Shown: positions 1-64,000 of the stretch, piece after piece | Position numbering within the stretch: position 1 is the stretch's first letter | Layout: each line of letters begins with the position of its first letter | Origin: Chthoniobacterales bacterium | GTDB lineage: Bacteria; Verrucomicrobiota; Verrucomicrobiia; Chthoniobacterales; JAFAMB01 | Reading direction: 5' to 3' | Assembly (NCBI GenBank): GCA_035938215.1 | Contig: DASZHC010000054.1 | Location: forward strand, 830 to 64,829 | Length of the DNA: 64,000 nt | Program-made: the position numbers and the translations under genes | Notes under the pieces: generated by a model | Databases searched by the model: none | What the model saw: the letters and a program-made list of their open reading frames with translations, nothing else | Told to the model about the DNA's origin: nothing

Positions 1-365
1 CTGAACTGGTTGGCTGGTGCCTTGACTCCGGGCATCTTGCGTACGGGGGTGGCGATACGTTCCGCATGCTTAATCATTATGGAGATCGGGTGAGCTACGT
101 TCACATAAAAGACGTGGACGGCAAGGTTCTGGAACGTTCGCGCGCTGAGCAGTGGGGATTTGACAAGGCATTGAAGAACTACATCTTCGCTCCGCTTGGG
201 CATGGCATCGCCCGGGTCCCGCAACTCATTGATGCGCTTCACGCCCATCAATACCACGGCTGGCTTATCATTGAACAAGATACCACCCCGGGGGATCCGA
301 CCGAAATAGCCAGGCAGAATCGGATCTACCTCGAAAATCTGCTAACAAAAATTAATTATGAGTAG
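1..365 (+). CDS. sugar phosphate isomerase/epimerase (xylose-isomerase-like TIM barrel), C-terminal part; 5' end lies outside the window
   Basis: Frame 3 is open from base 3 (ELVGWCLDSGHLAYGG...) into ORF 66..365. The D-x-GH and GWLIIEQD segments are typical of this fold. Confidence 0.6.
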   Translation, partial: ELVGWCLDSGHLAYGGGDTFRMLNHYGDRVSYVHIKDVDGKVLERSRAEQWGFDKALKNYIFAPLGHGIARVPQLIDALHAHQYHGWLIIEQDTTPGDPTEIARQNRIYLENLLTKINYE

Positions 366-1236
366 TGAAGAAGACTATATAAAGCTGGAGATGTTGGCTC
401 GCAGAGGAAGATGGCTCGCTATCAGTACGGTGGCGGGAAGCGGAGCCGGTCATGTCGGTGGACCGTTTTCGGCGATGGATATTCTTGTGGCGCTCTATTT
501 CCGGGTCATGAAGGTGGACCCGAAAGAGCCCCGGATGCCGGACAGGGATCGATTCATTCTTTCGAAGGGACATTCTTCGATTGGACAATATAGCGTCATG
601 GCGCTCCGAGGGTTTTTGCCGGTCGAGGAACTCAAAACGTTTGATAAGGGAGGATCGCGATTGCAGGGACATCCGGATGTCACAAGATTGCCGGGCCTGG
701 AAACATCGACGGGGTCTTTGGGTCAGGGGTTATCTGTTGGACTTGGTATTGCCTTGGGAGCGCGGCTGAGAGGCGAGAAATTCCATACCTTTGTCATGAT
801 TGGCGATGGCGAGTTGCAGGAAGGGATGATCTGGGAAGCGCTCCATATCGCGCCTCGATACAAGCTTGGGAACCTCACGGCTATACTGGACTGGAATGGG
901 TTGCAGCAGTTTGGGTGGGTGCTTGCTATCAACGAAAGGCATCGCGGGGATCGGCGGGATCCCTGGTCGGGTATCGACTTGCGGGGCATATTCGAGAAAC
1001 TAGGTTGGCGTTGTATTGAGATAAATGGACACGATTTCGCTCAGATTGTTCCGGCGCTTGAAGCGGCAAAAGCGTCAGGGGAATCCGACCAGCCAACGAT
1101 GGTTATTGCGCACACGATAAAGGGCAAAGGTGTTCAATTTACCGAAGGTAAACATGAATGGCACTCCAAGGTGGCGACGAGAGATGAACTAAGAGTTGTC
1201 GCACAGGAACTCGGAATTGAGGAGGCAACGGCGTGA
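358..1236 (+). CDS. transketolase, N-terminal (TPP-binding) subunit
   Basis: 292 aa. Motifs GHVGGPFSAMDILVALY, GSLGQGLSVGLGIALG and the TPP motif GDGELQEGMIWEA. Split-tkt arrangement with the next ORF. Confidence 0.9.
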   Translation: MSSEEDYIKLEMLARRGRWLAISTVAGSGAGHVGGPFSAMDILVALYFRVMKVDPKEPRMPDRDRFILSKGHSSIGQYSVMALRGFLPVEELKTFDKGGSRLQGHPDVTRLPGLETSTGSLGQGLSVGLGIALGARLRGEKFHTFVMIGDGELQEGMIWEALHIAPRYKLGNLTAILDWNGLQQFGWVLAINERHRGDRRDPWSGIDLRGIFEKLGWRCIEINGHDFAQIVPALEAAKASGESDQPTMVIAHTIKGKGVQFTEGKHEWHSKVATRDELRVVAQELGIEEATA

Positions 1237-2156
1237 AAGCATTGAGAGATGTGTTTGGCGATACGCTTGTTGATTTGGGCAAGACGAATCCAAACGTTTT
1301 GGTTTTGGATGCCGATTTGGCTAATTCCACGAAGGCAGACAAATTCGCGGTTGCGCATCCGGACCGGTTTCTGGAGATGGGAATTGCAGAACAGAATTTC
1401 GTGGGGGTTGCGGTTGGACTAGCTTCCCTGGGATTTGTACCCTGGTTGTCTTCGTTTACCGTATTTTTTACACATCGTGCGATCGATCCTATTCGTATGT
1501 TGGTCGCGCAAACCCACGCCAACGTCAAAATCGGCGCTGCTTATGCAGGGCTTATGACTGGGCTAACAGGCAAGACGCATCAAGACGTGCAGGATATTGC
1601 GATTATGCGCGCAATGCCAGACATGACGGTTCTTGCGCCGGCCGATGCTGTCGAAGGGGAAGCTTTGATCCGCTGGGCGACCGAATTCGAAGGACCGGTC
1701 TATTTGCGTTTGGCCCGCGACGCCGCCCCCGACCTGTTCGACAAAAACTACCGCTTCAATCCGGCAAAGACAATTACGCTTAGAGAAGGGACGGATGTGC
1801 TTATGATATCGACAGGACCACAAACCGTGCGATGCGTAGAAGCTGCGGACTTGCTGGCGAAGGAGAAGTTGTCTGCAGGGGTTTTGCATATCCCCTCGAT
1901 TAAGCCTGTCAACAAAGACGAGATTGTTAGCGCAGCCGAAAAAGCGAGACTAGTCGTGACAGTCGAGGAGCATACGATTTACGGCGGGTTAGGTGGATTG
2001 GTAGCCGAAGTTCTCTCTGAAGCTTCACCGAGAAAGGTTGTTAGGTTTGGAATCGAGGATCGGTGGGGCGAGTCGGCACCTAACGATTACTTGCTTGAAC
2101 AGTTCCAGATGTCAGCTCCGCGGTTGAGCGAACGCATTCAGAAGCTGGTTGCGTAA
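1233..2156 (+). CDS. transketolase, C-terminal (pyrimidine-binding) subunit
   Basis: 307 aa with EMGIAEQNFVGVAVGLA. The GTG start overlaps the upstream stop (GTGA), suggesting translational coupling. Confidence 0.9.
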   Translation: MKALRDVFGDTLVDLGKTNPNVLVLDADLANSTKADKFAVAHPDRFLEMGIAEQNFVGVAVGLASLGFVPWLSSFTVFFTHRAIDPIRMLVAQTHANVKIGAAYAGLMTGLTGKTHQDVQDIAIMRAMPDMTVLAPADAVEGEALIRWATEFEGPVYLRLARDAAPDLFDKNYRFNPAKTITLREGTDVLMISTGPQTVRCVEAADLLAKEKLSAGVLHIPSIKPVNKDEIVSAAEKARLVVTVEEHTIYGGLGGLVAEVLSEASPRKVVRFGIEDRWGESAPNDYLLEQFQMSAPRLSERIQKLVA

Positions 2157-2234
2157 AATGATGAGGAGTTGGGAGTCAGCAATCAGAATTTGGGCGACTC
2201 CTCGAAAGCCGCGCCCAGCTTCGGAGATCCCACG

Positions 2235-2368
2235 CGACGGGGTCATGTCTCAATATTCAACATTCGCTGAGTGCTGATGGACAGCACGTTCACGCCGGCT
2301 CTCAAGAAATTCAGTCGGCGAGCGTCGTTGATACGCCGAATGTTGAATATTGAGACATGACCCCGTCG
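2235..2368. repeat. family E: 134-bp element bounded by a perfect 32-bp inverted repeat (MITE-like or structured RNA)
   Basis: 2235-2266 CGACGGGGTCATGTCTCAATATTCAACATTCG is the exact reverse complement of 2337-2368. The spacer is 70 bp. It lies in the convergent tkt/pgi gap. Confidence 0.7.
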
Positions 2369-2385
2369 GTTAATGAGGTTCTGGT

Positions 2386-4017
2386 TTAGTGTGCGTTCTT
2401 CAGTTTGCGGTAATGTCTGATGAGCGTGTTTGTCGAGCTGTCATGTTTCAGATCGGGTTCTTTGGAGTCGTCTAGTTCCGGAATGATTCGTGCGGCTAGA
2501 ACTTTACCAAGCTCCACTCCCCATTGATCGAAGGAGTCGATGTCCCAGATGACGCCCTGCGTAAATACGCTGTGTTCATAGAGCGCAACCAGTTTGCCAA
2601 GAATCTCCGGCGTTAGCCGTTCCGCAAGAATCGTGTTCGACGGCCGGTTGCCCTCGAAGGTTCGATGGGGGACCAACCAATCCGGAGTTCCCCCCTCTTT
2701 CACCTCTTCGGCGGTTTTGCCGAAGGCGAGCGCCTCGGCCTGGGCAAATACGTTAGACATCAGAAGATCATGATGATTTCCAAGGGGGTTCAGGGATTGG
2801 CAAAAGCCAATGAAATCGCATGGCACCAATTTTGTTCCTTGATGAATCAGCTGATAAAATGAGTGCTGCCCATTTGTGCCGGGCTCGCCCCAATAGATCT
2901 GCCCCGTCTCATAATCGACGGTCTTGCCCTCAAGGTCGACGTGCTTCCCGTTGCTCTCCATCGTCAGTTGCTGAAGGTACGCTGGGAATCGTTTCAAATA
3001 CTGATCGTAGGGCAAAATAGCGACCGTTTGCGCATTGAAGAAATCGTTGTACCAGACAGCAAGGAGGCCCAGTAACACCGGCAGGTTGCGCTCGAACGGT
3101 GCATGGCGGAAATGTTCATCCATGGCATGAAAACCGGCCAGGAGCGCGCGGAAGTTTTCTGGTCCGATCGCAAGCATTGTCGACAATCCGATTGCGGAAT
3201 CCATCGAATACCTGCCGCCAACCCAGTCCCAGAAGCCGAACATATTAGCGGTATCGATGCCAAACTTCGAAACTTCGACGCCATTGGTCGAAAGCGCCAC
3301 AAAATGTTTTGCGATTGCCTTTTCATCATGCAAAGCCGCCAACGTCCACTGCCGGGCGGTTTGCGCATTGGTCATCGTTTCAAGCGTGGTGAATGTCTTG
3401 GAGGCGACGATGAAAAGAGTCTCGTCGGCAGCAAGATCGCGGGTCGCCTCGGCGAAATCGGTTCCATCAACATTAGAGACAAAGCGAAATGCCAAATCGC
3501 GCCGGCTATAGTGTCGCAATGCTTCGTAGGCCATCACCGGACCCAAATCAGAACCGCCGATGCCGATATTGACAACATTGCGGATTGATTTGCCCGTATG
3601 ACCCTTCCATTCGCCGTTTCTGACTCGCTCGGAAAAGTCGGACATCCGATCCAGCACCTCATGGACCTTCGGTACAACATCTTCGCCATCAACGATGATG
3701 GATTGATCGCGTGCCGCCCGGAGAGCCACATGCAGGACTGCACGCTTTTCAGTGATGTTGATTTTCTCACCTCGAAACATGGCGCCGATGCGGTCACGGA
3801 GGTTAGCGCTCACCGCGAGATCGAGCAATAAGCGAAGCGTTTCCTCCGTTATGCGGTTCTTTGAATAGTCGAGATAAAGACCGACCTCTTCCAAGGTGAA
3901 CCGTTCGTTGCGCTTCGTGTCAGCGAAAAGCTGTCGAAGCGAGGCGCCTTTAATCGTTTCATAGTGCTTCAAAAGCGCCTGCCATTCGTGACGCTGAGTC
4001 AAGGGGGTCGTGCTCAT
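2386..4017 (-). CDS. pgi: glucose-6-phosphate isomerase
   Basis: 543 aa. Motifs [43 protein letters not shown]. Confidence 0.95.
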
Positions 4018-4196
4018 TTTGATTCGTTGTTTTTAGTCGGAATTCTCGCGTGGCTGCTCAGCCACGGCCGCCTGATTGAACTTGCCACTCCGGCATTCAA
4101 TAGTCGGCGGAACCATCAAGATTCCTTCCACAAATCTACGTAGAACGCCGCGGGATCTGGCACAAGCTATTATTTGCTTAAGCGGCGGCAAATGAC

Positions 4197-5429
4197 TCAA
4201 ACCTTCTTATAGATAACGCATGAATTAATGCCTCCAAATCCGAACGCATTGCTCATGACATGGGTCAGAGCCTTTTCGCGAGGCTCGTTGGGAACAACAT
4301 CCAAATCGCACGCCGGATCCGGATTCTTATAATTGAGAGTCGGCGGTATTACTCCTTGTCGAATGGCCAAGGCGCAAATCACGCCTTCAATTGCGGCGCT
4401 TGCACCGAGAGGGTGGCCGTAATAAGGCTTTGTTCCGCTGACCGGTATCTGGCCGGTCCGCGCGCCGAAAACCTTTCGGATGCAGAACGCTTCATTCGCA
4501 TCATTCAATTGCGTGGAACTTGCATGAGCGTTGATGTAGTCAATCTGGTCGGCGCTGAGTCGCGCGTAATCGAGTGCGTCATGCATTGCGCGAACACACG
4601 ATTCACCGGTGGGCAGCGGCGTAGTCATGTGAAACGCGTCATTGTTTAGGCTGTATCCGATGACTTCGGCGTAAATCTCGGCGTTGCGGGCTTTCGCATG
4701 CTCGTATTCTTCAAGAACAAGGCTGGCGGCTCCTTCGCCCATGACGAATCCATCACGCTCGAGATCGAAGGGCCGGCAGGCCACAGCAGGATGCGCGCGA
4801 CTCATTGTTCGAATGAAAGCGAACGCCCCGAACGTCAGTGGACTTAATGGAGCTTCCGCTGAACCCGCGATCATGACATCCGCCCAGCCTTCGCGAATGT
4901 ATCGGAGCGCCTCTCCAATTGCCACATTTCCGCTCGCGCAGCTATTGGAGTTGGTAGTGCCAACGCCTCGAAAGCCGAACTCGATGGCGATATTTGAATG
5001 GGCCGATCCGCCAAAGACTTGCAAAGCCAAGGTTTTTTGGTGGACTGATTTGGGGCCTCCTTGCACAAAGGCCTTGTGTTGCATCTCAGCATTGGACACT
5101 CCTCCGAGAGCCGTCCCAAAGCTGACACCGACACGATGAAGCGGGTTGTCAGGCGAATATTCCAAGCCACTGTCTTCCAAAGCGAGCTTCACTGAGCCGA
5201 CGGAAAATTGGGCGTACCGGTCAAGTCTTTTGAGCCGATGCGCTGGAAAGATCTTCTCCGGCTGCCAGTCGGTGATTTCGGCCGCATTCGTTGACCGGAA
5301 AATCGACGCGTCGAACTTCGAAATAGTCGCGATCCCGGATTTCTTACTTTTTATGGCGTCCCAGAACGCGCCTTTCCCGATTCCGATAGGCGTAACGGGG
5401 CCGACGCCGGTGATCACTGCTCGTCTCAT
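4197..5429 (-). CDS. beta-ketoacyl-ACP synthase II-like condensing enzyme
   Basis: 410 aa. Active-site Cys context NSCASGN; His motifs AFHMTTP and GHPLGASAA; INAHASST. Confidence 0.85.
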   Translation of the reverse strand: MRRAVITGVGPVTPIGIGKGAFWDAIKSKKSGIATISKFDASIFRSTNAAEITDWQPEKIFPAHRLKRLDRYAQFSVGSVKLALEDSGLEYSPDNPLHRVGVSFGTALGGVSNAEMQHKAFVQGGPKSVHQKTLALQVFGGSAHSNIAIEFGFRGVGTTNSNSCASGNVAIGEALRYIREGWADVMIAGSAEAPLSPLTFGAFAFIRTMSRAHPAVACRPFDLERDGFVMGEGAASLVLEEYEHAKARNAEIYAEVIGYSLNNDAFHMTTPLPTGESCVRAMHDALDYARLSADQIDYINAHASSTQLNDANEAFCIRKVFGARTGQIPVSGTKPYYGHPLGASAAIEGVICALAIRQGVIPPTLNYKNPDPACDLDVVPNEPREKALTHVMSNAFGFGGINSCVIYKKV

Positions 5430-5863
5430 CGTTTTTCCACGTATGTTTTCATGTGTCTCAGCGTCTGCGAGGCGACATGATCGATGAACACGCCCCCTAT
5501 GATCAGCTCCGCGAGGGGAGCTAGAGTGGGAATCCGAAAAGCGAGGTCATGAACAATTTCTACTTTGACGCCCGACGGCAAAGTCTGAAATCGCCATAGT
5601 ACCTCCATTCCCTTGGTCCACGCTTTCAGATGCCTGAAGCGAATCTGGCGATGCTCGCGATCGATGATTTGTTCTGAAGTCCAAGCAATCGGAATAAACC
5701 CTCGCTTAGCGGCCATCTTTACCACATTGCGGACGGGATTCTTCTCGTAGTAACGGATGTATCGATAGTGGGGAAGAAAGGTCGGCCAGCGCTGCAAATC
5801 CGCCGCAGCCTCAAAAATAGCCCCTTCCGGGGCATTCATAACTATCGAGTTTGTTCGGTGCAT
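5426..5863 (-). CDS. SRPBCC (START/cyclase-dehydrase fold) family protein
   Basis: ORF 5426..5896. I take the internal Met (MHRTNSIV...) as the start. Its stop overlaps the KAS start (ATGA). Fold assignment rests on size and sequence pattern only. Confidence 0.55.
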   Translation of the reverse strand: MHRTNSIVMNAPEGAIFEAAADLQRWPTFLPHYRYIRYYEKNPVRNVVKMAAKRGFIPIAWTSEQIIDREHRQIRFRHLKAWTKGMEVLWRFQTLPSGVKVEIVHDLAFRIPTLAPLAELIIGGVFIDHVASQTLRHMKTYVEKR

Positions 5864-6546
5864 CCCGCTCCTTTTGATACATAGTGAAGATAACACTCCA
5901 CGGATAAGACATTTATTGATTCCAACCGGTAAAACTGGCTGGCGGAGAGAAATGGTCCTGAGCGGCCGAGTAGTCCTGGAGCCTCAGCGCCCCCGAAAAG
6001 AAATGGAGCAACTGTTAAAAAAAGCTCGTCAATAGCGTCCATTTCCGCAAGCGACCTGGCAAGACCGGGACCTCCTTCGCAAACCAATGTCCGGACGCCG
6101 TGCTGCAGATACAGGTCCTCCAGGACGCCCGGGAGGTGGACCCTCTCTCCTTCGTTCAGATGCAATTGTGCCTGCGCTTTCAGCGCCTGGCGATTGGCTG
6201 AGTTCATTCGTGTGGTCGAATAAACTACAATTGGCGAAAATTGATGGCTGAAAATATTGAGCTGCGTAGAGATATCTCCGGAATTCGAAACGACAACTCT
6301 CAGTGGATATTCGCTTTGGCCTCGCTCCAGTCTCGCTTTCCGCAAATCCTCATCCGGTAGGCTCATCGACATATTGTCCGTTTGAACCGTATTCCTCCCG
6401 AGGATAAGAGCGTCGCCGAGCGAACGGATTTCGAGCAATCGCCGCTTATCATGTTTCGAAGTAAAATTTGCCGGCCCAAGTTTGGCGGTCGACACTTTGC
6501 CATCGACCGTCATCGCAAAGTTTACCAGAACTCGTGGCCGCAGCAT
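5842..6546 (-). CDS. RibD C-terminal domain / dihydrofolate-reductase-like reductase
   Basis: 234 aa. VLVNFAMTVDGKVS...LLEIRSLGDALILGRNTV..D matches the RibD_C pattern. Confidence 0.7.
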   Translation of the reverse strand: MLRPRVLVNFAMTVDGKVSTAKLGPANFTSKHDKRRLLEIRSLGDALILGRNTVQTDNMSMSLPDEDLRKARLERGQSEYPLRVVVSNSGDISTQLNIFSHQFSPIVVYSTTRMNSANRQALKAQAQLHLNEGERVHLPGVLEDLYLQHGVRTLVCEGGPGLARSLAEMDAIDELFLTVAPFLFGGAEAPGLLGRSGPFLSASQFYRLESINVLSVECYLHYVSKGAGCTEQTR

Positions 6547-6610
6547 AAAGGCGAGACCCGCTAGTGTCCTTTATTTTTGGCAACGCGAAATAGCACTGTG
6601 ATGGGGCGAC

Positions 6611-6705
6611 GGTAGGGTCCGATTTCCGAGCGGACCGTCAGGATTGGTCGCCTTAAACTTACGACCTCGCCGTAAAACCGGTCGCCTCGGAGATGCGACC
6701 CTACC
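6611..6705. repeat. family A double-hairpin palindromic element (copy A1)
   Basis: GGTAGGGTCCGATTTCCGAGCGGACC ... GGTCGCCTCGGAGATGCGACCCTACC. Intergenic. Confidence 0.8.
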
Positions 6706-6784
6706 AGTCCCGACTCAGCTGATGGGTCTAACTCGTTGCCAATCAGTAGCTTCCAGCACCAGTCCTTGGAGAGGAATGAATTGC

Positions 6785-7684
6785 TCATGAAGAAAATTTC
6801 TGCTTCCAACGAGCCAATGCGCTGGTGATTTCGCCCCTAGACGCTCGTGAATCCAACTCCCATACGAGTGGCACAGAGGAGGGAATCGCGGCCAACAAGG
6901 CTGCGAAATCAATCATCCCGCTAAATGGCACCTTGTGATCGTCGCAGGGAAAAAGAACGTCATGAATGTGGCATCCCATCAAGTGCGATGCCATTTCGGA
7001 AAGCCACTCGGCGTGGTCCAGAAGCGTGAGATTGTGCCGAATTTGTGCGTGCCCGAAATCATGCCAGTAGCCGATCGAGCCGATCTCGGAAAAGAGCCGG
7101 CGAAATTCTCGTTCGGAAGGGCATGTCTCGATGCCAATACGATTTTCGATACCAAGCATGATGCCTGCCGATGCTGCATGATCGAGAACAGGTTTGAGCC
7201 ACTCGACGATGCAATCATAAAGGGAGTTAGCCTCTCTTTTCTTAATTGCCTTCAGTTTCATGGCGACGTAAGAGCGGCTCAGATATCGTCCTGAATTGAT
7301 GAGTTTGCACAGTCGCTCTGTATAAGGAGCCATTGGAACTGAGCCCAAATGCATGACAACATACTTTGCGCCGAGTTTCCGGGCGTAATCGATGGTGCGC
7401 AAAGCATGAATTTGCGCGCGTTCTCTCTCTTCGGCTCGAAGAGCAGCGCATTCGTAGCGGTCTTGGGCGACATCAACGCCGGCGGGCAGTGGACAGAAAT
7501 TGTGGAGACTGGTCACCCTCATTGTATGATTGGCTAGAAACCGTTCAATCCCTTCCCATTGCGAGATCCGAATGCCTTGACCAAGTTCGATATGATCGAA
7601 TCCGAGGGAATAGATTTCCGCCAACATCCCGTCTCCGCTTGAGTGACGGCTTGAATTCCAACAGGTGGAAAACGCCAGCGGCAC
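6785..7684 (-). CDS. sugar phosphate isomerase/epimerase family TIM-barrel protein
   Basis: 299 aa. FSTCWNS...GFDHIELG N-terminus typical of the family. GTG start directly abuts the glgP stop. Confidence 0.65.
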   Translation of the reverse strand: MPLAFSTCWNSSRHSSGDGMLAEIYSLGFDHIELGQGIRISQWEGIERFLANHTMRVTSLHNFCPLPAGVDVAQDRYECAALRAEERERAQIHALRTIDYARKLGAKYVVMHLGSVPMAPYTERLCKLINSGRYLSRSYVAMKLKAIKKREANSLYDCIVEWLKPVLDHAASAGIMLGIENRIGIETCPSEREFRRLFSEIGSIGYWHDFGHAQIRHNLTLLDHAEWLSEMASHLMGCHIHDVLFPCDDHKVPFSGMIDFAALLAAIPSSVPLVWELDSRASRGEITSALARWKQKFSS

Positions 7685-10252
7685 TTATTTCGCCCAAGTA
7701 ATCAACCTGAGTTCGTGCTCCTGCACCAGGTGTGGATGCGTCGGAATGACGCGGACGTTAAATCCGTAGCTTCCGCTTTCGGAGGCAGGAATCATTCCGC
7801 TAAAACGGTAGACTCCATTGGCGGTTGTCTTTTCGACATCCAGAAGATCAATTGTGTAAGGATTACGAAGCGCACCGTTATCTGATTCACCGACATATGC
7901 TTGAACCCGAACATGAGTTGGCTGAACCGGGCCCAGGAATACGTGTGCGGTTATCTCGAGTTTATCCCCAACGAACAGCGAGACTCGCCCGGATTGCGAT
8001 GTTTCGACCGATTCAATTTGGACGTGGGGCCAGTCCACGCGCGTACTATGCTTCCACTGTGCTAATTCCACGCCGGCCTGGCATCCGTTTGCGCTGAGTG
8101 CTTTGTAACCCTCTGCAGCCGGTTCATACAGGCGTTCGTTGTACTCTTTGACCATTCTATGAGTGTTAAAGACAGGAGTAACACTGCGTATTGATTCACG
8201 CATCAACTGTATCCAGGCTACCGGAATCCGACCATCCGGCTTGGCATAATAAAGGGGGATGATTTGATTCTCCAGGACATTGAACAGGCTATCTGCGTCG
8301 ACCTCGTTTTGAAATTCGGGTGTCCCCTGAGTAATCTCCGGGCCAATAGCCCAGCCATTTTTACGGTTGTACCCCTCACACCACCACCCATCCAGCACGC
8401 TGAGATTCAATCCTCCGTTAGGCGGCAATTTCATTCCACTGGTTCCGCTAGCCTCCAAGGGGCGAAGGGGGTTGTTAAGCCAGAGATCGACGCCCTGATA
8501 CATGCGACGTCCGATGTAAGTGTCATAGTCTTCCACGAAGACCACCGCATGCTCCAGGCCGGATTCTCGCGATCGATTGTAGACCTCCTGTATGAACCGT
8601 TTCCCAGGCTCATCCTTCGGATGCGATTTGCCGGCAAAAATAAACTGAACCGGGCGTTCGGCGTTCTGCACCAGCCGCAGAAGGCGCTCTTTCTGACCGA
8701 ATAGCAGCGTGCCGCGCTTGTAGGTCGCAAAGCGGCGAGCAAAACCGACCGTTAAGACGTCCGGATTGAGAATGCTGTTAATCTTCCGCAGCTGTTCTGG
8801 GGACTCGCCGATTCGAACGCGCTGCCGGCGCAGACGGTCTCGGATAAAGTCGATCAGCCGACTTTTGAGCAACTGGTGGGTTTCCCAGAGAACGTCGTCA
8901 GGGATGTCGATTACACGGCGCCAATACTCTGAATCCGTAAGATGCTCTTCCCAGTCAGATCCCAAAAATTTGGAATAAATGCGGTGAAATTCCGGTGCAG
9001 TCCAGGTCTTGGTGTGAATGCCGTTGGTGATGCTGGTAATCGGAACTTCTTGTAGAGGAACGCCGGCCCAGACGTCTTTCCACAAACCCTGGCTCACGTT
9101 GCCGTGAAGTTTGCTCACTCCGTTTGCATGTCGGCTGACCCGAAGCGCAAGGATGGTCATGCTAAACGTATCGGTCGCATTGACCATCGGTTCTCCGAGA
9201 CGAAAGAAATCGTCGAAGCTGATCCGAAAATCTTCCGCGTATGTGGAGAAATGGCGTGCCATCATATCGCGGGGAAAGGCATCGTTTCCAGCCGGCACGG
9301 GCGTATGCGTCGTAAAGACGTTCGAAGCTGCGACGATCTGCAATGCCGAGTAATAATCAAGACCTTTGTCCCGGACATACTGGCGAATGCGCTCCAGTGA
9401 AAGAAAGGCCGAGTGGCCTTCGTTCATGTGATAAACCTCGGGTTTGATGCCAAGTGCGTCCAGAGCTCTGACGCCGCCGATACCGAGTACGATTTCCTGC
9501 CGTATCCGCATCTCCAGGTCGCCGCCATAAAGTTGTTCGGTGATCAACCGATTTTCCGGAGCGTTTTGTTGAATATCGGTATCGAGCAGGTAAAGCTTTA
9601 TCCGGCCGATCTGCAATTCCCAGACTTTGGCTACGACGTAGCGGCCGAGAATTGAGACGGTGACGTGAAGCGGCTCGCCTCCGACTTTGGTTTCGAGCAG
9701 CGGCAGATGATTGAAGTTCTGGTTCAGGCTTACCGCCTCCTGCCATCCCTCCTTGTTAATCTGCTGTTTGAAATAGCCGTGTCTGTAGAGGAGAGTTACC
9801 GCGCAAAAATCCAGGTCAAGGTCGCTCGCTGATTTACAATGATCGCCGGAAAGAATTCCCAGGCCGCCTGAATAGTTTGGAACCGATTCATGGAACCCGA
9901 ACTCTGCAGAAAAATAGGCGATCCGCGGGGCCGTGGTCCGGAGCTTTCCGTAGGTATCCGTCCTTCGCATGTAGGCGGCAAATTTCTGGTAGACGCTCTG
10001 CATCTCGCGGATGTAATCGTCGTCCACCGAAAGTTCCAGGAGGCGCGCTTGGCGCGAGAGTTGGAGCATACGAATCGGATTATGGTTCGTTCGATCCCAC
10101 AACTCGGTGTCCAGGTGGCGAAAAAGCCGCCGGGCGTCCGGCTCCCAGGTCCACCAAAGATTGTGAGCCATTTCCCGAAGTGGTTCCAACACCTCCGGCA
10201 AACGGGGTGCCACGTTGAACGTTTGTACAGGTTGCATTGATTTTCCCTTCAA
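7685..10252 (-). CDS. glgP: alpha-glucan (glycogen/maltodextrin) phosphorylase, GT35
   Basis: 855 aa. NLWWTWEPDARRLF N-terminus, PLP-lysine context EASGTSGMKLPPNGGLNLSVLDGWW. The start may instead be the Met at 10237. Confidence 0.9.
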   Translation of the reverse strand: MKGKSMQPVQTFNVAPRLPEVLEPLREMAHNLWWTWEPDARRLFRHLDTELWDRTNHNPIRMLQLSRQARLLELSVDDDYIREMQSVYQKFAAYMRRTDTYGKLRTTAPRIAYFSAEFGFHESVPNYSGGLGILSGDHCKSASDLDLDFCAVTLLYRHGYFKQQINKEGWQEAVSLNQNFNHLPLLETKVGGEPLHVTVSILGRYVVAKVWELQIGRIKLYLLDTDIQQNAPENRLITEQLYGGDLEMRIRQEIVLGIGGVRALDALGIKPEVYHMNEGHSAFLSLERIRQYVRDKGLDYYSALQIVAASNVFTTHTPVPAGNDAFPRDMMARHFSTYAEDFRISFDDFFRLGEPMVNATDTFSMTILALRVSRHANGVSKLHGNVSQGLWKDVWAGVPLQEVPITSITNGIHTKTWTAPEFHRIYSKFLGSDWEEHLTDSEYWRRVIDIPDDVLWETHQLLKSRLIDFIRDRLRRQRVRIGESPEQLRKINSILNPDVLTVGFARRFATYKRGTLLFGQKERLLRLVQNAERPVQFIFAGKSHPKDEPGKRFIQEVYNRSRESGLEHAVVFVEDYDTYIGRRMYQGVDLWLNNPLRPLEASGTSGMKLPPNGGLNLSVLDGWWCEGYNRKNGWAIGPEITQGTPEFQNEVDADSLFNVLENQIIPLYYAKPDGRIPVAWIQLMRESIRSVTPVFNTHRMVKEYNERLYEPAAEGYKALSANGCQAGVELAQWKHSTRVDWPHVQIESVETSQSGRVSLFVGDKLEITAHVFLGPVQPTHVRVQAYVGESDNGALRNPYTIDLLDVEKTTANGVYRFSGMIPASESGSYGFNVRVIPTHPHLVQEHELRLITWAK

Positions 10253-10387
10253 TTCTCGGCCAAAGCTCCAATTTGGACGCCGGAAGCTCCGCTAGCTCAA
10301 CCTCTCCTCGCAAGAGTTGCAAGCATTTAGTAGCGAGGGCCGTGCCGTTGACGTAGCGGTTCCACCAAGACATACTGATCAATCGCA

Positions 10388-11437
10388 ATGAAATATCGTA
10401 CTTATCGCAACACCGATCTGACCGTAAGCGAAGTCGGATTTGGGCTCTGGACGGTCTCGACGGGTTGGTGGGGTGACTTCACCGAGGAGCAGGCCGTCGG
10501 TCTGATGCGAAAAGCACTGGATCTGGGCATAACCTTGTACGACGCCGCAGATACCTACGGGAATGGCTTGAGCGAAGAATTGATAGCCAAGGCCTTCCGG
10601 CAGCACCGCGATCAGATTGTGATCGCCACAAAGATCGGATACGATTTTGTGCATTACGGAAATGAGCGGCGTGGTCAACGGGAAATACCGCAGGACTTTT
10701 CGCCTGAGGCTTTGACTCGCGCCACGGAAGCCGCGTTAAGGCGCCTGCAAACGGATCGGATCGACCTTTTGCAACTCCACAATATTCGCATGGCACAGGT
10801 CAGCGAGGACTCTATCTGGGAAACGCTCGAAAGGCTGCGCGACAAAGGATGGGTGCGATTTTACGGGATCGCTTTAGGACCGGCAATCGGGTGGATGTAC
10901 GAAGGGATCAACTGCGTCAAAGAGCGGCCGGTGACGAGTGTGCAACATATTTATAATATGCTTGAACAGCATCCCGGCGCAGCGATTCATAACGCTGCGA
11001 CAGAGTCAGGAAGAGATACAATGTTCCTGATTCGTGTACCACATTCCTCAGGCATGCTAGAGGGCCACTACACGCTGGAGACCAAGTTCCCGCCAGGCGA
11101 TCACCGGAATCATCGTCCACGCTCATGGCTTGTGAATGGCGTAAAAAAGGTGGAGCAGCTTCGATTTTTGGAATCTCCTCTCCGAACGCTCGCGCAGGCT
11201 GCATTGCTCTGGCTTCTAAAAGATGAACGAGTTGCTTCAGTTTTGCCGAATATCTATGACGAAAAGCAGCTATCTGAATTCGCTACGGCCACAGAAGCTC
11301 CTGATTTCACCGATAAGGAAATGGAAAAAGTCAGCTCCCTTTATAGATCGAATTTTGGCATAAAGGAGGACGATCCTCCGAAGTTCAAGGGAACAATGAG
11401 CCCGGCTTTGACTGTAAATTCCGGCGCCGGCGCTTAA
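10388..11437 (+). CDS. aldo/keto reductase
   Basis: 349 aa. LYDAADTYGNGLSEE and RIDLLQLHN patterns. Confidence 0.85.
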   Translation: MKYRTYRNTDLTVSEVGFGLWTVSTGWWGDFTEEQAVGLMRKALDLGITLYDAADTYGNGLSEELIAKAFRQHRDQIVIATKIGYDFVHYGNERRGQREIPQDFSPEALTRATEAALRRLQTDRIDLLQLHNIRMAQVSEDSIWETLERLRDKGWVRFYGIALGPAIGWMYEGINCVKERPVTSVQHIYNMLEQHPGAAIHNAATESGRDTMFLIRVPHSSGMLEGHYTLETKFPPGDHRNHRPRSWLVNGVKKVEQLRFLESPLRTLAQAALLWLLKDERVASVLPNIYDEKQLSEFATATEAPDFTDKEMEKVSSLYRSNFGIKEDDPPKFKGTMSPALTVNSGAGA

Positions 11438-11557
11438 GGAAACAAGCTCTCAGGCACTGGTGTGGAAGCTATTGGGAGGCAAAGAGTTAGAAATTACGCT
11501 AGAGAGCCACATTGTGGGTGGTTTCGCCTTCTAAAGCGATTGCTGGTAGGCTAGCGA

Positions 11558-11653
11558 GGTAGGGCCGGATCTCCGAGCCGGTCGTTCTGACGAGGCAGAC
11601 TCGTAAGGCAAGGACGCTATGCTCGGCGGGCAGCTCGGAGATCTGCCCCTACC
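11558..11653. repeat. family A double-hairpin palindromic element (copy A2, reference copy)
   Basis: GGTAGGGCCGGATCTCCGAGCCGGTC ...core... GGGCAGCTCGGAGATCTGCCCCTACC. Confidence 0.85.
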
Positions 11654-11713
11654 GTGGGTTACGAATCGCGCGGATCTATTCCATGTTCACAGAGATGCAG
11701 GTACTTGTGAACG

Positions 11714-12160
11714 CTAGCTATCGGTATCCATGCAGATAGTCACGGGGCCGTCGTTGACTAGGCTAACTTGCATGCGAGCTCCGAAAACGCCACGCCCAAC
11801 CGGCCTCCCGATTTCCTGTTCTAACCTCATACAGAACCTTTCATAGGTTTGCCGGGCTACGCCGGGAGCCGCCGCGCGAACGAAGGAAGGTCGATTTCCT
11901 TTCCGGGTTTCAGCGAGAAGAGTAAACTGGCTAACGACAAGTATTCCCCCGCCGACATCCTCAACCGAACGATTCATTGCGCCTGCCTCGTCGGGAAAAA
12001 TTCTGAGCCGAGAAACCTTTCCAACGAGCCAATCGAGTTCCTTTTCGGTGTCGCCGTCCTGTACGCCGAGCAAAATCAGGAGCCCGGGGCCGATTTCGCT
12101 AATAAGGCGCTCTTCTACTGTGACCGAAGCCTTTGCTACACGCTGAATCACCACCTTCAT
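11714..12160 (-). CDS. dtd: D-aminoacyl-tRNA deacylase
   Basis: Start taken at MKVVIQRV (CAT at 12158-12160). SQFTL and NDGPVTI motifs present. The 85-codon upstream extension of ORF 11714..12415 reads through repeat A3 and is not coding. Confidence 0.9.
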   Translation of the reverse strand: MKVVIQRVAKASVTVEERLISEIGPGLLILLGVQDGDTEKELDWLVGKVSRLRIFPDEAGAMNRSVEDVGGGILVVSQFTLLAETRKGNRPSFVRAAAPGVARQTYERFCMRLEQEIGRPVGRGVFGARMQVSLVNDGPVTICMDTDS

Positions 12161-12224
12161 CGCACTCGATCTAAAACCTTGGCGCGGGTTCGCAAGCAAA
12201 AACCCTTCTTCGAGCTTCTTGCGC

Positions 12225-12366
12225 GGTAGGGGTAGATCTCCGAGCTGCCCGCGCAGAGGGGCGATTCCGATGCAACCTTCGTAGATTGCGGCTGCGAGGG
12301 ACCGCAGCCCTCCAAGCCTTGCGAGTCTGCGTCCTAATAACGGTCGGCTCGGAGATTCGGCCCTGC
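12225..12366. repeat. family A element with a nested family F module (copy A3/F1)
   Basis: Arms GGTAGGGGTAGATCTCCGAGCTGCCC and CGGCTCGGAGATTCGGCCCTGC. The interior carries CTTCGTAGATTGCGGCTGCGAGGGACCGCAGCCCTCCAAGC (12277-12317). Confidence 0.75.
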
Positions 12367-12422
12367 GTCGCAGCTGCGCTTGGAACGTCACTCGTTCATG
12401 TGTAGGTTGCGCCAATTGTTTA

Positions 12423-13223
12423 ATGAATGCTCTTACTGCTTTATTTCTTGCGCTACTCGTTGGCGCAAGTGTCGCTTTTTACCTTCGGATTTTCCGATTA
12501 ATTTATTTGCAAGCCGGCGGGAAAGTTGTTGCGAGCCATTTCGCCCGGCCTGATGCCTACGTGGCTCTCGGCTGTGTCACCATGTTTATCGTTCAATGCT
12601 TCCAGAGCCTGAATGGAAATAGAGGCACGTTGCCCGCTACAATCGACACCACACTTCTCTTCATGGTTCAGCTTGGGTTTTGGATCTTTGTGATTGGAGT
12701 CATTGTTTTGTCTTTCGTGTTGCGCGGCATGCATCCCAGCGCGCTCTTTGGATTCGATCGTCTCGGTTTCTCTAAAGTGTTTTTCCTTGGTTTGGGTCTC
12801 CTCTTTGCGGCGTTGCCCTTGATTCTGGCCAGCAGTACGCTGATTAGCGACTTTTTACGCTCCAATGCCCAGCGAGATACTCAGCCGATTATGCAGCTTT
12901 TTGAGCGGGCAAGCGATCCGGGCAAGCGCGTGCCGCTGATCATTCTTGCGGTCGTGATCGCGCCGATTTCCGAGGAATTCGTTTTTCGCGGGTTCCTTTA
13001 CGGAGTGCTCAAGAGGTTTGCGGGTGCGCTGCCTGCCTTGTTTTTCTCTGCTCTCTTGTTCTCTTTGATTCACATGCATATTCCTTCTTTGCTGCCTCTC
13101 TTCCTGTTGGGATGCGTGTTGACGTTTGCCTACGAACTTTCGGGATCGTTGCTGGTCCCGATGGCCATGCACGCATTTTTCAATACTCTCACGCTCGTTC
13201 AGGTGTTTTTTGCGGGTAGATGA
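12423..13223 (+). CDS. CPBP family intramembrane glutamic endopeptidase
   Basis: 266 aa, multi-TM. EEFVFRG, LIHMH and MHAFFN motifs. Confidence 0.8.
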   Translation: MNALTALFLALLVGASVAFYLRIFRLIYLQAGGKVVASHFARPDAYVALGCVTMFIVQCFQSLNGNRGTLPATIDTTLLFMVQLGFWIFVIGVIVLSFVLRGMHPSALFGFDRLGFSKVFFLGLGLLFAALPLILASSTLISDFLRSNAQRDTQPIMQLFERASDPGKRVPLIILAVVIAPISEEFVFRGFLYGVLKRFAGALPALFFSALLFSLIHMHIPSLLPLFLLGCVLTFAYELSGSLLVPMAMHAFFNTLTLVQVFFAGR

Positions 13224-14107
13224 AGCTGAATGAGCTTGGTGAAGATGAAGTTATACGGGGCTTGACCCGCGGATTGAAGTTGGATCGCCGCGTCGTTCTT
13301 GGTCCCGGCGATGACTGCGCAGTCGTGAAAACTGCGGGTAATCTTCAGTTGCTGAAATCAGATTGCATCGTTGAAGGGATCCATTTCCTTGCCGATGCCG
13401 ATCCAATGTGGGTTGGCTGGAAAGCGATGTGCCGCTCAATCAGCGACATAGCGTCGATGGGCGGGTTGCCTCTGGATGCGTTAGTGACTGTGGCAATCCG
13501 CTCCGATGTCGAATTTGAATGGTTGAAGGAGCTTTATCGAGGATTGCGTAAGGCAGCCTCTACCTACCTGGTGAACCTGGTCGGCGGAGAAACAGCAAGA
13601 TCGCCGGGGCCACTTTTTTTGTCGGTCACGTTAACCGGTATGGCCGAAAAAGGAAAATATGTTAGTCGCTCGGGAGGCAGGAGGGGGGACTGGCTCTTCG
13701 TTACCGGAAAGCTGGGGGGCTCGATCGATGGCAAACATCTCCGGTTTTCACCGCGAGTGAGAGAAGCTCGCTGGTTGGTCGGCCGTTTTCCGATTCATGC
13801 CATGATGGATTTGAGTGACGGTCTCGGAAGTGATCTTCCCCGTCTGGCGGCCGCAAGCGGTGTGGGATTTGAAGTGGCCCTCAAAAATCTCCCTCTGAAC
13901 AAAGGTTGCGTTCCGGAAAACGCAGTACGGGACGGAGAAGACTACGAACTGCTTTTCGCGGTTCCGAGGGCCGTCAAATCGCGCCTTGAATTCGAATGGA
14001 AGAAAGCCTTCCCCAGATTGCAGCTCACCCCCATTGGACGGCTGGTTGATTCCGGCCGTTATGAATTCGAGCAAAAGGGGTTCGACCATTTTCGAGGCAG
14101 CACATGA
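13220..14107 (+). CDS. thiL: thiamine-monophosphate kinase
   Basis: 295 aa. PGDDCAV and GGETARSP patterns. 4-nt overlap with the upstream ORF. Confidence 0.85.
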   Translation: MKLNELGEDEVIRGLTRGLKLDRRVVLGPGDDCAVVKTAGNLQLLKSDCIVEGIHFLADADPMWVGWKAMCRSISDIASMGGLPLDALVTVAIRSDVEFEWLKELYRGLRKAASTYLVNLVGGETARSPGPLFLSVTLTGMAEKGKYVSRSGGRRGDWLFVTGKLGGSIDGKHLRFSPRVREARWLVGRFPIHAMMDLSDGLGSDLPRLAAASGVGFEVALKNLPLNKGCVPENAVRDGEDYELLFAVPRAVKSRLEFEWKKAFPRLQLTPIGRLVDSGRYEFEQKGFDHFRGST

Positions 14108-14523
14108 TTTCTCCGAACGAATGGATTTCCAAAAGCCCGGATCAGACGCGGTTCATCGCGGCTGGTCTGGCAAGAAGCCTGATCGCCGGTTCAGTGATCA
14201 AACTGGTGGGCGATCTGGGGGCAGGCAAGACCGAATTCGTTAAGGGTCTTGCAACAGGCCTTAACTACAGGAACGTCGTCACAAGTCCGACGTTTACTCT
14301 GGTGCAAGAATATCGCGGGGGGAGATTGCCATTGTTTCATATGGACCTCTATCGCCTGAATGAAGAAGCCGAGCTGGACGATATCGGGTTTGAAGACTAC
14401 CTGAGAGCCGGCGGTATTTGTGCCGTCGAATGGGCGGACAAATTTCCTGGTCGCATGCCGCATGATTCCGTTGAGATTGTCCTGACCATTCGCGAAAACA
14501 CCACGCGAAGGATCACGTGGTGA
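14104..14523 (+). CDS. tsaE: tRNA t6A37 biosynthesis ATPase TsaE
   Basis: 139 aa. P-loop GDLGAGKTEFVKG, SPTFTLVQEY, HMDLYRL. Confidence 0.85.
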   Translation: MISPNEWISKSPDQTRFIAAGLARSLIAGSVIKLVGDLGAGKTEFVKGLATGLNYRNVVTSPTFTLVQEYRGGRLPLFHMDLYRLNEEAELDDIGFEDYLRAGGICAVEWADKFPGRMPHDSVEIVLTIRENTTRRITW

Positions 14524-15092
14524 AGAGTCTTCTGATCGAAAATTCGACCGACATCGGAACCGTAGCTCTGGCGGATGGCATCAAGGTTCTTGCGCTAGGC
14601 GAGATCACGAAGCACGGGATGCTCTCGGCTACGATCCGTGATCTCGTTTTGGAATTCGGTCCTCCGGACGAAATCATCGTTGGCCTGGGGCCCGGCTCAT
14701 ATGCCGGTAGTCGAGTAGCTGTTGCGACCGTGATCGGTCTTAAAATTGGATTCAGATGCCCAGCATTTGGTTGCCCATCTGTGCTTGCATACGGAGCGGC
14801 GACCTACTATGTCGTCGGCGACGCGAGACGTGGCTCCGTATTTCTGGCGAGCATTGAAGAGAACCGATTGGTTCGCGTGCCGGAACTACGTTCTGGTGAG
14901 GAGTTTCGTCTCCTGTTGCCGGAGCTCCGCAGCCGAGCGGTTTTTGCGGTTGGGCCAATCCCCGGCGTAGTCGATGTTCCGATCGTGCGGCCTCGTGCCG
15001 AATATTTGTTATCGCGTCGAGATTCGTTCCAGCCTTCTTTGGAGCCGCTTTACCTGAAGGAGCCGCACATCACACAACCTAAGAAGAGCTAG
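14517..15092 (+). CDS. tsaB: tRNA t6A37 biosynthesis protein TsaB
   Basis: 191 aa. GLGPGSYAGSRVAVA matches the GPGSFTGLRIG region. Lies directly after tsaE. Confidence 0.65.
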   Translation: MVKSLLIENSTDIGTVALADGIKVLALGEITKHGMLSATIRDLVLEFGPPDEIIVGLGPGSYAGSRVAVATVIGLKIGFRCPAFGCPSVLAYGAATYYVVGDARRGSVFLASIEENRLVRVPELRSGEEFRLLLPELRSRAVFAVGPIPGVVDVPIVRPRAEYLLSRRDSFQPSLEPLYLKEPHITQPKKS

Positions 15093-15510
15093 CCCCTCGG
15101 CTTTTTGCCGTCCAGACGAATGGCGCATTCAGCCACTCCGTGCCCACCGTGTCCTCCGTGTGAGGCTTTTCCTCTCCTCATTGTTTGACGAGCGCGTTTT
15201 AATATGGTCCCCAGAACCAAATCAACGGGGTCAGGACGATTCTAGCCGAACAGATCGTCCCTTTCGGGGTTTCAGAGGCGGCGACCGGGGCCCATCTGTT
15301 CAATCAAGCCGGGCGGCGGCGAGGCGCGCGCGTGGATTCATTTTTTGCTGCCTCAGCGATACTCGCTGGCGCTCCGTTATTGACCAAAAACCTTGCGGAC
15401 TTTGAGATCTTCGAACCATTCGGCCTTCAGCTTCAGAGGTAGGCAATAGGGAGGCCGCTTCACCCCAATCCCTTGACAGATCGCGGAGGTTCGTGGGCCG
15501 GGGTTGGGTC

Positions 15511-15708
15511 TCAAGCGCCACAACATTTTTTGTACTTTCTGCCACTGCCACAGGGACAGGGTTCGTTTCGACCAGGTTTGGGCGCCTGCAACCGGATTGT
15601 TTTTGTCCTTAGGGCGCGGCGATACAACCGGCGCAACCGGGTTTGGCGCTTGGCCAAGACGGAATCTAAGTCCGGCTGGACTTCTTTTAGCGCATCGTCG
15701 GATATCAA
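15511..15708 (-). CDS. small SEC-C motif (SecA C-terminal zinc-binding type) protein
   Basis: 65 aa ending [18 protein letters not shown] start, so the start is uncertain. Confidence 0.6.
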
Positions 15709-15790
15709 GGTCTGTGCTCACTCTAATCAGCCTTCAGAGTGAGCCTGAACTCGACGGAGACCCGTCGAGCATATATTGGTTGCAGGCGGA

Positions 15791-17083
15791 ATGAAAATTG
15801 TTGTTGCTTATTCGGGGGGACTCGACACCTCGGTAATTCTGAAATGGATAAAAGAGACCTACGCTGCTGATGTCGTCGCGTTTTGCGCTGATATCGGTCA
15901 AGAAGAGGAATTGGATGGATTGGAGCAGAAGGCTCTGAAAACCGGCGCGTCCAAATGCTATGTGGATGATTTGCGCGAGGAATTTGCGCGAGATTTCATT
16001 TTTCCAATGTTTCAAGCATCGGCGCTTTACGAAAATCAGTATTTCCTGGGGACGAGCATTGCCCGGCCGCTGATCGCAAAAAGGATGGTCGAGATTGCCC
16101 GCGCCGAGGGGGCCGAGGCGGTTGCGCATGGCGCAACGGGCAAAGGCAACGACCAGGTTCGCTTCGAATTGACGGTTGCGGCTCTAGCTCCACATATCAG
16201 AGTGATTGCCCCATGGCGGCTTGAAGAGTTTCGTGAAAGATTTCCCGGTCGAGCGGAAATGATCCGATACGCCGAAGAGCAGGGAATTCCTGTCGCTGCG
16301 AGCGCAAAAAAGCCGTATTCGATGGATCGCAACCTCCTCCATATAAGTTTTGAAAGCGGCGTTCTGGAAGATCCCTGGATTGACGCGAGCAGTCCCGAAA
16401 TGCGCGACATGTACAAGCTAAGCGTCTCTCCGGAAGACGCCCCTGACGCCAGTGAATATGTAGAGCTTGAGTTTGAGAAAGGGTCTTGCGTTGCGCTCAG
16501 CCACCCAAATATCAGCGAGATTCTGGATCGAATAGGCTCGTCTTCGGAAGCTCGTGGAGGCCGAGTTCAGCTGTCCCCATTCTGGATCATGAAAGCTCTG
16601 AATTTTCTGGGGGGCCGAAATGGAATTGGCAGGGTCGACATGGTTGAGAATCGCTTCGTCGGCATGAAAAGCCGAGGGGTCTATGAGACGCCCGGAGGCG
16701 CAATCCTGTTTTTTTCGCACCGGCAGATCGAATCCCTGACGATGGATCGCGAAGTGATGCATATCAGAGACGCCCTGGGCCCGAAGTATGCGGAGCTTGT
16801 TTATAACGGCTTCTGGTTTGCCCCGGAGCGCGAAGCGATTCAGGCGCTACTGAGCGAATCGCAAAAGAACGTTTCCGGCGTCGTGCGAGTAAAATTGTAC
16901 AAAGGAAACATTATTGCGGCCGGACGAAGGAGCCCGGTAAGTCTCTATAATCCTGATATCGCGACGATGGAGGCGGATCCCACCAAGGCGTACAATCAAT
17001 CGGATGCGACGGGCTTTATCGCGCTGAACGCGCTTCGTTTGAAAGTTGCTGCGAAAGTTCACGGAAGCATTTCCGGCTCTTAA
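15791..17083 (+). CDS. argG: argininosuccinate synthase
   Basis: Start at [14 protein letters not shown] (ATG 15791). [13 protein letters not shown] motif. Confidence 0.95.
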
Positions 17084-17130
17084 TTAAGCCTGAAAATTTC
17101 GTGCGATAGACGAACGGGAATCTTGCCGAA

Positions 17131-17399
17131 GGCTCACGCAAAGGTACGCGGAGGTACGCAAAGGCATGGATTTAAAGTTTGTTCGCTATGCGGCGGATCC
17201 CTTGGTGTTCGTCGCCAAAGCTAATCAAGAGACATGTTCAAATAGTCCGGGGCCAAGCACGGAGTGAACGCGAAAGGCGGAATCCAAAATCACTTTCGAT
17301 AGAGCATTCCGGCTCTTATGGCATAACACTCTATTAGAATGTATCGGATAGCTTCAAATCTGATCCTTTGCGTGCCTCGGCGTACCTCTGCGCGAGGCC
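17131..17399. repeat. family D: 269-bp element with imperfect inverted termini of about 48 bp
   Basis: 17131-17177 GGCTCACGCAAAGGTACGCGGAGGTACGCAAAGGCATGGATTTAAAG resembles the reverse complement of 17351-17399 (about 80% by eye). Lies in the argG/glpD convergent gap. Confidence 0.6.
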
Positions 17400-17421
17400 C
17401 AAATATCTGAGTGCCCGAAAC

Positions 17422-19002
17422 TCAATTACTTTTCGGCTTAAGCTGATAATTTCTTGCGACGCCCCTGAATGCCTCGACCTGATTTTGCTGCCAGCCTGTG
17501 TCGCGTCCCAATTCTTTAGCCAATAATTCGGCGACAGCCGGAGCCGCATCTACAGCTGCCGTGGAATCGAGCAGCAGCGCGCGAGTCCTTCGCGCAAGTA
17601 CATCCTCGACCGTACGCGCCATTTCTTCGCGCACTGCCCAAACAACTTCGGCCTTCATATAGGGAAGCCTGCGATCGAGGGGCGCGTCAAGCTCTTTGTC
17701 CGATGCTGCCAGCTCATTGATCCTCGCACGATCGGCCCCGTAGACAGCCAAATGGAGAGGGGATGCAAAAGTTTCCACGCTCCGGCTGTGCCCGTGAAGT
17801 GGAAGCTCAGATGTACGTGAAGGAGCGGAGGGCAACCCGGCGAGTTTGATGACCTGATCGATGCAGTCTTCGCCCATCCGGCGATAGGTTGTCCATTTGC
17901 CTCCAGTGATTGTGACCAAGCCGGAAGCAGAAATAGCGACAGTGTGTTCGCGGGATAATCCTGACGTTTTGCTGGCGTGTCCAGCCTTGACCAAAGGCCG
18001 AAGCCCAGCGTAGCAAGAAAGCGCGTCTGATTCGGTTGGATCCTTTGCGAGATACTTGCCTGCTTCAGAAAGAATAAATGCAATTTCGTGGGCCTGGATG
18101 CGGGGCTCTTCCACCGGCTCAGGAACTGGTCCGTCAGTGGTGCCGAGAATCACCCGGTCGTGCCACGGTATGCCAAACAGAACCCTGCCATCAGAGGTCT
18201 TGGGCACCATCAGCGCCGAGGTGCCCGGTAGAAAAGTCCGCGGCAGAACCAAATGCGCGCCCTGACTAACCGCGAGCATCTTCTCCGTTCCCGGCGCATC
18301 CATTTGCCGGATCGAATCGACGAAAACTCCGGTCGCATTAACGACCGCTCGAGCCCTAACTTCAAACTCCGACCCGCTCTCTCGATCCCGAATCACCGCT
18401 CCGACTACTTTGCCGCCGTGCTTAGTAATTCCGACGACTTCGGCGTAATTGACCGGGAAGCCGCCAAGATCCGAAAGCGTATGCGCCAGAGTCACGGCCA
18501 GTCGCGCGTCATCAAACTGCCCATCAAGATAAAGAATCCCCCCTTTCAGGTGGTTCTGTTCGACCGTAGGCAGATGGCGAATGGTTTCGGACTTGCCTAA
18601 CGCTTTAGAGGGACCAAGAGAGAGCTTTCCCGACAATCTATCGTAAATTCCTAAGCCGATTGCATAAAACGGAATTTCCCAGAGGCGATAAGCAGGGATC
18701 ACGAACTTGAGCGGATGGACAAGGTGAGGGGCATTCTTTAGCATCAACCCTCTCTCATGCAGGGCTTCCCTCACCAACGCGATATTGCCTTGTTGCAGGT
18801 AGCGAACGCCGCCATGAGCCAATTTCGTCGCGCGGCTCGAGGTTCCCTTTGCAAAATCCGTTTTTTCCACAAGAAGGGTTCGAAATCCGCGCGACGCGGC
18901 CTCCACTGCGGTGCCGAGACCCGTCGCTCCGCCGCCTAGAACCAGGCAATCCCAGACGATTGACGAGTCTGAGATTGCTTGGATTGCAACGCTCCTGTCC
19001 AC
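17422..19002 (-). CDS. glpD: FAD-dependent glycerol-3-phosphate dehydrogenase
   Basis: 526 aa. VLGGGATGLGTAVEAASRG dinucleotide fold. Adjacent to glpK and glpF. Confidence 0.9.
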   Translation of the reverse strand: MDRSVAIQAISDSSIVWDCLVLGGGATGLGTAVEAASRGFRTLLVEKTDFAKGTSSRATKLAHGGVRYLQQGNIALVREALHERGLMLKNAPHLVHPLKFVIPAYRLWEIPFYAIGLGIYDRLSGKLSLGPSKALGKSETIRHLPTVEQNHLKGGILYLDGQFDDARLAVTLAHTLSDLGGFPVNYAEVVGITKHGGKVVGAVIRDRESGSEFEVRARAVVNATGVFVDSIRQMDAPGTEKMLAVSQGAHLVLPRTFLPGTSALMVPKTSDGRVLFGIPWHDRVILGTTDGPVPEPVEEPRIQAHEIAFILSEAGKYLAKDPTESDALSCYAGLRPLVKAGHASKTSGLSREHTVAISASGLVTITGGKWTTYRRMGEDCIDQVIKLAGLPSAPSRTSELPLHGHSRSVETFASPLHLAVYGADRARINELAASDKELDAPLDRRLPYMKAEVVWAVREEMARTVEDVLARRTRALLLDSTAAVDAAPAVAELLAKELGRDTGWQQNQVEAFRGVARNYQLKPKSN

Positions 19003-19018
19003 AACCGTGAAAGGCGTT

Positions 19019-20500
19019 TTACGCCCAGGCTTTCGCGCGTTCCAATGCTTTGTTCCAACCTGCGCGAAGTTTCTGGCGCTCGTCGCTTCCGATTTTTGGT
19101 TCGAACGTGCGGTCCGAGCCCCATTGCGACTCGATTTCGCCGATCGAATTGTAGAAGCCGACGGCTAGGCCTGCCAGATATGCTGCGCCCATCGCCGTTG
19201 TCTCCGGGTTCGACGCACGCACCACCGGCACTCCGAGCAGGTCCGCCTGGAATTGCATGAGCAGGTTGTTACCGCACGCGCCGCCGTCGACTCGGAGTTC
19301 CGCCAATTTTATTGACGAGTCAGACTCCATCGCGGTCAGAATATCGGCAACTTGGTAGGCAATGCCCTCCAGAGCGGCTCGCGCGATGTGCGCCGCGGTG
19401 CTGCCGCGGGTGAGCCCGACAATTGCGCCTCTCGCATAGGCATCCCAGTGTGGAGCGCCAAGGCCGACAAAGGCTGGAACCAGATACACACCGCCGTTGT
19501 CTTGCACACTGGCTGCGAGACTTTCAACCTCAGGGGATGTTCGGATGATGCCGAGACCATCACGCAACCACTGTACGACGGCCCCTGCAATGAAGACGCT
19601 TCCTTCAAGCGCGTATTCGGTTATGTTATTCCTTCGCGACGCAATGGTCGTGAGGAGATTGTTTTTTGACGGGACGGCTTCGGTGCCGGTGTTCATCAGC
19701 ATAAAGCAGCCGGTACCGTAAGTATTTTTAGACATTCCGGGTTTACTGCACATCTGACCGAACAGAGCGGCTTGCTGATCACCGGCGATCCCTGCGATGG
19801 GAATTCCGGCTAACGTGCCGGCTGACGACACTCCGTAGACTTCACTTGAGCTCTTCGCGGCAGGCAGCACGGAGCGTGGTACGTGCAAAGCGTTAAGGAG
19901 CTCGTCATCCCAGTCCCGGGTGTGAATATTGAAAAGCATGGTTCGCGAGGCATTGGTTTCATCCGTCACGTGAACTTTGCCATCTGTCAGTTTCCAAATA
20001 AGCCAGGAGTCGACTGTTCCAAATGCGAGCTCGCCGCGCTCCGCTCTTTCCCGGACCCCCGGAACGTTGTCCAGGAGCCAGCGCACCTTTGTTCCAGAAA
20101 AGTAGGCGTCGATCACCAGTCCCGTTTTGCCCTGGATAAGCGGCAGCAGGCCATCGGCACGCATCTGATCGCAGATCGGAGCGGTTCTGCGGTCCTGCCA
20201 CACGATCGCATGGAAGACGGGTTCGCCCGTTTTTCGATCCCACAGAAGCGTGGTCTCACGCTGGTTTGTTATTCCGACGGCGGCGATGTCCGCCAAGCTG
20301 ATATTCGCGCGACCGATTGCGTCCGCTGCGACAGCAATCTGGCTCGCCCAGATTTCATTCGGATCGTGTTCGACCCAGCCAGGCTGGGGAAAGAACTGGG
20401 TAAATTCCATTTGTGCGACGGAGACAACTTTACCGGAGTGATCGATCACTAGAGCTCGAGAGCTCGTGGTACCCTGATCCAGAGTAATTAGGTATTTCAT
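19019..20500 (-). CDS. glpK: glycerol kinase (copy 1)
   Basis: Start at [15 protein letters not shown] (CAT at 20498-20500). Full-length FGGY kinase with canonical DQGTTSSR. Confidence 0.95.
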
Positions 20501-20525
20501 ATTATTTCCTTGAGATGCGTTTAGG

Positions 20526-21275
20526 TTATTGGGGGGGCGGGGCACTCCCGAAAGTGGCTGCATAGACAAGCGCGCCGATCACACCGCCGATGATTGGGCC
20601 AACAACTGGGATCCAGCCGTAGCTAAAATCGGAGTCACGTTTGCCCGGAATTGGCAGTATAGCGTGGGCAATGCGAGGCCCAAGGTCACGCGCAGGATTG
20701 ATTGCATAGCCGGTTGGACCGCCTAGCGACATGCCGATTGCCCACACCAGAACCGCGACAACCCATGGTCCGATCGCACTTCCGAAACCCTCCGGCGTCT
20801 TTGGGCCGGAGAAATAGGTCATCGAAAGAACGCCGAAAACCAGAGTGAAGGTTCCGATGATCTCTGTTACCACGTTTGCCGCGTAATCACGAATAGCCGG
20901 ACCTGTGCAGAAAACGGCCAGTTTCAGGTCGGCGTTTTCCGTTGCCTCAAAATGTCTCCTGTAAGCGATCCAGACAATGACACCGCCCAGGAAGGCGCCG
21001 ATCATTTGAGCGATAATGTATGGCACCACGTTTGCCCAAGGGAATTTGCCGATGACCGCCAGGCTAATCGTTACAGCCGGGTTAATGTGAGCGCCGCTGA
21101 TCGGCCCGGACGCGTACACGCCCACGGCGACCGCCATGGCCCAGCCGGTGGTTATCACAATCCAGCCGGAGTTTTGTCCCTTTGTCTTACTTAAAACGAC
21201 GTTAGCAACAACGCCGTCTCCGAAAATTATGAGCAACATCGTGCCGATGAGCTCGCCGATGAATGGATTATTCAT
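20526..21275 (-). CDS. glpF: MIP-family glycerol uptake facilitator
   Basis: 249 aa. Two NPA boxes (HINPAVT, AINPARD). Confidence 0.9.
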
Positions 21276-21393
21276 GAGTTACGTTTGATGGGGGGTAACC
21301 GACAACAGCATTTACGCTAGCATGTCCTACGAACAAATGTTTGTAAGAATGTAGTGTCTTCTAGAATCCAACCCGTGCGGAGGCAAGAAAAAT

Positions 21394-22100
21394 TTGTTAA
21401 AAGAGCGTTGGCTTTTGCTAAGCCCGGGAGCTGGTCGGGGTCGATTTGGTGCATTGAAAGAGGATCGCGCCAATGTCAGTCCAGATGAACATCTGCTAAT
21501 TCTATTGGCTGTAGAAAGAGGATTTACGAGTGCGAAGAACGGTGGGAGCAAATGGCAATCAGTATTAGAAATTGTCAACGGCGATCAAGCGCAACGATTG
21601 ACTTGTGGCAATTAATGGCCAACCCATCTGTTGGGATTCTGCGATTTCCGCTCTCATGGATCGGAGTTGGGGCTTTCGATGGAGTGCTGATCCAAATTAC
21701 GCTCTATTTTCTGTAATCCTTATAGACATCTGGATCTATACCCCATTTGTCGTCATCCTGGCGCTCGCCGGTCTGCGTTCCTTGCCGAAATCTCCGTACG
21801 AAGCTGCGCTGATTGATGCGGTTCGGCGTGGTTCGTTTTTCGTAACCTGACGCTGCCGATGCTAGCCCCGGTTTTGTTAATCGCGTTGATTTTCCGGTTG
21901 ATGACTTCCCGCAGGAATTCGCAATTATCTTTGCTTCAACACGCGGCGGTCCAGGAGACCTTACATTAAATGTTGCGATCGCGGCTTATAACCAGGCATT
22001 TCCTTTTTGTAATCTGGCCGGATCGATCCCCATGCTTCTTTTCCTCTGGGCGTTTATTTACGCCGTTTGTTTCATTCTGATCGGCTACTGGAGGAAGGCT
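21394..22100 (+). pseudogene. decayed MalF/UgpA-type ABC sugar permease (several frameshifts)
   Basis: Permease-like segments in three frames: ...DIWIYTPFVVILALAGLRSLPKSPYEAALID..., then LTLPMLAPVLLIALIF, then ...TRGGPGDLTLNVAIAAYNQAF...LLFLWAFIYAVCFILIGYWRK. Confidence 0.55.
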
Positions 22101-22313
22101 CAAATCCGAACCGTTGCCTCTTGCGCGGCGCCAAGGTTCCCTGCCAGAGGTGGTCGACATGTTTGTGGGATTTGCCTCCAGAACGATCAAAAAAAACGAG
22201 CAAAACCTCGCAGAGTGAGCGAAACTAATATTCAATTGGTTTCTTTCAGCGGCCGCCCGTCCGCAGCGTTGTTGGCCCCCCAAAAAAAATCTAACCTTGA
22301 GAGGCTTCACCCG

Positions 22314-23417
22314 ATGGCTTACTTGGAACTGACTAAGATCGAGAAACATTACGACTCGTTTCACGCTCTGAAGAGCATCGATCTTCAGGTTGAAAGAGAG
22401 GAATTCGTCGTCTTTGTCGGACCATCGGGATGCGGAAAGAGTACCCTTCTTCGCTCCATCTGCGGTCTCGAAACGGTCAGTAGCGGCAGAATCGTGCTCG
22501 ATGGCCAGGACATCACCGATATCCATCCATCGAAGCGAAACTTGGCTATGGTGTTCCAAAACTACGCGTTGTTCCCGCACTTAAGCGTCTTTGATAACAT
22601 TGCCTTTGGGCTGCAGTTGCACGGTGTTTCGAAAGACGATATCCGAAAGCGCGTTGAGCGTGCTGCGGCGCTCTTGCACCTGGAGAAAATGCTGGACCGC
22701 AAACCCAAGCAGCTCTCAGGGGGTCAGCGTCAACGGGTCGCCATCGGGCGCTGTATTGTGAAGGCACCAAAATTATTCCTTTTCGATGAGCCGCTTTCCA
22801 ACCTGGATGCCAAGCTTCGAGTACGGATGCGAGTAGAGCTGCTCAACCTGCACTATGAAACTCGTAACACGGTGGTCTACGTTACTCACGACCAAGTGGA
22901 AGCAATGACCATGGCGGATAAAATAGTGGTCTTGCAGGACGGTCGCATCGAACAGTTCGGAAGGCCGATGCTCCTGTACGAACATCCAGTGAACAAGTTT
23001 GTGGCTGGTTTCATTGGATCGCCGCAGATGAACTTTCTCGCCGGCAAGGCCGGTGCTTCGAACCCGAAAGGGATTTCCTGCGCAGTTGACGGGATTGGTA
23101 CGCTTACACTGCCACTGCAGGCGGATGGTTGGAAACTAAACGAATCGATAACGGTCGGCGTGCGACCCGAACATATCGAGCTGGAAGACGGAGTATCGTG
23201 CACTTCGGTTAAGGGAATCGTGAACATTGTAGAGAATCTCGGCGGCGAGACTTACCTGCATGTCGAAATCGCTCCCGGAGCACCACTAATCATGGTCAAG
23301 CTGCACGGTTCACACGGTCCGAACCGTGGAGAACGCGTTACACTCTATCTGCCCGCGGACAGGATTTACCTTTTTGGCGATGAGGGGAACGCTATCCCGG
23401 CGAAGCCGCTAAAATAG
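22314..23417 (+). CDS. ABC sugar-transporter ATP-binding protein (UgpC/MalK/MsmX type)
   Basis: Start at MAYLELTKIEKHY (ATG 22314). GPSGCGKST, LSGGQRQRV, LFLFDEPLS. The upstream part of ORF 22032.. is the permease remnant. Confidence 0.9.
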   Translation: MAYLELTKIEKHYDSFHALKSIDLQVEREEFVVFVGPSGCGKSTLLRSICGLETVSSGRIVLDGQDITDIHPSKRNLAMVFQNYALFPHLSVFDNIAFGLQLHGVSKDDIRKRVERAAALLHLEKMLDRKPKQLSGGQRQRVAIGRCIVKAPKLFLFDEPLSNLDAKLRVRMRVELLNLHYETRNTVVYVTHDQVEAMTMADKIVVLQDGRIEQFGRPMLLYEHPVNKFVAGFIGSPQMNFLAGKAGASNPKGISCAVDGIGTLTLPLQADGWKLNESITVGVRPEHIELEDGVSCTSVKGIVNIVENLGGETYLHVEIAPGAPLIMVKLHGSHGPNRGERVTLYLPADRIYLFGDEGNAIPAKPLK

Positions 23418-23523
23418 GGCTTCGGGGCATACTCGTCGTAACGAACTTCGGTCGTTAGAGAGTCCCATCCATGAACAGCGGTGGCTGACATCCTGCAAAT
23501 CTCTCCCCAAATTTACATGGTTT

Positions 23524-25038
23524 ATGGCTACGATCTGCGTTGATGTCGGTACCTCGGTCATCAAGACGGTCGCTTTCAACGACCGCGGCACCGAGATCGC
23601 CCTTGCCCGCCAGGAAACGGAAGTGCTGCGTCCCGCACCCGGCTTTTCCGAGCAAGACATGTATTCTGTGTGGGACGCGGCAGCCTTCACGGTCCGCACT
23701 GTTGTAAGCCAACTGTCCGATCCGGTACGCCTTATCTCGCTGACGGCTCAGGGGGATGGTTGCTGGCTGGTGGATGCCGACGGTCACCCTACCGGCCCTG
23801 CAATCCTGTGGAACGACGCGCGGTCCGCCACGATTGTTGATCGCTGGCGAGGGGCAGGCGTATTGAAGGAAGCCTTTCGCTGCAACGGCTCGCAGGCCTT
23901 CGCCGGCCTTCCCAACGCCCTCTTCACCTGGCTCAAGCAACATGATCCCGATCGCATGGAGCGTTCTTACAAGTCGCTCTGCTGCAACGGCTGGATTTTC
24001 TACAATCTGACCGGCCGGATGGCCATCGATGAGTCAGACGCATCCGTGCCATTTTTCGACGTGCGCGAGCGGCGCTATTCCCGCGAACTCCTTCAACTCT
24101 ACGACCTGGAGTGGGCCGAGCGGTTGTTGCCGGATGTACTTGCCAATGACCAGCGCATCGGCGAGCTGCGTTCGGCGGCGGCTGCCGAATTGGGTCTGCC
24201 GGCAGGGCTGCCTGTGGTCATGTCGCCTTATGATGTTGCCTCAACGGCCATCGGTGTCGGCGCGGTCAGCGACGGGCAGGCGTGCAGCATTCTCGGTACG
24301 ACGCTTTGTACTGAGCTTGTTATGGACCACGTCAACCTGGAAGGGGAACCGTCCGGGTTGACTATCCCATTCGGTCCGCCGGGGCTGTACCTGCGCGCCT
24401 TCCCAACCCTGGCCGGGGGCGAGGTTATCCATTGGGCGGTAAGACAGCTTGGTCTCAGCGAGCCATCGGACCTTAGTCAACTGGCTTCCAAAGTCGCGCC
24501 GGGTGCGGGCGGCCTTTGCCTTCTGCCGTACTTTTCTCCCGCCGGCGAGCGCGTACCGTTCCTGAACACTGGCGCCCGCGGCTCGCTTTTCGGGTTGTCG
24601 TTCGAACACGGCCGGGAGCATATCGCCCGAGCGGTGCTCGAAGGATTGTCTCTGGTCATCCGCGATTGTTTGCAGGCATCGCAAGAGGTGCCCTTTCCCC
24701 TACACGTTTGCGGCCTGTGCGGTGGTGGTGCGAAGAGCGAAGTATGGTGTCAACTGATTGCTGACGTCACAGGCACGCCAACCTTTCGCACCGTGGACCA
24801 GGAAGTCGGTGCGAAGGGGGCTTTCATTGCGGGATTGGTCGCCGTGGGCAAAGAGGCGGATTTTTCCAGCGCAACCAAGGATTATCTGCAAATCCGGGAC
24901 ATGTTCGAGCCGCACAAAGAATCGCACGCCCGTTACGATGAGTTGTTCGAGCAATTCCTCGCCATCCGCGAGAACACGTTGCCCATCTGGAAACAGATGG
25001 CGGATGGCGGCGCTCGATTGAGTCCGGCGGCAGCCTGA
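23524..25038 (+). CDS. FGGY-family carbohydrate kinase (substrate unknown)
   Basis: 504 aa. ICVDVGTSVIKTVAF N-terminus, C-terminal GGGAKSEVWCQLIADV. Confidence 0.85.
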   Translation: MATICVDVGTSVIKTVAFNDRGTEIALARQETEVLRPAPGFSEQDMYSVWDAAAFTVRTVVSQLSDPVRLISLTAQGDGCWLVDADGHPTGPAILWNDARSATIVDRWRGAGVLKEAFRCNGSQAFAGLPNALFTWLKQHDPDRMERSYKSLCCNGWIFYNLTGRMAIDESDASVPFFDVRERRYSRELLQLYDLEWAERLLPDVLANDQRIGELRSAAAAELGLPAGLPVVMSPYDVASTAIGVGAVSDGQACSILGTTLCTELVMDHVNLEGEPSGLTIPFGPPGLYLRAFPTLAGGEVIHWAVRQLGLSEPSDLSQLASKVAPGAGGLCLLPYFSPAGERVPFLNTGARGSLFGLSFEHGREHIARAVLEGLSLVIRDCLQASQEVPFPLHVCGLCGGGAKSEVWCQLIADVTGTPTFRTVDQEVGAKGAFIAGLVAVGKEADFSSATKDYLQIRDMFEPHKESHARYDELFEQFLAIRENTLPIWKQMADGGARLSPAAA

Positions 25039-25061
25039 TTTACTTGCAAGGCCCTTTCTTT

Positions 25062-26552
25062 ATGGCATTAAAGCAATCCTCGGACGCTGCCTGGCTCGGA
25101 CTGGATCTCGGCACTCAAAGTGTGCGCGCCATGGTTGTTTCCGGTACCGGCGAGACCTTGGCCGCCGGTTCGCACAAACTGACCAGCCGCCGCAACGGAC
25201 CCCGGCACGAACAGGACCCCGAGGAATGGTGGCGCGCCATCTCAGCCGCTTCCCGAGTGGCTCTTGCTGCGCTGCCTGCCGGCTTGACCATCTATGGTGT
25301 CGCAGTGGATGGCACGTCGGGCACGATCCTGCTTGTTGATGGCGGCGGCCGGCCGTTGACGCCGGGGTTGATGTACGATGACACCCGGGCGTTTGAGGAA
25401 ACCAAACGCGCCAACGAGGCCGGCGCGGCGGTTTGGGCCACGCTGGGCTACAACCGGATGCAGGCGCCTTGGGGTTTGCCGAAATTGCTCTGGCTGTTGG
25501 GTCAACATCGTGGCTTGGCCGCCGGGACGCGCCTGGCGCACCAGACCGATTTTATCAACCGTCGGCTAGTCGGCAGCGAGGTCGCCACGGACACGAGCAA
25601 CGCGCTGAAAACCGGCGTGGACCTGATCAACGAACGCTGGCCGCGCGAGGTGTTCGCCGCGCTTGGAGTGCCCGGCGAAATTCTGCCAGCCGTGGTGCGT
25701 GCCGGGACCGCTCTAGGGGTGGTGAGCGCGGAGGCGGCTACGCAGACGGGCATCCCGCAAGGCACGCCGGTCATCGCAGGCATGACGGACGGTTGTGCGG
25801 CACAGATGGGTGCGGGGGCATTGAGCGTCGGAAGCTGGAACTCCGTGCTGGGCACCACGCTCGTCCTCAAAGGGGTGACGCCCGATCTGATCAAGGACCC
25901 GGCTGGGGTCGTGTATTCACACCGTTCGCCCGATGGCAACTGGCTACCCGGCGGCGCTTCGAGCGCTGGCGCGGGAGTGATCTCCAAGCGTTTCCCCGAG
26001 CGCGATCTGGAAGCGCTCGGGACACAGGCTGCCGAGAGGGAGCCGGCAAGCGTGGTCACCTACCCTCTGCACGGACGCGGTGAACGTTTCCCCTTCATCG
26101 CGCCGGAAGCGGAGGGTTTTACCCTGGGCCGACCCGCCGACGAGATCGACCAGTATGCCGCGCTGCTCCAAGGCGTGGCGTTCATCGAGCGTCTCTGTTT
26201 TGACTACCTGGACATGCTCGGCGCGCCGGTCGGCGGCCCATTCGTGCTCACCGGCGGCGGGGCGAAGAGCCGGTACTGGTGCCAGTTGCGGGCGGACGTG
26301 CTCGGCAGCCCGGTTACCCTGCCGGAGAACGCCGAGGCGGCTTTAGGCATGGCGGTTCTGGCGGCGGCGGCCGGGCGCAAGGTGGCTGACGTTGCCCGCG
26401 CGATGGTGCGCATTCGCGAGGTGATCGACCCGCGCCCGGACCACGCCGGACGCTTCCGCGAGTCGTACCTGCGGCTGGTCGATGAACTCGCCCGTCGGGG
26501 CTGGGAGACGCCAGCCGTCGCGCAACACGCCCACCGGAGGGCCGCCGTGTGA
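25062..26552 (+). CDS. FGGY-family carbohydrate kinase (second, divergent; substrate unknown)
   Basis: LGLDLGTQSVRAMVV N-terminus, TGGGAKSRYWCQLRADV. ATG at 25062 preferred over the TTG at 25044. Confidence 0.85.
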   Translation: MALKQSSDAAWLGLDLGTQSVRAMVVSGTGETLAAGSHKLTSRRNGPRHEQDPEEWWRAISAASRVALAALPAGLTIYGVAVDGTSGTILLVDGGGRPLTPGLMYDDTRAFEETKRANEAGAAVWATLGYNRMQAPWGLPKLLWLLGQHRGLAAGTRLAHQTDFINRRLVGSEVATDTSNALKTGVDLINERWPREVFAALGVPGEILPAVVRAGTALGVVSAEAATQTGIPQGTPVIAGMTDGCAAQMGAGALSVGSWNSVLGTTLVLKGVTPDLIKDPAGVVYSHRSPDGNWLPGGASSAGAGVISKRFPERDLEALGTQAAEREPASVVTYPLHGRGERFPFIAPEAEGFTLGRPADEIDQYAALLQGVAFIERLCFDYLDMLGAPVGGPFVLTGGGAKSRYWCQLRADVLGSPVTLPENAEAALGMAVLAAAAGRKVADVARAMVRIREVIDPRPDHAGRFRESYLRLVDELARRGWETPAVAQHAHRRAAV

Positions 26553-27175
26553 CACACCTCTTCCTCGTTCGCCACGGGGCGACCGTCTGGCACGCTGAGA
26601 ACCGCTATGCCGGCACTTCCGACGTGGCATTGGACCCGGGTGGCTATGCGCAGGCCGAGCGACTTGCCGCATGGGCATCCGAGGCCGGGCTGGCGGCGAT
26701 CTGGTGCTCTCCGCTGAATCGCTCACGCGAAACGGCTGCCCCGGCCGCGCGCGCGGCGGGCCTTGAGCCGCGGATTGACGAACGCCTGCGCGAGATCGAC
26801 TTCGGCCAGATCGAGGGCAAGACCATGGCCGAGGCGGAGCAGCTTTTTCCCGAGGAAATCCGGCGCTTCAAAACCGATCCCGCGACTTATCCGATGCCCG
26901 GCGGCGAAGACCCGCATAAGGCTGCTTGCCGCGGGGTGTCAGCTCTGCGCGACATCGCCGCCGCGCACCCGCACGGGCGCGTGCTGGTCGTCGCGCATAA
27001 CACGCTCATCCGCCTGGCGCTCTGCTCCCTGTTTAGTATTCCGCTGGCGCGTTACCGGACGGTTTTTCCGGGTGTCCGCAATGGTGCGCTGACCGAAATC
27101 GGATTTGAGGATGAAAACGCCGCTCTCCTGCAATACAACTCTCCGCTGGGCACGGCCGGCGGACCACAGACCTAA
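26549..27175 (+). CDS. histidine phosphatase (phosphoglycerate-mutase-like) family protein
   Basis: 208 aa. LVRHGATVWH catalytic RHG motif. GTG start overlaps the upstream stop (GTGA). Confidence 0.85.
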   Translation: MTHLFLVRHGATVWHAENRYAGTSDVALDPGGYAQAERLAAWASEAGLAAIWCSPLNRSRETAAPAARAAGLEPRIDERLREIDFGQIEGKTMAEAEQLFPEEIRRFKTDPATYPMPGGEDPHKAACRGVSALRDIAAAHPHGRVLVVAHNTLIRLALCSLFSIPLARYRTVFPGVRNGALTEIGFEDENAALLQYNSPLGTAGGPQT

Positions 27176-27192
27176 CCTCCCAAACAAACATA

Positions 27193-28242
27193 ATGAACAC
27201 ACGCATCCTTGTCGCCGGCGATCACTTCATCCTGCCTTCCATCTTTGCCGACGCGATTCGCGCCGAAGTGAAGACCGCCATTGAGTTCCGCGAGTATCAA
27301 TCCCCTTGGCCGGGCGTGCCGTTTGGCGAGATCGGTGAGGTCACGGAAGCGTCTGGCTCGGAGGACGAGGTCATCCAGGCTCTTCAAGGGGTGAGCATCT
27401 ATGTGGCAAACCATGCTCCTCTCACGAAGAAAGTTCTCGAAGGCGCGCCCGACCTGAAACTTGCCGTCATTGCTCGCGGAGGTCCGACCAACGCTAACGT
27501 CAAGGCTGCTACCCAGCACGGCGTGCTCGTCTGCAACGCCCCCGGCCGCAACGCCACGGCCACCGCCGAGCACACCATGAGCCTGATCCTCGCGGTTCTG
27601 CGCCGCATTCCCGAAACGCATGCTGCGCTCGCGCTAGGCGAATGGCGCGGCGATTACTACGAATACGACAAGTGCGGGCTGGAGCTGGAAGATTCCACCG
27701 CCGGGTTGATCGGCTACGGCGCGATCGGCACCCGCGTGGCCCGGATGCTCCGCGGCTTCGGGTGTCACGTGCTCGTCTACGATCCCTATGTGAAGCCTGA
27801 GACCTTGGGAGACCTGGCGCAAAATGTCGAACTTAACGAACTGCTCTCCCGCTCACGCATCGTTTCCTTGCACGCGCGGGCCACAACCGAAACCCAGGGC
27901 ATGATCGGCGCGAAACAGCTCGCCGTGATGTCTGCCGGGTCGGTGCTTATCAACTGCGCGCGCGGCACGCTCGTCGATTACAACGCAGTTTGCGACGCGC
28001 TCGACAACGGCCACCTCTGGGGTGCCGGCTTCGACGTGTTTCCCGAAGAGCCGATCCCGGCGGACTCGCGCCTGCTGACAACTCCGCACATCGTGATGAC
28101 GCCTCACGTTGCGGGTGCCAGCAAGCAGACCGCCGAGAGAGCCGCGCAGATCGCCGCCGGTGAGGTTCGCCGCTTCCTTCACGGTGAACCGCTCGAACAC
28201 TGCATCAACCCGGAAGCCGCCGCCGGCAAATCTGCCCGGTAA
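27193..28242 (+). CDS. D-isomer-specific 2-hydroxyacid dehydrogenase (PGDH-like), NAD-binding
   Basis: 349 aa. GLIGYGAIGTRVARML Rossmann motif. NCARG...D and TPHVAG patterns. Confidence 0.85.
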   Translation: MNTRILVAGDHFILPSIFADAIRAEVKTAIEFREYQSPWPGVPFGEIGEVTEASGSEDEVIQALQGVSIYVANHAPLTKKVLEGAPDLKLAVIARGGPTNANVKAATQHGVLVCNAPGRNATATAEHTMSLILAVLRRIPETHAALALGEWRGDYYEYDKCGLELEDSTAGLIGYGAIGTRVARMLRGFGCHVLVYDPYVKPETLGDLAQNVELNELLSRSRIVSLHARATTETQGMIGAKQLAVMSAGSVLINCARGTLVDYNAVCDALDNGHLWGAGFDVFPEEPIPADSRLLTTPHIVMTPHVAGASKQTAERAAQIAAGEVRRFLHGEPLEHCINPEAAAGKSAR

Positions 28243-28275
28243 GCACCCGTTCTTCAGCAGATCATTATCCTTCCG

Positions 28276-29121
28276 CTACTTAATCGCTCCGGCCGTGAGA
28301 CCGCGGACCAGTTGACGCGAGACGATCATGCTAAATATGATCACCGGCATGGCCACCAAGGTGCCCGTGGCCATAATCTGGCCCCAAGGCAGTTCATAGC
28401 CGCTCATGAAGCTTGTGGCGACGACCGGCGCGGTCTTGGCCTCGGTTCTTGTCAGTATCAGGGCGTAGAGCAACTCGTTCCAGGAGAAGATAAAACTGAA
28501 GATTGCCGAGACAGCGAGTGCGGGTGTGGCCAGCGGCAGCGCAATCTTTAAAAATATCGCAAACGAGTTGTAGCCTTCGAGTGTCGCTGCCTCGTCCAAC
28601 TCTTTTGGAATATTGCGGAACTGGTCAGCACAGATCCAGACCACGATTGGCACGTTGAACGTGAGGTAAATGAGGATAAGTGCCCACGTCGTATCCAGGA
28701 GTCTGAAGTTGCGGGCGATGAGAAAAAACGGGAGCGCCACAACGATCGGACTGAGCATTCGGTTCGAGATAAACCAAAACCAGATGTCCCGCTTCCCTTT
28801 AAACTCGAACCGGGCAATCGCGTAGGCGGCCGGCGTTCCGAGCACCAGCGAAATCAGGACTGTCACCAAAGCGACAAACAACGAGTTCTGCAGGCTCTTT
28901 AGAATGTCGAACTTGCTAAAGGCGTTCACATAGTTTTCCAACGTCGGTTGGAAAAGGAATTGAGGGGTCGATGCGAGGATCGCCGGTTGCTGCTTGAAGG
29001 ACGCCGTGACCATCCAGTAAAACGGGAAAACGCAAACCAATATTACCAAAAGCAGGGCCACGAAGTGGAGTATGTCGTCAAGTTGCAGGCCCTTTCTTCG
29101 CCTAGATTCGCTTGTTTTCAT
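28276..29121 (-). CDS. ABC sugar-transporter permease (UgpE/MalG type)
   Basis: 281 aa, multi-TM. EAA-loop region DEAATLEGYNSFAIFLKIALP. Confidence 0.85.
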   Translation of the reverse strand: MKTSESRRRKGLQLDDILHFVALLLVILVCVFPFYWMVTASFKQQPAILASTPQFLFQPTLENYVNAFSKFDILKSLQNSLFVALVTVLISLVLGTPAAYAIARFEFKGKRDIWFWFISNRMLSPIVVALPFFLIARNFRLLDTTWALILIYLTFNVPIVVWICADQFRNIPKELDEAATLEGYNSFAIFLKIALPLATPALAVSAIFSFIFSWNELLYALILTRTEAKTAPVVATSFMSGYELPWGQIMATGTLVAMPVIIFSMIVSRQLVRGLTAGAIK

Positions 29122-29126
29122 GGTCT

Positions 29127-30050
29127 TCAGATCTCCTTGTAAACGTACTTCACATAAAGGCGGGATAGAATGGTAGCAATGATCAACAACACCACAGCCT
29201 GTGCCGAAGCCATCCCCTGGTCGAAAACGCGGAAGCCGATACGTTGTATATACACGCTTATGAGTTCAGTAGCCGAACCGGGTCCCCCGCGAGTCATCGT
29301 ATAAACGACGTCAAACAGCTTAAGAATATCCGCAGTTCGTAGAATCAGGATTACGGTTATGCCGGGCAGCATGAACGGGAGTTGTACCTTCCAGAGTATA
29401 TGCCACCATTTTTCCGTTTCGAGGCGAGCCGCTTCTTCAATTTCGAGCGGGACCATCGTCAGGCTCGAAAACAAGATCAGGGCGCAGAACGGGGTCCATT
29501 GCCAGTCTTCCATTATCGAGATGGAAACGAAGGCGAGGTCCGGATCAGCCAGCCAATCAAGCTTATGCGCAAAAATCAGGCTCCAGAAATAGTTTAACAC
29601 CCCAAAGTCCAGATTGAACATGAGCCGGCCCGACAGCCCTACGACAGCGAAGGTGGTGGCCAGAGGAATGACCAGCGCAACTCGACCTATCTTCTTCAAG
29701 AGCTCATTTCCGGGTCTATGCAAAAGCAACGCAATCGCCAGCCCGAGCGCCAACTGAATCGGCAAGTTGACAACGAGGAAAAGCAAGGTTCGACCGAGCG
29801 CTTCCCGGAAGGATTGGTCCGTGAGAAGCGCCAGGTAGTTTCCGAACCAGTTAAAAGGCGCGTCGAAGAGCGGCCAGATCCCCAAAAAACTCCCCTGCGA
29901 ATGGACTTTCGGCAAGATAAACTGGTGCAATGAGTTCCAGACCGCAAAGAGCAGAGGAAAAATCCCCACGAAGAACAATACAATCACCGCCGGGGCAAGG
30001 AAGTACCAGGCCCCGGGAGAGTAGGTTTTCTTTCCTGTATTCGCTTTCAT
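29127..30050 (-). CDS. ABC sugar-transporter permease (UgpA/MalF type)
   Basis: 307 aa, multi-TM. EEAARLETEKWWHILWKVQLP EAA loop. Confidence 0.85.
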   Translation of the reverse strand: MKANTGKKTYSPGAWYFLAPAVIVLFFVGIFPLLFAVWNSLHQFILPKVHSQGSFLGIWPLFDAPFNWFGNYLALLTDQSFREALGRTLLFLVVNLPIQLALGLAIALLLHRPGNELLKKIGRVALVIPLATTFAVVGLSGRLMFNLDFGVLNYFWSLIFAHKLDWLADPDLAFVSISIMEDWQWTPFCALILFSSLTMVPLEIEEAARLETEKWWHILWKVQLPFMLPGITVILILRTADILKLFDVVYTMTRGGPGSATELISVYIQRIGFRVFDQGMASAQAVVLLIIATILSRLYVKYVYKEI

Positions 30051-30193
30051 CCTCGGCGTTGATCTTTGTAGCGTAGCCGGTGAAATCCGACATATGCGGA
30101 GGGAGGCTCGCGAAGCGGCCCGGTTTGGCCCCGCTCACGCGGGGCCACCGTTGAACAGAAAGTTCGGCGCTAGACCGTCGGCGCTCTCGCGTC

Positions 30194-31534
30194 TCATTGT
30201 GCCAACGGCTTCTTACCGTTGTAATAGCCGGCTTTCTTGAGTGTGTCCTCCACCAGTTTGCAAATCTGCGCCGATGCCTGCTTTACAGTCGATTGTCCAT
30301 CCATCATCTTGGTGCCCCACTCGGCGATGATGTCTGAGAGCTGGGGCCATTCTGCGAACCGGGGGCGAAACTCTGGCACACCCTGCTGCCAGGATTCGAC
30401 CATTGGAGCAATGAATGGGTATTTTGCCACCAGTTCTTTGTCTTGGTAGGTCGATTGGCGCCCGCTGACACCGCCGTTTTCCACATACTCCTTCGCCTTG
30501 GCTTTGGATGTTACCCACTGGATGAATAGCCAGGCAGCTCCTTTTTTCTTATCATCGACCTGAGTCGTCACAGCGAGCGAGAATCCGCCGAGCGCGGGTT
30601 TACGGCCGTCCGGACCCTTCGGTTCGGGTGCAATCCCGAGCGAATTGACGATTTTCGAAGTCTTCGGGTCGACCAGTGTCTGATAAAACGCTGACCACTC
30701 GGTGATCATCGCAACCTGACCTTGGGCGAGGGCATTGACTGCCTCGCTGTGGTCGAAGTCCACGATGCCCGGCGGCATGTATTTCATCAGCCTTAAACGG
30801 AACTCGAGTCCCGCTTGCGTTTTCGGATCCGAGAGGTTGCACTTGAAATTAGAATCGAGCAGAGAGCCGCCCCAAGGCCAGATGAAACGCATGAAGCTAT
30901 CGCAAGATTGCGTCTCGCCGCGCCGCGACTGCAATGCGAACGCGTACTTGCCGTCCTTTGTGAGCTTCGGAGCGTAGTCGTTAATAAGTTGGTCCCACGT
31001 TTCTGGCGGCTTATCGAAGCCGGCCGCTTTCAGCATGTCTTTGTTGTAATAGAGGAGACCTGAATAGTTATCGAAAGGTAATCCGTAAGTTTTACCGTTC
31101 CAGGTGCCAAACGCGTTCAATAACAGCGGGAAGAAGTCTTTTAGATCCAGGTCGGGATCAACCAGGTTCGGAAACTTCTTTTGCAGATCGTCGATCGGGA
31201 CAATCCAGCCGGATTCGGCGTATTCACCGATCCAGACAAGGTCCACGAGCGCAATCGCTAGGTCGCCCTGTGCGCTAAAGTCCAGGACTTCTTTTTCACG
31301 ACTGTTCTCGTACGGAACGATCTCATAGGACACTTTGATGCCAGTCTTCTGCTCGAATTCCGGCAACATCTTGATCGCCGCCCTGTAACCCGGACGATCG
31401 AGGAATATCACCTTGATCTCTGTTCCTTTGTAATCCTTCGCCGCTTCCTCGAGGGACCAGGCTTGAGCAACGCTCAGGCCGACCGACGAGAAGGCAACTC
31501 CAACACATAACATGCAGAGGAATTTCTTCTTCAT
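30194..31534 (-). CDS. ABC transporter extracellular solute-binding protein (family 1, sugar type)
   Basis: 446 aa. Signal peptide MKKKFLCMLCVGVAFSSVGLSVAQA. First gene of the SBP-permease-permease run. Confidence 0.85.
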   Translation of the reverse strand: MKKKFLCMLCVGVAFSSVGLSVAQAWSLEEAAKDYKGTEIKVIFLDRPGYRAAIKMLPEFEQKTGIKVSYEIVPYENSREKEVLDFSAQGDLAIALVDLVWIGEYAESGWIVPIDDLQKKFPNLVDPDLDLKDFFPLLLNAFGTWNGKTYGLPFDNYSGLLYYNKDMLKAAGFDKPPETWDQLINDYAPKLTKDGKYAFALQSRRGETQSCDSFMRFIWPWGGSLLDSNFKCNLSDPKTQAGLEFRLRLMKYMPPGIVDFDHSEAVNALAQGQVAMITEWSAFYQTLVDPKTSKIVNSLGIAPEPKGPDGRKPALGGFSLAVTTQVDDKKKGAAWLFIQWVTSKAKAKEYVENGGVSGRQSTYQDKELVAKYPFIAPMVESWQQGVPEFRPRFAEWPQLSDIIAEWGTKMMDGQSTVKQASAQICKLVEDTLKKAGYYNGKKPLAQ

Positions 31535-31717
31535 AGTAGGGGATATCGATTAATGATCGACGGACTCTAAGACTTTAATATTATCTCTTTCTGGGCAAGT
31601 TAACTAATGGGTTAGCAGACGTAACTATTTGCTTATTGGCAGCAGTCGGCCAATCCGACACGAAACCCGGGGTGGGAATGAGCGCAACGACTGCGTCCTG
31701 TCTGTATCCTGTCAACT

Positions 31718-31762
31718 GAAAATGCACCTGCGTTAGTGAGTTTCGAAATACAGGTGCGTTTT
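31718..31762. terminator. 12-bp inverted repeat with flanking T/A runs (possible bidirectional terminator)
   Basis: GAAAATGCACCTG (31718-31730) pairs with CAGGTGCGTTTT (31751-31762), 11/12. The loop is 20 nt, which is long for a terminator. Confidence 0.3.
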
Positions 31763-31854
31763 AATCCTCACCTTTTTCACCGCCGTTTCGCGATGGTTCA
31801 CGAACGATGTGTCGAACAAGGGCTTCCCGAATTCGCTGTGTTTTGGCTGTCAGG

Positions 31855-32199
31855 TTACCTCCCTTCCGCTGGGGCTGCTGTTGATCCCCGAACATGGAGC
31901 GGGGAATTGATCACATTGCTCGGAGCCTTATTGGCAAAGCGCTCTTTCTCGTTGATCCGCTGAAGCAATAACTCCACCGCCTTCCCGCCAATATTCGGAA
32001 TAACGAACCCGACGGAATGTGTTGTCCGTAGCCGTAGACTTCTCGCGCCGAGGTTCACCCGATAACTCAACGCGGCAATCGCCCGCTCAGCGTTTTGCGC
32101 GGTGCCCGGCGAAACCGGCGCGCTATGTTCGATGTAGTGCGATACAGTGCTCGGTGCGACACCGGCGAGTTTCGCGACGCTTAGGATGGTAGCCTCCAT
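31855..32199 (-). pseudogene. truncated LacI-family regulator (HTH domain only)
   Basis: 114 aa. TILSVAKLAGVAPSTVSHYI...ALSYRVNLGARSLR...SVGFVIPNI is the LacI N-terminus. The roughly 250-aa sugar-binding domain is missing, and I see no LacI-like frames downstream. Confidence 0.6.
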
Positions 32200-32342
32200 G
32201 GAACGTTCAAGGGCGGGGGGAGTAGCTGCAACATCAACTTATAGCGACTCGGTTGAAACGTTTTCAAGAATTATCCGAACCAAATTGTCGAGAGGCTCTC
32301 GTCCCGCGAATTTACCGATGGGGTTCCGATAGCAGGTGGACA

Positions 32343-32364
32343 ATTATGGAAGGCGTTCCATAAT
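32343..32364. promoter_or_regulatory. perfect 9-bp inverted repeat with 4-bp spacer (candidate operator)
   Basis: ATTATGGAA-GGCG-TTCCATAAT, about 145 bp upstream of the LacI remnant. Confidence 0.25.
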
Positions 32365-32809
32365 GCAGAGCATTCTTAGCCCACCGCCGCGGCGACCACT
32401 CTCTCGATCTTCTGTTTTTTAAGGGACAAACCCCGGTGGGGGCCATCCTCTTCTGTTTTACGAGCAGCCCAAATCCAGCCACGACGAACTCTCCGTTCCT
32501 TTTGGCAGCTTTGTAGGCTCTGGCGCTAAGCGTATCGAGGAATATCCCAGCACTCTTTTATCGGTCTGCCCGGCTCCGGCAAGTGCGGCTTGAAGTTCGC
32601 CGGGGCTGTGTTGCATCTGAGCTTTGATGACCAGGACCCCCATCTCTTTGACGTGCAGGACGAGCAAAGGCTTGTAGCATAGTTTACCAGTCGCACTACG
32701 CCGAGTTTATGCGCGGTGCGGTGGGACGGGGCGGCAGGAATAATCCTTTTTGGGAGGAAGCCAGGGCACGCGATTTTTGCAGCGGAAGTGCTAACTAAGT
32801 TGGGTTAAG

Positions 32810-34927
32810 ATGCTTGGCATGGCTTCGGATTTGCAAGCCTCTCCTTCTTCCTTGGCACGGAACTCTCTTATCGAGTACCTGAGCATCCCGCGCGAACTCG
32901 CGTGGGGCTATGTCGGCCTGTTGCTGTTCATGATGGGGGACGGGGTGGAGTCAGGGTACCTGGCTCATTACCTTCACGGCGAGGGGATTTCCCAGGGAAA
33001 AATCGCGTTGATATTCACGGTTTATGGCGCGTTCGCGACAATGGGGGGTCGCTATTCGGGCGCTTTGGCCGATGTGTGGGGACCGCGTTTGGTGATGTGG
33101 ATCGGTCTTCTGACCTGGACCGCATTCCAGATCGTCTTTTTGGGCTTCTCGCTCCCGACGGGTAATTTCCCTGCCCTGCTCGTGAGCTACGGGCTCCGGG
33201 GCTTTGGCTACCCGCTGTTTGCCTACGGCTTCCTGGTTTTGATTACGAACGTTACTCCGTCGAAGCGGCTCGGATCCGCCGTTGGATGGTTTTGGTTTGC
33301 TTTCAGCGCAGGACTGCCGACCTTGGGTGCTTTTGTTGCTAGTCTGCTCATTCCTCACGTCGGCGAGTACGTGACCTTCTGGTGTTCGCTTGCGATGGTG
33401 ATTGCCGGCGGTGTTGTCGCTCTTTCGGGACTGCCAAGAAGAGCCGGCCTATCTGCGCCGGGCGCGCCTCAAAAGAAGACGCGCGATTCACTTTTCTCCA
33501 GCTTTTCGATTGCCTGGAAAAAGCCAAAGACGGCGATTGGCTGTGTCGTGCGCATGATCAACACCGCCCCGCAATTCGGTTTCTTGGTATTCTTGCCAAC
33601 TTTTTTCACAACCGATGTCGGATTGCATCTTAGCCAATGGCTGCAGTTGCTGAGCTATATGTTCCTGAGCAACATGGTTGCGAGCCTGTTGTCGGGAATC
33701 GTTGGGGACAAACTCGGTTGGCGGCATACGGTTGCCTATGTTGGCGGGATGGGTTGCACGATCACGACGCTTCTGCTTTACTACGTGCCAGTTGCACACC
33801 GGGGAAATTTCGTGTTGGCCGTCGTGGTTGCCGTTCTTTACGGGGCAACCCTTGCTGGCTACGTCCCGCTCACCGCCATCATGCCACTCTTGGCGCCGGA
33901 CAACAAAGGTGCGGCCATCTCGATGCTAAACCTCGGGGCGGGGGCAAGCGCTCTGCTTGGTCCGGCGATCGTTGGCGTCTTCATTGGGCCGCTTGGGGTT
34001 GAAGGGGTGATGTGGATCTTCGCCGGGCTTTATGGGCTCAGTGCGTTGCTGGCTCTGTTCCTGACGTTGCCGGACGAAGTGGAACGCGGGACCCTTGGGT
34101 GGAGTGGCATTGGCGAGGCAGCGTTTGGCGCGTCTGCGGGTCTGCTGGACCATCCCCCGGCGATGGCTGCTCTGGCGGGCCAGCACGACATCGATCTGGT
34201 GCTGTTTGACCTGGGGGGGACAATTTATGACGACTCAACTTACACGAGGGCGTTGCTCCGGGCCGTTCACGAGATTGATCCGAAGGCCCAGGAACAGGAA
34301 TTCTGGGCGGTTTATGATGCCGAACGGATGAAGGCGTCGGGTTCGTTGCGCACTGCCATCGCGAACCATTTTGTTCCTAATCGGGATCGCGAGAGGCTGA
34401 CGACCCTCGCAAAGGTCTACTGGGAATACCCAGCGTCGGCCCTTTATCCGGATGTGAAACCTGCGTTGAAAGCGCTGGCTGACCACTTCAAATTGGGCCT
34501 AGTAGCAAACTCGGGTGAGGCGGCTCTTAAGGCGTTGCGACGGGACGGTATCGAGGACCTTTTTGCCGTCATTGCCCTCGCAGACTTCGTTGGGGTGGAA
34601 AAGCCCGATGAGAGGATCTTCCAATACGCCCTGAAAACCGCCGGCGTTTCGCCGAGCCGCGTGGTGCATGTGGGTAACCGTCTCGAGAGCGACATCCGAC
34701 CGGCTCAGCGATTGGGAATGCGGACCGTGTGGCTGTTGCGCGGCGACGCTCCTCCGGCGCCAACCTTGGACCAATTGGTTGAACCGGATGCCGTGATCAC
34801 TTCGCTCCTGGGTTTGCCGACGGCATTATCAAGGTTAACGGGCGGCAAGGAGCTTAAGTCATCCTCAGCAACTTCTGCGGTTAAGGATCTTTCGGAAGCT
34901 CGTAAGGAGCGCATCAAAGCTTTGTAA
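32810..34927 (+). CDS. MFS transporter fused to a C-terminal HAD-superfamily domain
   Basis: 705 aa. About 440 aa of TM-rich MFS sequence, then IDLVLFDLGGTIYDD ... LGLVANSG ... VEKPDERIF ... HVGNRLESD (HAD motifs I-IV, with non-canonical I and IV). Confidence 0.8.
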   Translation: MLGMASDLQASPSSLARNSLIEYLSIPRELAWGYVGLLLFMMGDGVESGYLAHYLHGEGISQGKIALIFTVYGAFATMGGRYSGALADVWGPRLVMWIGLLTWTAFQIVFLGFSLPTGNFPALLVSYGLRGFGYPLFAYGFLVLITNVTPSKRLGSAVGWFWFAFSAGLPTLGAFVASLLIPHVGEYVTFWCSLAMVIAGGVVALSGLPRRAGLSAPGAPQKKTRDSLFSSFSIAWKKPKTAIGCVVRMINTAPQFGFLVFLPTFFTTDVGLHLSQWLQLLSYMFLSNMVASLLSGIVGDKLGWRHTVAYVGGMGCTITTLLLYYVPVAHRGNFVLAVVVAVLYGATLAGYVPLTAIMPLLAPDNKGAAISMLNLGAGASALLGPAIVGVFIGPLGVEGVMWIFAGLYGLSALLALFLTLPDEVERGTLGWSGIGEAAFGASAGLLDHPPAMAALAGQHDIDLVLFDLGGTIYDDSTYTRALLRAVHEIDPKAQEQEFWAVYDAERMKASGSLRTAIANHFVPNRDRERLTTLAKVYWEYPASALYPDVKPALKALADHFKLGLVANSGEAALKALRRDGIEDLFAVIALADFVGVEKPDERIFQYALKTAGVSPSRVVHVGNRLESDIRPAQRLGMRTVWLLRGDAPPAPTLDQLVEPDAVITSLLGLPTALSRLTGGKELKSSSATSAVKDLSEARKERIKAL

Positions 34928-34953
34928 TCGAATTGAGGCCATGTTACTCGCAA

Positions 34954-34982
34954 CGGCTACGAGGGACCCTAGCCCTCCAAGA
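34954..34982. repeat. family F hairpin module (copy F3)
   Basis: CGGCTACGAGGGACCCTAGCCCTCCAAGA compared with F1 CGGCTGCGAGGGACCGCAGCCCTCCAAGC. Lies in a convergent gene gap. Confidence 0.6.
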
Positions 34983-35020
34983 CCAGAACGGCCAATGAAG
35001 TTGCTGGTGCGTGCCGTCGA

Positions 35021-35773
35021 TCAGGTCGCTAGAAATCCACCGTCTATTGGAAGGGCCAATCCATTGAGCATCGCTGCGGCATCGCTCAGCAGGAAGCAAA
35101 CCACCGACGCTATATCCTCACACTCCGCAAATCGGCCCAATGGAATTCGCTGAAGCATCGGTCCCCCTTTTTCAGGATCACTCCACGCCCGTTTCCCCAT
35201 TTCAGTCAATACGACTGTGGGATTTACAGAGTTAACGCGAATGCCATGTTTGCCAAGCTCCACGGCCATCACTTTGGTCAACTGGTCCAGCCCAGCCTTG
35301 GAAGCGCAATAGGCAGCATGTTTTTCGAGTGCCTGAAATGCCGCCATACTGGAAACGTTCACAATTGAACCTCGAATACCGCGCTCAATCATTTGGGCGG
35401 CGATCACCTGTGAAATGATAGCGACCGATCTTAGATTCACCGCCATCGTTAGATCCCATGCCTCAACGGTGGAGGTGAGAAAAGGCTGCAGAATCGCTAT
35501 GCCGGCGTTGTTCACGAGAAGATCAACGTCCCCCGCCGACTCCGCTGCTCGCTTCGCGGACACGGGATCGGCAAGGTCCGCGATGATCGTTTCGCAACCG
35601 ATCTCTTCCTTGAGGCTTCGAAGGTCTTTCTCGGTTCTGCTGAGTGCGATGACTCGCGCATTAAAGCGAGTCAGCATGCCGGCGATTTCTCTGCCAATTC
35701 CCTTTCCGGCACCGGTAACAAGTGCACGTCGATTCTTAAAGTCGATTTGATGAACGATGGGATCGAGTTTCAT
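35021..35773 (-). CDS. short-chain dehydrogenase, L-xylulose reductase / carbonyl reductase (DCXR)-like
   Basis: 250 aa. LVTGAGKGIGR, LLVNNAG, IVNVSS, YCASKAGLD, RVNSVNPTVV, RIPLGRFAE, FLLSD. From memory these are near-identical runs to animal DCXR. Confidence 0.8.
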   Translation of the reverse strand: MKLDPIVHQIDFKNRRALVTGAGKGIGREIAGMLTRFNARVIALSRTEKDLRSLKEEIGCETIIADLADPVSAKRAAESAGDVDLLVNNAGIAILQPFLTSTVEAWDLTMAVNLRSVAIISQVIAAQMIERGIRGSIVNVSSMAAFQALEKHAAYCASKAGLDQLTKVMAVELGKHGIRVNSVNPTVVLTEMGKRAWSDPEKGGPMLQRIPLGRFAECEDIASVVCFLLSDAAAMLNGLALPIDGGFLAT

Positions 35774-35876
35774 GGGTTGAGGGGAAGAATGGATAATTTT
35801 TGTTCGCAGCTATCTTGTGACAGTTAATACCGCTAAAAATTCCGGCTGAACGATTAATCTATTCTCAACGAATAGT

Positions 35877-35979
35877 AGTGCGCCGTCTCGCATATAATGG
35901 TGATGTCGCCGCAGGTCAGTCGGCTGTTTTTCAGGCGCGAGCGACGAGCATATCTAGATCGATACCTAAGGACTGGGCA
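35877..35979. repeat. family B element, diverged left half (copy B1)
   Basis: ...GTCAGTCGGCTGTTTTTCAGGCGCGAGCGACGAGCATATCTAGATCGATACCTAAGGACTGGGCA aligns with the first roughly 100 bp of B3. Confidence 0.55.
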
Positions 35980-36000
35980 CCCGAGCTTTTGTCCCGAAAC

Positions 36001-36087
36001 GCGGCTCGCCGGAAGGCTCGCCCTACCATTGATGCGCCATGGAAACATGACCCTGCAGCGGTAGGGCGAAGCTCTGCTGAGCCGTCG
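36001..36087. repeat. degenerate family A-like arms in tail-to-head order (copy A6)
   Basis: CGGCTCGCCGGAAGGCTCGCCCTACC ... GGTAGGGCGAAGCTCTGCTGAGCCGTCGC. Diverged loop sequence. Confidence 0.4.
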
Positions 36088-36527
36088 CAATTCTCCACCA
36101 CAAACTAAACTCGGGATACATCATTCCCAAATAAATCTTCGGCGCCGTAAACGGTGGACTCGAATGTATGGGGAGGGCCGAAAACGGAGCACTGATGCAC
36201 AATCTTGCAGCGGCTCCTGTTCACCCGAGCGCTCGCTGAGCTCTCAATACTCGCGAGTTGTCTTGGCTGAGACCAGGCGAGCGTCGCCGGATTAGCCGGT
36301 ACAGGCGACCTGTGTGTCACTTGTCAAGCCGGCCGCAATTGGCGCTTAGGCCGGCTACTTGGGCTTGGACTGACCTATTCGCAGGCCAAGGCAAAGCACA
36401 TGGCGGTTCGCCAGACACGCTCGAGGGTCGCTGGGACGATTATCCTTGGTTCAAGGAATCGGTGAATTGGACAGAGGCGCGATTCGGGTGGAAATTTGCG
36501 ATCGGATTGCAGAGTTTCGATGTCCAG

Positions 36528-36688
36528 TGCGGCGAGTTATAAGCAGGAGGCATCCCGCCGCCCGCGAGTTGGTTGATTTTCAAGCCACGAACGACGAGCA
36601 TATCTAAACCGGATATGCTCCTCAGGTACGTCTCGCATACGGATCCTTTTGAAGCCAACGGTATAGCTCCTATTTATGACTCGATGTA
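36528..36688. mobile_element. family B MITE-like element, internally deleted form (copy B2)
   Basis: Both termini and flanking modules align with B3. About 107 bp of the B3 centre is absent. Central hairpin GAGCATATC-N7-GATATGCTC. Confidence 0.65.
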
Positions 36689-37185
36689 CCAGCCCCTGGG
36701 TTTTTGTTTTGGTCGTCTTGTTGCTTGTGGTGGGTTTTGCCCCGCGTTCAAGCGGCGAAATGATTGATCAACGTAACTTTGCGATTGATACCTATTTTCC
36801 TGGGCCGAATGAAATCCGTTTGGCCGGGCAACGAGCGCGGAACTATTGGGCGAAGAATGCGAATCGTTATGGCTCCAATCCGGTTTATCTTGCTGTCGAA
36901 ACTTCAAAGATTTTCGAAAGCGAAATTGTGCAGGATCTTTGGCCCAAGTTGATAAAGTCGCAAACAACAAGCTCCTTTTTCTCTAAGTCGCCGGGGAGAC
37001 ATCACACCGAAGCCGACTTAAAGGGAATCATGATTTTTGATACCCGCACCGGGACCGTTGTAGGTAATCGGGGCTTCGTTTTGGTCGATACTCCTAGCCG
37101 CGGGCGCGTCGCTCGGTTTGGCGATTACGTTGCCCGGTACATCGGCACTGGGCGGTCCTTCCCTGGGATTGTTGGTGGAAACTGA
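36676..37185 (+). CDS. hypothetical exported protein
   Basis: 169 aa. N-terminal hydrophobic segment VFVLVVLLLVVGFA. The ATG and first codons lie inside the right terminus of repeat B2. I recognise no family. Confidence 0.5.
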   Translation: MTRCTSPWVFVLVVLLLVVGFAPRSSGEMIDQRNFAIDTYFPGPNEIRLAGQRARNYWAKNANRYGSNPVYLAVETSKIFESEIVQDLWPKLIKSQTTSSFFSKSPGRHHTEADLKGIMIFDTRTGTVVGNRGFVLVDTPSRGRVARFGDYVARYIGTGRSFPGIVGGN

Positions 37186-37231
37186 ATGCCCTGGTCGCCG
37201 GTTCCCTCGGCGCTGTGGTGAAGGATGCTGG

Positions 37232-37271
37232 CTTCGTAGAGCGCGGCTGCGACGGAGCGCAGCCCTCCAGC
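37232..37271. repeat. family F hairpin module (copy F2)
   Basis: CTTCGTAGAGCGCGGCTGCGACGGAGCGCAGCCCTCCAGC matches F1 (12277-12317) at about 36/41. Lies in a convergent gene gap. Confidence 0.7.
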
Positions 37272-37313
37272 AACAAAGGGATGATTCCGGTTTCGAAGCC
37301 GAATGTGGTTCAT

Positions 37314-38261
37314 TCAGTGAAATCCGAGGCTTAGAAGATTGACGACTTTTCCGATGTTTTCCGATGTTACAAGACTTGGGCCGGTGAGAATAAAATCATT
37401 CTGCAGGATCGAGCCGTACCTGATGTAGTTGGCGAGAAATACAATGGGGAGATAACCTTGCAACCATTCCTGTTGGTCAATCGCAAATTCGATTTGCTTC
37501 TTCGCGAGGGCGGCCATGACAGCCGGAGAAATGTCGAATGTGCATAGTTTGATCTGGCCCATTTTTCCGAGCTGAACGATGGTTGCCAAAGCCGGTTCAG
37601 CAGCTGTTGAGCCGAGAGCCATAATCCCGTCGACATTCTGGTTCCTCTGCAAATAGTCGCGAACCAGATTCTGGCATTCTCCGAAATCCATTTTGACCGC
37701 GAGAACCTGAACGTGATGAAACGGACCTTCGAACCCTGCCCGGAAGCCTTTAATTCGCTGTTCAAGCCCAAAATTTCCAACCTCCTGGTTTAAAATGATG
37801 GCTTCCTTGACTCCCATTGCTTTCATCTTTTGACCCGCTTTGCGACCTGCGGCTCCCTCATCTTGACCGATGTACATGAGACACCCGAGTTGGCGGGATA
37901 CCTCCAACCCGGAGTTAATCGAGATCACAGGAATTTTTGCAGCGACCGCAGCCTTTATGGATCTTGATAATGCGGCAGCGTCGGGAATCGACACGACGAG
38001 GGCATCGGGTTTGGATGCGACGGCTTCATCGATTAGTTGCGCCATTGCCTGCACATCAAATTTCTCAGGAGCACGATATTCAACGTCGCTGCCCGTTTCT
38101 TCGGTGGCAATTTCTACGCCGTTTCTGACAATCAACCAAAATGAGTCCGCGGCCTGGCCATGGGTCACCACGATGATCCTGGGTTTTGTTAGCGCGTGGG
38201 AGACGAGAGGAGTGAGGAGAGCCACGGCCAATGCCAGCCACAACTTGAATCTCGGATTCAT
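37314..38261 (-). CDS. periplasmic sugar-binding protein (RbsB-like, PBP type 1); no cognate permease or ATPase adjacent
   Basis: Start at [16 protein letters not shown] (signal peptide). The ATG overlaps the glpK2 stop (TGATG at 38259-38263). Confidence 0.8.
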   Translation of the reverse strand: MNPRFKLWLALAVALLTPLVSHALTKPRIIVVTHGQAADSFWLIVRNGVEIATEETGSDVEYRAPEKFDVQAMAQLIDEAVASKPDALVVSIPDAAALSRSIKAAVAAKIPVISINSGLEVSRQLGCLMYIGQDEGAAGRKAGQKMKAMGVKEAIILNQEVGNFGLEQRIKGFRAGFEGPFHHVQVLAVKMDFGECQNLVRDYLQRNQNVDGIMALGSTAAEPALATIVQLGKMGQIKLCTFDISPAVMAALAKKQIEFAIDQQEWLQGYLPIVFLANYIRYGSILQNDFILTGPSLVTSENIGKVVNLLSLGFH

Positions 38262-39754
38262 CAGGGGAGGTTCGCGTGGATATCCGGCCTCGTACCATGT
38301 AAAACCTTGCTCCATCCGGAGCGCAACGATTCGCGCCGGTCCTGACTCATGCGCGGAGTGAAAGTTTCGCCAGCCTTCCATTGGGAGCTGATCTCCCCAG
38401 TCGATTTGAAGTAGCCCACGCCCAGACCCGCCAGGTAAGCGGCACCCATTGCCTTTGTTTCATCATTCTTCGGGCTGACGACAGGAACCCCGAGTATGTC
38501 CGCTTGAAACTGCATGAGCAGTTTGTTCTTGCAGGCGCCACCATCGACGCGCAGGTCGGAAAGCTGGATGCCGGAATCGGATTCCATCGCCGTGAGGATA
38601 TCCGTCACCTGATAGGCAATACTTTCAAGGGCTGCGCGAGCGATGTGGCCAGCCTTTGTGCTTCGCGTCAAGCCAACGATCCGTCCCTGTGCATACGGAT
38701 CCCAATAAGGGGCCCCCAAACCGGCAAAGGCGGGCACAAAATAGACGCCTCCGTTGTCCTTCACCGTAGCGGCGAGTTGTTCAACTTCGTCAGCCGATCG
38801 GATGATTCCCAATCCGTCCCGTAACCACTCAACCACAGCGCCTGCGCTGAAGACGCTGCCTTCGAGGGAATACTCGGTTTTGTGATTAATTCGCCAGGAA
38901 ACAGTCGTAACCAATTTGTTCTTTGAAACGATCGGCTGTGACCCCGTGTTCATGAGCATGAAACAACCGGTACCATAGGTATTCTTCACCATTCCCGGCC
39001 GGTTACACATGTGGCCAAAAAGCGCAGCCTGCTGATCCCCGGCATTTCCGGCGATTGGGATTCCGCGAAGCCCTGTTGTCACCTCGCCATAAATTTCGCT
39101 GGAACCTCTAATTTCTGGCAACAGCAGCCTTGGAATACCGAGCGCGTTGAGAAGGTGATCATCCCAACTATGCGTACGAATGTTATAGAGCATTGTTCGA
39201 GACGCATTCGTTTCGTCTGTGCAGTGGCACCGACCCCCCGTGAGTTTCCAGATCAGCCAGGAGTCGATCGTTCCAAAGGCCAGTTCACCCCTCTCAGCGC
39301 GCTCCCGGGCGCCAGGGACGTGATCCAGAAGCCAACGAACTTTCGTGCCGGAAAAATACGCATCGATCATAAGCCCGGTTTTTCGCTGAATAAACGGCTC
39401 CAAACCGTCGGCTTTCATCGTTTCGCACATGGGCGACGTCCGACGATCCTGCCAAACGATCGCGTTAGCAATCGGCTGCGAGGTTTGCCGATCCCAAATC
39501 ACCGATGTTTCGCGTTGATTGGTAATGCCGACGGCAGCAATATTCTCGGGCCCGATGTTTGCCTGACGCAATGCTTGAGTAGCGACACCGATTTGGGCCG
39601 ACCAGATTTCGTTGGGATCATGTTCCACCCAACCCGGGTGCGGATAAATCTGGGTGATTTCCTTCTCTGCGACCGAAACCTTTTGACCGAGATAATCCAC
39701 CACCAGTGCGCGAGCGTGCGTAGTGCTTTGATCAAGAGCGAGAAGATATTTCAT
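38261..39754 (-). CDS. glycerol kinase paralogue (copy 2, divergent phosphate-1 loop)
   Basis: 497 aa. Collinear with copy 1 at roughly 70% identity by eye, but has [10 protein letters not shown] where copy 1 has [13 protein letters not shown] overlap with the dhaM stop. Confidence 0.9.
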
Positions 39755-42252
39755 GCCGTAAGGCTTCTAGAGAATTTTCGAACATCCGACGCGGCGCTGA
39801 ACGAAGTGATTCTTGGTGCCAGTTGGCTGGAGATCCACCCGGCGTTCAATTTTCGGATCAGAGATTTCGTTCCCGGAATTGCTGCCGTCGTTACGCTGAA
39901 CTCGCGCAAGCCCAATCCCAGCAAGATGGGAATAGCATCGGGATCTGACGCTGCCTCGCCGCAAACGGATGCTTCCACTCCATTTTCACGCGACTTTCGG
40001 ATTACCTGTTCACAAATTCGTATGACAGCTGGATGGAGCGGGTCAGCGAACGCTGAGAGTGCAGGACTTCCGCGTTCCGCACAGAGCAGATATTGGGTCA
40101 GATCGTTCGTGCCGATGCTTAGGAAATCGATATGCGGAATAAGTTGATCGATCAACAGAGCCGCGGCCGGCGTTTCGATCATCGCGCCCAGGGGGATTGG
40201 CCAATGACATGGGAGTGCCTGGTTCCTGAGTTCGTGCGCCAGTTCATCCAGGAGCCTTTTCAGGTCGAGGATTTCGGAAACATCGGTGATCATCGGCACG
40301 AGAAGCTTGAGCGGAACGGATTCAGCGAGCCTCAACAGGGCACGCAGATGGGTGCGCAAAAATCCCGGATTGGCAAAGAGCAATCTGATCCCTCGCACAC
40401 CTAGAAAAGGGTTGGCTTCTTTGTGCGAGCGCAAGAACTTGAGCGGCTTGTCTGCACCTACATCCAGCAAACGGACGGTGATAGGCAAGACTTTCTTGTC
40501 GCTTCCAAACGCGCGGCGATAGATGTTCAGCTGTTCCTCTTCGTCCGGTTCGTGGTTAAAATGCTGAAAAAGGAATTCTGAGCGAAAAAGTCCAATCGAT
40601 TCAGCGCCATATTTATGCGCGTTGGAGATATCCTGGGCAGAGCCCGCATTTGCCGCTACGAGGATTTGAACGCTATCTGAAGTTACGGCCGGTTGCTCGC
40701 TCTGCTTCAACGCTTCTTCCAGCTGAGAATATTCAAGTTGCTGCAATCCTGTAAGCCGCGCAAGAAGATCGGAGGGAGGATCGATCCAGAGTGAACCTTC
40801 AGCGCCGTCGATAGCGACTGTACCCGCGGTTCGAATCTTTTGCTCATAGCTTTGCGCGCCGCCGATCGCCGGAAGATTGAGAGCGCGTGCTAGAATGGCG
40901 CCGTGGGACGTTGTCCCGCCTTGCAGTTGAATCACGCCAAAGATGCCAAGGCGAGTAAGCTCTTCGGCAAGAGATGGAGTCAGTTCGTCGCAGACCAATA
41001 TTTGACCGTCGGTAAATGGTTTCTCCTGCAAAGGGGAAGCGTCTGTCTCAATTATGTGATCCAATGCGATCCGTTCCACCTCGCGGAGATCTGCGGCGCG
41101 AGCGCGAAAATAAGGATCATCGGCTCTTTCCTGATCCGCGATATGGCGAGCCAGGATCTGGTGCCATGCCGCGGCGGAATTCAGGCGATCTTTCCGGATT
41201 TTTTGCTCGACCTCATGGACGATCGACGGATCTTGCAAAATCATGCGCTGCGCTTCGAGGATCTCAAGATCAATGGGTTGCAGAGAAGATCGCAGGCGGC
41301 TGACCCGGGCGTCGAAATCTTCGGTCGAAGCGTCTAGAGCCAAATGAAGCCGCGAAATTTCCGAAGCGATCTCGGAGTCCGTCTGAACCTTGTAGGTCGG
41401 AATTTCGGCGGGAATCGAAGCAAAAAAGGCGGGATGGCCGATCGCGATTCCTCGCGACACGCCGAATGTACCGGATTTCTTTGGTTCTTCAGCGAGCTTG
41501 GCAGAAGCCGCGGCTTGCCGTGGAGATTCACCAAATTGGTTTGCAACCAACGACCGGATCGAATCAATCAAGGGTTGAGGGTCTGGCGAGGAAATCGAGA
41601 AGCGGACGGAGTCTCCCTGCCGAATCTGGAGTCGCGTGACATCGACCAGACTTTTTGCCGCAACCGGCCCGCGACCGGCGGTCAGATTTTCGATCAATAC
41701 CTCTCCTTGAAATGCGGCCAGCGTTTTTATCAGAGTCGCGGCGGGCCGAAGATGCAGGCCATGTTCGTTCTCGACTGTGAGCTCCAGGATTTCAGATCCG
41801 GAGGGGGTAACGATCGACAGCCCTTTGTCCTCAACCGGGATGCTATCCTGGACATGGTCCTGTTTCGGAAGCAGGCTTTCCCGGGCCGCCTTGGCTACGT
41901 CTGAAATCGGGGAGCCCAACTGCGCTTGAACGGCGGCGGCGATACCGCCTTCCACAAGAGGGGCAGAACTAAGAACGATTTTCTCCTGCTGTTGAAAGTC
42001 GAGAAAATCCTTCGCCGTCTCTGCGCTAAGAATAGCGCTTCCCATATCCATGAGCACCAAAACACCCTCCTCCGAATAGACGCTTGTAACCGCCTCCTGA
42101 ATTTCAACCGCATCGGTTCCCAATTCCTCTCGTTTGTCGCCGATGCCACCCGAGCAAGCGATAGAAAGATTGGGGTGAACCGTGCGACGAATCAAGTCGA
42201 CTGCGGCCTCCGCCAAAGGCCGGCTGTGCGAAACCAGGACAAGTCCTACCAT
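39751..42252 (-). CDS. dhaM: DhaM-type multiphosphoryl transfer protein: EIIA(Man)-like + HPr-like + complete enzyme I domain
   Basis: 833 aa. [13 protein letters not shown] (EIIA His), [11 protein letters not shown] (HPr His), [19 protein letters not shown] (EI His), C-terminal PEP-binding barrel ([22 protein letters not shown]). Confidence 0.85.
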
Positions 42253-42330
42253 TCGATAACGGATGCTATGCGCGCTCCAGGTCGCAAGCGACCGGGAACG
42301 CTTCGGTTAGTTGATTCTACTTTGATCCTA

Positions 42331-42966
42331 TTACAGAGAAAGAGTCTCAGCAGCTGCGCGGAAAAGAAGGACAGTCGAAGTAGCGCCCGGATCCGCGTGT
42401 CCAGCACTCCGCTCACCTAAGTAACTCGCCCGCCCCTTTCGCGCGACGATTGGAATCGTCGATCTCAATCCCTCTTCCGCCGCAACCGTTGCGCTTTCCA
42501 GAGCCTTCTGCAGGTCCTCTCCAGCCCCGATCGAGTACTTATAAGCTTTGATGGCCGGCTGCAGCGCATCGACCATGGTCTTGTCGCCTACTGCGGCCTT
42601 TCCTCGCAATACAATTCCCGCGAGACCTTTATCCAGTACGGTTCCGAACTCGGCCGGAGAGAGTTCAGGTTTAGCACCGGCGGCCGTGCTTGCCTGCAAA
42701 AAGAAGGTTCCATACAACGCACCGCTTGCCCCACCCACCGTTTGAATAAGCGTCATCGCGACGATTTTGAACAACCCGCCGACGTCTTTGTTCTGAAGGT
42801 CCGCCTTCTTCGCCAGAACGGCTTGAAAACCGCGATGCATGTTTGCGCCGTGATCTGCATCACCAATCGCGGAATCGAGTTCGGTTAGATAATCTTTCTG
42901 GTCTGCGATATGTCCGGCATATCGCTCAATCCAGCTGATAAATTTATCTTTGGAAATATTGGACAT
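42331..42966 (-). CDS. dhaL: dihydroxyacetone kinase, ADP-binding subunit
   Basis: 211 aa. LDSAIGDADHGANM motif. Confidence 0.9.
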   Translation of the reverse strand: MSNISKDKFISWIERYAGHIADQKDYLTELDSAIGDADHGANMHRGFQAVLAKKADLQNKDVGGLFKIVAMTLIQTVGGASGALYGTFFLQASTAAGAKPELSPAEFGTVLDKGLAGIVLRGKAAVGDKTMVDALQPAIKAYKYSIGAGEDLQKALESATVAAEEGLRSTIPIVARKGRASYLGERSAGHADPGATSTVLLFRAAAETLSL

Positions 42967-43051
42967 AATTTTCTAGCGAATTCGGGAGCAACTCTCTGGG
43001 AACTGGTGGTGGAATGTGGCTGAGTGGCAACGAGTTGTAGATTGCGGCGTT

Positions 43052-43132
43052 GGTAGGGCCGGATCTCCGAGCCGGCCGGTTGCTGGCTGGCAGCCAGGTT
43101 CTCGACGGGCGGCTCGGAGATCCGCCCCTACC
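43052..43132. repeat. family A double-hairpin element (copy A4) inside the dhaK-dhaL gap
   Basis: GGTAGGGCCGGATCTCCGAGCCGGCC ... GGGCGGCTCGGAGATCCGCCCCTACC. Preceded by an F-like half GTAGATTGCGGC. Confidence 0.85.
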
Positions 43133-43266
43133 AAGTCGTATGAGTCATCTTGAGCTTTTTGCACAAGTCACATAGCTTCAAGTAGTTGTGAACGCTATCT
43201 AGACCAGCTGAGAGTCGCTCCCGGAATGGCGCATGCGGACGCCCGGACCTTTCGGTCGCGTTCCGA

Positions 43267-44268
43267 TCAGGTGCCCCACCGAAGACCCGGAGTCAAGACC
43301 GGTGCATCCCAAAGCCTTGTCAACTCGTCATCCAGCTTCAAGACTGTGATCGATGTGCCCGCCATCTCCAGACTGGTGATGTATGGGCCGACCAGACTCC
43401 GCGTCACCTTGATCCCGGCTTTCGTGAGAATTTCGTGTGCCTTGCGGTAAACAACGAAAAGCTCCAGGAGCGGTGTTCCACCCATGCTATTGACAAAAAG
43501 GAGAACTTCATTCCCGCTCTTAAAAGGCAAATCCTCTACGATCGGTCCGAGAAGAATTTCAGTAATTTCGTCAGCGCTTTTGAGCTTTGTTCTGGTGCGT
43601 CCGGGCTCGCCGTGGATACCTATGCCAATCTCCATCTCGTCCTCTGGAAGATCGAAGGTCGGCTTGCCGACGTGAGGCACGGTACACGAAGTGAGAGCCA
43701 TTCCCATGCTACGACCGTTGGCATTCACCTTATGGCAAAGGGCAGCAACTTCTTTGAGGGAACTACCTGCCTCGGCGGCCGCGCCGCAGATTTTTTCAGC
43801 AAGCACTGTTGCGCCAACGCCGCGCCGTCCGGCCGTGTAAAGGCTATCCTTCACGGCAACATCATCGTCGATCACCACGGCTTCGACCTCGATAGTCTCC
43901 GCGCGCGCCAGATCGGCTGCCATCTCAAAGTTCATCACGTCCCCGGTGTAGTTCTTGACGATGTGCAGAACCCCATTGCCACCATTCACCGCTTTTGTGG
44001 CTTCATACATTTGGTCGGGCGTCGGACTTGTGAAAACCGCACCCGGGCACGCCGCGTCAAGCATTCCGCGGCCGACGAACCCACCATGCATCGGTTCATG
44101 GCCGCTTCCGCCGCCCGAAACCAGGGCGACCTTGCCCTTTACGGGGGCATCGGCGCGAGTGATGAAATTGGGATTGGTGTGAACTTTGATAATATCGCTG
44201 AAAGCGGCACCGAGGCCGGTAATTGATTCGAGGACAACGTTCTCAGGCGAGTTGATGAGCTTTTTCAT
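43267..44268 (-). CDS. dhaK: dihydroxyacetone kinase, DHA-binding subunit
   Basis: Start at [12 protein letters not shown] (CAT at 44266-44268). [15 protein letters not shown] motif. Confidence 0.9.
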
Positions 44269-44368
44269 TTTTAGGGGGGAGAGACTTAAGTTAGCAGATT
44301 TCCTGTTCAGGGATGCTGCAAAAAAGGAAACGACATCATTAAGGATAAGGAAATAAAATAAAACTGGC

Positions 44369-44398
44369 AATACTGAACCAGCCAGCCGGTTCAGTATT
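44369..44398 (-). promoter_or_regulatory. perfect 11-bp inverted repeat between tetR and dhaK (tetR terminator and/or operator)
   Basis: AATACTGAACC-AGCCAGCC-GGTTCAGTATT with T-rich flanks on both strands, about 100 bp upstream of the dhaK start. Confidence 0.4.
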
Positions 44399-44450
44399 TT
44401 TCGCTAAGCGATTCCTTTGTGCCGCCAAGGCTTCTGTTTCCAAGGGATTT

Positions 44451-45083
44451 CTATTTCGCCTCACTCGAAGACGAGCAAGACGAACCCTTGGAATGATTTG
44501 ACCGGTCGAATTCCTCGACTAACTGCAACATGCGCTCGGTGACTTTTCGAATCTGGGAGGGGGTCAGGAAGGAAAGATTTAATAACTCCATCAAGAGCAA
44601 TCCCTGTGATGCGAGAAACAGGACCGCGACATCCTCCATTCTGAGGTTCAACTGTTTACAGAGGTCTTGAAACTCGTTTTGAAACGACTCGCGCATCGGT
44701 GCCACAAGCTTCGGATCATTCGCGATAGCCGCCACGACAGCCGTCAATACCGGTCGCTGTCCCTCAAGGTGGCGAAGAGTTCCGATGATGTTGGCTTTCA
44801 TTTTGCCGTTTCGCTCCCCGATCAGCGATTCAGCAACCTTGGTGTGTTCACTCTCCAGCAGCTGCATCGAGCGTCGGATCATGGCCTCGAGCAAAGCTTC
44901 CTTGGATCGGAAGTGATAGAAAAGGCCGCCCTTGCTGACCTTGGCTTCATTAGCAGCTGTTTCGAGGGTAAGGTGGGCTGGGCCGCGTCTTGCGACAATC
45001 TCTTCGGCTGCCTGCAGGATCGATTCGCGTGAATCTCGTTTGCGTCTACCGGGAACCGGGGGGCCGGTGGGGGTTCGGCTCAT
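44451..45083 (-). CDS. TetR/AcrR family transcriptional regulator
   Basis: 210 aa. HTH region LTLETAANEAKVSKGGLFYHFRSKEAL. Confidence 0.85.
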   Translation of the reverse strand: MSRTPTGPPVPGRRKRDSRESILQAAEEIVARRGPAHLTLETAANEAKVSKGGLFYHFRSKEALLEAMIRRSMQLLESEHTKVAESLIGERNGKMKANIIGTLRHLEGQRPVLTAVVAAIANDPKLVAPMRESFQNEFQDLCKQLNLRMEDVAVLFLASQGLLLMELLNLSFLTPSQIRKVTERMLQLVEEFDRSNHSKGSSCSSSSEAK

Positions 45084-45263
45084 TCCAGATCATACGAATA
45101 ACCGGCCCAATAGTACACCGAAAAGCGCAATCGTCCGGCAGGCGGCCATTTTTAACGCAGCGAAATTCTAGCGAATCAGGTATTCCTCTTCGATTTTCGG
45201 CGCTCGTTGTCTATGCTCTTTTTGCAAGGTCTCAATCCAAATTCAACACGCGGGAATTTATTC

Positions 45264-45533
45264 ATGTTAAGCCTCCTTGGCACTTTACTAATCGGGCTGA
45301 TCGTAGGAGCAATCGCGAAGCTCATTGTTCCTGGGAAGGAACCGGGAGGCTGTCTCATAACGATTGCAATCGGCATCGCTGGCTCGTTTGTCGCCTTTTA
45401 TCTTGGAGGATTACTTGGCTGGACTTCTGGACATCCCGACAGCTTGCGACCGGTTGGCTTTATCCCGTCACTGCTAGGGGCCATTATCCTGCTGCTTATC
45501 TACCATTGGATACGTCGGAGAACGGGGCACTAG
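45264..45533 (+). CDS. GlsB/YeaQ/YmgE family small membrane protein
   Basis: LIGLIVGAIAKLIVPGKEPGGCLITIAIGIAGSFVAFYLG. ATG at 45264 preferred over 45207. Confidence 0.8.
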   Translation: MLSLLGTLLIGLIVGAIAKLIVPGKEPGGCLITIAIGIAGSFVAFYLGGLLGWTSGHPDSLRPVGFIPSLLGAIILLLIYHWIRRRTGH

Positions 45534-46126
45534 TCCACAATCTGGACGGGCGTCCCTACCTCGACGTTGTTGTAAAATGCCTCTGCCATCTTGCCGGGCA
45601 TTCGAATACACCCATGAGAAGCGGGGTAGCCAGGCAAATAGCCTTGATGCATTCCAACACCTCCAGTGATTCGCATAAAAAAAGGCATCGGCGCGCCTTT
45701 GAAAATTGCGCCCGGAGGTTTGGGATTTTTACCTAGGTCAACGTCCTTCTGAACAACATTGCCTGCAGCATCTACATAGTCTCCGTAGAGGTTGGAGGCA
45801 TGATCATGATCCTTCTGCATAATCTTATAGTTCCCAATTGGCGTATTATGGCCTTCTCGTCCGGCGGAGACCTGCGAAACGCCGACCAGTTGATCCCCTT
45901 TGTAAAAATAGGCTCGCTGTTCCTTGAGGTAGATAACAACGGATGGAGGACCGGAAACTCCGTCTCCGTCCCAGTACGAAATCGAGTCAATCCCGGCCTG
46001 TGGACCACCGCCACCAGTTGAAGGGATGTAAGAGGTGTTTGGATTTGCGAGCCGAGCTTTTTCGCTTTCGCCGCACCCCGCAAGCAGGGCTGCTACCAAC
46101 ACGACGGAGGTACATCGCATATTCAT
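45530..46126 (-). CDS. L,D-transpeptidase (YkuD) lipoprotein
   Basis: 198 aa. Lipobox LLAGC. Catalytic HGCIRMP. Confidence 0.85.
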   Translation of the reverse strand: MNMRCTSVVLVAALLAGCGESEKARLANPNTSYIPSTGGGGPQAGIDSISYWDGDGVSGPPSVVIYLKEQRAYFYKGDQLVGVSQVSAGREGHNTPIGNYKIMQKDHDHASNLYGDYVDAAGNVVQKDVDLGKNPKPPGAIFKGAPMPFFMRITGGVGMHQGYLPGYPASHGCIRMPGKMAEAFYNNVEVGTPVQIVD

Positions 46127-46176
46127 ATACGGAGAACAGGTGGGATAACCTGTCTTGCAAAATTGTCAAGCTAGTG

Positions 46177-46444
46177 CATCGAGTCATAAGTAGGGGGCAT
46201 ACCGCCGTCGGTCAGTTGGCTGATTTTCAAGGCGCGAACGACGAGCATATCTCAATCGATACGTAAGGAGTGAGCAACGCTGAAAATCAGCCAACTGGCT
46301 ACGGCCCAAAGGTTGGCTTGAAAAGGGTCCGTCTGCGTCGTTGTTCGTTCGTTACGTATCGCACGGATATGCTCCTCACTCACGCCTCGCATCCAGACCC
46401 TTTTTGAAGCCAACGGTATGCCTCCTACTTATGGCTCGATGCAT
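46177..46444. mobile_element. family B MITE-like element, full-length copy (B3)
   Basis: About 30-bp inverted termini: TGCATCGAGTCATAAGTAGGGGGCATACCG (46177-46206) versus the reverse complement of 46415-44 (27/30). Internal hairpins 46214-30/46282-98 (17/17) and 46312-30/46397-416. Confidence 0.75.
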
Positions 46445-46531
46445 CAGGCACTCCCGTTTTGAGGGTCCCAAAAACCGGTTCTCCTGTTTGATCGAATCGG
46501 TAGCCTCTGCTATATGCTGAACTTGGACCAT

Positions 46532-46876
46532 ATGCCGACGTACGAATATCTCTGCGAAAAGTGCGGACAGACCTTCGAGGCTTTCCAATCAATGAAGGAC
46601 GAACCTTTGAAAATCTGTTCAAAGGAACTCTGCAGGCAAGATCGTTGGGGTCAGGGTACAGTGAAGCGCCTTTTGGGAAGGGGCGCCGGCCTTCTTTTCA
46701 AAGGCTCCGGCTTTTATATCACCGACTACCGAAGTTCAAGCTACAAAGAGAGTGCCAAGAAAGAGAGCAATTCACCGTCGAGCGAGAGCGCAAAGGGAGG
46801 GAGCGCAAAGGGAGGGAGCGAAAAGGCTTCCGGGGCCACAGGTTCTTCGAATAAACCGTCTTCGTCGAACTCTTAG
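46532..46876 (+). CDS. FmdB-family (CxxC_CxxC_SSSS) zinc-ribbon protein
   Basis: MPTYEYLCEKCGQTFE...KICSKELC. Low-complexity tail with a 15-bp tandem repeat at 46786-46825. Confidence 0.8.
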   Translation: MPTYEYLCEKCGQTFEAFQSMKDEPLKICSKELCRQDRWGQGTVKRLLGRGAGLLFKGSGFYITDYRSSSYKESAKKESNSPSSESAKGGSAKGGSEKASGATGSSNKPSSSNS

Positions 46877-46931
46877 CTTCGGCGCTGTGGAGACAAGGTG
46901 ACAAAGGCAGCCGATGCCGTATAATAGCGCG

Positions 46932-47057
46932 ATGTTTCGCTTGACTCGGGGTGAACAGTTGCTCGTGGCCGGATTCAGCTTAGCGCTTCTCGTGGGAGCT
47001 ATCGTCGAACACGCTCGGCAGACTTTCCGTCAACAACACGCCGTTGAGTCAAAGTAA
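46932..47057 (+). CDS. possible 41-aa single-TM protein
   Basis: MFRLTRGEQLLVAGFSLALLVGAIVEHARQTFRQQHAVESK. Ends 5 nt before the next gene. It is below the ORF-track cutoff and was found by reading the sequence. Confidence 0.3.
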   Translation: MFRLTRGEQLLVAGFSLALLVGAIVEHARQTFRQQHAVESK

Positions 47058-47062
47058 GAAAA

Positions 47063-47464
47063 ATGCAGAAATCGTTTAGCGAAGTTGTCGAACTGGTAAT
47101 CGAGAAAGACCCGCGGTACACTAAAGAGGCCTACATCTTCCTGAAGGAAGCGCTCGAATTCACTATCAAGCAAAAGAGGCGAGGCAAGAGCGAAGCCGGT
47201 TCCCATGTCGATGCCGGTGAATTGCTGGACGGTTTCCGGCAACTCGCCCTTAAAGAGTTTGGGCCAATGGTTATGACGGTTCTAGAATATTGGGGCGTTG
47301 CCGCCTCCGAGGACGTGGGCAACATGGTTTTCAATCTGATCGACGCGGGAGTTTTTGGGAAAACGAAATCCGACTCGGTGGAAGATTTTCGTGGCGCCTT
47401 GAATTTCCGAACCGCGTTCGTCGAACCTTTCGAGGCTCGCAGCTCAAAGCCTGCGAAGTCCTGA
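47063..47464 (+). CDS. conserved hypothetical protein, possibly the PVC-restricted TIGR04138 / Minf_1886 family
   Basis: 133 aa. The family guess rests on size and my recollection of the family. No HMM was run. Confidence 0.5.
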   Translation: MQKSFSEVVELVIEKDPRYTKEAYIFLKEALEFTIKQKRRGKSEAGSHVDAGELLDGFRQLALKEFGPMVMTVLEYWGVAASEDVGNMVFNLIDAGVFGKTKSDSVEDFRGALNFRTAFVEPFEARSSKPAKS

Positions 47465-47481
47465 TTTGCTGAAAGAAAGTA

Positions 47482-49995
47482 ATGCAGATTCCGGAGGTTG
47501 AGTCGGCGTACTTTGAATTGGCCAACGGCTTGACGCTCATCGTGGCGGAGCATCACTCGGCTCCTCTAGCCAGTGTTCAGGCATGGTGTCAGACGGGAAG
47601 TATTCATGAAGGTGAATGGTTGGCGGGCGGTTTGACGCACTTGCTCGAGCACCTGCTTTTTAATGGGACGGGGCGACGCACGTCGAAACAGATCAGTGAC
47701 GAGATTCATGCGGTGGGCGGCTATCTTAACGCCTACACCTCTTTTGATCGCACGGTTTTCTGGGTCGACTGTCCGGCAAGCGCTGTGCGCCAATCGATCG
47801 ATATACTGGGCGATATGCTGTTTTGTTCCATTCTGGAACCTGAAGCTCTTGGCAGGGAGATGGATATCATTCGTCGTGAGTTTGACATGGGTCTGGACGA
47901 TCCGGATCGGGTGCTGAGTTATCTCACGTTCAGGACCGCGTTTCAGGTGCATCCGTGTCGCTACCCGGTGATTGGAATTCGCGATATTTTCGACCGGTTA
48001 ACTCCTGCCGACGTCTCTCGGTATTACCGCAAGCGTTATGTACCCAACAACATCTTCCTGGTCGTTGCGGGCGATGTGGAAGCCGATCGCGTGAAAACCG
48101 ATGCGGAGGAGTTGTTGAGCTTTGCGAAGCGCACTGCGTTGGAGCCTGTCATCTTGCCCGAAGAGCCGCCCCAGCTTGGGCGTCGCACTGCTGAACAGGC
48201 GTTCAAATCGGATCTTGCTTATTTCAATCTTGGTTGGCACGTGCCGGCAGTTTCCCACGAAGATATGGCGTCGCTTGACGCGGCTTCAGTAGTGCTGGGT
48301 GGTGGAACAAGCTCGCGTCTTTATCAGGAACTACGAGAAAAAGAAGGTTTGGTCTACGGAGTGGGAGCGTATGCATACACCCCGGGTTTCCCGGGTTTGC
48401 TTACCGTCTCGGGCACTTGTGCCAAGGAAGTTTCAGAGCTGGTATCCGAACGCGTGGTCCGTTGCGTTGATGACTACCGTGAACGCCGAATAAGCGAGGA
48501 GGAAGTTCAAAAGGCGAAGCGGATCCTTGCAGTGAATATGATCGAACAGCTTCAGACCGTTAAAGGAGTGGCGTCGGATCTCGGGTTGAATTGGCTGTAC
48601 GCTAGGAATCTGGGGTTCAGCCGGCATTATCTCGAGCGGGTCCAATCGGTCACCGTTCCGGATCTTGAGCGCGTAGTGGGTCGGTACATGACGGATTCGA
48701 ACCTCACGGTCGCGATGCTGCGACCGGAGATCAGTTCCAGACGCGCACCGGCGGTCGCGCGATTCAGTTCGCAACCGCAGTTTCGTCGCCTGACTAATGG
48801 AGCCAAGGCAGTGCTCATTCCGGATCGGCGGTTGCCGATGATCTACAGTTCCCTTGTTGTCCGTGGCGGGGCGCTATTCGAGACGCTCGAGAACAACGGT
48901 ATCCACCGGCTTCTTTCGCAAGCGATGCTGAAGGGCACTCACTCCAGATCCGCCGAACAAATCGCGCAGGGGATCGAGGAAATCGGCAGTTTGCTCTCAG
49001 TTGAATCAGGCTACAATACGTTGCGTGCCGCCGTCAGTTCGCTTTCCGGCGATTTCCAGAAGGCGTTTTCGGTGCTCATGGATGTTGCAACCGATCCAAC
49101 ATTTCCCGCCGAATTCACCGAGCGCGAGCGCGAAAGCCAGATTGCCGCGATTCGCTCGGAGAATGTGCAACCGCACGTCGTAGCACGGAACTTGCTCCGC
49201 AGCGAAATTTATGGATCTCATCCGTACGCCTTGAACCCGCTTGGCCGGGAGAGGAGCGTTCTCCAGATCACGCGGGATCAACTTTTGGAACGGCATCGGG
49301 ATTGTTTTATCTGGCCACAATCGACATTTGGCTTCTGCGGCAACTTTGAGTCTGAGCAGGTCATCGACATGCTTGAGAAAGCACTGGCAGCAGCACCCTC
49401 AGATCGTCAGGCTCAACCCTTCGCTATTCCGCAGGTGGATGAGATAGGGGAGCGCACCGTGTATTCGCACGAAGGGAGACATCAGGCGGTCGTTTACATC
49501 GGGTTCCTTGCGTGCGGGCTTATGGATCCTGATCGGGTCGGTCTCGAGTTGCTGGATGAAGCAGCCGGTGATTCGAGCTCCCGATTTTTTGTGAGGATTC
49601 GCGAGGAACTGGGATTGGCCTATTCCGTGGGGAGTTCGTTATTCATTGGCTTGGCTCGCGGGGTTTTCAGCTTTTACGCAGCGACGTCTCCGGAAAACGC
49701 GGAGAATGTCGCACGGATAATTCGCGATGAGTTAGCCGAGCTGGCCAGGAATGGCTTGGAAGAGCAAGAGTTCGCCCGGGCCAAGGCCAGGAGTATCGCG
49801 CAACTCGAGTTCCAGCTTCAAAGCATGGAGGCCTGCGCACAGAGCGCCGCTTTGAACGAACACTACGATCTCGGATATGACTATGTCCGTCGCCGGAAGC
49901 GGATGATTGAGGAGTTGAACAGAAGCACGGTGAGCGATTTAGCCAGGAAATATTTGATGGATAAACCGGCGATAACGGTCATTGTTAACCCTTGA
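47482..49995 (+). CDS. M16-family zinc peptidase (double-length pitrilysin type)
   Basis: 837 aa. Inverted zinc motif HLLEHLLFNG near the N-terminus. A second M16-like half follows. Confidence 0.85.
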   Translation: MQIPEVESAYFELANGLTLIVAEHHSAPLASVQAWCQTGSIHEGEWLAGGLTHLLEHLLFNGTGRRTSKQISDEIHAVGGYLNAYTSFDRTVFWVDCPASAVRQSIDILGDMLFCSILEPEALGREMDIIRREFDMGLDDPDRVLSYLTFRTAFQVHPCRYPVIGIRDIFDRLTPADVSRYYRKRYVPNNIFLVVAGDVEADRVKTDAEELLSFAKRTALEPVILPEEPPQLGRRTAEQAFKSDLAYFNLGWHVPAVSHEDMASLDAASVVLGGGTSSRLYQELREKEGLVYGVGAYAYTPGFPGLLTVSGTCAKEVSELVSERVVRCVDDYRERRISEEEVQKAKRILAVNMIEQLQTVKGVASDLGLNWLYARNLGFSRHYLERVQSVTVPDLERVVGRYMTDSNLTVAMLRPEISSRRAPAVARFSSQPQFRRLTNGAKAVLIPDRRLPMIYSSLVVRGGALFETLENNGIHRLLSQAMLKGTHSRSAEQIAQGIEEIGSLLSVESGYNTLRAAVSSLSGDFQKAFSVLMDVATDPTFPAEFTERERESQIAAIRSENVQPHVVARNLLRSEIYGSHPYALNPLGRERSVLQITRDQLLERHRDCFIWPQSTFGFCGNFESEQVIDMLEKALAAAPSDRQAQPFAIPQVDEIGERTVYSHEGRHQAVVYIGFLACGLMDPDRVGLELLDEAAGDSSSRFFVRIREELGLAYSVGSSLFIGLARGVFSFYAATSPENAENVARIIRDELAELARNGLEEQEFARAKARSIAQLEFQLQSMEACAQSAALNEHYDLGYDYVRRRKRMIEELNRSTVSDLARKYLMDKPAITVIVNP

Positions 49996-50014
49996 ATGAA
50001 ACGGAAGATTCTAT

Positions 50015-50443
50015 ATGGCAGAATACCAGAATACGACTGTATCTTCGGGTGAGATGACTCAGCGCTTCATTGAGTTTGTCATGATGCAGGCTCAAAACGC
50101 TGCTTTCGTATTGGGGCAGATCCCACACCCTCAAACGGGAAAAGCAGATGTCAATCTGGACATGGCCCAGCTCTTGATTGATCAGCTCGTCATGATTCAG
50201 GAAAAAACAAAGGGCAACCTGAATTCCGACGAGTCGCGTATTCTTGCGCAGACTGTATCGAATCTTCAGATGCTCTTTGTCGAAGCCGCCCGAGAAAAGT
50301 CTTCGACCGCTGCAGAAACGCGTCCGGTAGAACCACAGAAAGCGGAACCGACAAAGGCGGAATCGCGCCAGCCTGAACAGGCAGCTTCGGAACAAACGGA
50401 CGCTGATGGGAAAAAGAAATTTGTCAAAAGCTACGGCTCCTGA
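50015..50443 (+). CDS. DUF1844 domain protein
   Basis: 142 aa. FIEFVMMQAQNAAFVLGQ...IDQLVMIQEKTKGNL matches my memory of the DUF1844 pattern. Confidence 0.65.
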   Translation: MAEYQNTTVSSGEMTQRFIEFVMMQAQNAAFVLGQIPHPQTGKADVNLDMAQLLIDQLVMIQEKTKGNLNSDESRILAQTVSNLQMLFVEAAREKSSTAAETRPVEPQKAEPTKAESRQPEQAASEQTDADGKKKFVKSYGS

Positions 50444-50504
50444 TTTTTTCCCGCGTCCGAAAAATCAGATTTTCTGTCTGTTGCGTAATAGATTAGTGTT
50501 TTCG

Positions 50505-51320
50505 ATGGTAATGAGCTTTGACCTCGGGAACGTAAGGATTGGCGGACCTGCACCGTTTTACGTTCTTGGGCCATGCGTTATCGAGTCTGAAAAGTTTTTG
50601 TTCTCCATCGCGTCCGATCTCAAGGAGATTTGCGGCGCGCTGAATATTTCCTGGATCTTCAAGGCGTCCTACGACAAAGCGAATCGAACTTCGGTCAAAT
50701 CGTTTCGGGGAATCGGCATGGAAGCTGGTTGCCGTGTGCTAAGGCAAATAGGGGACGATTTAGGGGTGCCGGTTACGACGGATGTTCATTCGCCGGAGGA
50801 GGCGCGGGCAGCCGGGGAATCGATCGACCTTTTGCAAATTCCCGCCTTCCTGAGCCGGCAAACGGATTTGATTCGGGCGGCAGCCGAGACCGGGCGGGCG
50901 GTTAATGTAAAGAAGGGACAATTTCTCGCGCCCTGGGATGTGCGAAATATCGCGGATAAACTCGAAACTTTCGGATGCCGTTCATACGTCTTTACCGAGA
51001 GAGGCTTCAGTTTTGGCTACAACAATCTCGTCGCAGACATGCGTTCGCTTTATTGGATCAGGGAACTTGGATATCCGGTTATCTTTGATGCCACGCATTC
51101 AGTGCAACGACCGAGCGGTGTTGGTGACCGCAGCGGAGGAGACGGCGTTTTGGCGCCTGTATTAGCGCGGGCGGCGGCTGCGGCGGGATGCGATGGCATA
51201 TTTATCGAGACTCACTATAATCCAAGTGAAGCGCTGTCAGACGGTCCGAATCAGATCCCGCTCAGGGAGCTTTCGAGAGTACTGGACAAGCTAAAAAGAA
51301 TCCATGAACTCGTTCGCTAG
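50505..51320 (+). CDS. kdsA: 3-deoxy-8-phosphooctulonate (KDO-8-P) synthase
   Basis: Start MVMSFDLGN (ATG 50505). PCVIES, FKASYDKANRTS, IPAFLSRQTDL, KKGQF, FDATHSVQ. Confidence 0.9.
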   Translation: MVMSFDLGNVRIGGPAPFYVLGPCVIESEKFLFSIASDLKEICGALNISWIFKASYDKANRTSVKSFRGIGMEAGCRVLRQIGDDLGVPVTTDVHSPEEARAAGESIDLLQIPAFLSRQTDLIRAAAETGRAVNVKKGQFLAPWDVRNIADKLETFGCRSYVFTERGFSFGYNNLVADMRSLYWIRELGYPVIFDATHSVQRPSGVGDRSGGDGVLAPVLARAAAAAGCDGIFIETHYNPSEALSDGPNQIPLRELSRVLDKLKRIHELVR

Positions 51321-51414
51321 AATCCTTGAAAAGCAAAATCGGTTGCAAAGGAGTCAAGCTTTTTCCGTGTCCGTGCATCAACCATCAGATGGCCTTGCTT
51401 TTCAAGGATTCTAT
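51317..51414. mobile_element. family C 98-bp MITE-like hairpin (copy C1)
   Basis: CTAGAATCCTTGAAAAGCAA ... TTGCTTTTCAAGGATTCTAT. TA dinucleotide on each side of the GAATCC...GGATTC termini. The kdsA stop TAG lies in its first bases. Confidence 0.75.
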
Positions 51415-51459
51415 AGAGCGAGGCTGCTTCACCCAAGCGACGCAGTTCCCAACTCGACC

Positions 51460-51990
51460 ATGCTACCCCTGGCTCTCGCCGGTCTGAGGCGCGGCCTCGC
51501 CAGGTGGGGCTTTTCTTTTGCGCTGGTTGCAGGGATTCTGGCGTCTGGTTTGGCGGAAGAACCTGCTCAGCTAAGAAAGATTGAAGTACCGGTGCCGATC
51601 GGGCACGAGGTCAAGGGATTGCGTCTCCCCGTTCGTAATGAAGAGGGAAAGATGGAAATGCAGTTTGATATCGAATCGGCGAGGCGCCTCAACGACCAGG
51701 ATATCGAAATGCACACGACCACTATACAGACTTATAACCAGCAAACCGCGGAACCGGATGCCAAGATCGAATTGAAAATCGCTGTGATAAATTTGGACAC
51801 CGATGTCATCAAGACGGAAGACCCTGTCAGGATTTCGAGGGAGGACTTTGTTCTCACAGCCGACGGAGGTGAATTCAACTCGAAGCTTCGCCAGGGACGA
51901 GTGCTTGGAAATGTCCACCTCATCATCTATGATCGGGAAAAATTTCAAACGAAGTCCGGCGCCCCAGAGTCAACAACAATAAGTCAGTGA
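51460..51990 (+). CDS. LptC-like membrane-anchored OstA-fold protein
   Basis: Start at MLPLALAGLRRGLARWGFSFALVAGILA (TM anchor). Sits immediately before lptA/lptB. The ORF-track extension back to 51304 reads through repeat C1. Confidence 0.5.
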   Translation: MLPLALAGLRRGLARWGFSFALVAGILASGLAEEPAQLRKIEVPVPIGHEVKGLRLPVRNEEGKMEMQFDIESARRLNDQDIEMHTTTIQTYNQQTAEPDAKIELKIAVINLDTDVIKTEDPVRISREDFVLTADGGEFNSKLRQGRVLGNVHLIIYDREKFQTKSGAPESTTISQ

Positions 51991-52739
51991 AGAGATTAGC
52001 AATTCTGGCCGGAACGATCTGCTGTTTAAGTTGCCAAATCGGAGATGCTCAGCCCAAGACGCCCACGCCAACCCGCGGCAACAAGCCATCGTCTGCTGCA
52101 ACAGCAAGGTCACCCCAGGGGAGCGCGAAACAGGCTCCCGGGGTACCGGAGTCTCAAGGTAAAACGAATGATGCATTTGGAGGTGACGACAAAGATCGTC
52201 CCAAGGGACCTACGGATATACGGTGCTCCCAGGAAGCACAGTTTGATACGAAGACACGGTCAGGGGTATTTTTTGGGAATGTGAAGGTTGTGGATCCGCA
52301 GTTTACACTGACGACGGATCGGCTGGCTGTAAGGCTTAACAAGGAAGAAGATGGAGGAGGGTTGCAGGAAGCTCAGGCAGACGGAAACGTCCTGATTGTG
52401 CATGTCAACCAGCCTAAGAGCGGCCAGAGCCCAGCTACGGCTGCTCCGGGCGCCCAGCCTCAGCCCCAGCAGCCCCAGCAGCCCCAGCCTCAACCCCAAC
52501 AACAACCGGTCACTTCGACAGGCAAATCCGAAAGAGCCGTCTACGAAGCGAAGGATGGTTCGATTACGCTCACCGGCTGGCCTCAGGTGACCCAGGGGGT
52601 CAATACGCATATAGCCACCGCACCGGGAACGAAGATGATTCTATACCGGGATGGGCGAATGCAAACCTACGGAAGCACTAGAACATTGATTCAGGATAGA
52701 ACGGCTACCAACAAACCCAATGCGAATGGCGCCCAGTAG
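51987..52739 (+). CDS. lptA: LptA-like (OstA N-terminal domain) periplasmic protein with a Q/P-rich insertion
   Basis: 250 aa. Signal peptide, OstA-like GNVKVVDPQFTLTTDRLAV...ADGNVLIV. PQPQQPQQPQPQPQQQP at nt 52455-52508. GTGA overlap with the upstream stop. Confidence 0.6.
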   Translation: MKRLAILAGTICCLSCQIGDAQPKTPTPTRGNKPSSAATARSPQGSAKQAPGVPESQGKTNDAFGGDDKDRPKGPTDIRCSQEAQFDTKTRSGVFFGNVKVVDPQFTLTTDRLAVRLNKEEDGGGLQEAQADGNVLIVHVNQPKSGQSPATAAPGAQPQPQQPQQPQPQPQQQPVTSTGKSERAVYEAKDGSITLTGWPQVTQGVNTHIATAPGTKMILYRDGRMQTYGSTRTLIQDRTATNKPNANGAQ

Positions 52740-52761
52740 ACTAGAACTTGAATCCCTCGTG

Positions 52762-53508
52762 ATGGAGGACCGGAAGCGGATCGAGAGGCCGATTCTACGG
52801 ACTGAGAGGCTGGTAAAAATTTACGGCGGACGCTCGGTCGTAAATGGGATCGACATCCAGGTCAACAAAGGGGAGATTGTAGGAATTTTAGGTCCAAATG
52901 GTGCTGGTAAAACGACTACATTTTATCTTATAGTAGGTTTAGTTCGGCCCAATAGTGGACGAGTCTATTTTCAGGATCGTGATGTGACCGGGTTTGCGAT
53001 GCATCGGAGAGCCCGCATGGGTATGGGTTACTTGCCTCAGGAAGAATCCATTTTCCGGAAACTAACCGTCGAACAGAATATCCTGGCCATTCTCGAAACA
53101 CTGCGCATTTCGCGCAAGGAACGACGCCGGCGCTGCGGCGAACTGCTCCGTCAATTCGGCATTGACAATCTGGCGAAGAATCAGGCCTTGACCCTGAGTG
53201 GAGGCGAGAAACGCCGACTAACTATCGCACGGTCACTGGTGACAAGTCCAAGATTGATGATGCTCGACGAGCCCTTCAGCGGTGTTGACCCGATCGCGGT
53301 TTCCGAAATTCAGCAACACATCTCGAATCTCAGTAAATCGGGATTAGCAATTTTGATTACCGATCACAATGTTCGGGAAACCTTGGAGATTGTGGACCGG
53401 GCTTATCTAATTTATGAGGGCAGAGTCGAGAGCCAGGGTACCCGTGAATTTTTGATCAACGATCCAATCAGCCGACAACTCTATCTCGGTGAACGCTTTC
53501 GGATGTAA
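52762..53508 (+). CDS. lptB: LPS export ABC transporter ATP-binding protein
   Basis: GPNGAGKTT, LSGGEKRRLTIARSL, MMLDEPFSGVDP. ATG at 52762 preferred. Confidence 0.9.
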   Translation: MEDRKRIERPILRTERLVKIYGGRSVVNGIDIQVNKGEIVGILGPNGAGKTTTFYLIVGLVRPNSGRVYFQDRDVTGFAMHRRARMGMGYLPQEESIFRKLTVEQNILAILETLRISRKERRRRCGELLRQFGIDNLAKNQALTLSGGEKRRLTIARSLVTSPRLMMLDEPFSGVDPIAVSEIQQHISNLSKSGLAILITDHNVRETLEIVDRAYLIYEGRVESQGTREFLINDPISRQLYLGERFRM

Positions 53509-53644
53509 CCCACGAACAATGCTGCCTGCCATCAGTAGCCAGCGTGTGCCAGGACTGCGTCTTGACGCCTGTGGCGCAATTCTTGCTCCCTGCTCGGGGA
53601 ACCGGAATGCTGATTCCAGCAGCCTAAAAAGAAAGCGCCCCATT

Positions 53645-54280
53645 ATGCAGATACGAAATGCAAATCCACCAATCCAGGTGACTGGGAGGCATGTGAGTGT
53701 CACGGATGCCATGAAGGAATATTGCCGACGCAGGTTGGCGTGCCTTCACCTCGACTATCCGAAAATCATCGAAGTCCAGGTTATCCTGGATGTAGAGAAG
53801 TACCGTCACACTGCCGAGGTGATTTTGCATTGCAGCAACCACATCACACTTGAGGCTAGCGCTGAGAGCGATGATATGTACGCTTCCATTGACCAGGTCG
53901 TGGACAAGATCGCGCGTCAGATGCGCAAATATAAGACGCGTCTCATGCGCCACCACCGCCCACGCAGACACGGCATCCGCCATCTCGAAGAGAAGGTGCT
54001 TCGATGGGAATGGACCGATGAAGTCGAGGAGGTTCCGCAAGCCGACCTTAGTCGAGCGCCGGCAGAGGAAGAGACAGTGGTCCCGGATCAATCCGGACCG
54101 CAAGTGATTCACAGCGAAAAGTATCCGGTGAAGCCGATGTTTATTGATGAAGCCGTGCTTCAAATGGAGATGTCCTCGAAGCAATTCCTCGTGTTCCTGA
54201 ACGCGAAGTCCGAGAAGGTCAGTGTCATCTATCGGCGCAAAAGCGGGGATTTCGGGTTGATCGAGCCGACATTTAGCTGA
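53645..54280 (+). CDS. hpf: ribosome hibernation-promoting factor, long form
   Basis: Start MQIRNANPPIQVTGRHVSVTDAMKEY (ATG 53645). C-terminal dimerisation domain KPMFIDEAVLQMEMSSKQFLVFLN. Confidence 0.9.
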   Translation: MQIRNANPPIQVTGRHVSVTDAMKEYCRRRLACLHLDYPKIIEVQVILDVEKYRHTAEVILHCSNHITLEASAESDDMYASIDQVVDKIARQMRKYKTRLMRHHRPRRHGIRHLEEKVLRWEWTDEVEEVPQADLSRAPAEEETVVPDQSGPQVIHSEKYPVKPMFIDEAVLQMEMSSKQFLVFLNAKSEKVSVIYRRKSGDFGLIEPTFS

Positions 54281-54518
54281 ACTGGGACACCAGACAATAT
54301 CTGAATCTGCCCGGGATTGAGCGCTCAGAGCGCCGTCTCGGGCGCTGCTTTTTGCCGAGCGAAAAAGTATTTGCCAAAGCTCTATCACGCGCATTTTTCT
54401 CGGGACGTGAGAAATGCAAGGGTTTGCGCCGGCGCCGGTTATTAGCTTCCGGTGTGGTGTTTCTCCGAAAGGCGCGATTTGATCGGAACAAAATCCATGC
54501 TATTTCGGGGACTGGACA

Positions 54519-54616
54519 CTAGAATCCTTGAAAAGCAAAACCGACTGCAGATGAGTCAAGTTTTTTCCGTATCTTCGGATTCATCATTAGGTGGTTTTGC
54601 TTTTCAAGGATTCTAG
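54519..54616. mobile_element. family C 98-bp MITE-like hairpin (copy C2)
   Basis: CTAGAATCCTTGAAAAGCAAAACC ... GGTTTTGCTTTTCAAGGATTCTAG. Same orientation as C1 and TA-flanked. Lies 28 bp upstream of hprK. Confidence 0.8.
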
Positions 54617-54643
54617 TGAGGAGAAAACCGCACAGATGCGAGA

Positions 54644-55600
54644 ATGAGACGAGGGAAGTTACCTTTTATTCCGGTTGGCGAATTTTACACCCGGCATGCG
54701 GACCCGCTTCAGCTCAAACTCGTAGGACCGTCTCTTGGCTTCGAACGCAAAATTCGTGAACCTACGATCAATCGCCCCGGTTTGGCGCTCTCCGGTTTTT
54801 TTACCTATTTTGCCGCGAAACGCATTCAAGTGCTGGGGAACGCAGAAGTTAGCTACTTAAAGAGCCTGCCACAAATCGAACAGCAGGAGCGGTGTCTCCA
54901 ACTCTGCCGCCAGCATGTCCCTTGTATCGTCGTCTCTCGAAATTTGCCGGTTCCGAAAGCTTTGTCAGATGCTGCCGCAGAACTGACCATCGCCATTTTT
55001 AGAACACCGATGGTAACGATGCGGTTTATCAACGCGGCGACGATCGGCCTTGAAATGGATTTTGCTCCCACCACTACCGAGCACGGCAGCATGGTGGACA
55101 TTATGGGCATTGGGGCGATGATCCGGGGTTCGAGTGGCGTTGGCAAAAGCGAGTGCGTCCTCGGTCTGATTGAACGCGGGTACAGTCTTGTAAGCGACGA
55201 TGTTACGCGCTTCCGCGTTTTGGATGGGCGTGAACTTGTTGGCACAGCACCGGATCTAACGCGTTATCATATGGAAGTCCGAGGGCTCGGAATCATTAAT
55301 GTCGCTTCCATTTTTGGAGTTGGTAGCATCAGGATTGAAAAGCGTCTTGACCTGGTAGTAACCCTGCGTGACTGGCAAGAGCTTGAAGAGGTTGATAGGA
55401 TTGGACTTGAGCAGGAATTTTACGAGATTCTAGACATTCGGATTCCGCACATCACCATTCCTGTCAGGACGGGGCGCGATCTGGCTCGATTGGTTGAGGT
55501 GGCCGCCTTGGATCAAAAGCTGAAAGGCCTTGGTCAGAACAGCGCGGTGGAATTTAACCAGCGGTTGTTGAATTTAATGCAATCGAACAAGGAGATGTGA
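54644..55600 (+). CDS. hprK: HPr kinase/phosphorylase
   Basis: 318 aa. P-loop GSSGVGKSE; signature EVRGLGIINV. Confidence 0.9.
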   Translation: MRRGKLPFIPVGEFYTRHADPLQLKLVGPSLGFERKIREPTINRPGLALSGFFTYFAAKRIQVLGNAEVSYLKSLPQIEQQERCLQLCRQHVPCIVVSRNLPVPKALSDAAAELTIAIFRTPMVTMRFINAATIGLEMDFAPTTTEHGSMVDIMGIGAMIRGSSGVGKSECVLGLIERGYSLVSDDVTRFRVLDGRELVGTAPDLTRYHMEVRGLGIINVASIFGVGSIRIEKRLDLVVTLRDWQELEEVDRIGLEQEFYEILDIRIPHITIPVRTGRDLARLVEVAALDQKLKGLGQNSAVEFNQRLLNLMQSNKEM

Positions 55601-55899
55601 TGGGTTTGTTGAGTAGGCGACTAGCTTCGGGAAAAATTCAAAAAGAGGTAACGATTTTGAATAAGCTCGGCTTACACGCTCGCCCGGCGGCCATGTTCGT
55701 ACGTGTGGCCAACAAACACAGAGCGGATATCTGGGTTGAAAAAGACGGAGAACAAGTTAACGGGAAGAGCATCATGGGACTGATGATGCTTGCGGCCGGC
55801 CAGGGGACAAAACTGCTTTTATCGGTTGAGGGCACTGATGCCGAAAAGGCTATTCAGGAACTCGAACTGCTGATCGAAAAACGATTCGATGAGGAATAA
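55600..55899 (+). CDS. ptsH: phosphocarrier protein HPr
   Basis: GLHARPAAMF (His-15 site) and NGKSIMGLMML (Ser-46 site). The ATG overlaps the hprK stop (TGATG); a GTG at 55597 is also possible. Confidence 0.9.
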   Translation: MGLLSRRLASGKIQKEVTILNKLGLHARPAAMFVRVANKHRADIWVEKDGEQVNGKSIMGLMMLAAGQGTKLLLSVEGTDAEKAIQELELLIEKRFDEE

Positions 55900-57661
55900 G
55901 GCCGGAATGAGCGGTCAGGAAGCAAGATTTCAGGGGCTGGGTGTAGGTCCAGGGATTGCCCGCGGGATCGTTTTTATCCATCACCCCGACGACGAAGAAC
56001 CTCCTAAAAGGCGAATTGATGAATCTGACGTCGCCAACGAGATCGTTCGCTTCGAGAGTGCGCTCATTGCGACTCGCGCGCAGATCCTCGAAATGCAGCA
56101 ACGCATCGCCGAGGCGATCGGCGCAAAAGATGCCAGCATTTTCGACGCGCATTTACTGGTCGTCGAAGACCGAACCTTGATCGACGAGGTGCTTCGCACG
56201 CTTGAGCGGGACAAGTTTAACGTGGAATTCATTTTCGCCGAGGTTGCGAATCGGTATGCGAAAACGTTAAGCGAGATAGACGATCCGTATCTGCGTGAAC
56301 GGGCGTTCGATATACACGATGTTACTCGTCGTGTGATTCGCAATTTGCTCGGGCGGTCGACGAAGACCCTTGGTGCCATGGATGTGCCTCAAATCGTGGT
56401 CGCCCACAACATCACGCCGTCTGATACGGCGATGCTGAATCGCCAGATGGTCCTTGGCTTTGCTACAGACGTGGGTAGCCGGACATCGCACACGGCGATC
56501 ATGGCGCGTTCATTGAACATCCCCGCGGTGGTGGGTCTGAAGGATATTTCATTGCGCCTGCAACCGGGGGATCAAGTACTGCTCGACGGAAACAGTGGCG
56601 TTGTGATCCTGAATCCCACCGAGCAGACCTTGTGGGAATACGGCGAGATCGAGGTCAAATTGGAACATGTCCAGGAGGTGCTGACGGGACTACGGGACAC
56701 TGAAAGCACAACGGCGGACGGCCGTCATGTTATCCTCTCCGCCAACATTGAATTGCCGGAAGATGTTCCGCTCGTAGTCGAAGCCGGAGCCGAAGGCATA
56801 GGCCTCTATAGAACCGAGTTTTTCTATATGAACAAAAACGAGCTGCCGAGCGAGGAAGAGCAATTTGACACTTATCGCTCGGTTGCCGAGGCAATTATGC
56901 CGGAATCGGTCATTATTCGAACTCTGGATTTAGGCGGTGACAAGTTTTTGAGCCATTCCCATCTTCCAACGGAGATCAATCCATTTCTCGGTTGCCGAGC
57001 CATCCGGTTTTGCATTGAGCGTCCCGATATTTTCAAGGCCCAGTTGCGTGCGATTCTGAGAGCGGCAGCTACAGGAAATGTTCGAATGATGTTCCCAATG
57101 ATATCCGGATTGTCCGAGTTGCGACAGGCGAAGGAAATTCTGGAAGTCTGCAAAGCGGAGCTTCGGGACGAGCGCAAGCCGTTTAAGGAGGATATCGAGC
57201 TTGGAATAATGATCGAGGTGCCGAGCGCGGTTCTGGTCGCGGACGCGCTGGCCCGTGAGGTGAAGTTTTTCAGCATCGGCACTAATGATTTGATTCAGTA
57301 CACAATTGCCGTGGACCGGGTAAATGAACGAATCGCGCACCTTTACGAACCTACGCATCCCGCGATTCTGCGTCTGATCGAGATGACGGTGACAGCGGCT
57401 CATGCCAACGGTATCTGGGTCGGCGTTTGCGGAGAGATGGCCGGCGAAATCACTTTGACGCCGCTTTTGCTCGCACTTGGGGTCGATGAGTTGAGTGCCA
57501 GCGCCAGCCTGGTGCCAAGAGTAAAAAAAGCTGTACAGACATTGGACACGAAAGAGTGCAATCGGCTACTCGAAGATATTCGGGACCTTCATTCCGCAGC
57601 CGAAATCCTGGAGCGTTGCGAAGAAGTTGCGCGGCGTCATTATGCGGAATTATTGAATTGA
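55889..57661 (+). CDS. ptsI: phosphoenolpyruvate-protein phosphotransferase (enzyme I)
   Basis: 590 aa. GSRTSHTAIMARSLNIPAVVG; FFSIGTNDLIQY; GVCGEMAG. The start may be the Met at 55907. Confidence 0.9.
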   Translation: MRNKAGMSGQEARFQGLGVGPGIARGIVFIHHPDDEEPPKRRIDESDVANEIVRFESALIATRAQILEMQQRIAEAIGAKDASIFDAHLLVVEDRTLIDEVLRTLERDKFNVEFIFAEVANRYAKTLSEIDDPYLRERAFDIHDVTRRVIRNLLGRSTKTLGAMDVPQIVVAHNITPSDTAMLNRQMVLGFATDVGSRTSHTAIMARSLNIPAVVGLKDISLRLQPGDQVLLDGNSGVVILNPTEQTLWEYGEIEVKLEHVQEVLTGLRDTESTTADGRHVILSANIELPEDVPLVVEAGAEGIGLYRTEFFYMNKNELPSEEEQFDTYRSVAEAIMPESVIIRTLDLGGDKFLSHSHLPTEINPFLGCRAIRFCIERPDIFKAQLRAILRAAATGNVRMMFPMISGLSELRQAKEILEVCKAELRDERKPFKEDIELGIMIEVPSAVLVADALAREVKFFSIGTNDLIQYTIAVDRVNERIAHLYEPTHPAILRLIEMTVTAAHANGIWVGVCGEMAGEITLTPLLLALGVDELSASASLVPRVKKAVQTLDTKECNRLLEDIRDLHSAAEILERCEEVARRHYAELLN

Positions 57662-57777
57662 CCGGGAAAGGGAGAGGTTCGCTTGGATGGGCTGTTTTTT
57701 CGCCGGCGCCCACAAATACCTTCAGCTCTGTGGCTTGTGCAACGATCGGTGCGCTGTGCAGGTTCGGCAGTGGACGT

Positions 57778-57835
57778 GGTAGGGGCAGATCTCCGAGCTG
57801 CCCACCGAGAATAGCGCCCTTGCCTTACGAGTCTA
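57778..57835. repeat. family A half element (copy A5: one arm plus core)
   Basis: GGTAGGGGCAGATCTCCGAGCTGCCC plus a core that matches the reverse complement of A2 at 31/35. The second arm is absent. Confidence 0.7.
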
Positions 57836-57922
57836 GTCTACTCTGAGTCTGCTCAGTCGCTTTCACCACCGGTTCCCGGAGCGGGCAAGTCGCGAGCAGA
57901 TAGCGGATTCGAAAGAAAAGTG

Positions 57923-58357
57923 TCAGCTCTCGTCCAGTGCCTTATAAAAATTCGTCACGCGACTTACGCAGAGCAGCCGATTTGTCTCCTCGTGAATGAT
58001 TTCTACGTTGTGTACTGCCAGTTTCGACGAACGTCGTACCACGGTGCCCTTTGCAAGGATGCGTCCCTCTGAGGCGGATCGCAGATGGCTTCCATTAATC
58101 TCCACGCCGACCGGTACGAAGCGGGAAAGATCAATCTCCCAACACGCGTGCAGGCTGGCTGCGGACTCGGCAAGCACCATGCTGATGCCACCATGCAATA
58201 GTCCCATCGGCTGGCGCGCACGATCGGACATTGGCATTCGCAGAAGAATATGCTCCGAATCGACGGACACGATTTCCACGCCAAGAGCTTCGACTGCAGT
58301 ATTGGGAATCAACGCGCGCAATTGCTCGAGAGTGTTGATCATAGACGGGAGGGGCAT
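57923..58357 (-). CDS. PaaI-family hotdog-fold thioesterase
   Basis: 144 aa. LLHGGISMVLAESAAS pattern. Confidence 0.8.
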   Translation of the reverse strand: MPLPSMINTLEQLRALIPNTAVEALGVEIVSVDSEHILLRMPMSDRARQPMGLLHGGISMVLAESAASLHACWEIDLSRFVPVGVEINGSHLRSASEGRILAKGTVVRRSSKLAVHNVEIIHEETNRLLCVSRVTNFYKALDES

Positions 58358-58367
58358 TCAGCTCAGT

Positions 58368-59201
58368 TCACAAAATTTCCCGTGACGCTTCGCATAAGGG
58401 CACAGACGGCACCAGCACAACCGGTTCTCCAGCCGCAACATTCAGCTCCCGCGCGGCGGAGGATCGTGTGACGGAGATTTCCAAATGCCCGGCACTTCCG
58501 ATGATCAAGAACGGTTCGTGAGCATCCGCGCTCGTTTCTTCATAGTATCTTAAGAGCTTCCGGATAGCGATTCCCTTAACCCAAAGGCAAAAGGCTTGGC
58601 GACCCCAATCGATATTGACTTCATCGCATGCAAAACTGGTTACACAGTTTCCGAAATGATCGATATGAATGACGGATCCAAGAATGGCGCCCTCTTTTGT
58701 GACTTGGTTCTGGCTCACTTCAAAGCGGACGGGATTCTGAATGGTCGGCCCCAAAAGATCCGGAGCCGTGCCCTGCGCAAGTGCAGCAGCCACCGGCGAA
58801 AACAGATCGCGACCGTGAAAGGTCGTGCTGACGTTTGGCAGAAAAAAAGCGCGATTTGTAATCTGCGTGACCTTAGCATTGCCGCTTTTGCTTAAAACAA
58901 GTGAAAAGACACCGTTATCTGGACCAACGAAAAGATGATCGCCGGACTCGACGATCACAGGACGCCGATCCGAGCCGACGCCTGGATCAACGACCACTAG
59001 ATGGACCGTGCCGGCTGGAAAACAGCGATAGGCGGCATAGAGAGTGAATGCTGCTGCGCGGACGTCGTGAGGCGGAATGATGTGCGTAATGTCCACCAGA
59101 ATAGCCTGTGAAAATCGGCTCAGAATGACGCCCTTCATCGCACCGACAAAATAATCGGCCGAGCCAAAATCAGTGAGAAGAGTAACGATCCCTGAGCGCA
59201 C
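58368..59201 (-). CDS. SAM hydroxide adenosyltransferase / DUF62 (fluorinase-chlorinase superfamily) protein
   Basis: 277 aa. IVTLLTDFGSADYFVGAMKGVI N-terminus and VVDPGVGS. GTG start. Confidence 0.8.
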   Translation of the reverse strand: MRSGIVTLLTDFGSADYFVGAMKGVILSRFSQAILVDITHIIPPHDVRAAAFTLYAAYRCFPAGTVHLVVVDPGVGSDRRPVIVESGDHLFVGPDNGVFSLVLSKSGNAKVTQITNRAFFLPNVSTTFHGRDLFSPVAAALAQGTAPDLLGPTIQNPVRFEVSQNQVTKEGAILGSVIHIDHFGNCVTSFACDEVNIDWGRQAFCLWVKGIAIRKLLRYYEETSADAHEPFLIIGSAGHLEISVTRSSAARELNVAAGEPVVLVPSVPLCEASREIL

Positions 59202-59406
59202 AAGAGGTAACTATATGGCTGCTCTAGACCATGTAATTGTTCAGGAGTCCGTATAGAACCGCAACCATTTCGATTTTGTTACATAAAAAGGCTTGAGTCT
59301 TTTCCCGATCTGGCAAAAGGCTGCCTTTTTTTTGCGTAAAAATGTGTCAGCTCATCACATTCCAAAGGCAGACAGGCATCAGAGGTCCAACTGTTCGATT
59401 TGAGAA

Positions 59407-61329
59407 ATGAAAACGCTGATCGTATTAACCATTGCAGCATTCGGGTCACATGCCGCCTTCGCGGTGGAGCAAGTTGACAAAAATTTCGTCGCACCCGTGC
59501 CATCGCCTCCCGGCAGCTATTTCCGAAGCAACGAATTGAGCGTAGGAGTTTTTGGTAGTTACTTGGGCACATACGGGGCAAACAATCAAGGCATCGGGGA
59601 TCGCGCTTGGGGAGGCGGCCTCGAAGCGAGTTACTTCTACTTTAAGTATTTGGGGCTGTCGATTGACGGTGATGCGTTTAATGAGACTCCGGGAGATAAT
59701 TTTGGCGGTACGGTAACGGGTAACCTGATCCTACGGCTTCCACTGGACGATTATCTACCGCATTTTCATCTAGCACCGTATCTTTTCGGCGGAGCCGGCA
59801 AATTTTATAGTGAACGGGTCGGCATCCCAACATCGACGCCTGGCTTCAAGCGATACGTTGGCAGAAGCGGCATTCTTGCGGACGTCGGTGGGGGTGTTGA
59901 GTACCGCCTGACCCCGAGTTTCGGAGTCTTCGCCGACGCGCGCTATAACTTTGCCGAGAACCCCCGGAACGAGTTCATCACCACGCGGGTCGGCGTTCGA
60001 TACGCGTTTCGCGAATTTGGGCAGAAATCCATCGAAGAGGAGGCGGCAGGCGACAAGAAGATAGAGGTCGTCGAGACCGAAAACGGAGGCGAGCATCAAA
60101 ACTGGGCGATACATTTTGATGCAGTGGAGGTCCTCCAGGGACAACCTGGGTTTCATTCACCCTACCGGGGACCTCAAAGCCTCTTCTCAGACGATAATTT
60201 CCGTCAGACTTCCGAAGCCGATTTGTTTTTCGCTGCTCGGGTTTGGCCCGGCGGCGAAATTTATTTTAATCCCGAGTATTACCAGGGGTTCGGGTTCGGA
60301 TCCACCCATGGAATGGCCGCCTTTCCGAATTCCATGGCGTACAAAGCGGGGAAGTTTCGTGGCGACTTCAACATCACACGAATTTTCTTTCGTCAGACTT
60401 GGGGATTCGGAGGGGAACAGGAGCAGCTTGATGCCGATTTGCTGCAGCTTGCCGAAAAAGTGGACATCTCCCGACTGACTCTGCAAGCGGGAAGATTCTC
60501 CGTTGTCGATGTGTTCGACAACAACGCTTTTGCACATGATCCCAGGGCGGATTTCCTGAATTGGGCGGCGGTCGACGCCGTGGCCTTCGATTACGCCGCA
60601 GATTCTCTGGGGTTCGAGGAGGGCCTGTCTTTGGAACTAAACCAGAAGGCGTGGGCGGCGCGCTGGGGTATTTTCACGATTCCACGCATGCCTAACGTAA
60701 ATGCGACGGACGGTCAGTACCTCAGGGGTTGGCAGCAGGTGGCGGAAATGGAAGGACGCTACACCCTGTGGGGTCACCCAGGGAAAGTGCGATTCCTCGG
60801 TTACCTTGAGAGCGCTCGAATGGGCAGCTATAGCGCGGCGGTAGAAGACTTTCCCGCTGGTATGCCAAATATGGCCGCCACCAGGCGGTACCGATATACC
60901 TACGGATTAGTGCTAAACTTCGAGCAAGAATTTACCAAAGATCTGGGCGGCTTCCTCCGCCTGGCTATGCGGGACCCGAATTATGAGGTGTACCAGTTCG
61001 CCGATGTTTCGCGGAGTCTAGAAGTCGGGCTTTCGCTCAAAGGGACCGCTTGGAACCGCCCAAATGATACGGTAGGCCTGGCTGAGATGCTAGGAGGTCT
61101 CGGCCATGCGCAACGGAGATTCTTCAACGACGGCGGACTTGGAATTCTGATCGGGGACGGGAAACTGCCGCATTACGGTCCAGAAAACGTTATTGAGGCT
61201 TACTACAATTGCGAGCTTTTCCAGGGCATAAATTTCACACTGGACTATCAGCTGGCTGCCGATCCGGCGTATAACAAAGACCGCGGACCTATCAACATAT
61301 TTTCCGCCCGTCTTCGGATTAGATTCTAG
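59407..61329 (+). CDS. outer-membrane protein: N-terminal small OMP beta-barrel domain fused to an OprB-family carbohydrate porin
   Basis: 640 aa. Signal peptide ...HAAFA. aa 20-201 is OMP_b-brl-like and ends VGVRYAF. An acidic linker follows. aa 232-640 is OprB-like (FHSPYRGPQSLF, NPEYYQGFGFG, FDNNAFAHDPRADFLNWA) and ends RLRIRF. Confidence 0.8.
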   Translation: MKTLIVLTIAAFGSHAAFAVEQVDKNFVAPVPSPPGSYFRSNELSVGVFGSYLGTYGANNQGIGDRAWGGGLEASYFYFKYLGLSIDGDAFNETPGDNFGGTVTGNLILRLPLDDYLPHFHLAPYLFGGAGKFYSERVGIPTSTPGFKRYVGRSGILADVGGGVEYRLTPSFGVFADARYNFAENPRNEFITTRVGVRYAFREFGQKSIEEEAAGDKKIEVVETENGGEHQNWAIHFDAVEVLQGQPGFHSPYRGPQSLFSDDNFRQTSEADLFFAARVWPGGEIYFNPEYYQGFGFGSTHGMAAFPNSMAYKAGKFRGDFNITRIFFRQTWGFGGEQEQLDADLLQLAEKVDISRLTLQAGRFSVVDVFDNNAFAHDPRADFLNWAAVDAVAFDYAADSLGFEEGLSLELNQKAWAARWGIFTIPRMPNVNATDGQYLRGWQQVAEMEGRYTLWGHPGKVRFLGYLESARMGSYSAAVEDFPAGMPNMAATRRYRYTYGLVLNFEQEFTKDLGGFLRLAMRDPNYEVYQFADVSRSLEVGLSLKGTAWNRPNDTVGLAEMLGGLGHAQRRFFNDGGLGILIGDGKLPHYGPENVIEAYYNCELFQGINFTLDYQLAADPAYNKDRGPINIFSARLRIRF

Positions 61330-61404
61330 AACAATGAAGACAACTATACGATTGCACGAACGTACGGTTAGTCCGTGATAGTCGTCCAATCCGCTCTGCC
61401 CAAG

Positions 61405-61548
61405 TTGAGGAATATTTCAATCCAACTTGCAATCATCCTGGCACTTGGCGTGTCGTTTACGCTGCTATCCTGTGTGAGCGATGGAAGCGAGAATACCTCT
61501 ACACATACGGGCCCATTTCCGATCCATCACATCGGTGGGCGACACTAG
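61405..61548 (+). CDS. possible 47-aa lipoprotein (TTG start)
   Basis: MRNISIQLAIILALGVSFTLLSC... with an LLSC lipobox. Very short, non-ATG start, no other support. Confidence 0.2.
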   Translation: MRNISIQLAIILALGVSFTLLSCVSDGSENTSTHTGPFPIHHIGGRH

Positions 61549-61549
61549 C

Positions 61550-62035
61550 GGGCGATCGCCGCGGCTTCAAAAATCACGGTGCAGATCGATAATAGGCCTT
61601 GGCTCAGGGCAGTAGGGAATGGAATGAGCGGCACGTTACTGGGAAGCTCTGGCCGAGGAACTTGGAACGACACCAGCACCGCTCAATAACGACTGGAGCT
61701 GGGACCGCAACGCACGTCGGTTTCGACGTTCTCGCGCACGATTTTGCCGATCTCAGCATCGTGTGGCGCCAATTCCAATGCCGTATTTTGTATAAGACAT
61801 CCCCGCCTATTTGACCAGGATGTCGAGTTTTCCAAAGCGGTCGACGACATCGCCAACGAGCCTGGAGATCTGGGCGGGATCAGCCTGGTCGGCTTTGAAA
61901 GCCTCGCCCTGCACGCCGTGCTTCCTGACGTCCGCTATTACCGCCTGGGCTTTCTCGTCTGACACGACGTAGCGCTCCCAGACCACGGGAGCCGCCTGTT
62001 ACGAGTACCGTTTTACCTTCAAAAGTCTTGGCCAT
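61550..62035 (-). pseudogene. decayed short-chain dehydrogenase gene
   Basis: Minus strand reads MAKTFEGKTVLVTGGSRGLGA, then a frame break, then YVVSDEKAQAVIADVRKHGVQGEAFKADQADPAQISRLVGDVVDRFGKLDILV, then a stop. A further fragment TALELAPH follows in another frame. Confidence 0.5.
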
Positions 62036-62206
62036 TCTCATCCCCTATGATCGGATCAGCCGTTGACGCTCTAAGCAACCCCTGGGCCGCCTTCTGTTCG
62101 CGAGCAAAATGAACTGCAGTGATTGCGCCGTCCTTCGCTAATCGCAGGGCCGTCAACTGCAGGAATATCCTACCATTCGCGCAAATCTTGTGTTAATGTA
62201 TGACAA

Positions 62207-62380
62207 ATGAAATCAGCTTCTCCGCAATCTGGGGAGTCCCCGGCGACAGTTACGGAGAAGGGGTTGGCTGCGTACATCCGTCGCGGCCACATCTTTTACG
62301 CGATCGTTGCCATCCTGACAATTGGCATTGCAACGACGCTGGCCTTGGTCCTGCTCAAGTTGATCACCGCGGGTCCTTGA
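62207..62380 (+). CDS. possible 57-aa tail-anchored membrane protein
   Basis: MKSASPQSGESPATVTEKGLAAYIRRGHIFYAIVAILTIGIATTLALVLLKLITAGP. Found by reading; below the ORF-track cutoff. No family recognised. Confidence 0.25.
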   Translation: MKSASPQSGESPATVTEKGLAAYIRRGHIFYAIVAILTIGIATTLALVLLKLITAGP

Positions 62381-62548
62381 TCGGTCTGGTCACCGCTCCA
62401 GAATCTGTCTTGCTTCTTCGTGATTCCATCCTTCCTACTGCTGCGTTCCCCTGCGTCCTCTGCGTGAGGCTCTTACCGAGTACTGACATCGACGACTGCG
62501 CTACCTCGCGCGAGCGAGTTCAGCAGGCGAGGGGATCTGTGAACCGGT

Positions 62549-63910
62549 TCACCTCACCAAGGCCGGCTGGATGTTGCTTATGGTCTGACCAGGTGGAAAA
62601 CTGATGTCCCAAAAGCCTGCTGCCTGTTCCAGTGCGACTAAAGCGCTTGCCCTCTCGGTCAGGGCGGTAATGTAATTGAGATGCACGTCGGTGTCGTCTT
62701 TTTGGGCTTGCAATACGTCCAGCAGGGAAACGGCGCCCAGTCGGTAGCTTGTCAGCTTCGCCTCCAGCACCTTTCTGGCGAGCTCGATAGCGTTTCCCTG
62801 GTATTTAGCGAGTTGCTGTTTGGCTAATTGGTACCGATCAAAATTCGTCCGAACATCGACCTCGGCTTTTAGCTTAACGGAATCCAGGATTTTTTGAGCC
62901 TGCAAAGCAGTCTGCACGGCAGCCTCGTATTCGCCCCGATAGCTATTGAAAAGCGGGAGCGGTAACGAGAGCGAGAGGTTAAGCGTGTTAAAGCTCGGGG
63001 CCGGATCAATCGGGTTGCGGATTTGACCGATCTCTCCTACAGCGACGCCAATCGTCGGATCCGGTATCCGATTCGCCTTTGCCAGCTTCACCGAAGATTG
63101 GGTCGACTCGACAGCAAAATGCGCGGCCCGTACATCCGGACGATTTTGCATCGCTACCGCCAGAATTGACGCCAAGCTGAGATCCCGGTTGGGGAATAAT
63201 AGGCTGCCTTCGGGGTTCGGCGCCCGGGCTCGTCTTTTACCGAGCAGTTGGACCAGCGCGAAAAGATTGGCGCTTTGGGCGGACTGAGCGACTACCAGAT
63301 CGGCCTCAGCCCGCTTGGCTGCCAACCGGGCTTGATCGGCATCAGCCTCGCCCAGATCACCTTCGCTTAATCGTTTCTCGTTGGCTTTCGCTAGATCATT
63401 GAGCGCTTCAAAGGCGCGACGCTTTTCATCGACTGTCAGCTCCCCGGCCAGCGCTGTGACAAACGCGGTGGCGGCGGTTCCCCGCAGCGTCCGAAAGAAA
63501 TCGTCCACGGTCGCCGAGACAGCGAGAAGATTTTTTTGTGCAACCGAGACGCGAAACTTTCGTTTACCCCCAACCTCGATCTCTTCGATGAGTCCCTCCG
63601 AGTAAGCAGTCGCCTGTTCCCGGTGAGAGATGTCCGTGATGAAGGTTGCAGCGAAGACGGGGTTAGGGGAGACTTTCGCCGCAACCACTTGAGCTTGCGC
63701 AATCGAGATGTTGTATCGCTGGGCAGCGAGATCAAGGTTGTTTGCGGCAACGCCTGCCAGGAATTGGTCAAGGGTTAATCGCCGTGTCTGGGTCTTCGGC
63801 GCGGGGGACTCGGGAGTTGTGGGGTGCTGACCATCCGGCCCGCGATCACCAGCTGGCGTACGCTCCACGGCCAGGAACCAGATGGCCAGATAGACGGTGC
63901 ATTGAGACAA
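62549..63910 (-). CDS. TolC/CzcC-type outer-membrane efflux protein
   Basis: 453 aa. Two tandem OEP-like coiled repeats (LDLAAQRYNISIAQAQV..., VRAAHFAVESTQSSVKLAKA...). No MFP or RND/ABC partner downstream in the window. Confidence 0.85.
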   Translation of the reverse strand: MSQCTVYLAIWFLAVERTPAGDRGPDGQHPTTPESPAPKTQTRRLTLDQFLAGVAANNLDLAAQRYNISIAQAQVVAAKVSPNPVFAATFITDISHREQATAYSEGLIEEIEVGGKRKFRVSVAQKNLLAVSATVDDFFRTLRGTAATAFVTALAGELTVDEKRRAFEALNDLAKANEKRLSEGDLGEADADQARLAAKRAEADLVVAQSAQSANLFALVQLLGKRRARAPNPEGSLLFPNRDLSLASILAVAMQNRPDVRAAHFAVESTQSSVKLAKANRIPDPTIGVAVGEIGQIRNPIDPAPSFNTLNLSLSLPLPLFNSYRGEYEAAVQTALQAQKILDSVKLKAEVDVRTNFDRYQLAKQQLAKYQGNAIELARKVLEAKLTSYRLGAVSLLDVLQAQKDDTDVHLNYITALTERASALVALEQAAGFWDISFPPGQTISNIQPALVR

Positions 63911-64000
63911 GGAGAGGTGGCATCGAATTAGGCCTAGGCAGTCGTCCCGGGAGGAGATGAGGATTGAGACTCGGTGCCTCGATCGACCCGTGGTCCCATG

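Follow-up and report, generated by a model that had tools for sequence, protein, structure and literature searches.

The two hairpin repeats C1 and C2, which lie in the same orientation on either side of lptC-lptA-lptB-hpf in the window (the whole 64,000-nt stretch of Chthoniobacterales DNA analysed here), are best explained, with a probability of roughly 0.75, as members of a family of non-autonomous transposons (MITEs) of about 92 nt, family C, belonging to soil Chthoniobacterales, each acquired independently of the other. Their position around the four genes is incidental. C1 came to lie inside the reading frame of lptC, which remains open through the repeat.

Family C in the window and in other genomes

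Two TA-flanked hairpin copies with inverted termini had been proposed from the sequence of the window, and both are present, the element proper measuring 92 nt in each. C1 (51320–51411, + strand) has the termini GAATCCTTGAAAAGCAAAA and CTTGCTTTTCAAGGATTC and lies between a left-hand TA, the target dinucleotide, at 51318–51319 and a right-hand TA at 51412–51413. C2 (54520–54615, + strand) comprises TA (54520–54521), the 92-nt element (54522–54613) and TA (54614–54615), with the outer flanks CAC-TA...TA-GTG. The copies are 3202 nt apart and 80 % identical, and they have in common terminal inverted repeats of 19–22 nt, although the right terminus of C1 carries two mismatches (CCTTGC where TTTTGC is expected). 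The 18-mer terminus GAATCCTTGAAAAGCAAA occurs four times in the window at three or fewer mismatches, against a chance expectation of 0.07.

Copy number and flanking bases agree with a dispersed multi-copy family, almost confined to Chthoniobacterales/Verrucomicrobiota metagenome-assembled genomes (MAGs). Paired termini were found at 19 further sites in Verrucomicrobiota-labelled MAGs, in both orientations and 89–99 nt apart (70 nt in one copy), giving a family sample of 21 full copies, including the two from the window, plus partial copies; MAG DATMQC01 alone contributed at least 24 match stretches among the at least 81 listed. Most copies are intergenic, and kdsA, lptC, hpf and hprK are encoded at none of the 19 further loci. 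The termini GAATCCTTGAAAAGCAAAA and TTTTGCTTTTCAAGGATTC (19–22 nt) are nearly invariant among 20 copies, the right being conserved better than the left. TA flanks the left end in 16 of the 21 copies, the right end in 16 and both ends in 12. The bases beyond the TA are unlike on the two sides (ATAG versus CTAG), and the duplication is therefore of 2 bp and not 4. No two copies within a genome exceed 93.5 % identity, so that nothing points to a very recent burst of transposition. Where the neighbouring genes are arranged in tandem, the orientation of the core matches that of the genes in 10 of 11 contexts. In the literature that could be searched, we came upon no account of repeats of this kind from Verrucomicrobia.

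A class of REP/RAYT repeats with GTAG heads has been described (PMC3733652). We considered whether C could be a REP/RAYT-type palindrome and rejected this assignment, as such palindromes are of 20–40 nt with a GTAG or CGTC head, whereas C is of 92 nt with a GAATCC head. Another repeat family in the window does carry GTAG heads.

Insertion of a composite element at the kdsA stop codon

The kdsA gene (50406–51320, + strand; KDO-8-phosphate synthase, Pfam DAHP_synth_1) ends in a TAG codon at 51318–51320 which consists of the flanking TA and the first G of C1, so that C1 does begin within the stop codon, as the original prediction had it. At L030 (a dnaJ-like gene), L025, L033, L036 and L067, too, a TA flank and the terminal G of the element together supply the stop codon of an adjacent gene.

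C1 is one half of a 181-nt composite, C+R2. At the C1/R2 junction (51412–51417), TA is followed by TAGA, and TATAGAGCG is a recurrent right-hand neighbour of family-C copies. R2 (51418–51500, + strand) is 83 nt long and belongs to a second repeat family, with inverted termini of its own, GCGAGGCYGC...GCGGCCTCGC. It is followed at 51501–51502 by CA, in which the second TA of the duplication has degraded; the orthologous allele L169 has TA here. Comparison of alleles at this junction provides both states of the target: the empty site in L088 and L155 reads CGC-TA-GGG, a CTAG target, and the filled site in L169 reads CGC-TA-[C+R2, 181 nt]-TA-GGG, with a clean TA at both ends. The insertion point, the TA in the stop codon of kdsA, falls inside codons 5–6 of the overlapping lptC gene. 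Insertion into TA with duplication of TA is thus demonstrated for the C+R2 composite. No clean empty site for C2 was recovered among the hpf-hprK spacers of relatives. The composite recurs at the unrelated locus L060, its two ends being unlike each other, and the module arrays seen include C-R2, C-R1-R2 and a truncated C-C-R1-R2. Co-orientation with genes, uneven conservation of the termini and a composite with unlike ends are all unexpected for a symmetric cut-and-paste element.

We propose that a transposase acting in trans would recognize the 19–22-nt terminal inverted repeats and excise the element, which would then be pasted into a TA dinucleotide with duplication of that TA. C1 arrived within the composite, at the TA in the stop codon of kdsA, and C2 is a solo copy in the hpf-hprK spacer. 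The first base of the element is G and its last is C, so that both junctions read CTAG again after insertion into CTAG, and a TAG stop is restored when the element enters a stop codon of sequence TAG or TAA; this re-creation of targets may account both for the abutment of copies on stop codons and for the TA-joined arrays of C, R1, R2 and L1 at the same spots. The enzyme was presumably of the IS630/Tc1-mariner type, for which TA duplication is a signature, IS630 itself preferring CTAG (PMC2170065, citing Tenzen & Ohtsubo 1991). Of the claim that these repeats are TA-duplicating MITEs, the dispersed TA-flanked family and the filled and empty sites in L169 and L088 bear out the larger part; no IS630-type partner transposase was found in the 1.28 Mb of sequence covered. 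Solo family-C termini adjoin ordinary genes, with no autonomous partner among them, and the IS630/Tc1 catalytic motif (YSPxLNPIE-like) was absent from all frames of this sequence, a small and biased sample of these genomes.

This absence would fit a TA-targeting element moved by some other enzyme (from the IS427 group of the IS5 family, with its 2-bp duplications, or of an undescribed kind), or a spread of the modules chiefly through gene conversion or recombination among mosaic repeat clusters, as would the recurrence of unlike-ended C+R2 composites at unrelated loci, the exchange of modules within unchanged flanks of the hpf-hprK spacer and an orientation bias atypical of Tc1/IS630 elements. 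We nevertheless regard such an origin as rather unlikely, because a clean TA duplication at CTAG is the textbook signature of IS630 (PMC2170065) and the sample searched for the motif was so limited.

Presence and absence of C1 and C2 in relatives

We compared the window with 80 related soil-metagenome loci; the identities given are those of their HprK to that of the window (hprK, HPr kinase/phosphorylase, 54644–55600, + strand). C2 occurs only in loci whose HprK is at least 98 % identical; where it is 97 % identical or less, the hairpins are absent from the corresponding spacers, and where it is 92 % or less, neither copy is present in any locus and the gene order is unchanged. C1 is lacking in the closest C2-carrying relatives; L088 and L155, with HprK 99 % identical, carry C2 beside an empty C1 site. 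Taken together, the 80 loci show that C1 and C2 were acquired independently and recently. L089 and L151 have a half-copy of C at a place where the window lacks one. That the repeats are an ancient, fixed regulatory sequence is excluded by the comparison of spacers across relatives.

The spacer that contains C2 is hypervariable, with modules swapped between constant flanks. Just past hpf and upstream of C2 there is a terminator-like hairpin with a T-run (54329–54356, + strand), in a segment that aligns with close relatives. Immediately left of C2 lies the L1 module, TCCATGCTATTTCGGGGACTGGACAC (54494–54519, + strand), which is found on the left of family-C copies elsewhere too, at L001 and L069; L096 and L097 have the module but not C2. 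The GAGGAG box and three-codon mini-ORF (54636–54647, + strand, overlapping the hprK ATG) to which attention had been drawn both exist, but they are features of close relatives only: the mini-ORF is missing in L092, L093, L095, L100 and L103, and the box in L088.

These distributions bear on the proposal that C1 and C2 delimit the lptC-lptA-lptB-hpf block and act on it as a pair, through insulation, co-regulation, or excision or inversion by recombination between direct repeats. The copies do share an orientation, form strong hairpins and enclose the four genes. They were acquired separately, however, C2 being found without C1 in L088 and L155, and all more distant relatives keep the gene order with neither; C1 lies within the conserved overlap of kdsA and lptC, which is no operon border; neither hairpin is followed by a T-run, and a terminator-like hairpin already stands 3' of hpf; the longest stretches of identity, about 22 nt and 19 nt, are marginal for homologous recombination; and no deleted form was seen, hpf remaining upstream of hprK in every relative locus long enough to tell. 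We therefore give hardly any credence to a function of the pair, and this part of the original prediction is not upheld.

Predicted RNA structure of the copies

Both copies are predicted to fold into very stable RNA structures, with energies of −36.2 kcal/mol for C1 (z=−5.1) and −50.3 kcal/mol for C2 (z=−9.7). Together with the co-orientation of the core and tandem genes, and by analogy with transcribed Correia and ERIC repeats, which are cut by RNases (PMC2649163, PMC3049150), such stability might suggest a conserved cis-regulatory RNA (an attenuator, processing site or sRNA) selected at both sites. We consider this very improbable, given the lack of the hairpins in matching spacers of the less similar relatives described above and the occurrence of family C at many unrelated loci. 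The stem is formed by the terminal repeats, in which changes break pairs instead of compensating for each other (a single compensatory pair; covariation term +0.42). Searches of Rfam returned nothing at gathering thresholds and, at relaxed E-value thresholds, only chance-level matches to microRNA precursors. Terminator prediction called neither C1 nor C2, and no sigma-70-like promoter was detected within or at the ends of either. On the transposon reading, the copies may have a secondary, incidental effect at the RNA level.

The lptC reading frame

LptC, which takes part in LPS transport, is usually essential. The start of its gene had been placed 45 bp past C1, at ATG 51460; this codon sits within R2, and the start conserved across relatives is ATG 51304, 17 nt ahead of the end of kdsA, a gene overlap which is itself conserved and which puts C1 inside the lptC frame. 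Read from ATG 51304, lptC (51304–51990, + strand) encodes 228 aa, with 61 extra codons running stop-free through C1 and R2, compared with 167 aa without the insert; a start at ATG 51460 would give 176 aa, and gene callers are split between 228 aa and 176 aa in this population. The ORF is of 687 nt in the window versus 504 nt in L088, a difference of exactly 183 nt, and the flanks are 96 % identical. The 183-nt insert contains no stop in the lptC frame and two or three in each of the other frames. In the allele P0001/L169 the frame is also open, and the inserted peptide is 84 % identical by our own count. Other C+R2 composites, when read in the lptC register, have stops in one of three cases, and the main family-C subfamily has a stop in that register (aligned copies read by eye). 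To judge from the reading frame, translation of LptC probably begins either at ATG 51304, which would give the protein a cytoplasmic tail of 61 residues encoded by the repeats, or at the new ATG 51460 within R2.

At least seven further alleles at the kdsA/lptC junction carry differing remnants of C, R1 and R2, making at least eight distinct junction alleles, of which the majority keep the frame set by the conserved ATG. In L090, most of the helix predicted to anchor LptC in the membrane is encoded by DNA derived from C. Tentatively, and with more doubt than confidence, we suggest that the overlap of the kdsA stop and lptC start may be a recurrent landing pad, at which TA-inserting repeats could repeatedly have rewritten the start and cytoplasmic tail of LptC and, in one lineage, most of its membrane anchor. 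The allele series amounts to a natural experiment in the tolerance of foreign sequence at the N-terminus of an LPS-transport protein.

By itself, family C is a commonplace kind of selfish repeat, and the soil lineage in which it occurs is uncultured and has received little study. The repeats yield hypervariable spacers and variable N-termini beside conserved genes, which are useful for strain tracking, and the differing calls of the lptC start indicate a need for repeat-aware annotation. If the repeat segments are truly translated, MITEs would be raw material for protein N-termini, and translation combined with the bias towards co-orientation with genes would point to selection on the repeats as transcribed and translated sequence, beyond their existence as DNA parasites.

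Comparison with known systems

Correia elements (CREE) of Neisseria are associated with duplication of TA. They are 100–155 bp in size and resemble C in having long terminal inverted repeats, which fold into a hairpin in the transcript, in lying near gene ends and in being variably present between strains (PMC2649163); promoter, IHF-binding and RNase III activities are documented for CREE, whereas C is known here from its sequence. The 107-bp RUP element of pneumococcus is similarly a non-coding repeat of approximately 100 nt that has terminal inverted repeats and is dispersed and mostly intergenic, and its mobilization by IS630-Spn1 has been proposed (PMC3049150). The host phylum is different, RUP has a known insertion sequence whose termini match its own and none was found for C in the sequence covered, and we claim no similarity of sequence. 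The autonomous elements IS630 and ISY100 share with C insertion into TA with TA duplication, together with a CTAG preference in the case of IS630 (PMC2170065), but are of about 1 kb and encode a DDE transposase, whereas C is of 92 nt and non-coding.

Rickettsia palindromic elements (RPE) provide a parallel to C1+R2, being palindromic repeats inserted in frame in protein-coding genes with the host ORF left open (PMC10969869), as is found for C1+R2 in lptC. A peptide-coding frame is conserved among RPE copies but not among family-C copies; translation of the repeat segments would make the lptC alleles the counterpart of RPE in a free-living bacterium. Finally, mosaic intergenic clusters such as the BIMEs of E. 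coli, the BOX modules of pneumococcus and the NIMEs of Neisseria resemble C, R1 and R2 in that different short modules are put together in varying arrangements at one and the same intergenic position. C, R1 and R2 differ from these in being joined through TA, each module having its own inverted termini, and this arrangement argues for nested TA-targeted insertion rather than assembly of the REP/RAYT or BOX type.

Two copies of family C

A profile built from 20 copies of the short hairpin element family C matches solely two stretches within the window, C1 (51320-51411), at the junction of kdsA and lptC, and C2 (54522-54613), in the spacer between hpf and hprK. Both are TA-bounded, C1 reading cgcTA-GAATCCTTGAAAAGCAAAATCGG...CCTTGCTTTTCAAGGATTC-TAtaga (51318-51417) and C2 reading cacTA-GAATCCTTGAAAAGCAAAACCG...GTTTTGCTTTTCAAGGATTC-TAgtg (54517-54618). 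They comprise 92 nt each between the TAs, lie 3202 nt apart in the same orientation and are 80 % identical to one another; the 18-nt terminus of the family, whose ends carry GAATCCTTGAAAAGCAAAA, occurs four times in the window, at both ends of both copies, against 0.07 occurrences by chance, and the RNA fold energies are -36.2 kcal/mol (z = -5.1) for C1 and -50.3 kcal/mol (z = -9.7) for C2. The original prediction of two same-orientation, TA-flanked hairpin copies is thus borne out, and the genes that it named agree with the order around the copies, which runs kdsA, LptC-like, LptA-like, lptB and hpf, then hprK, ptsH and ptsI. The order of hpf followed by hprK, ptsH and ptsI is kept in relatives down to an HprK identity of 73 %, where contigs are long enough, and neither rpoN nor ptsN was found between lptB and hpf (52720-55900). 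The LptA-like protein includes a PQ-rich low-complexity stretch (PQPQQPQQPQPQPQQQP, 52400-52560).

Insertion and apparent remodelling at the kdsA/lptC junction

Throughout the clade, the lptC start codon is an ATG lying 14 nt before the kdsA stop codon, so that the genes overlap by 17 nt; LptC begins with M(N/K)S...(K/R), after which comes a hydrophobic helix. The empty allele, seen in the comparison locus L088, reads ATGAACTCGTTCGC-TA-GGGATGGCTTTTCTTTTGCG; at that TA the window carries, in order, C1 (92 nt), TA, TAGA, a second repeat module termed R2 (83 nt, 51418-51500) and CA. In the orthologous allele L169, which encodes the LptC homologue P0001, the composite of C and R2 is TA-bounded on both sides (CGC-TA-[181 nt]-TA-GGG); L169 and L088 represent the filled and the empty state of a CTAG site, with the TA duplicated on insertion. 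The lptC ORF read from the conserved ATG (51304) is 687 nt in the window versus 504 nt in L088, a difference of exactly 183 nt whose flanks are 96 % identical between the two. The insert contains no stop in the lptC frame and two and three in the other frames, 8.9 % of shuffles of the same composition being stop-free in the lptC frame, and the kdsA stop is retained because the flanking TA and the first G of the element form TAG. JGI gene callers are divided between a protein of 228 aa (start 51304) and one of 176 aa (start 51460, inside R2).

Protein and DNA look-ups yielded a series of alleles at this junction, and the commonest lengths among the 120 LptC homologues listed, 163-167 aa, are those of the empty allele. 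The composite of C and R2 is present in the window (228 aa) and in P0001 (225 aa), whose frame is still open and which by our own count is 84 % identical to the window over the inserted peptide. One allele has R2 only, with its left end eroded (L170/P0007, +24 codons), and in another the R2 tail is fused to C sequence from the left terminus (L171/P0013, +17 codons). Only the R2-tail peptide AGLRRGLAR is present in P0006 (180 aa), as read from the protein sequence alone. The conserved frame is broken in an array of ~420 nt consisting of a truncated C, a full C, a further module termed R1, and R2 (L172/P0011), where the ORF starts inside R1, and also where the left part of C is joined to R2 (L173/P0046), where the start is GTG. 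The left half of C is fused to lptC in L097 and in P0009/P0010, and a whole eroded C of a subfamily other than that of C1 is found in L090/P0012; there the core and right terminus of C encode most of a predicted membrane helix, VFLCICPLVIGWFCFSA, with a Kyte-Doolittle hydropathy of 2.29 over 17 residues.

In all alleles an ORF still leads into the conserved LptC domain, with varying start codons, and seven of nine distinct insertion/deletion variants are in frame with the conserved ATG (binomial P ~0.008 at a 1-in-3 chance), an estimate affected by shared ancestry of the alleles and by the preference of gene callers for long ORFs. The repeat-encoded LptC residues may be translated. Judged from these sequences, the kdsA/lptC junction is an insertion hot spot at which the pile-up of repeats appears to have repeatedly remodelled the LptC N-terminus. 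That C1 belongs to a repeat pile-up within the kdsA/lptC overlap is of greater interest than the earlier framing of C1 and C2 as a bracket around lptC-lptA-lptB-hpf.

Presence and absence in relatives

Six JGI metagenome contigs encode an identical HprK and carry the same two copies, and so belong to the population from which the window comes. Scanning metagenomes with HprK added 80 loci, 99 % to 73 % identical in HprK, onto which the six genes were mapped. C2 occurs in only three of these, L088, L155 and L161 (HprK 98-99 % identical), and C1 is missing from L088 and L155, in which kdsA and lptC overlap directly. At an HprK identity of 96-97 %, C2 is missing (L089, L092, L093 and L095) and the sole two loci that reach the kdsA-lptC junction, L092 and L095, are without C1; loci with HprK at most 92 % identical carry neither copy. 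This distribution indicates that C1 and C2 are not ancient fixed regulators and were not acquired together. Comparison of the kdsA-lptC and hpf-hprK spacers, in which the copies vary, thus upholds the idea of a mobile rather than an ancient fixed sequence, but the proposal that the copies bracket, insulate or permit excision of the lptC-lptA-lptB-hpf block is contradicted by C2 occurring without C1 and by the separate acquisition of the two. A clean empty site for C2 was sought in relatives and not found, the spacer modules differing between them. A half-copy of family C lies downstream of ptsI in L089 and L151, where the window has none.

Distribution and target site of family C

When the 17-nt terminus was scanned over one genome per species (596 Gb), at least 81 matching stretches were obtained; by our own calculation a 17-mer should give ~70 matches by chance in 596 Gb, with which the lone matches in unrelated phyla are consistent. 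At least 24 stretches come from a single Chthoniobacterales MAG, DATMQC01. Among the matches listed, termini paired at a spacing of 89-99 nt (one shortened copy has 70 nt) occur in MAGs that bear the label Chthoniobacterales, Verrucomicrobia or Verrucomicrobiae, with one exception. The exception, L027 (JAFAHS010000215.1), is a 4-kb contig with a full family-C copy and an R2 tail in a MAG labelled Deltaproteobacteria, which suggests either a mis-binned Verrucomicrobiota contig or horizontal transfer. None of the paired-terminus loci encodes kdsA, lptC, hpf or hprK, and these are therefore unrelated sites. The NCBI label of a 91 %-identical LptC, "Chthoniobacterales bacterium", places the organism of the window in the same lineage as the MAGs that carry family C; orthologues sought in the loci of the genome scan yielded no placement. 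A search of plasmids gave no match, and among viral contigs there was a single match, a chance one within AT-rich coding sequence.

TA flanks the left side in 16 of 21 copies, the right side in 16 of 21 and both sides in 12 of 21, so that family C proves to be multi-copy and TA-flanked as anticipated. The base outside the TA is frequently unlike on the two sides (ATAG versus CTAG or CTAA), which argues that the duplication is of 2 bp and led us to reject an IS5-like 4-bp CTAG duplication. No two copies at different loci of the same genome exceed 93.5 % identity, and the median across all copy pairs is 80 %; family C is old and still turning over, with no recent burst.

Mosaic neighbours

Family-C copies commonly adjoin other short modules. 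R2 in the window (51418-51500, flanks 51414-51417 and 51501-51504) has inverted termini GCGAGGCYGC...GCGGCCTCGC; at least 13 copies were found in comparison loci, and 8 of the 16 distinct copies listed have a right-hand TAG flank. It commonly follows C or R1, and R2 fragments occur in the hpf-hprK spacers of relatives. To the right of C, at least 12 of 21 copies have TATAGAGCG(G/A)G, with which either R2 or R1 starts on the left; R1 is in turn followed by R2. R1 (~165 nt, GAGCGGGACC...GGTCCCGC), found right of C in L007, L009, L022, L035, L055, L067 and L172, lies nested between C and R2, the junctions being of AGA type (TATAGA...AAGA). To the left of C there is often L1 (ATGYTATTTCGGGGACAGGACAC-TA) or L2 (ATTATATGCGAGACGGTGCAC-TA). 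L1 directly precedes C2 in the window; in L096 and L097 it occurs without C2 and is followed by a different module of ~130 nt. The copy nearest to C1 (92 % identical), in L060, is at an unrelated site, with the same R2 subtype after it, ATGCTACCCCTGG included; the composite of C and R2 that recurs there has unlike ends. As the first base of these elements is G and the last is C, any insertion into a CTAG would remake CTAG on both sides, and such remade sites, as new targets, could account for the TA-joined arrays.

Transcription and RNA-level function

With Rfam, at gathering and at relaxed E-value thresholds, C1 and C2 gave only chance-level matches to microRNA precursors. The consensus stem of the family consists of the terminal repeats alone, in which changes break pairs, with one compensatory pair and a covariation term of +0.42. 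A scan for sigma-70 promoters and terminators detected none within C1 and C2 or at their ends, and inspection of the termini by eye for sigma-70, sigma-54 and Bacteroidetes-type boxes was unconvincing. Together, the lack of an Rfam family, of stem covariation and of a terminator or promoter disfavours a structured-RNA role. R2 was also considered as a structured RNA and rejected, its covariation being weak. Directly after hpf and upstream of C2 there is a terminator-like hairpin with a T-run (54329-54356, hairpin 54329-54346), a segment that aligns with close relatives, and hpf is therefore probably the last gene of a transcription unit irrespective of C2. The GAGGAG box and mini-ORF noted after C2 are present, but are shared by close relatives only.

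Correia, ERIC and BIME repeats are reported to act as RNase III substrates or 3' stabilisers (PMC2649163, PMC3049150), and by analogy the family-C stems of 19-24 bp, if co-transcribed, could plausibly do likewise. In 10 of 11 independent tandem-gene contexts (L001-L081 and the window), the core of family C points the same way as the genes beside it, copies abutting stop codons do so by the left end in all five of clear orientation (a sixth, L033, being ambiguous), and the left terminus is less well conserved than the right. This orientation bias and asymmetry may reflect selection that acts on the transcribed strand or on linked right-hand modules.

Other repeats in the window

GTAG-headed palindromes (GGTAGGGGCAGATCTCCGAGCTGCCC) form inverted pairs at 6608-6702, 11555-11653, 12222-12364, 43050-43134 and 57773-57834, and resemble the REP/REPIN-type class of repeats that PMC3733652 describes. 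At 2235-2266 and 2337-2368 lie the arms, 70 nt apart, of a perfect 32-nt inverted repeat (CGACGGGGTCATGTCTCAATATTCAACATTCG), perhaps one more small hairpin element. Two ORF-poor gaps (35927-36706 and 46170-46461) contain several collinear repeated segments, 80-85 % identical with one pair inverted, which may be remnants of another mobile element. A 224-nt direct repeat, 73 % identical (19986-20209 and 39240-39463), lies inside two long minus-strand ORFs, probably paralogous genes. The GC content is 0.64 at 24001-28000 versus ~0.53 elsewhere in the window.

Relationship to known elements

The anatomy of family C and its TA duplication match those of a bacterial MITE, a small non-autonomous mobile element, of IS630/Tc1-mariner type, affiliation with the IS630 group specifically being putative. 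TA duplication for ISY100 and IS630, and a CTAG preference for IS630, are documented in PMC2170065 and in its reference list. Solo termini were considered as ends of a full-length insertion sequence; judged by eye from translations, their neighbours were a dnaJ-like gene and other large ORFs that did not resemble transposases, and a regular expression for the IS630/Tc1 catalytic motif, run in six frames over 1.28 Mb, gave no match. The suggested derivation from IS630/Tc1-mariner elements is thus supported as regards a TA-inserting MITE, by the filled and empty site and the frequency of TA flanks, but not as regards a partner transposase. A literature search of titles and abstracts found no MITE described in Verrucomicrobia.

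The in-frame intragenic copy C1 recalls the Rickettsia palindromic elements (PMC10969869), although family-C copies are without a common coding frame, and a conserved coding frame of that kind across the family was rejected. In its mosaic clustering family C is like the BIME, BOX and NIME clusters. Its nearest named analogues also include RUP, a 107 bp element linked to IS630-Spn1 (PMC3049150), and the Correia elements (PMC2649163).
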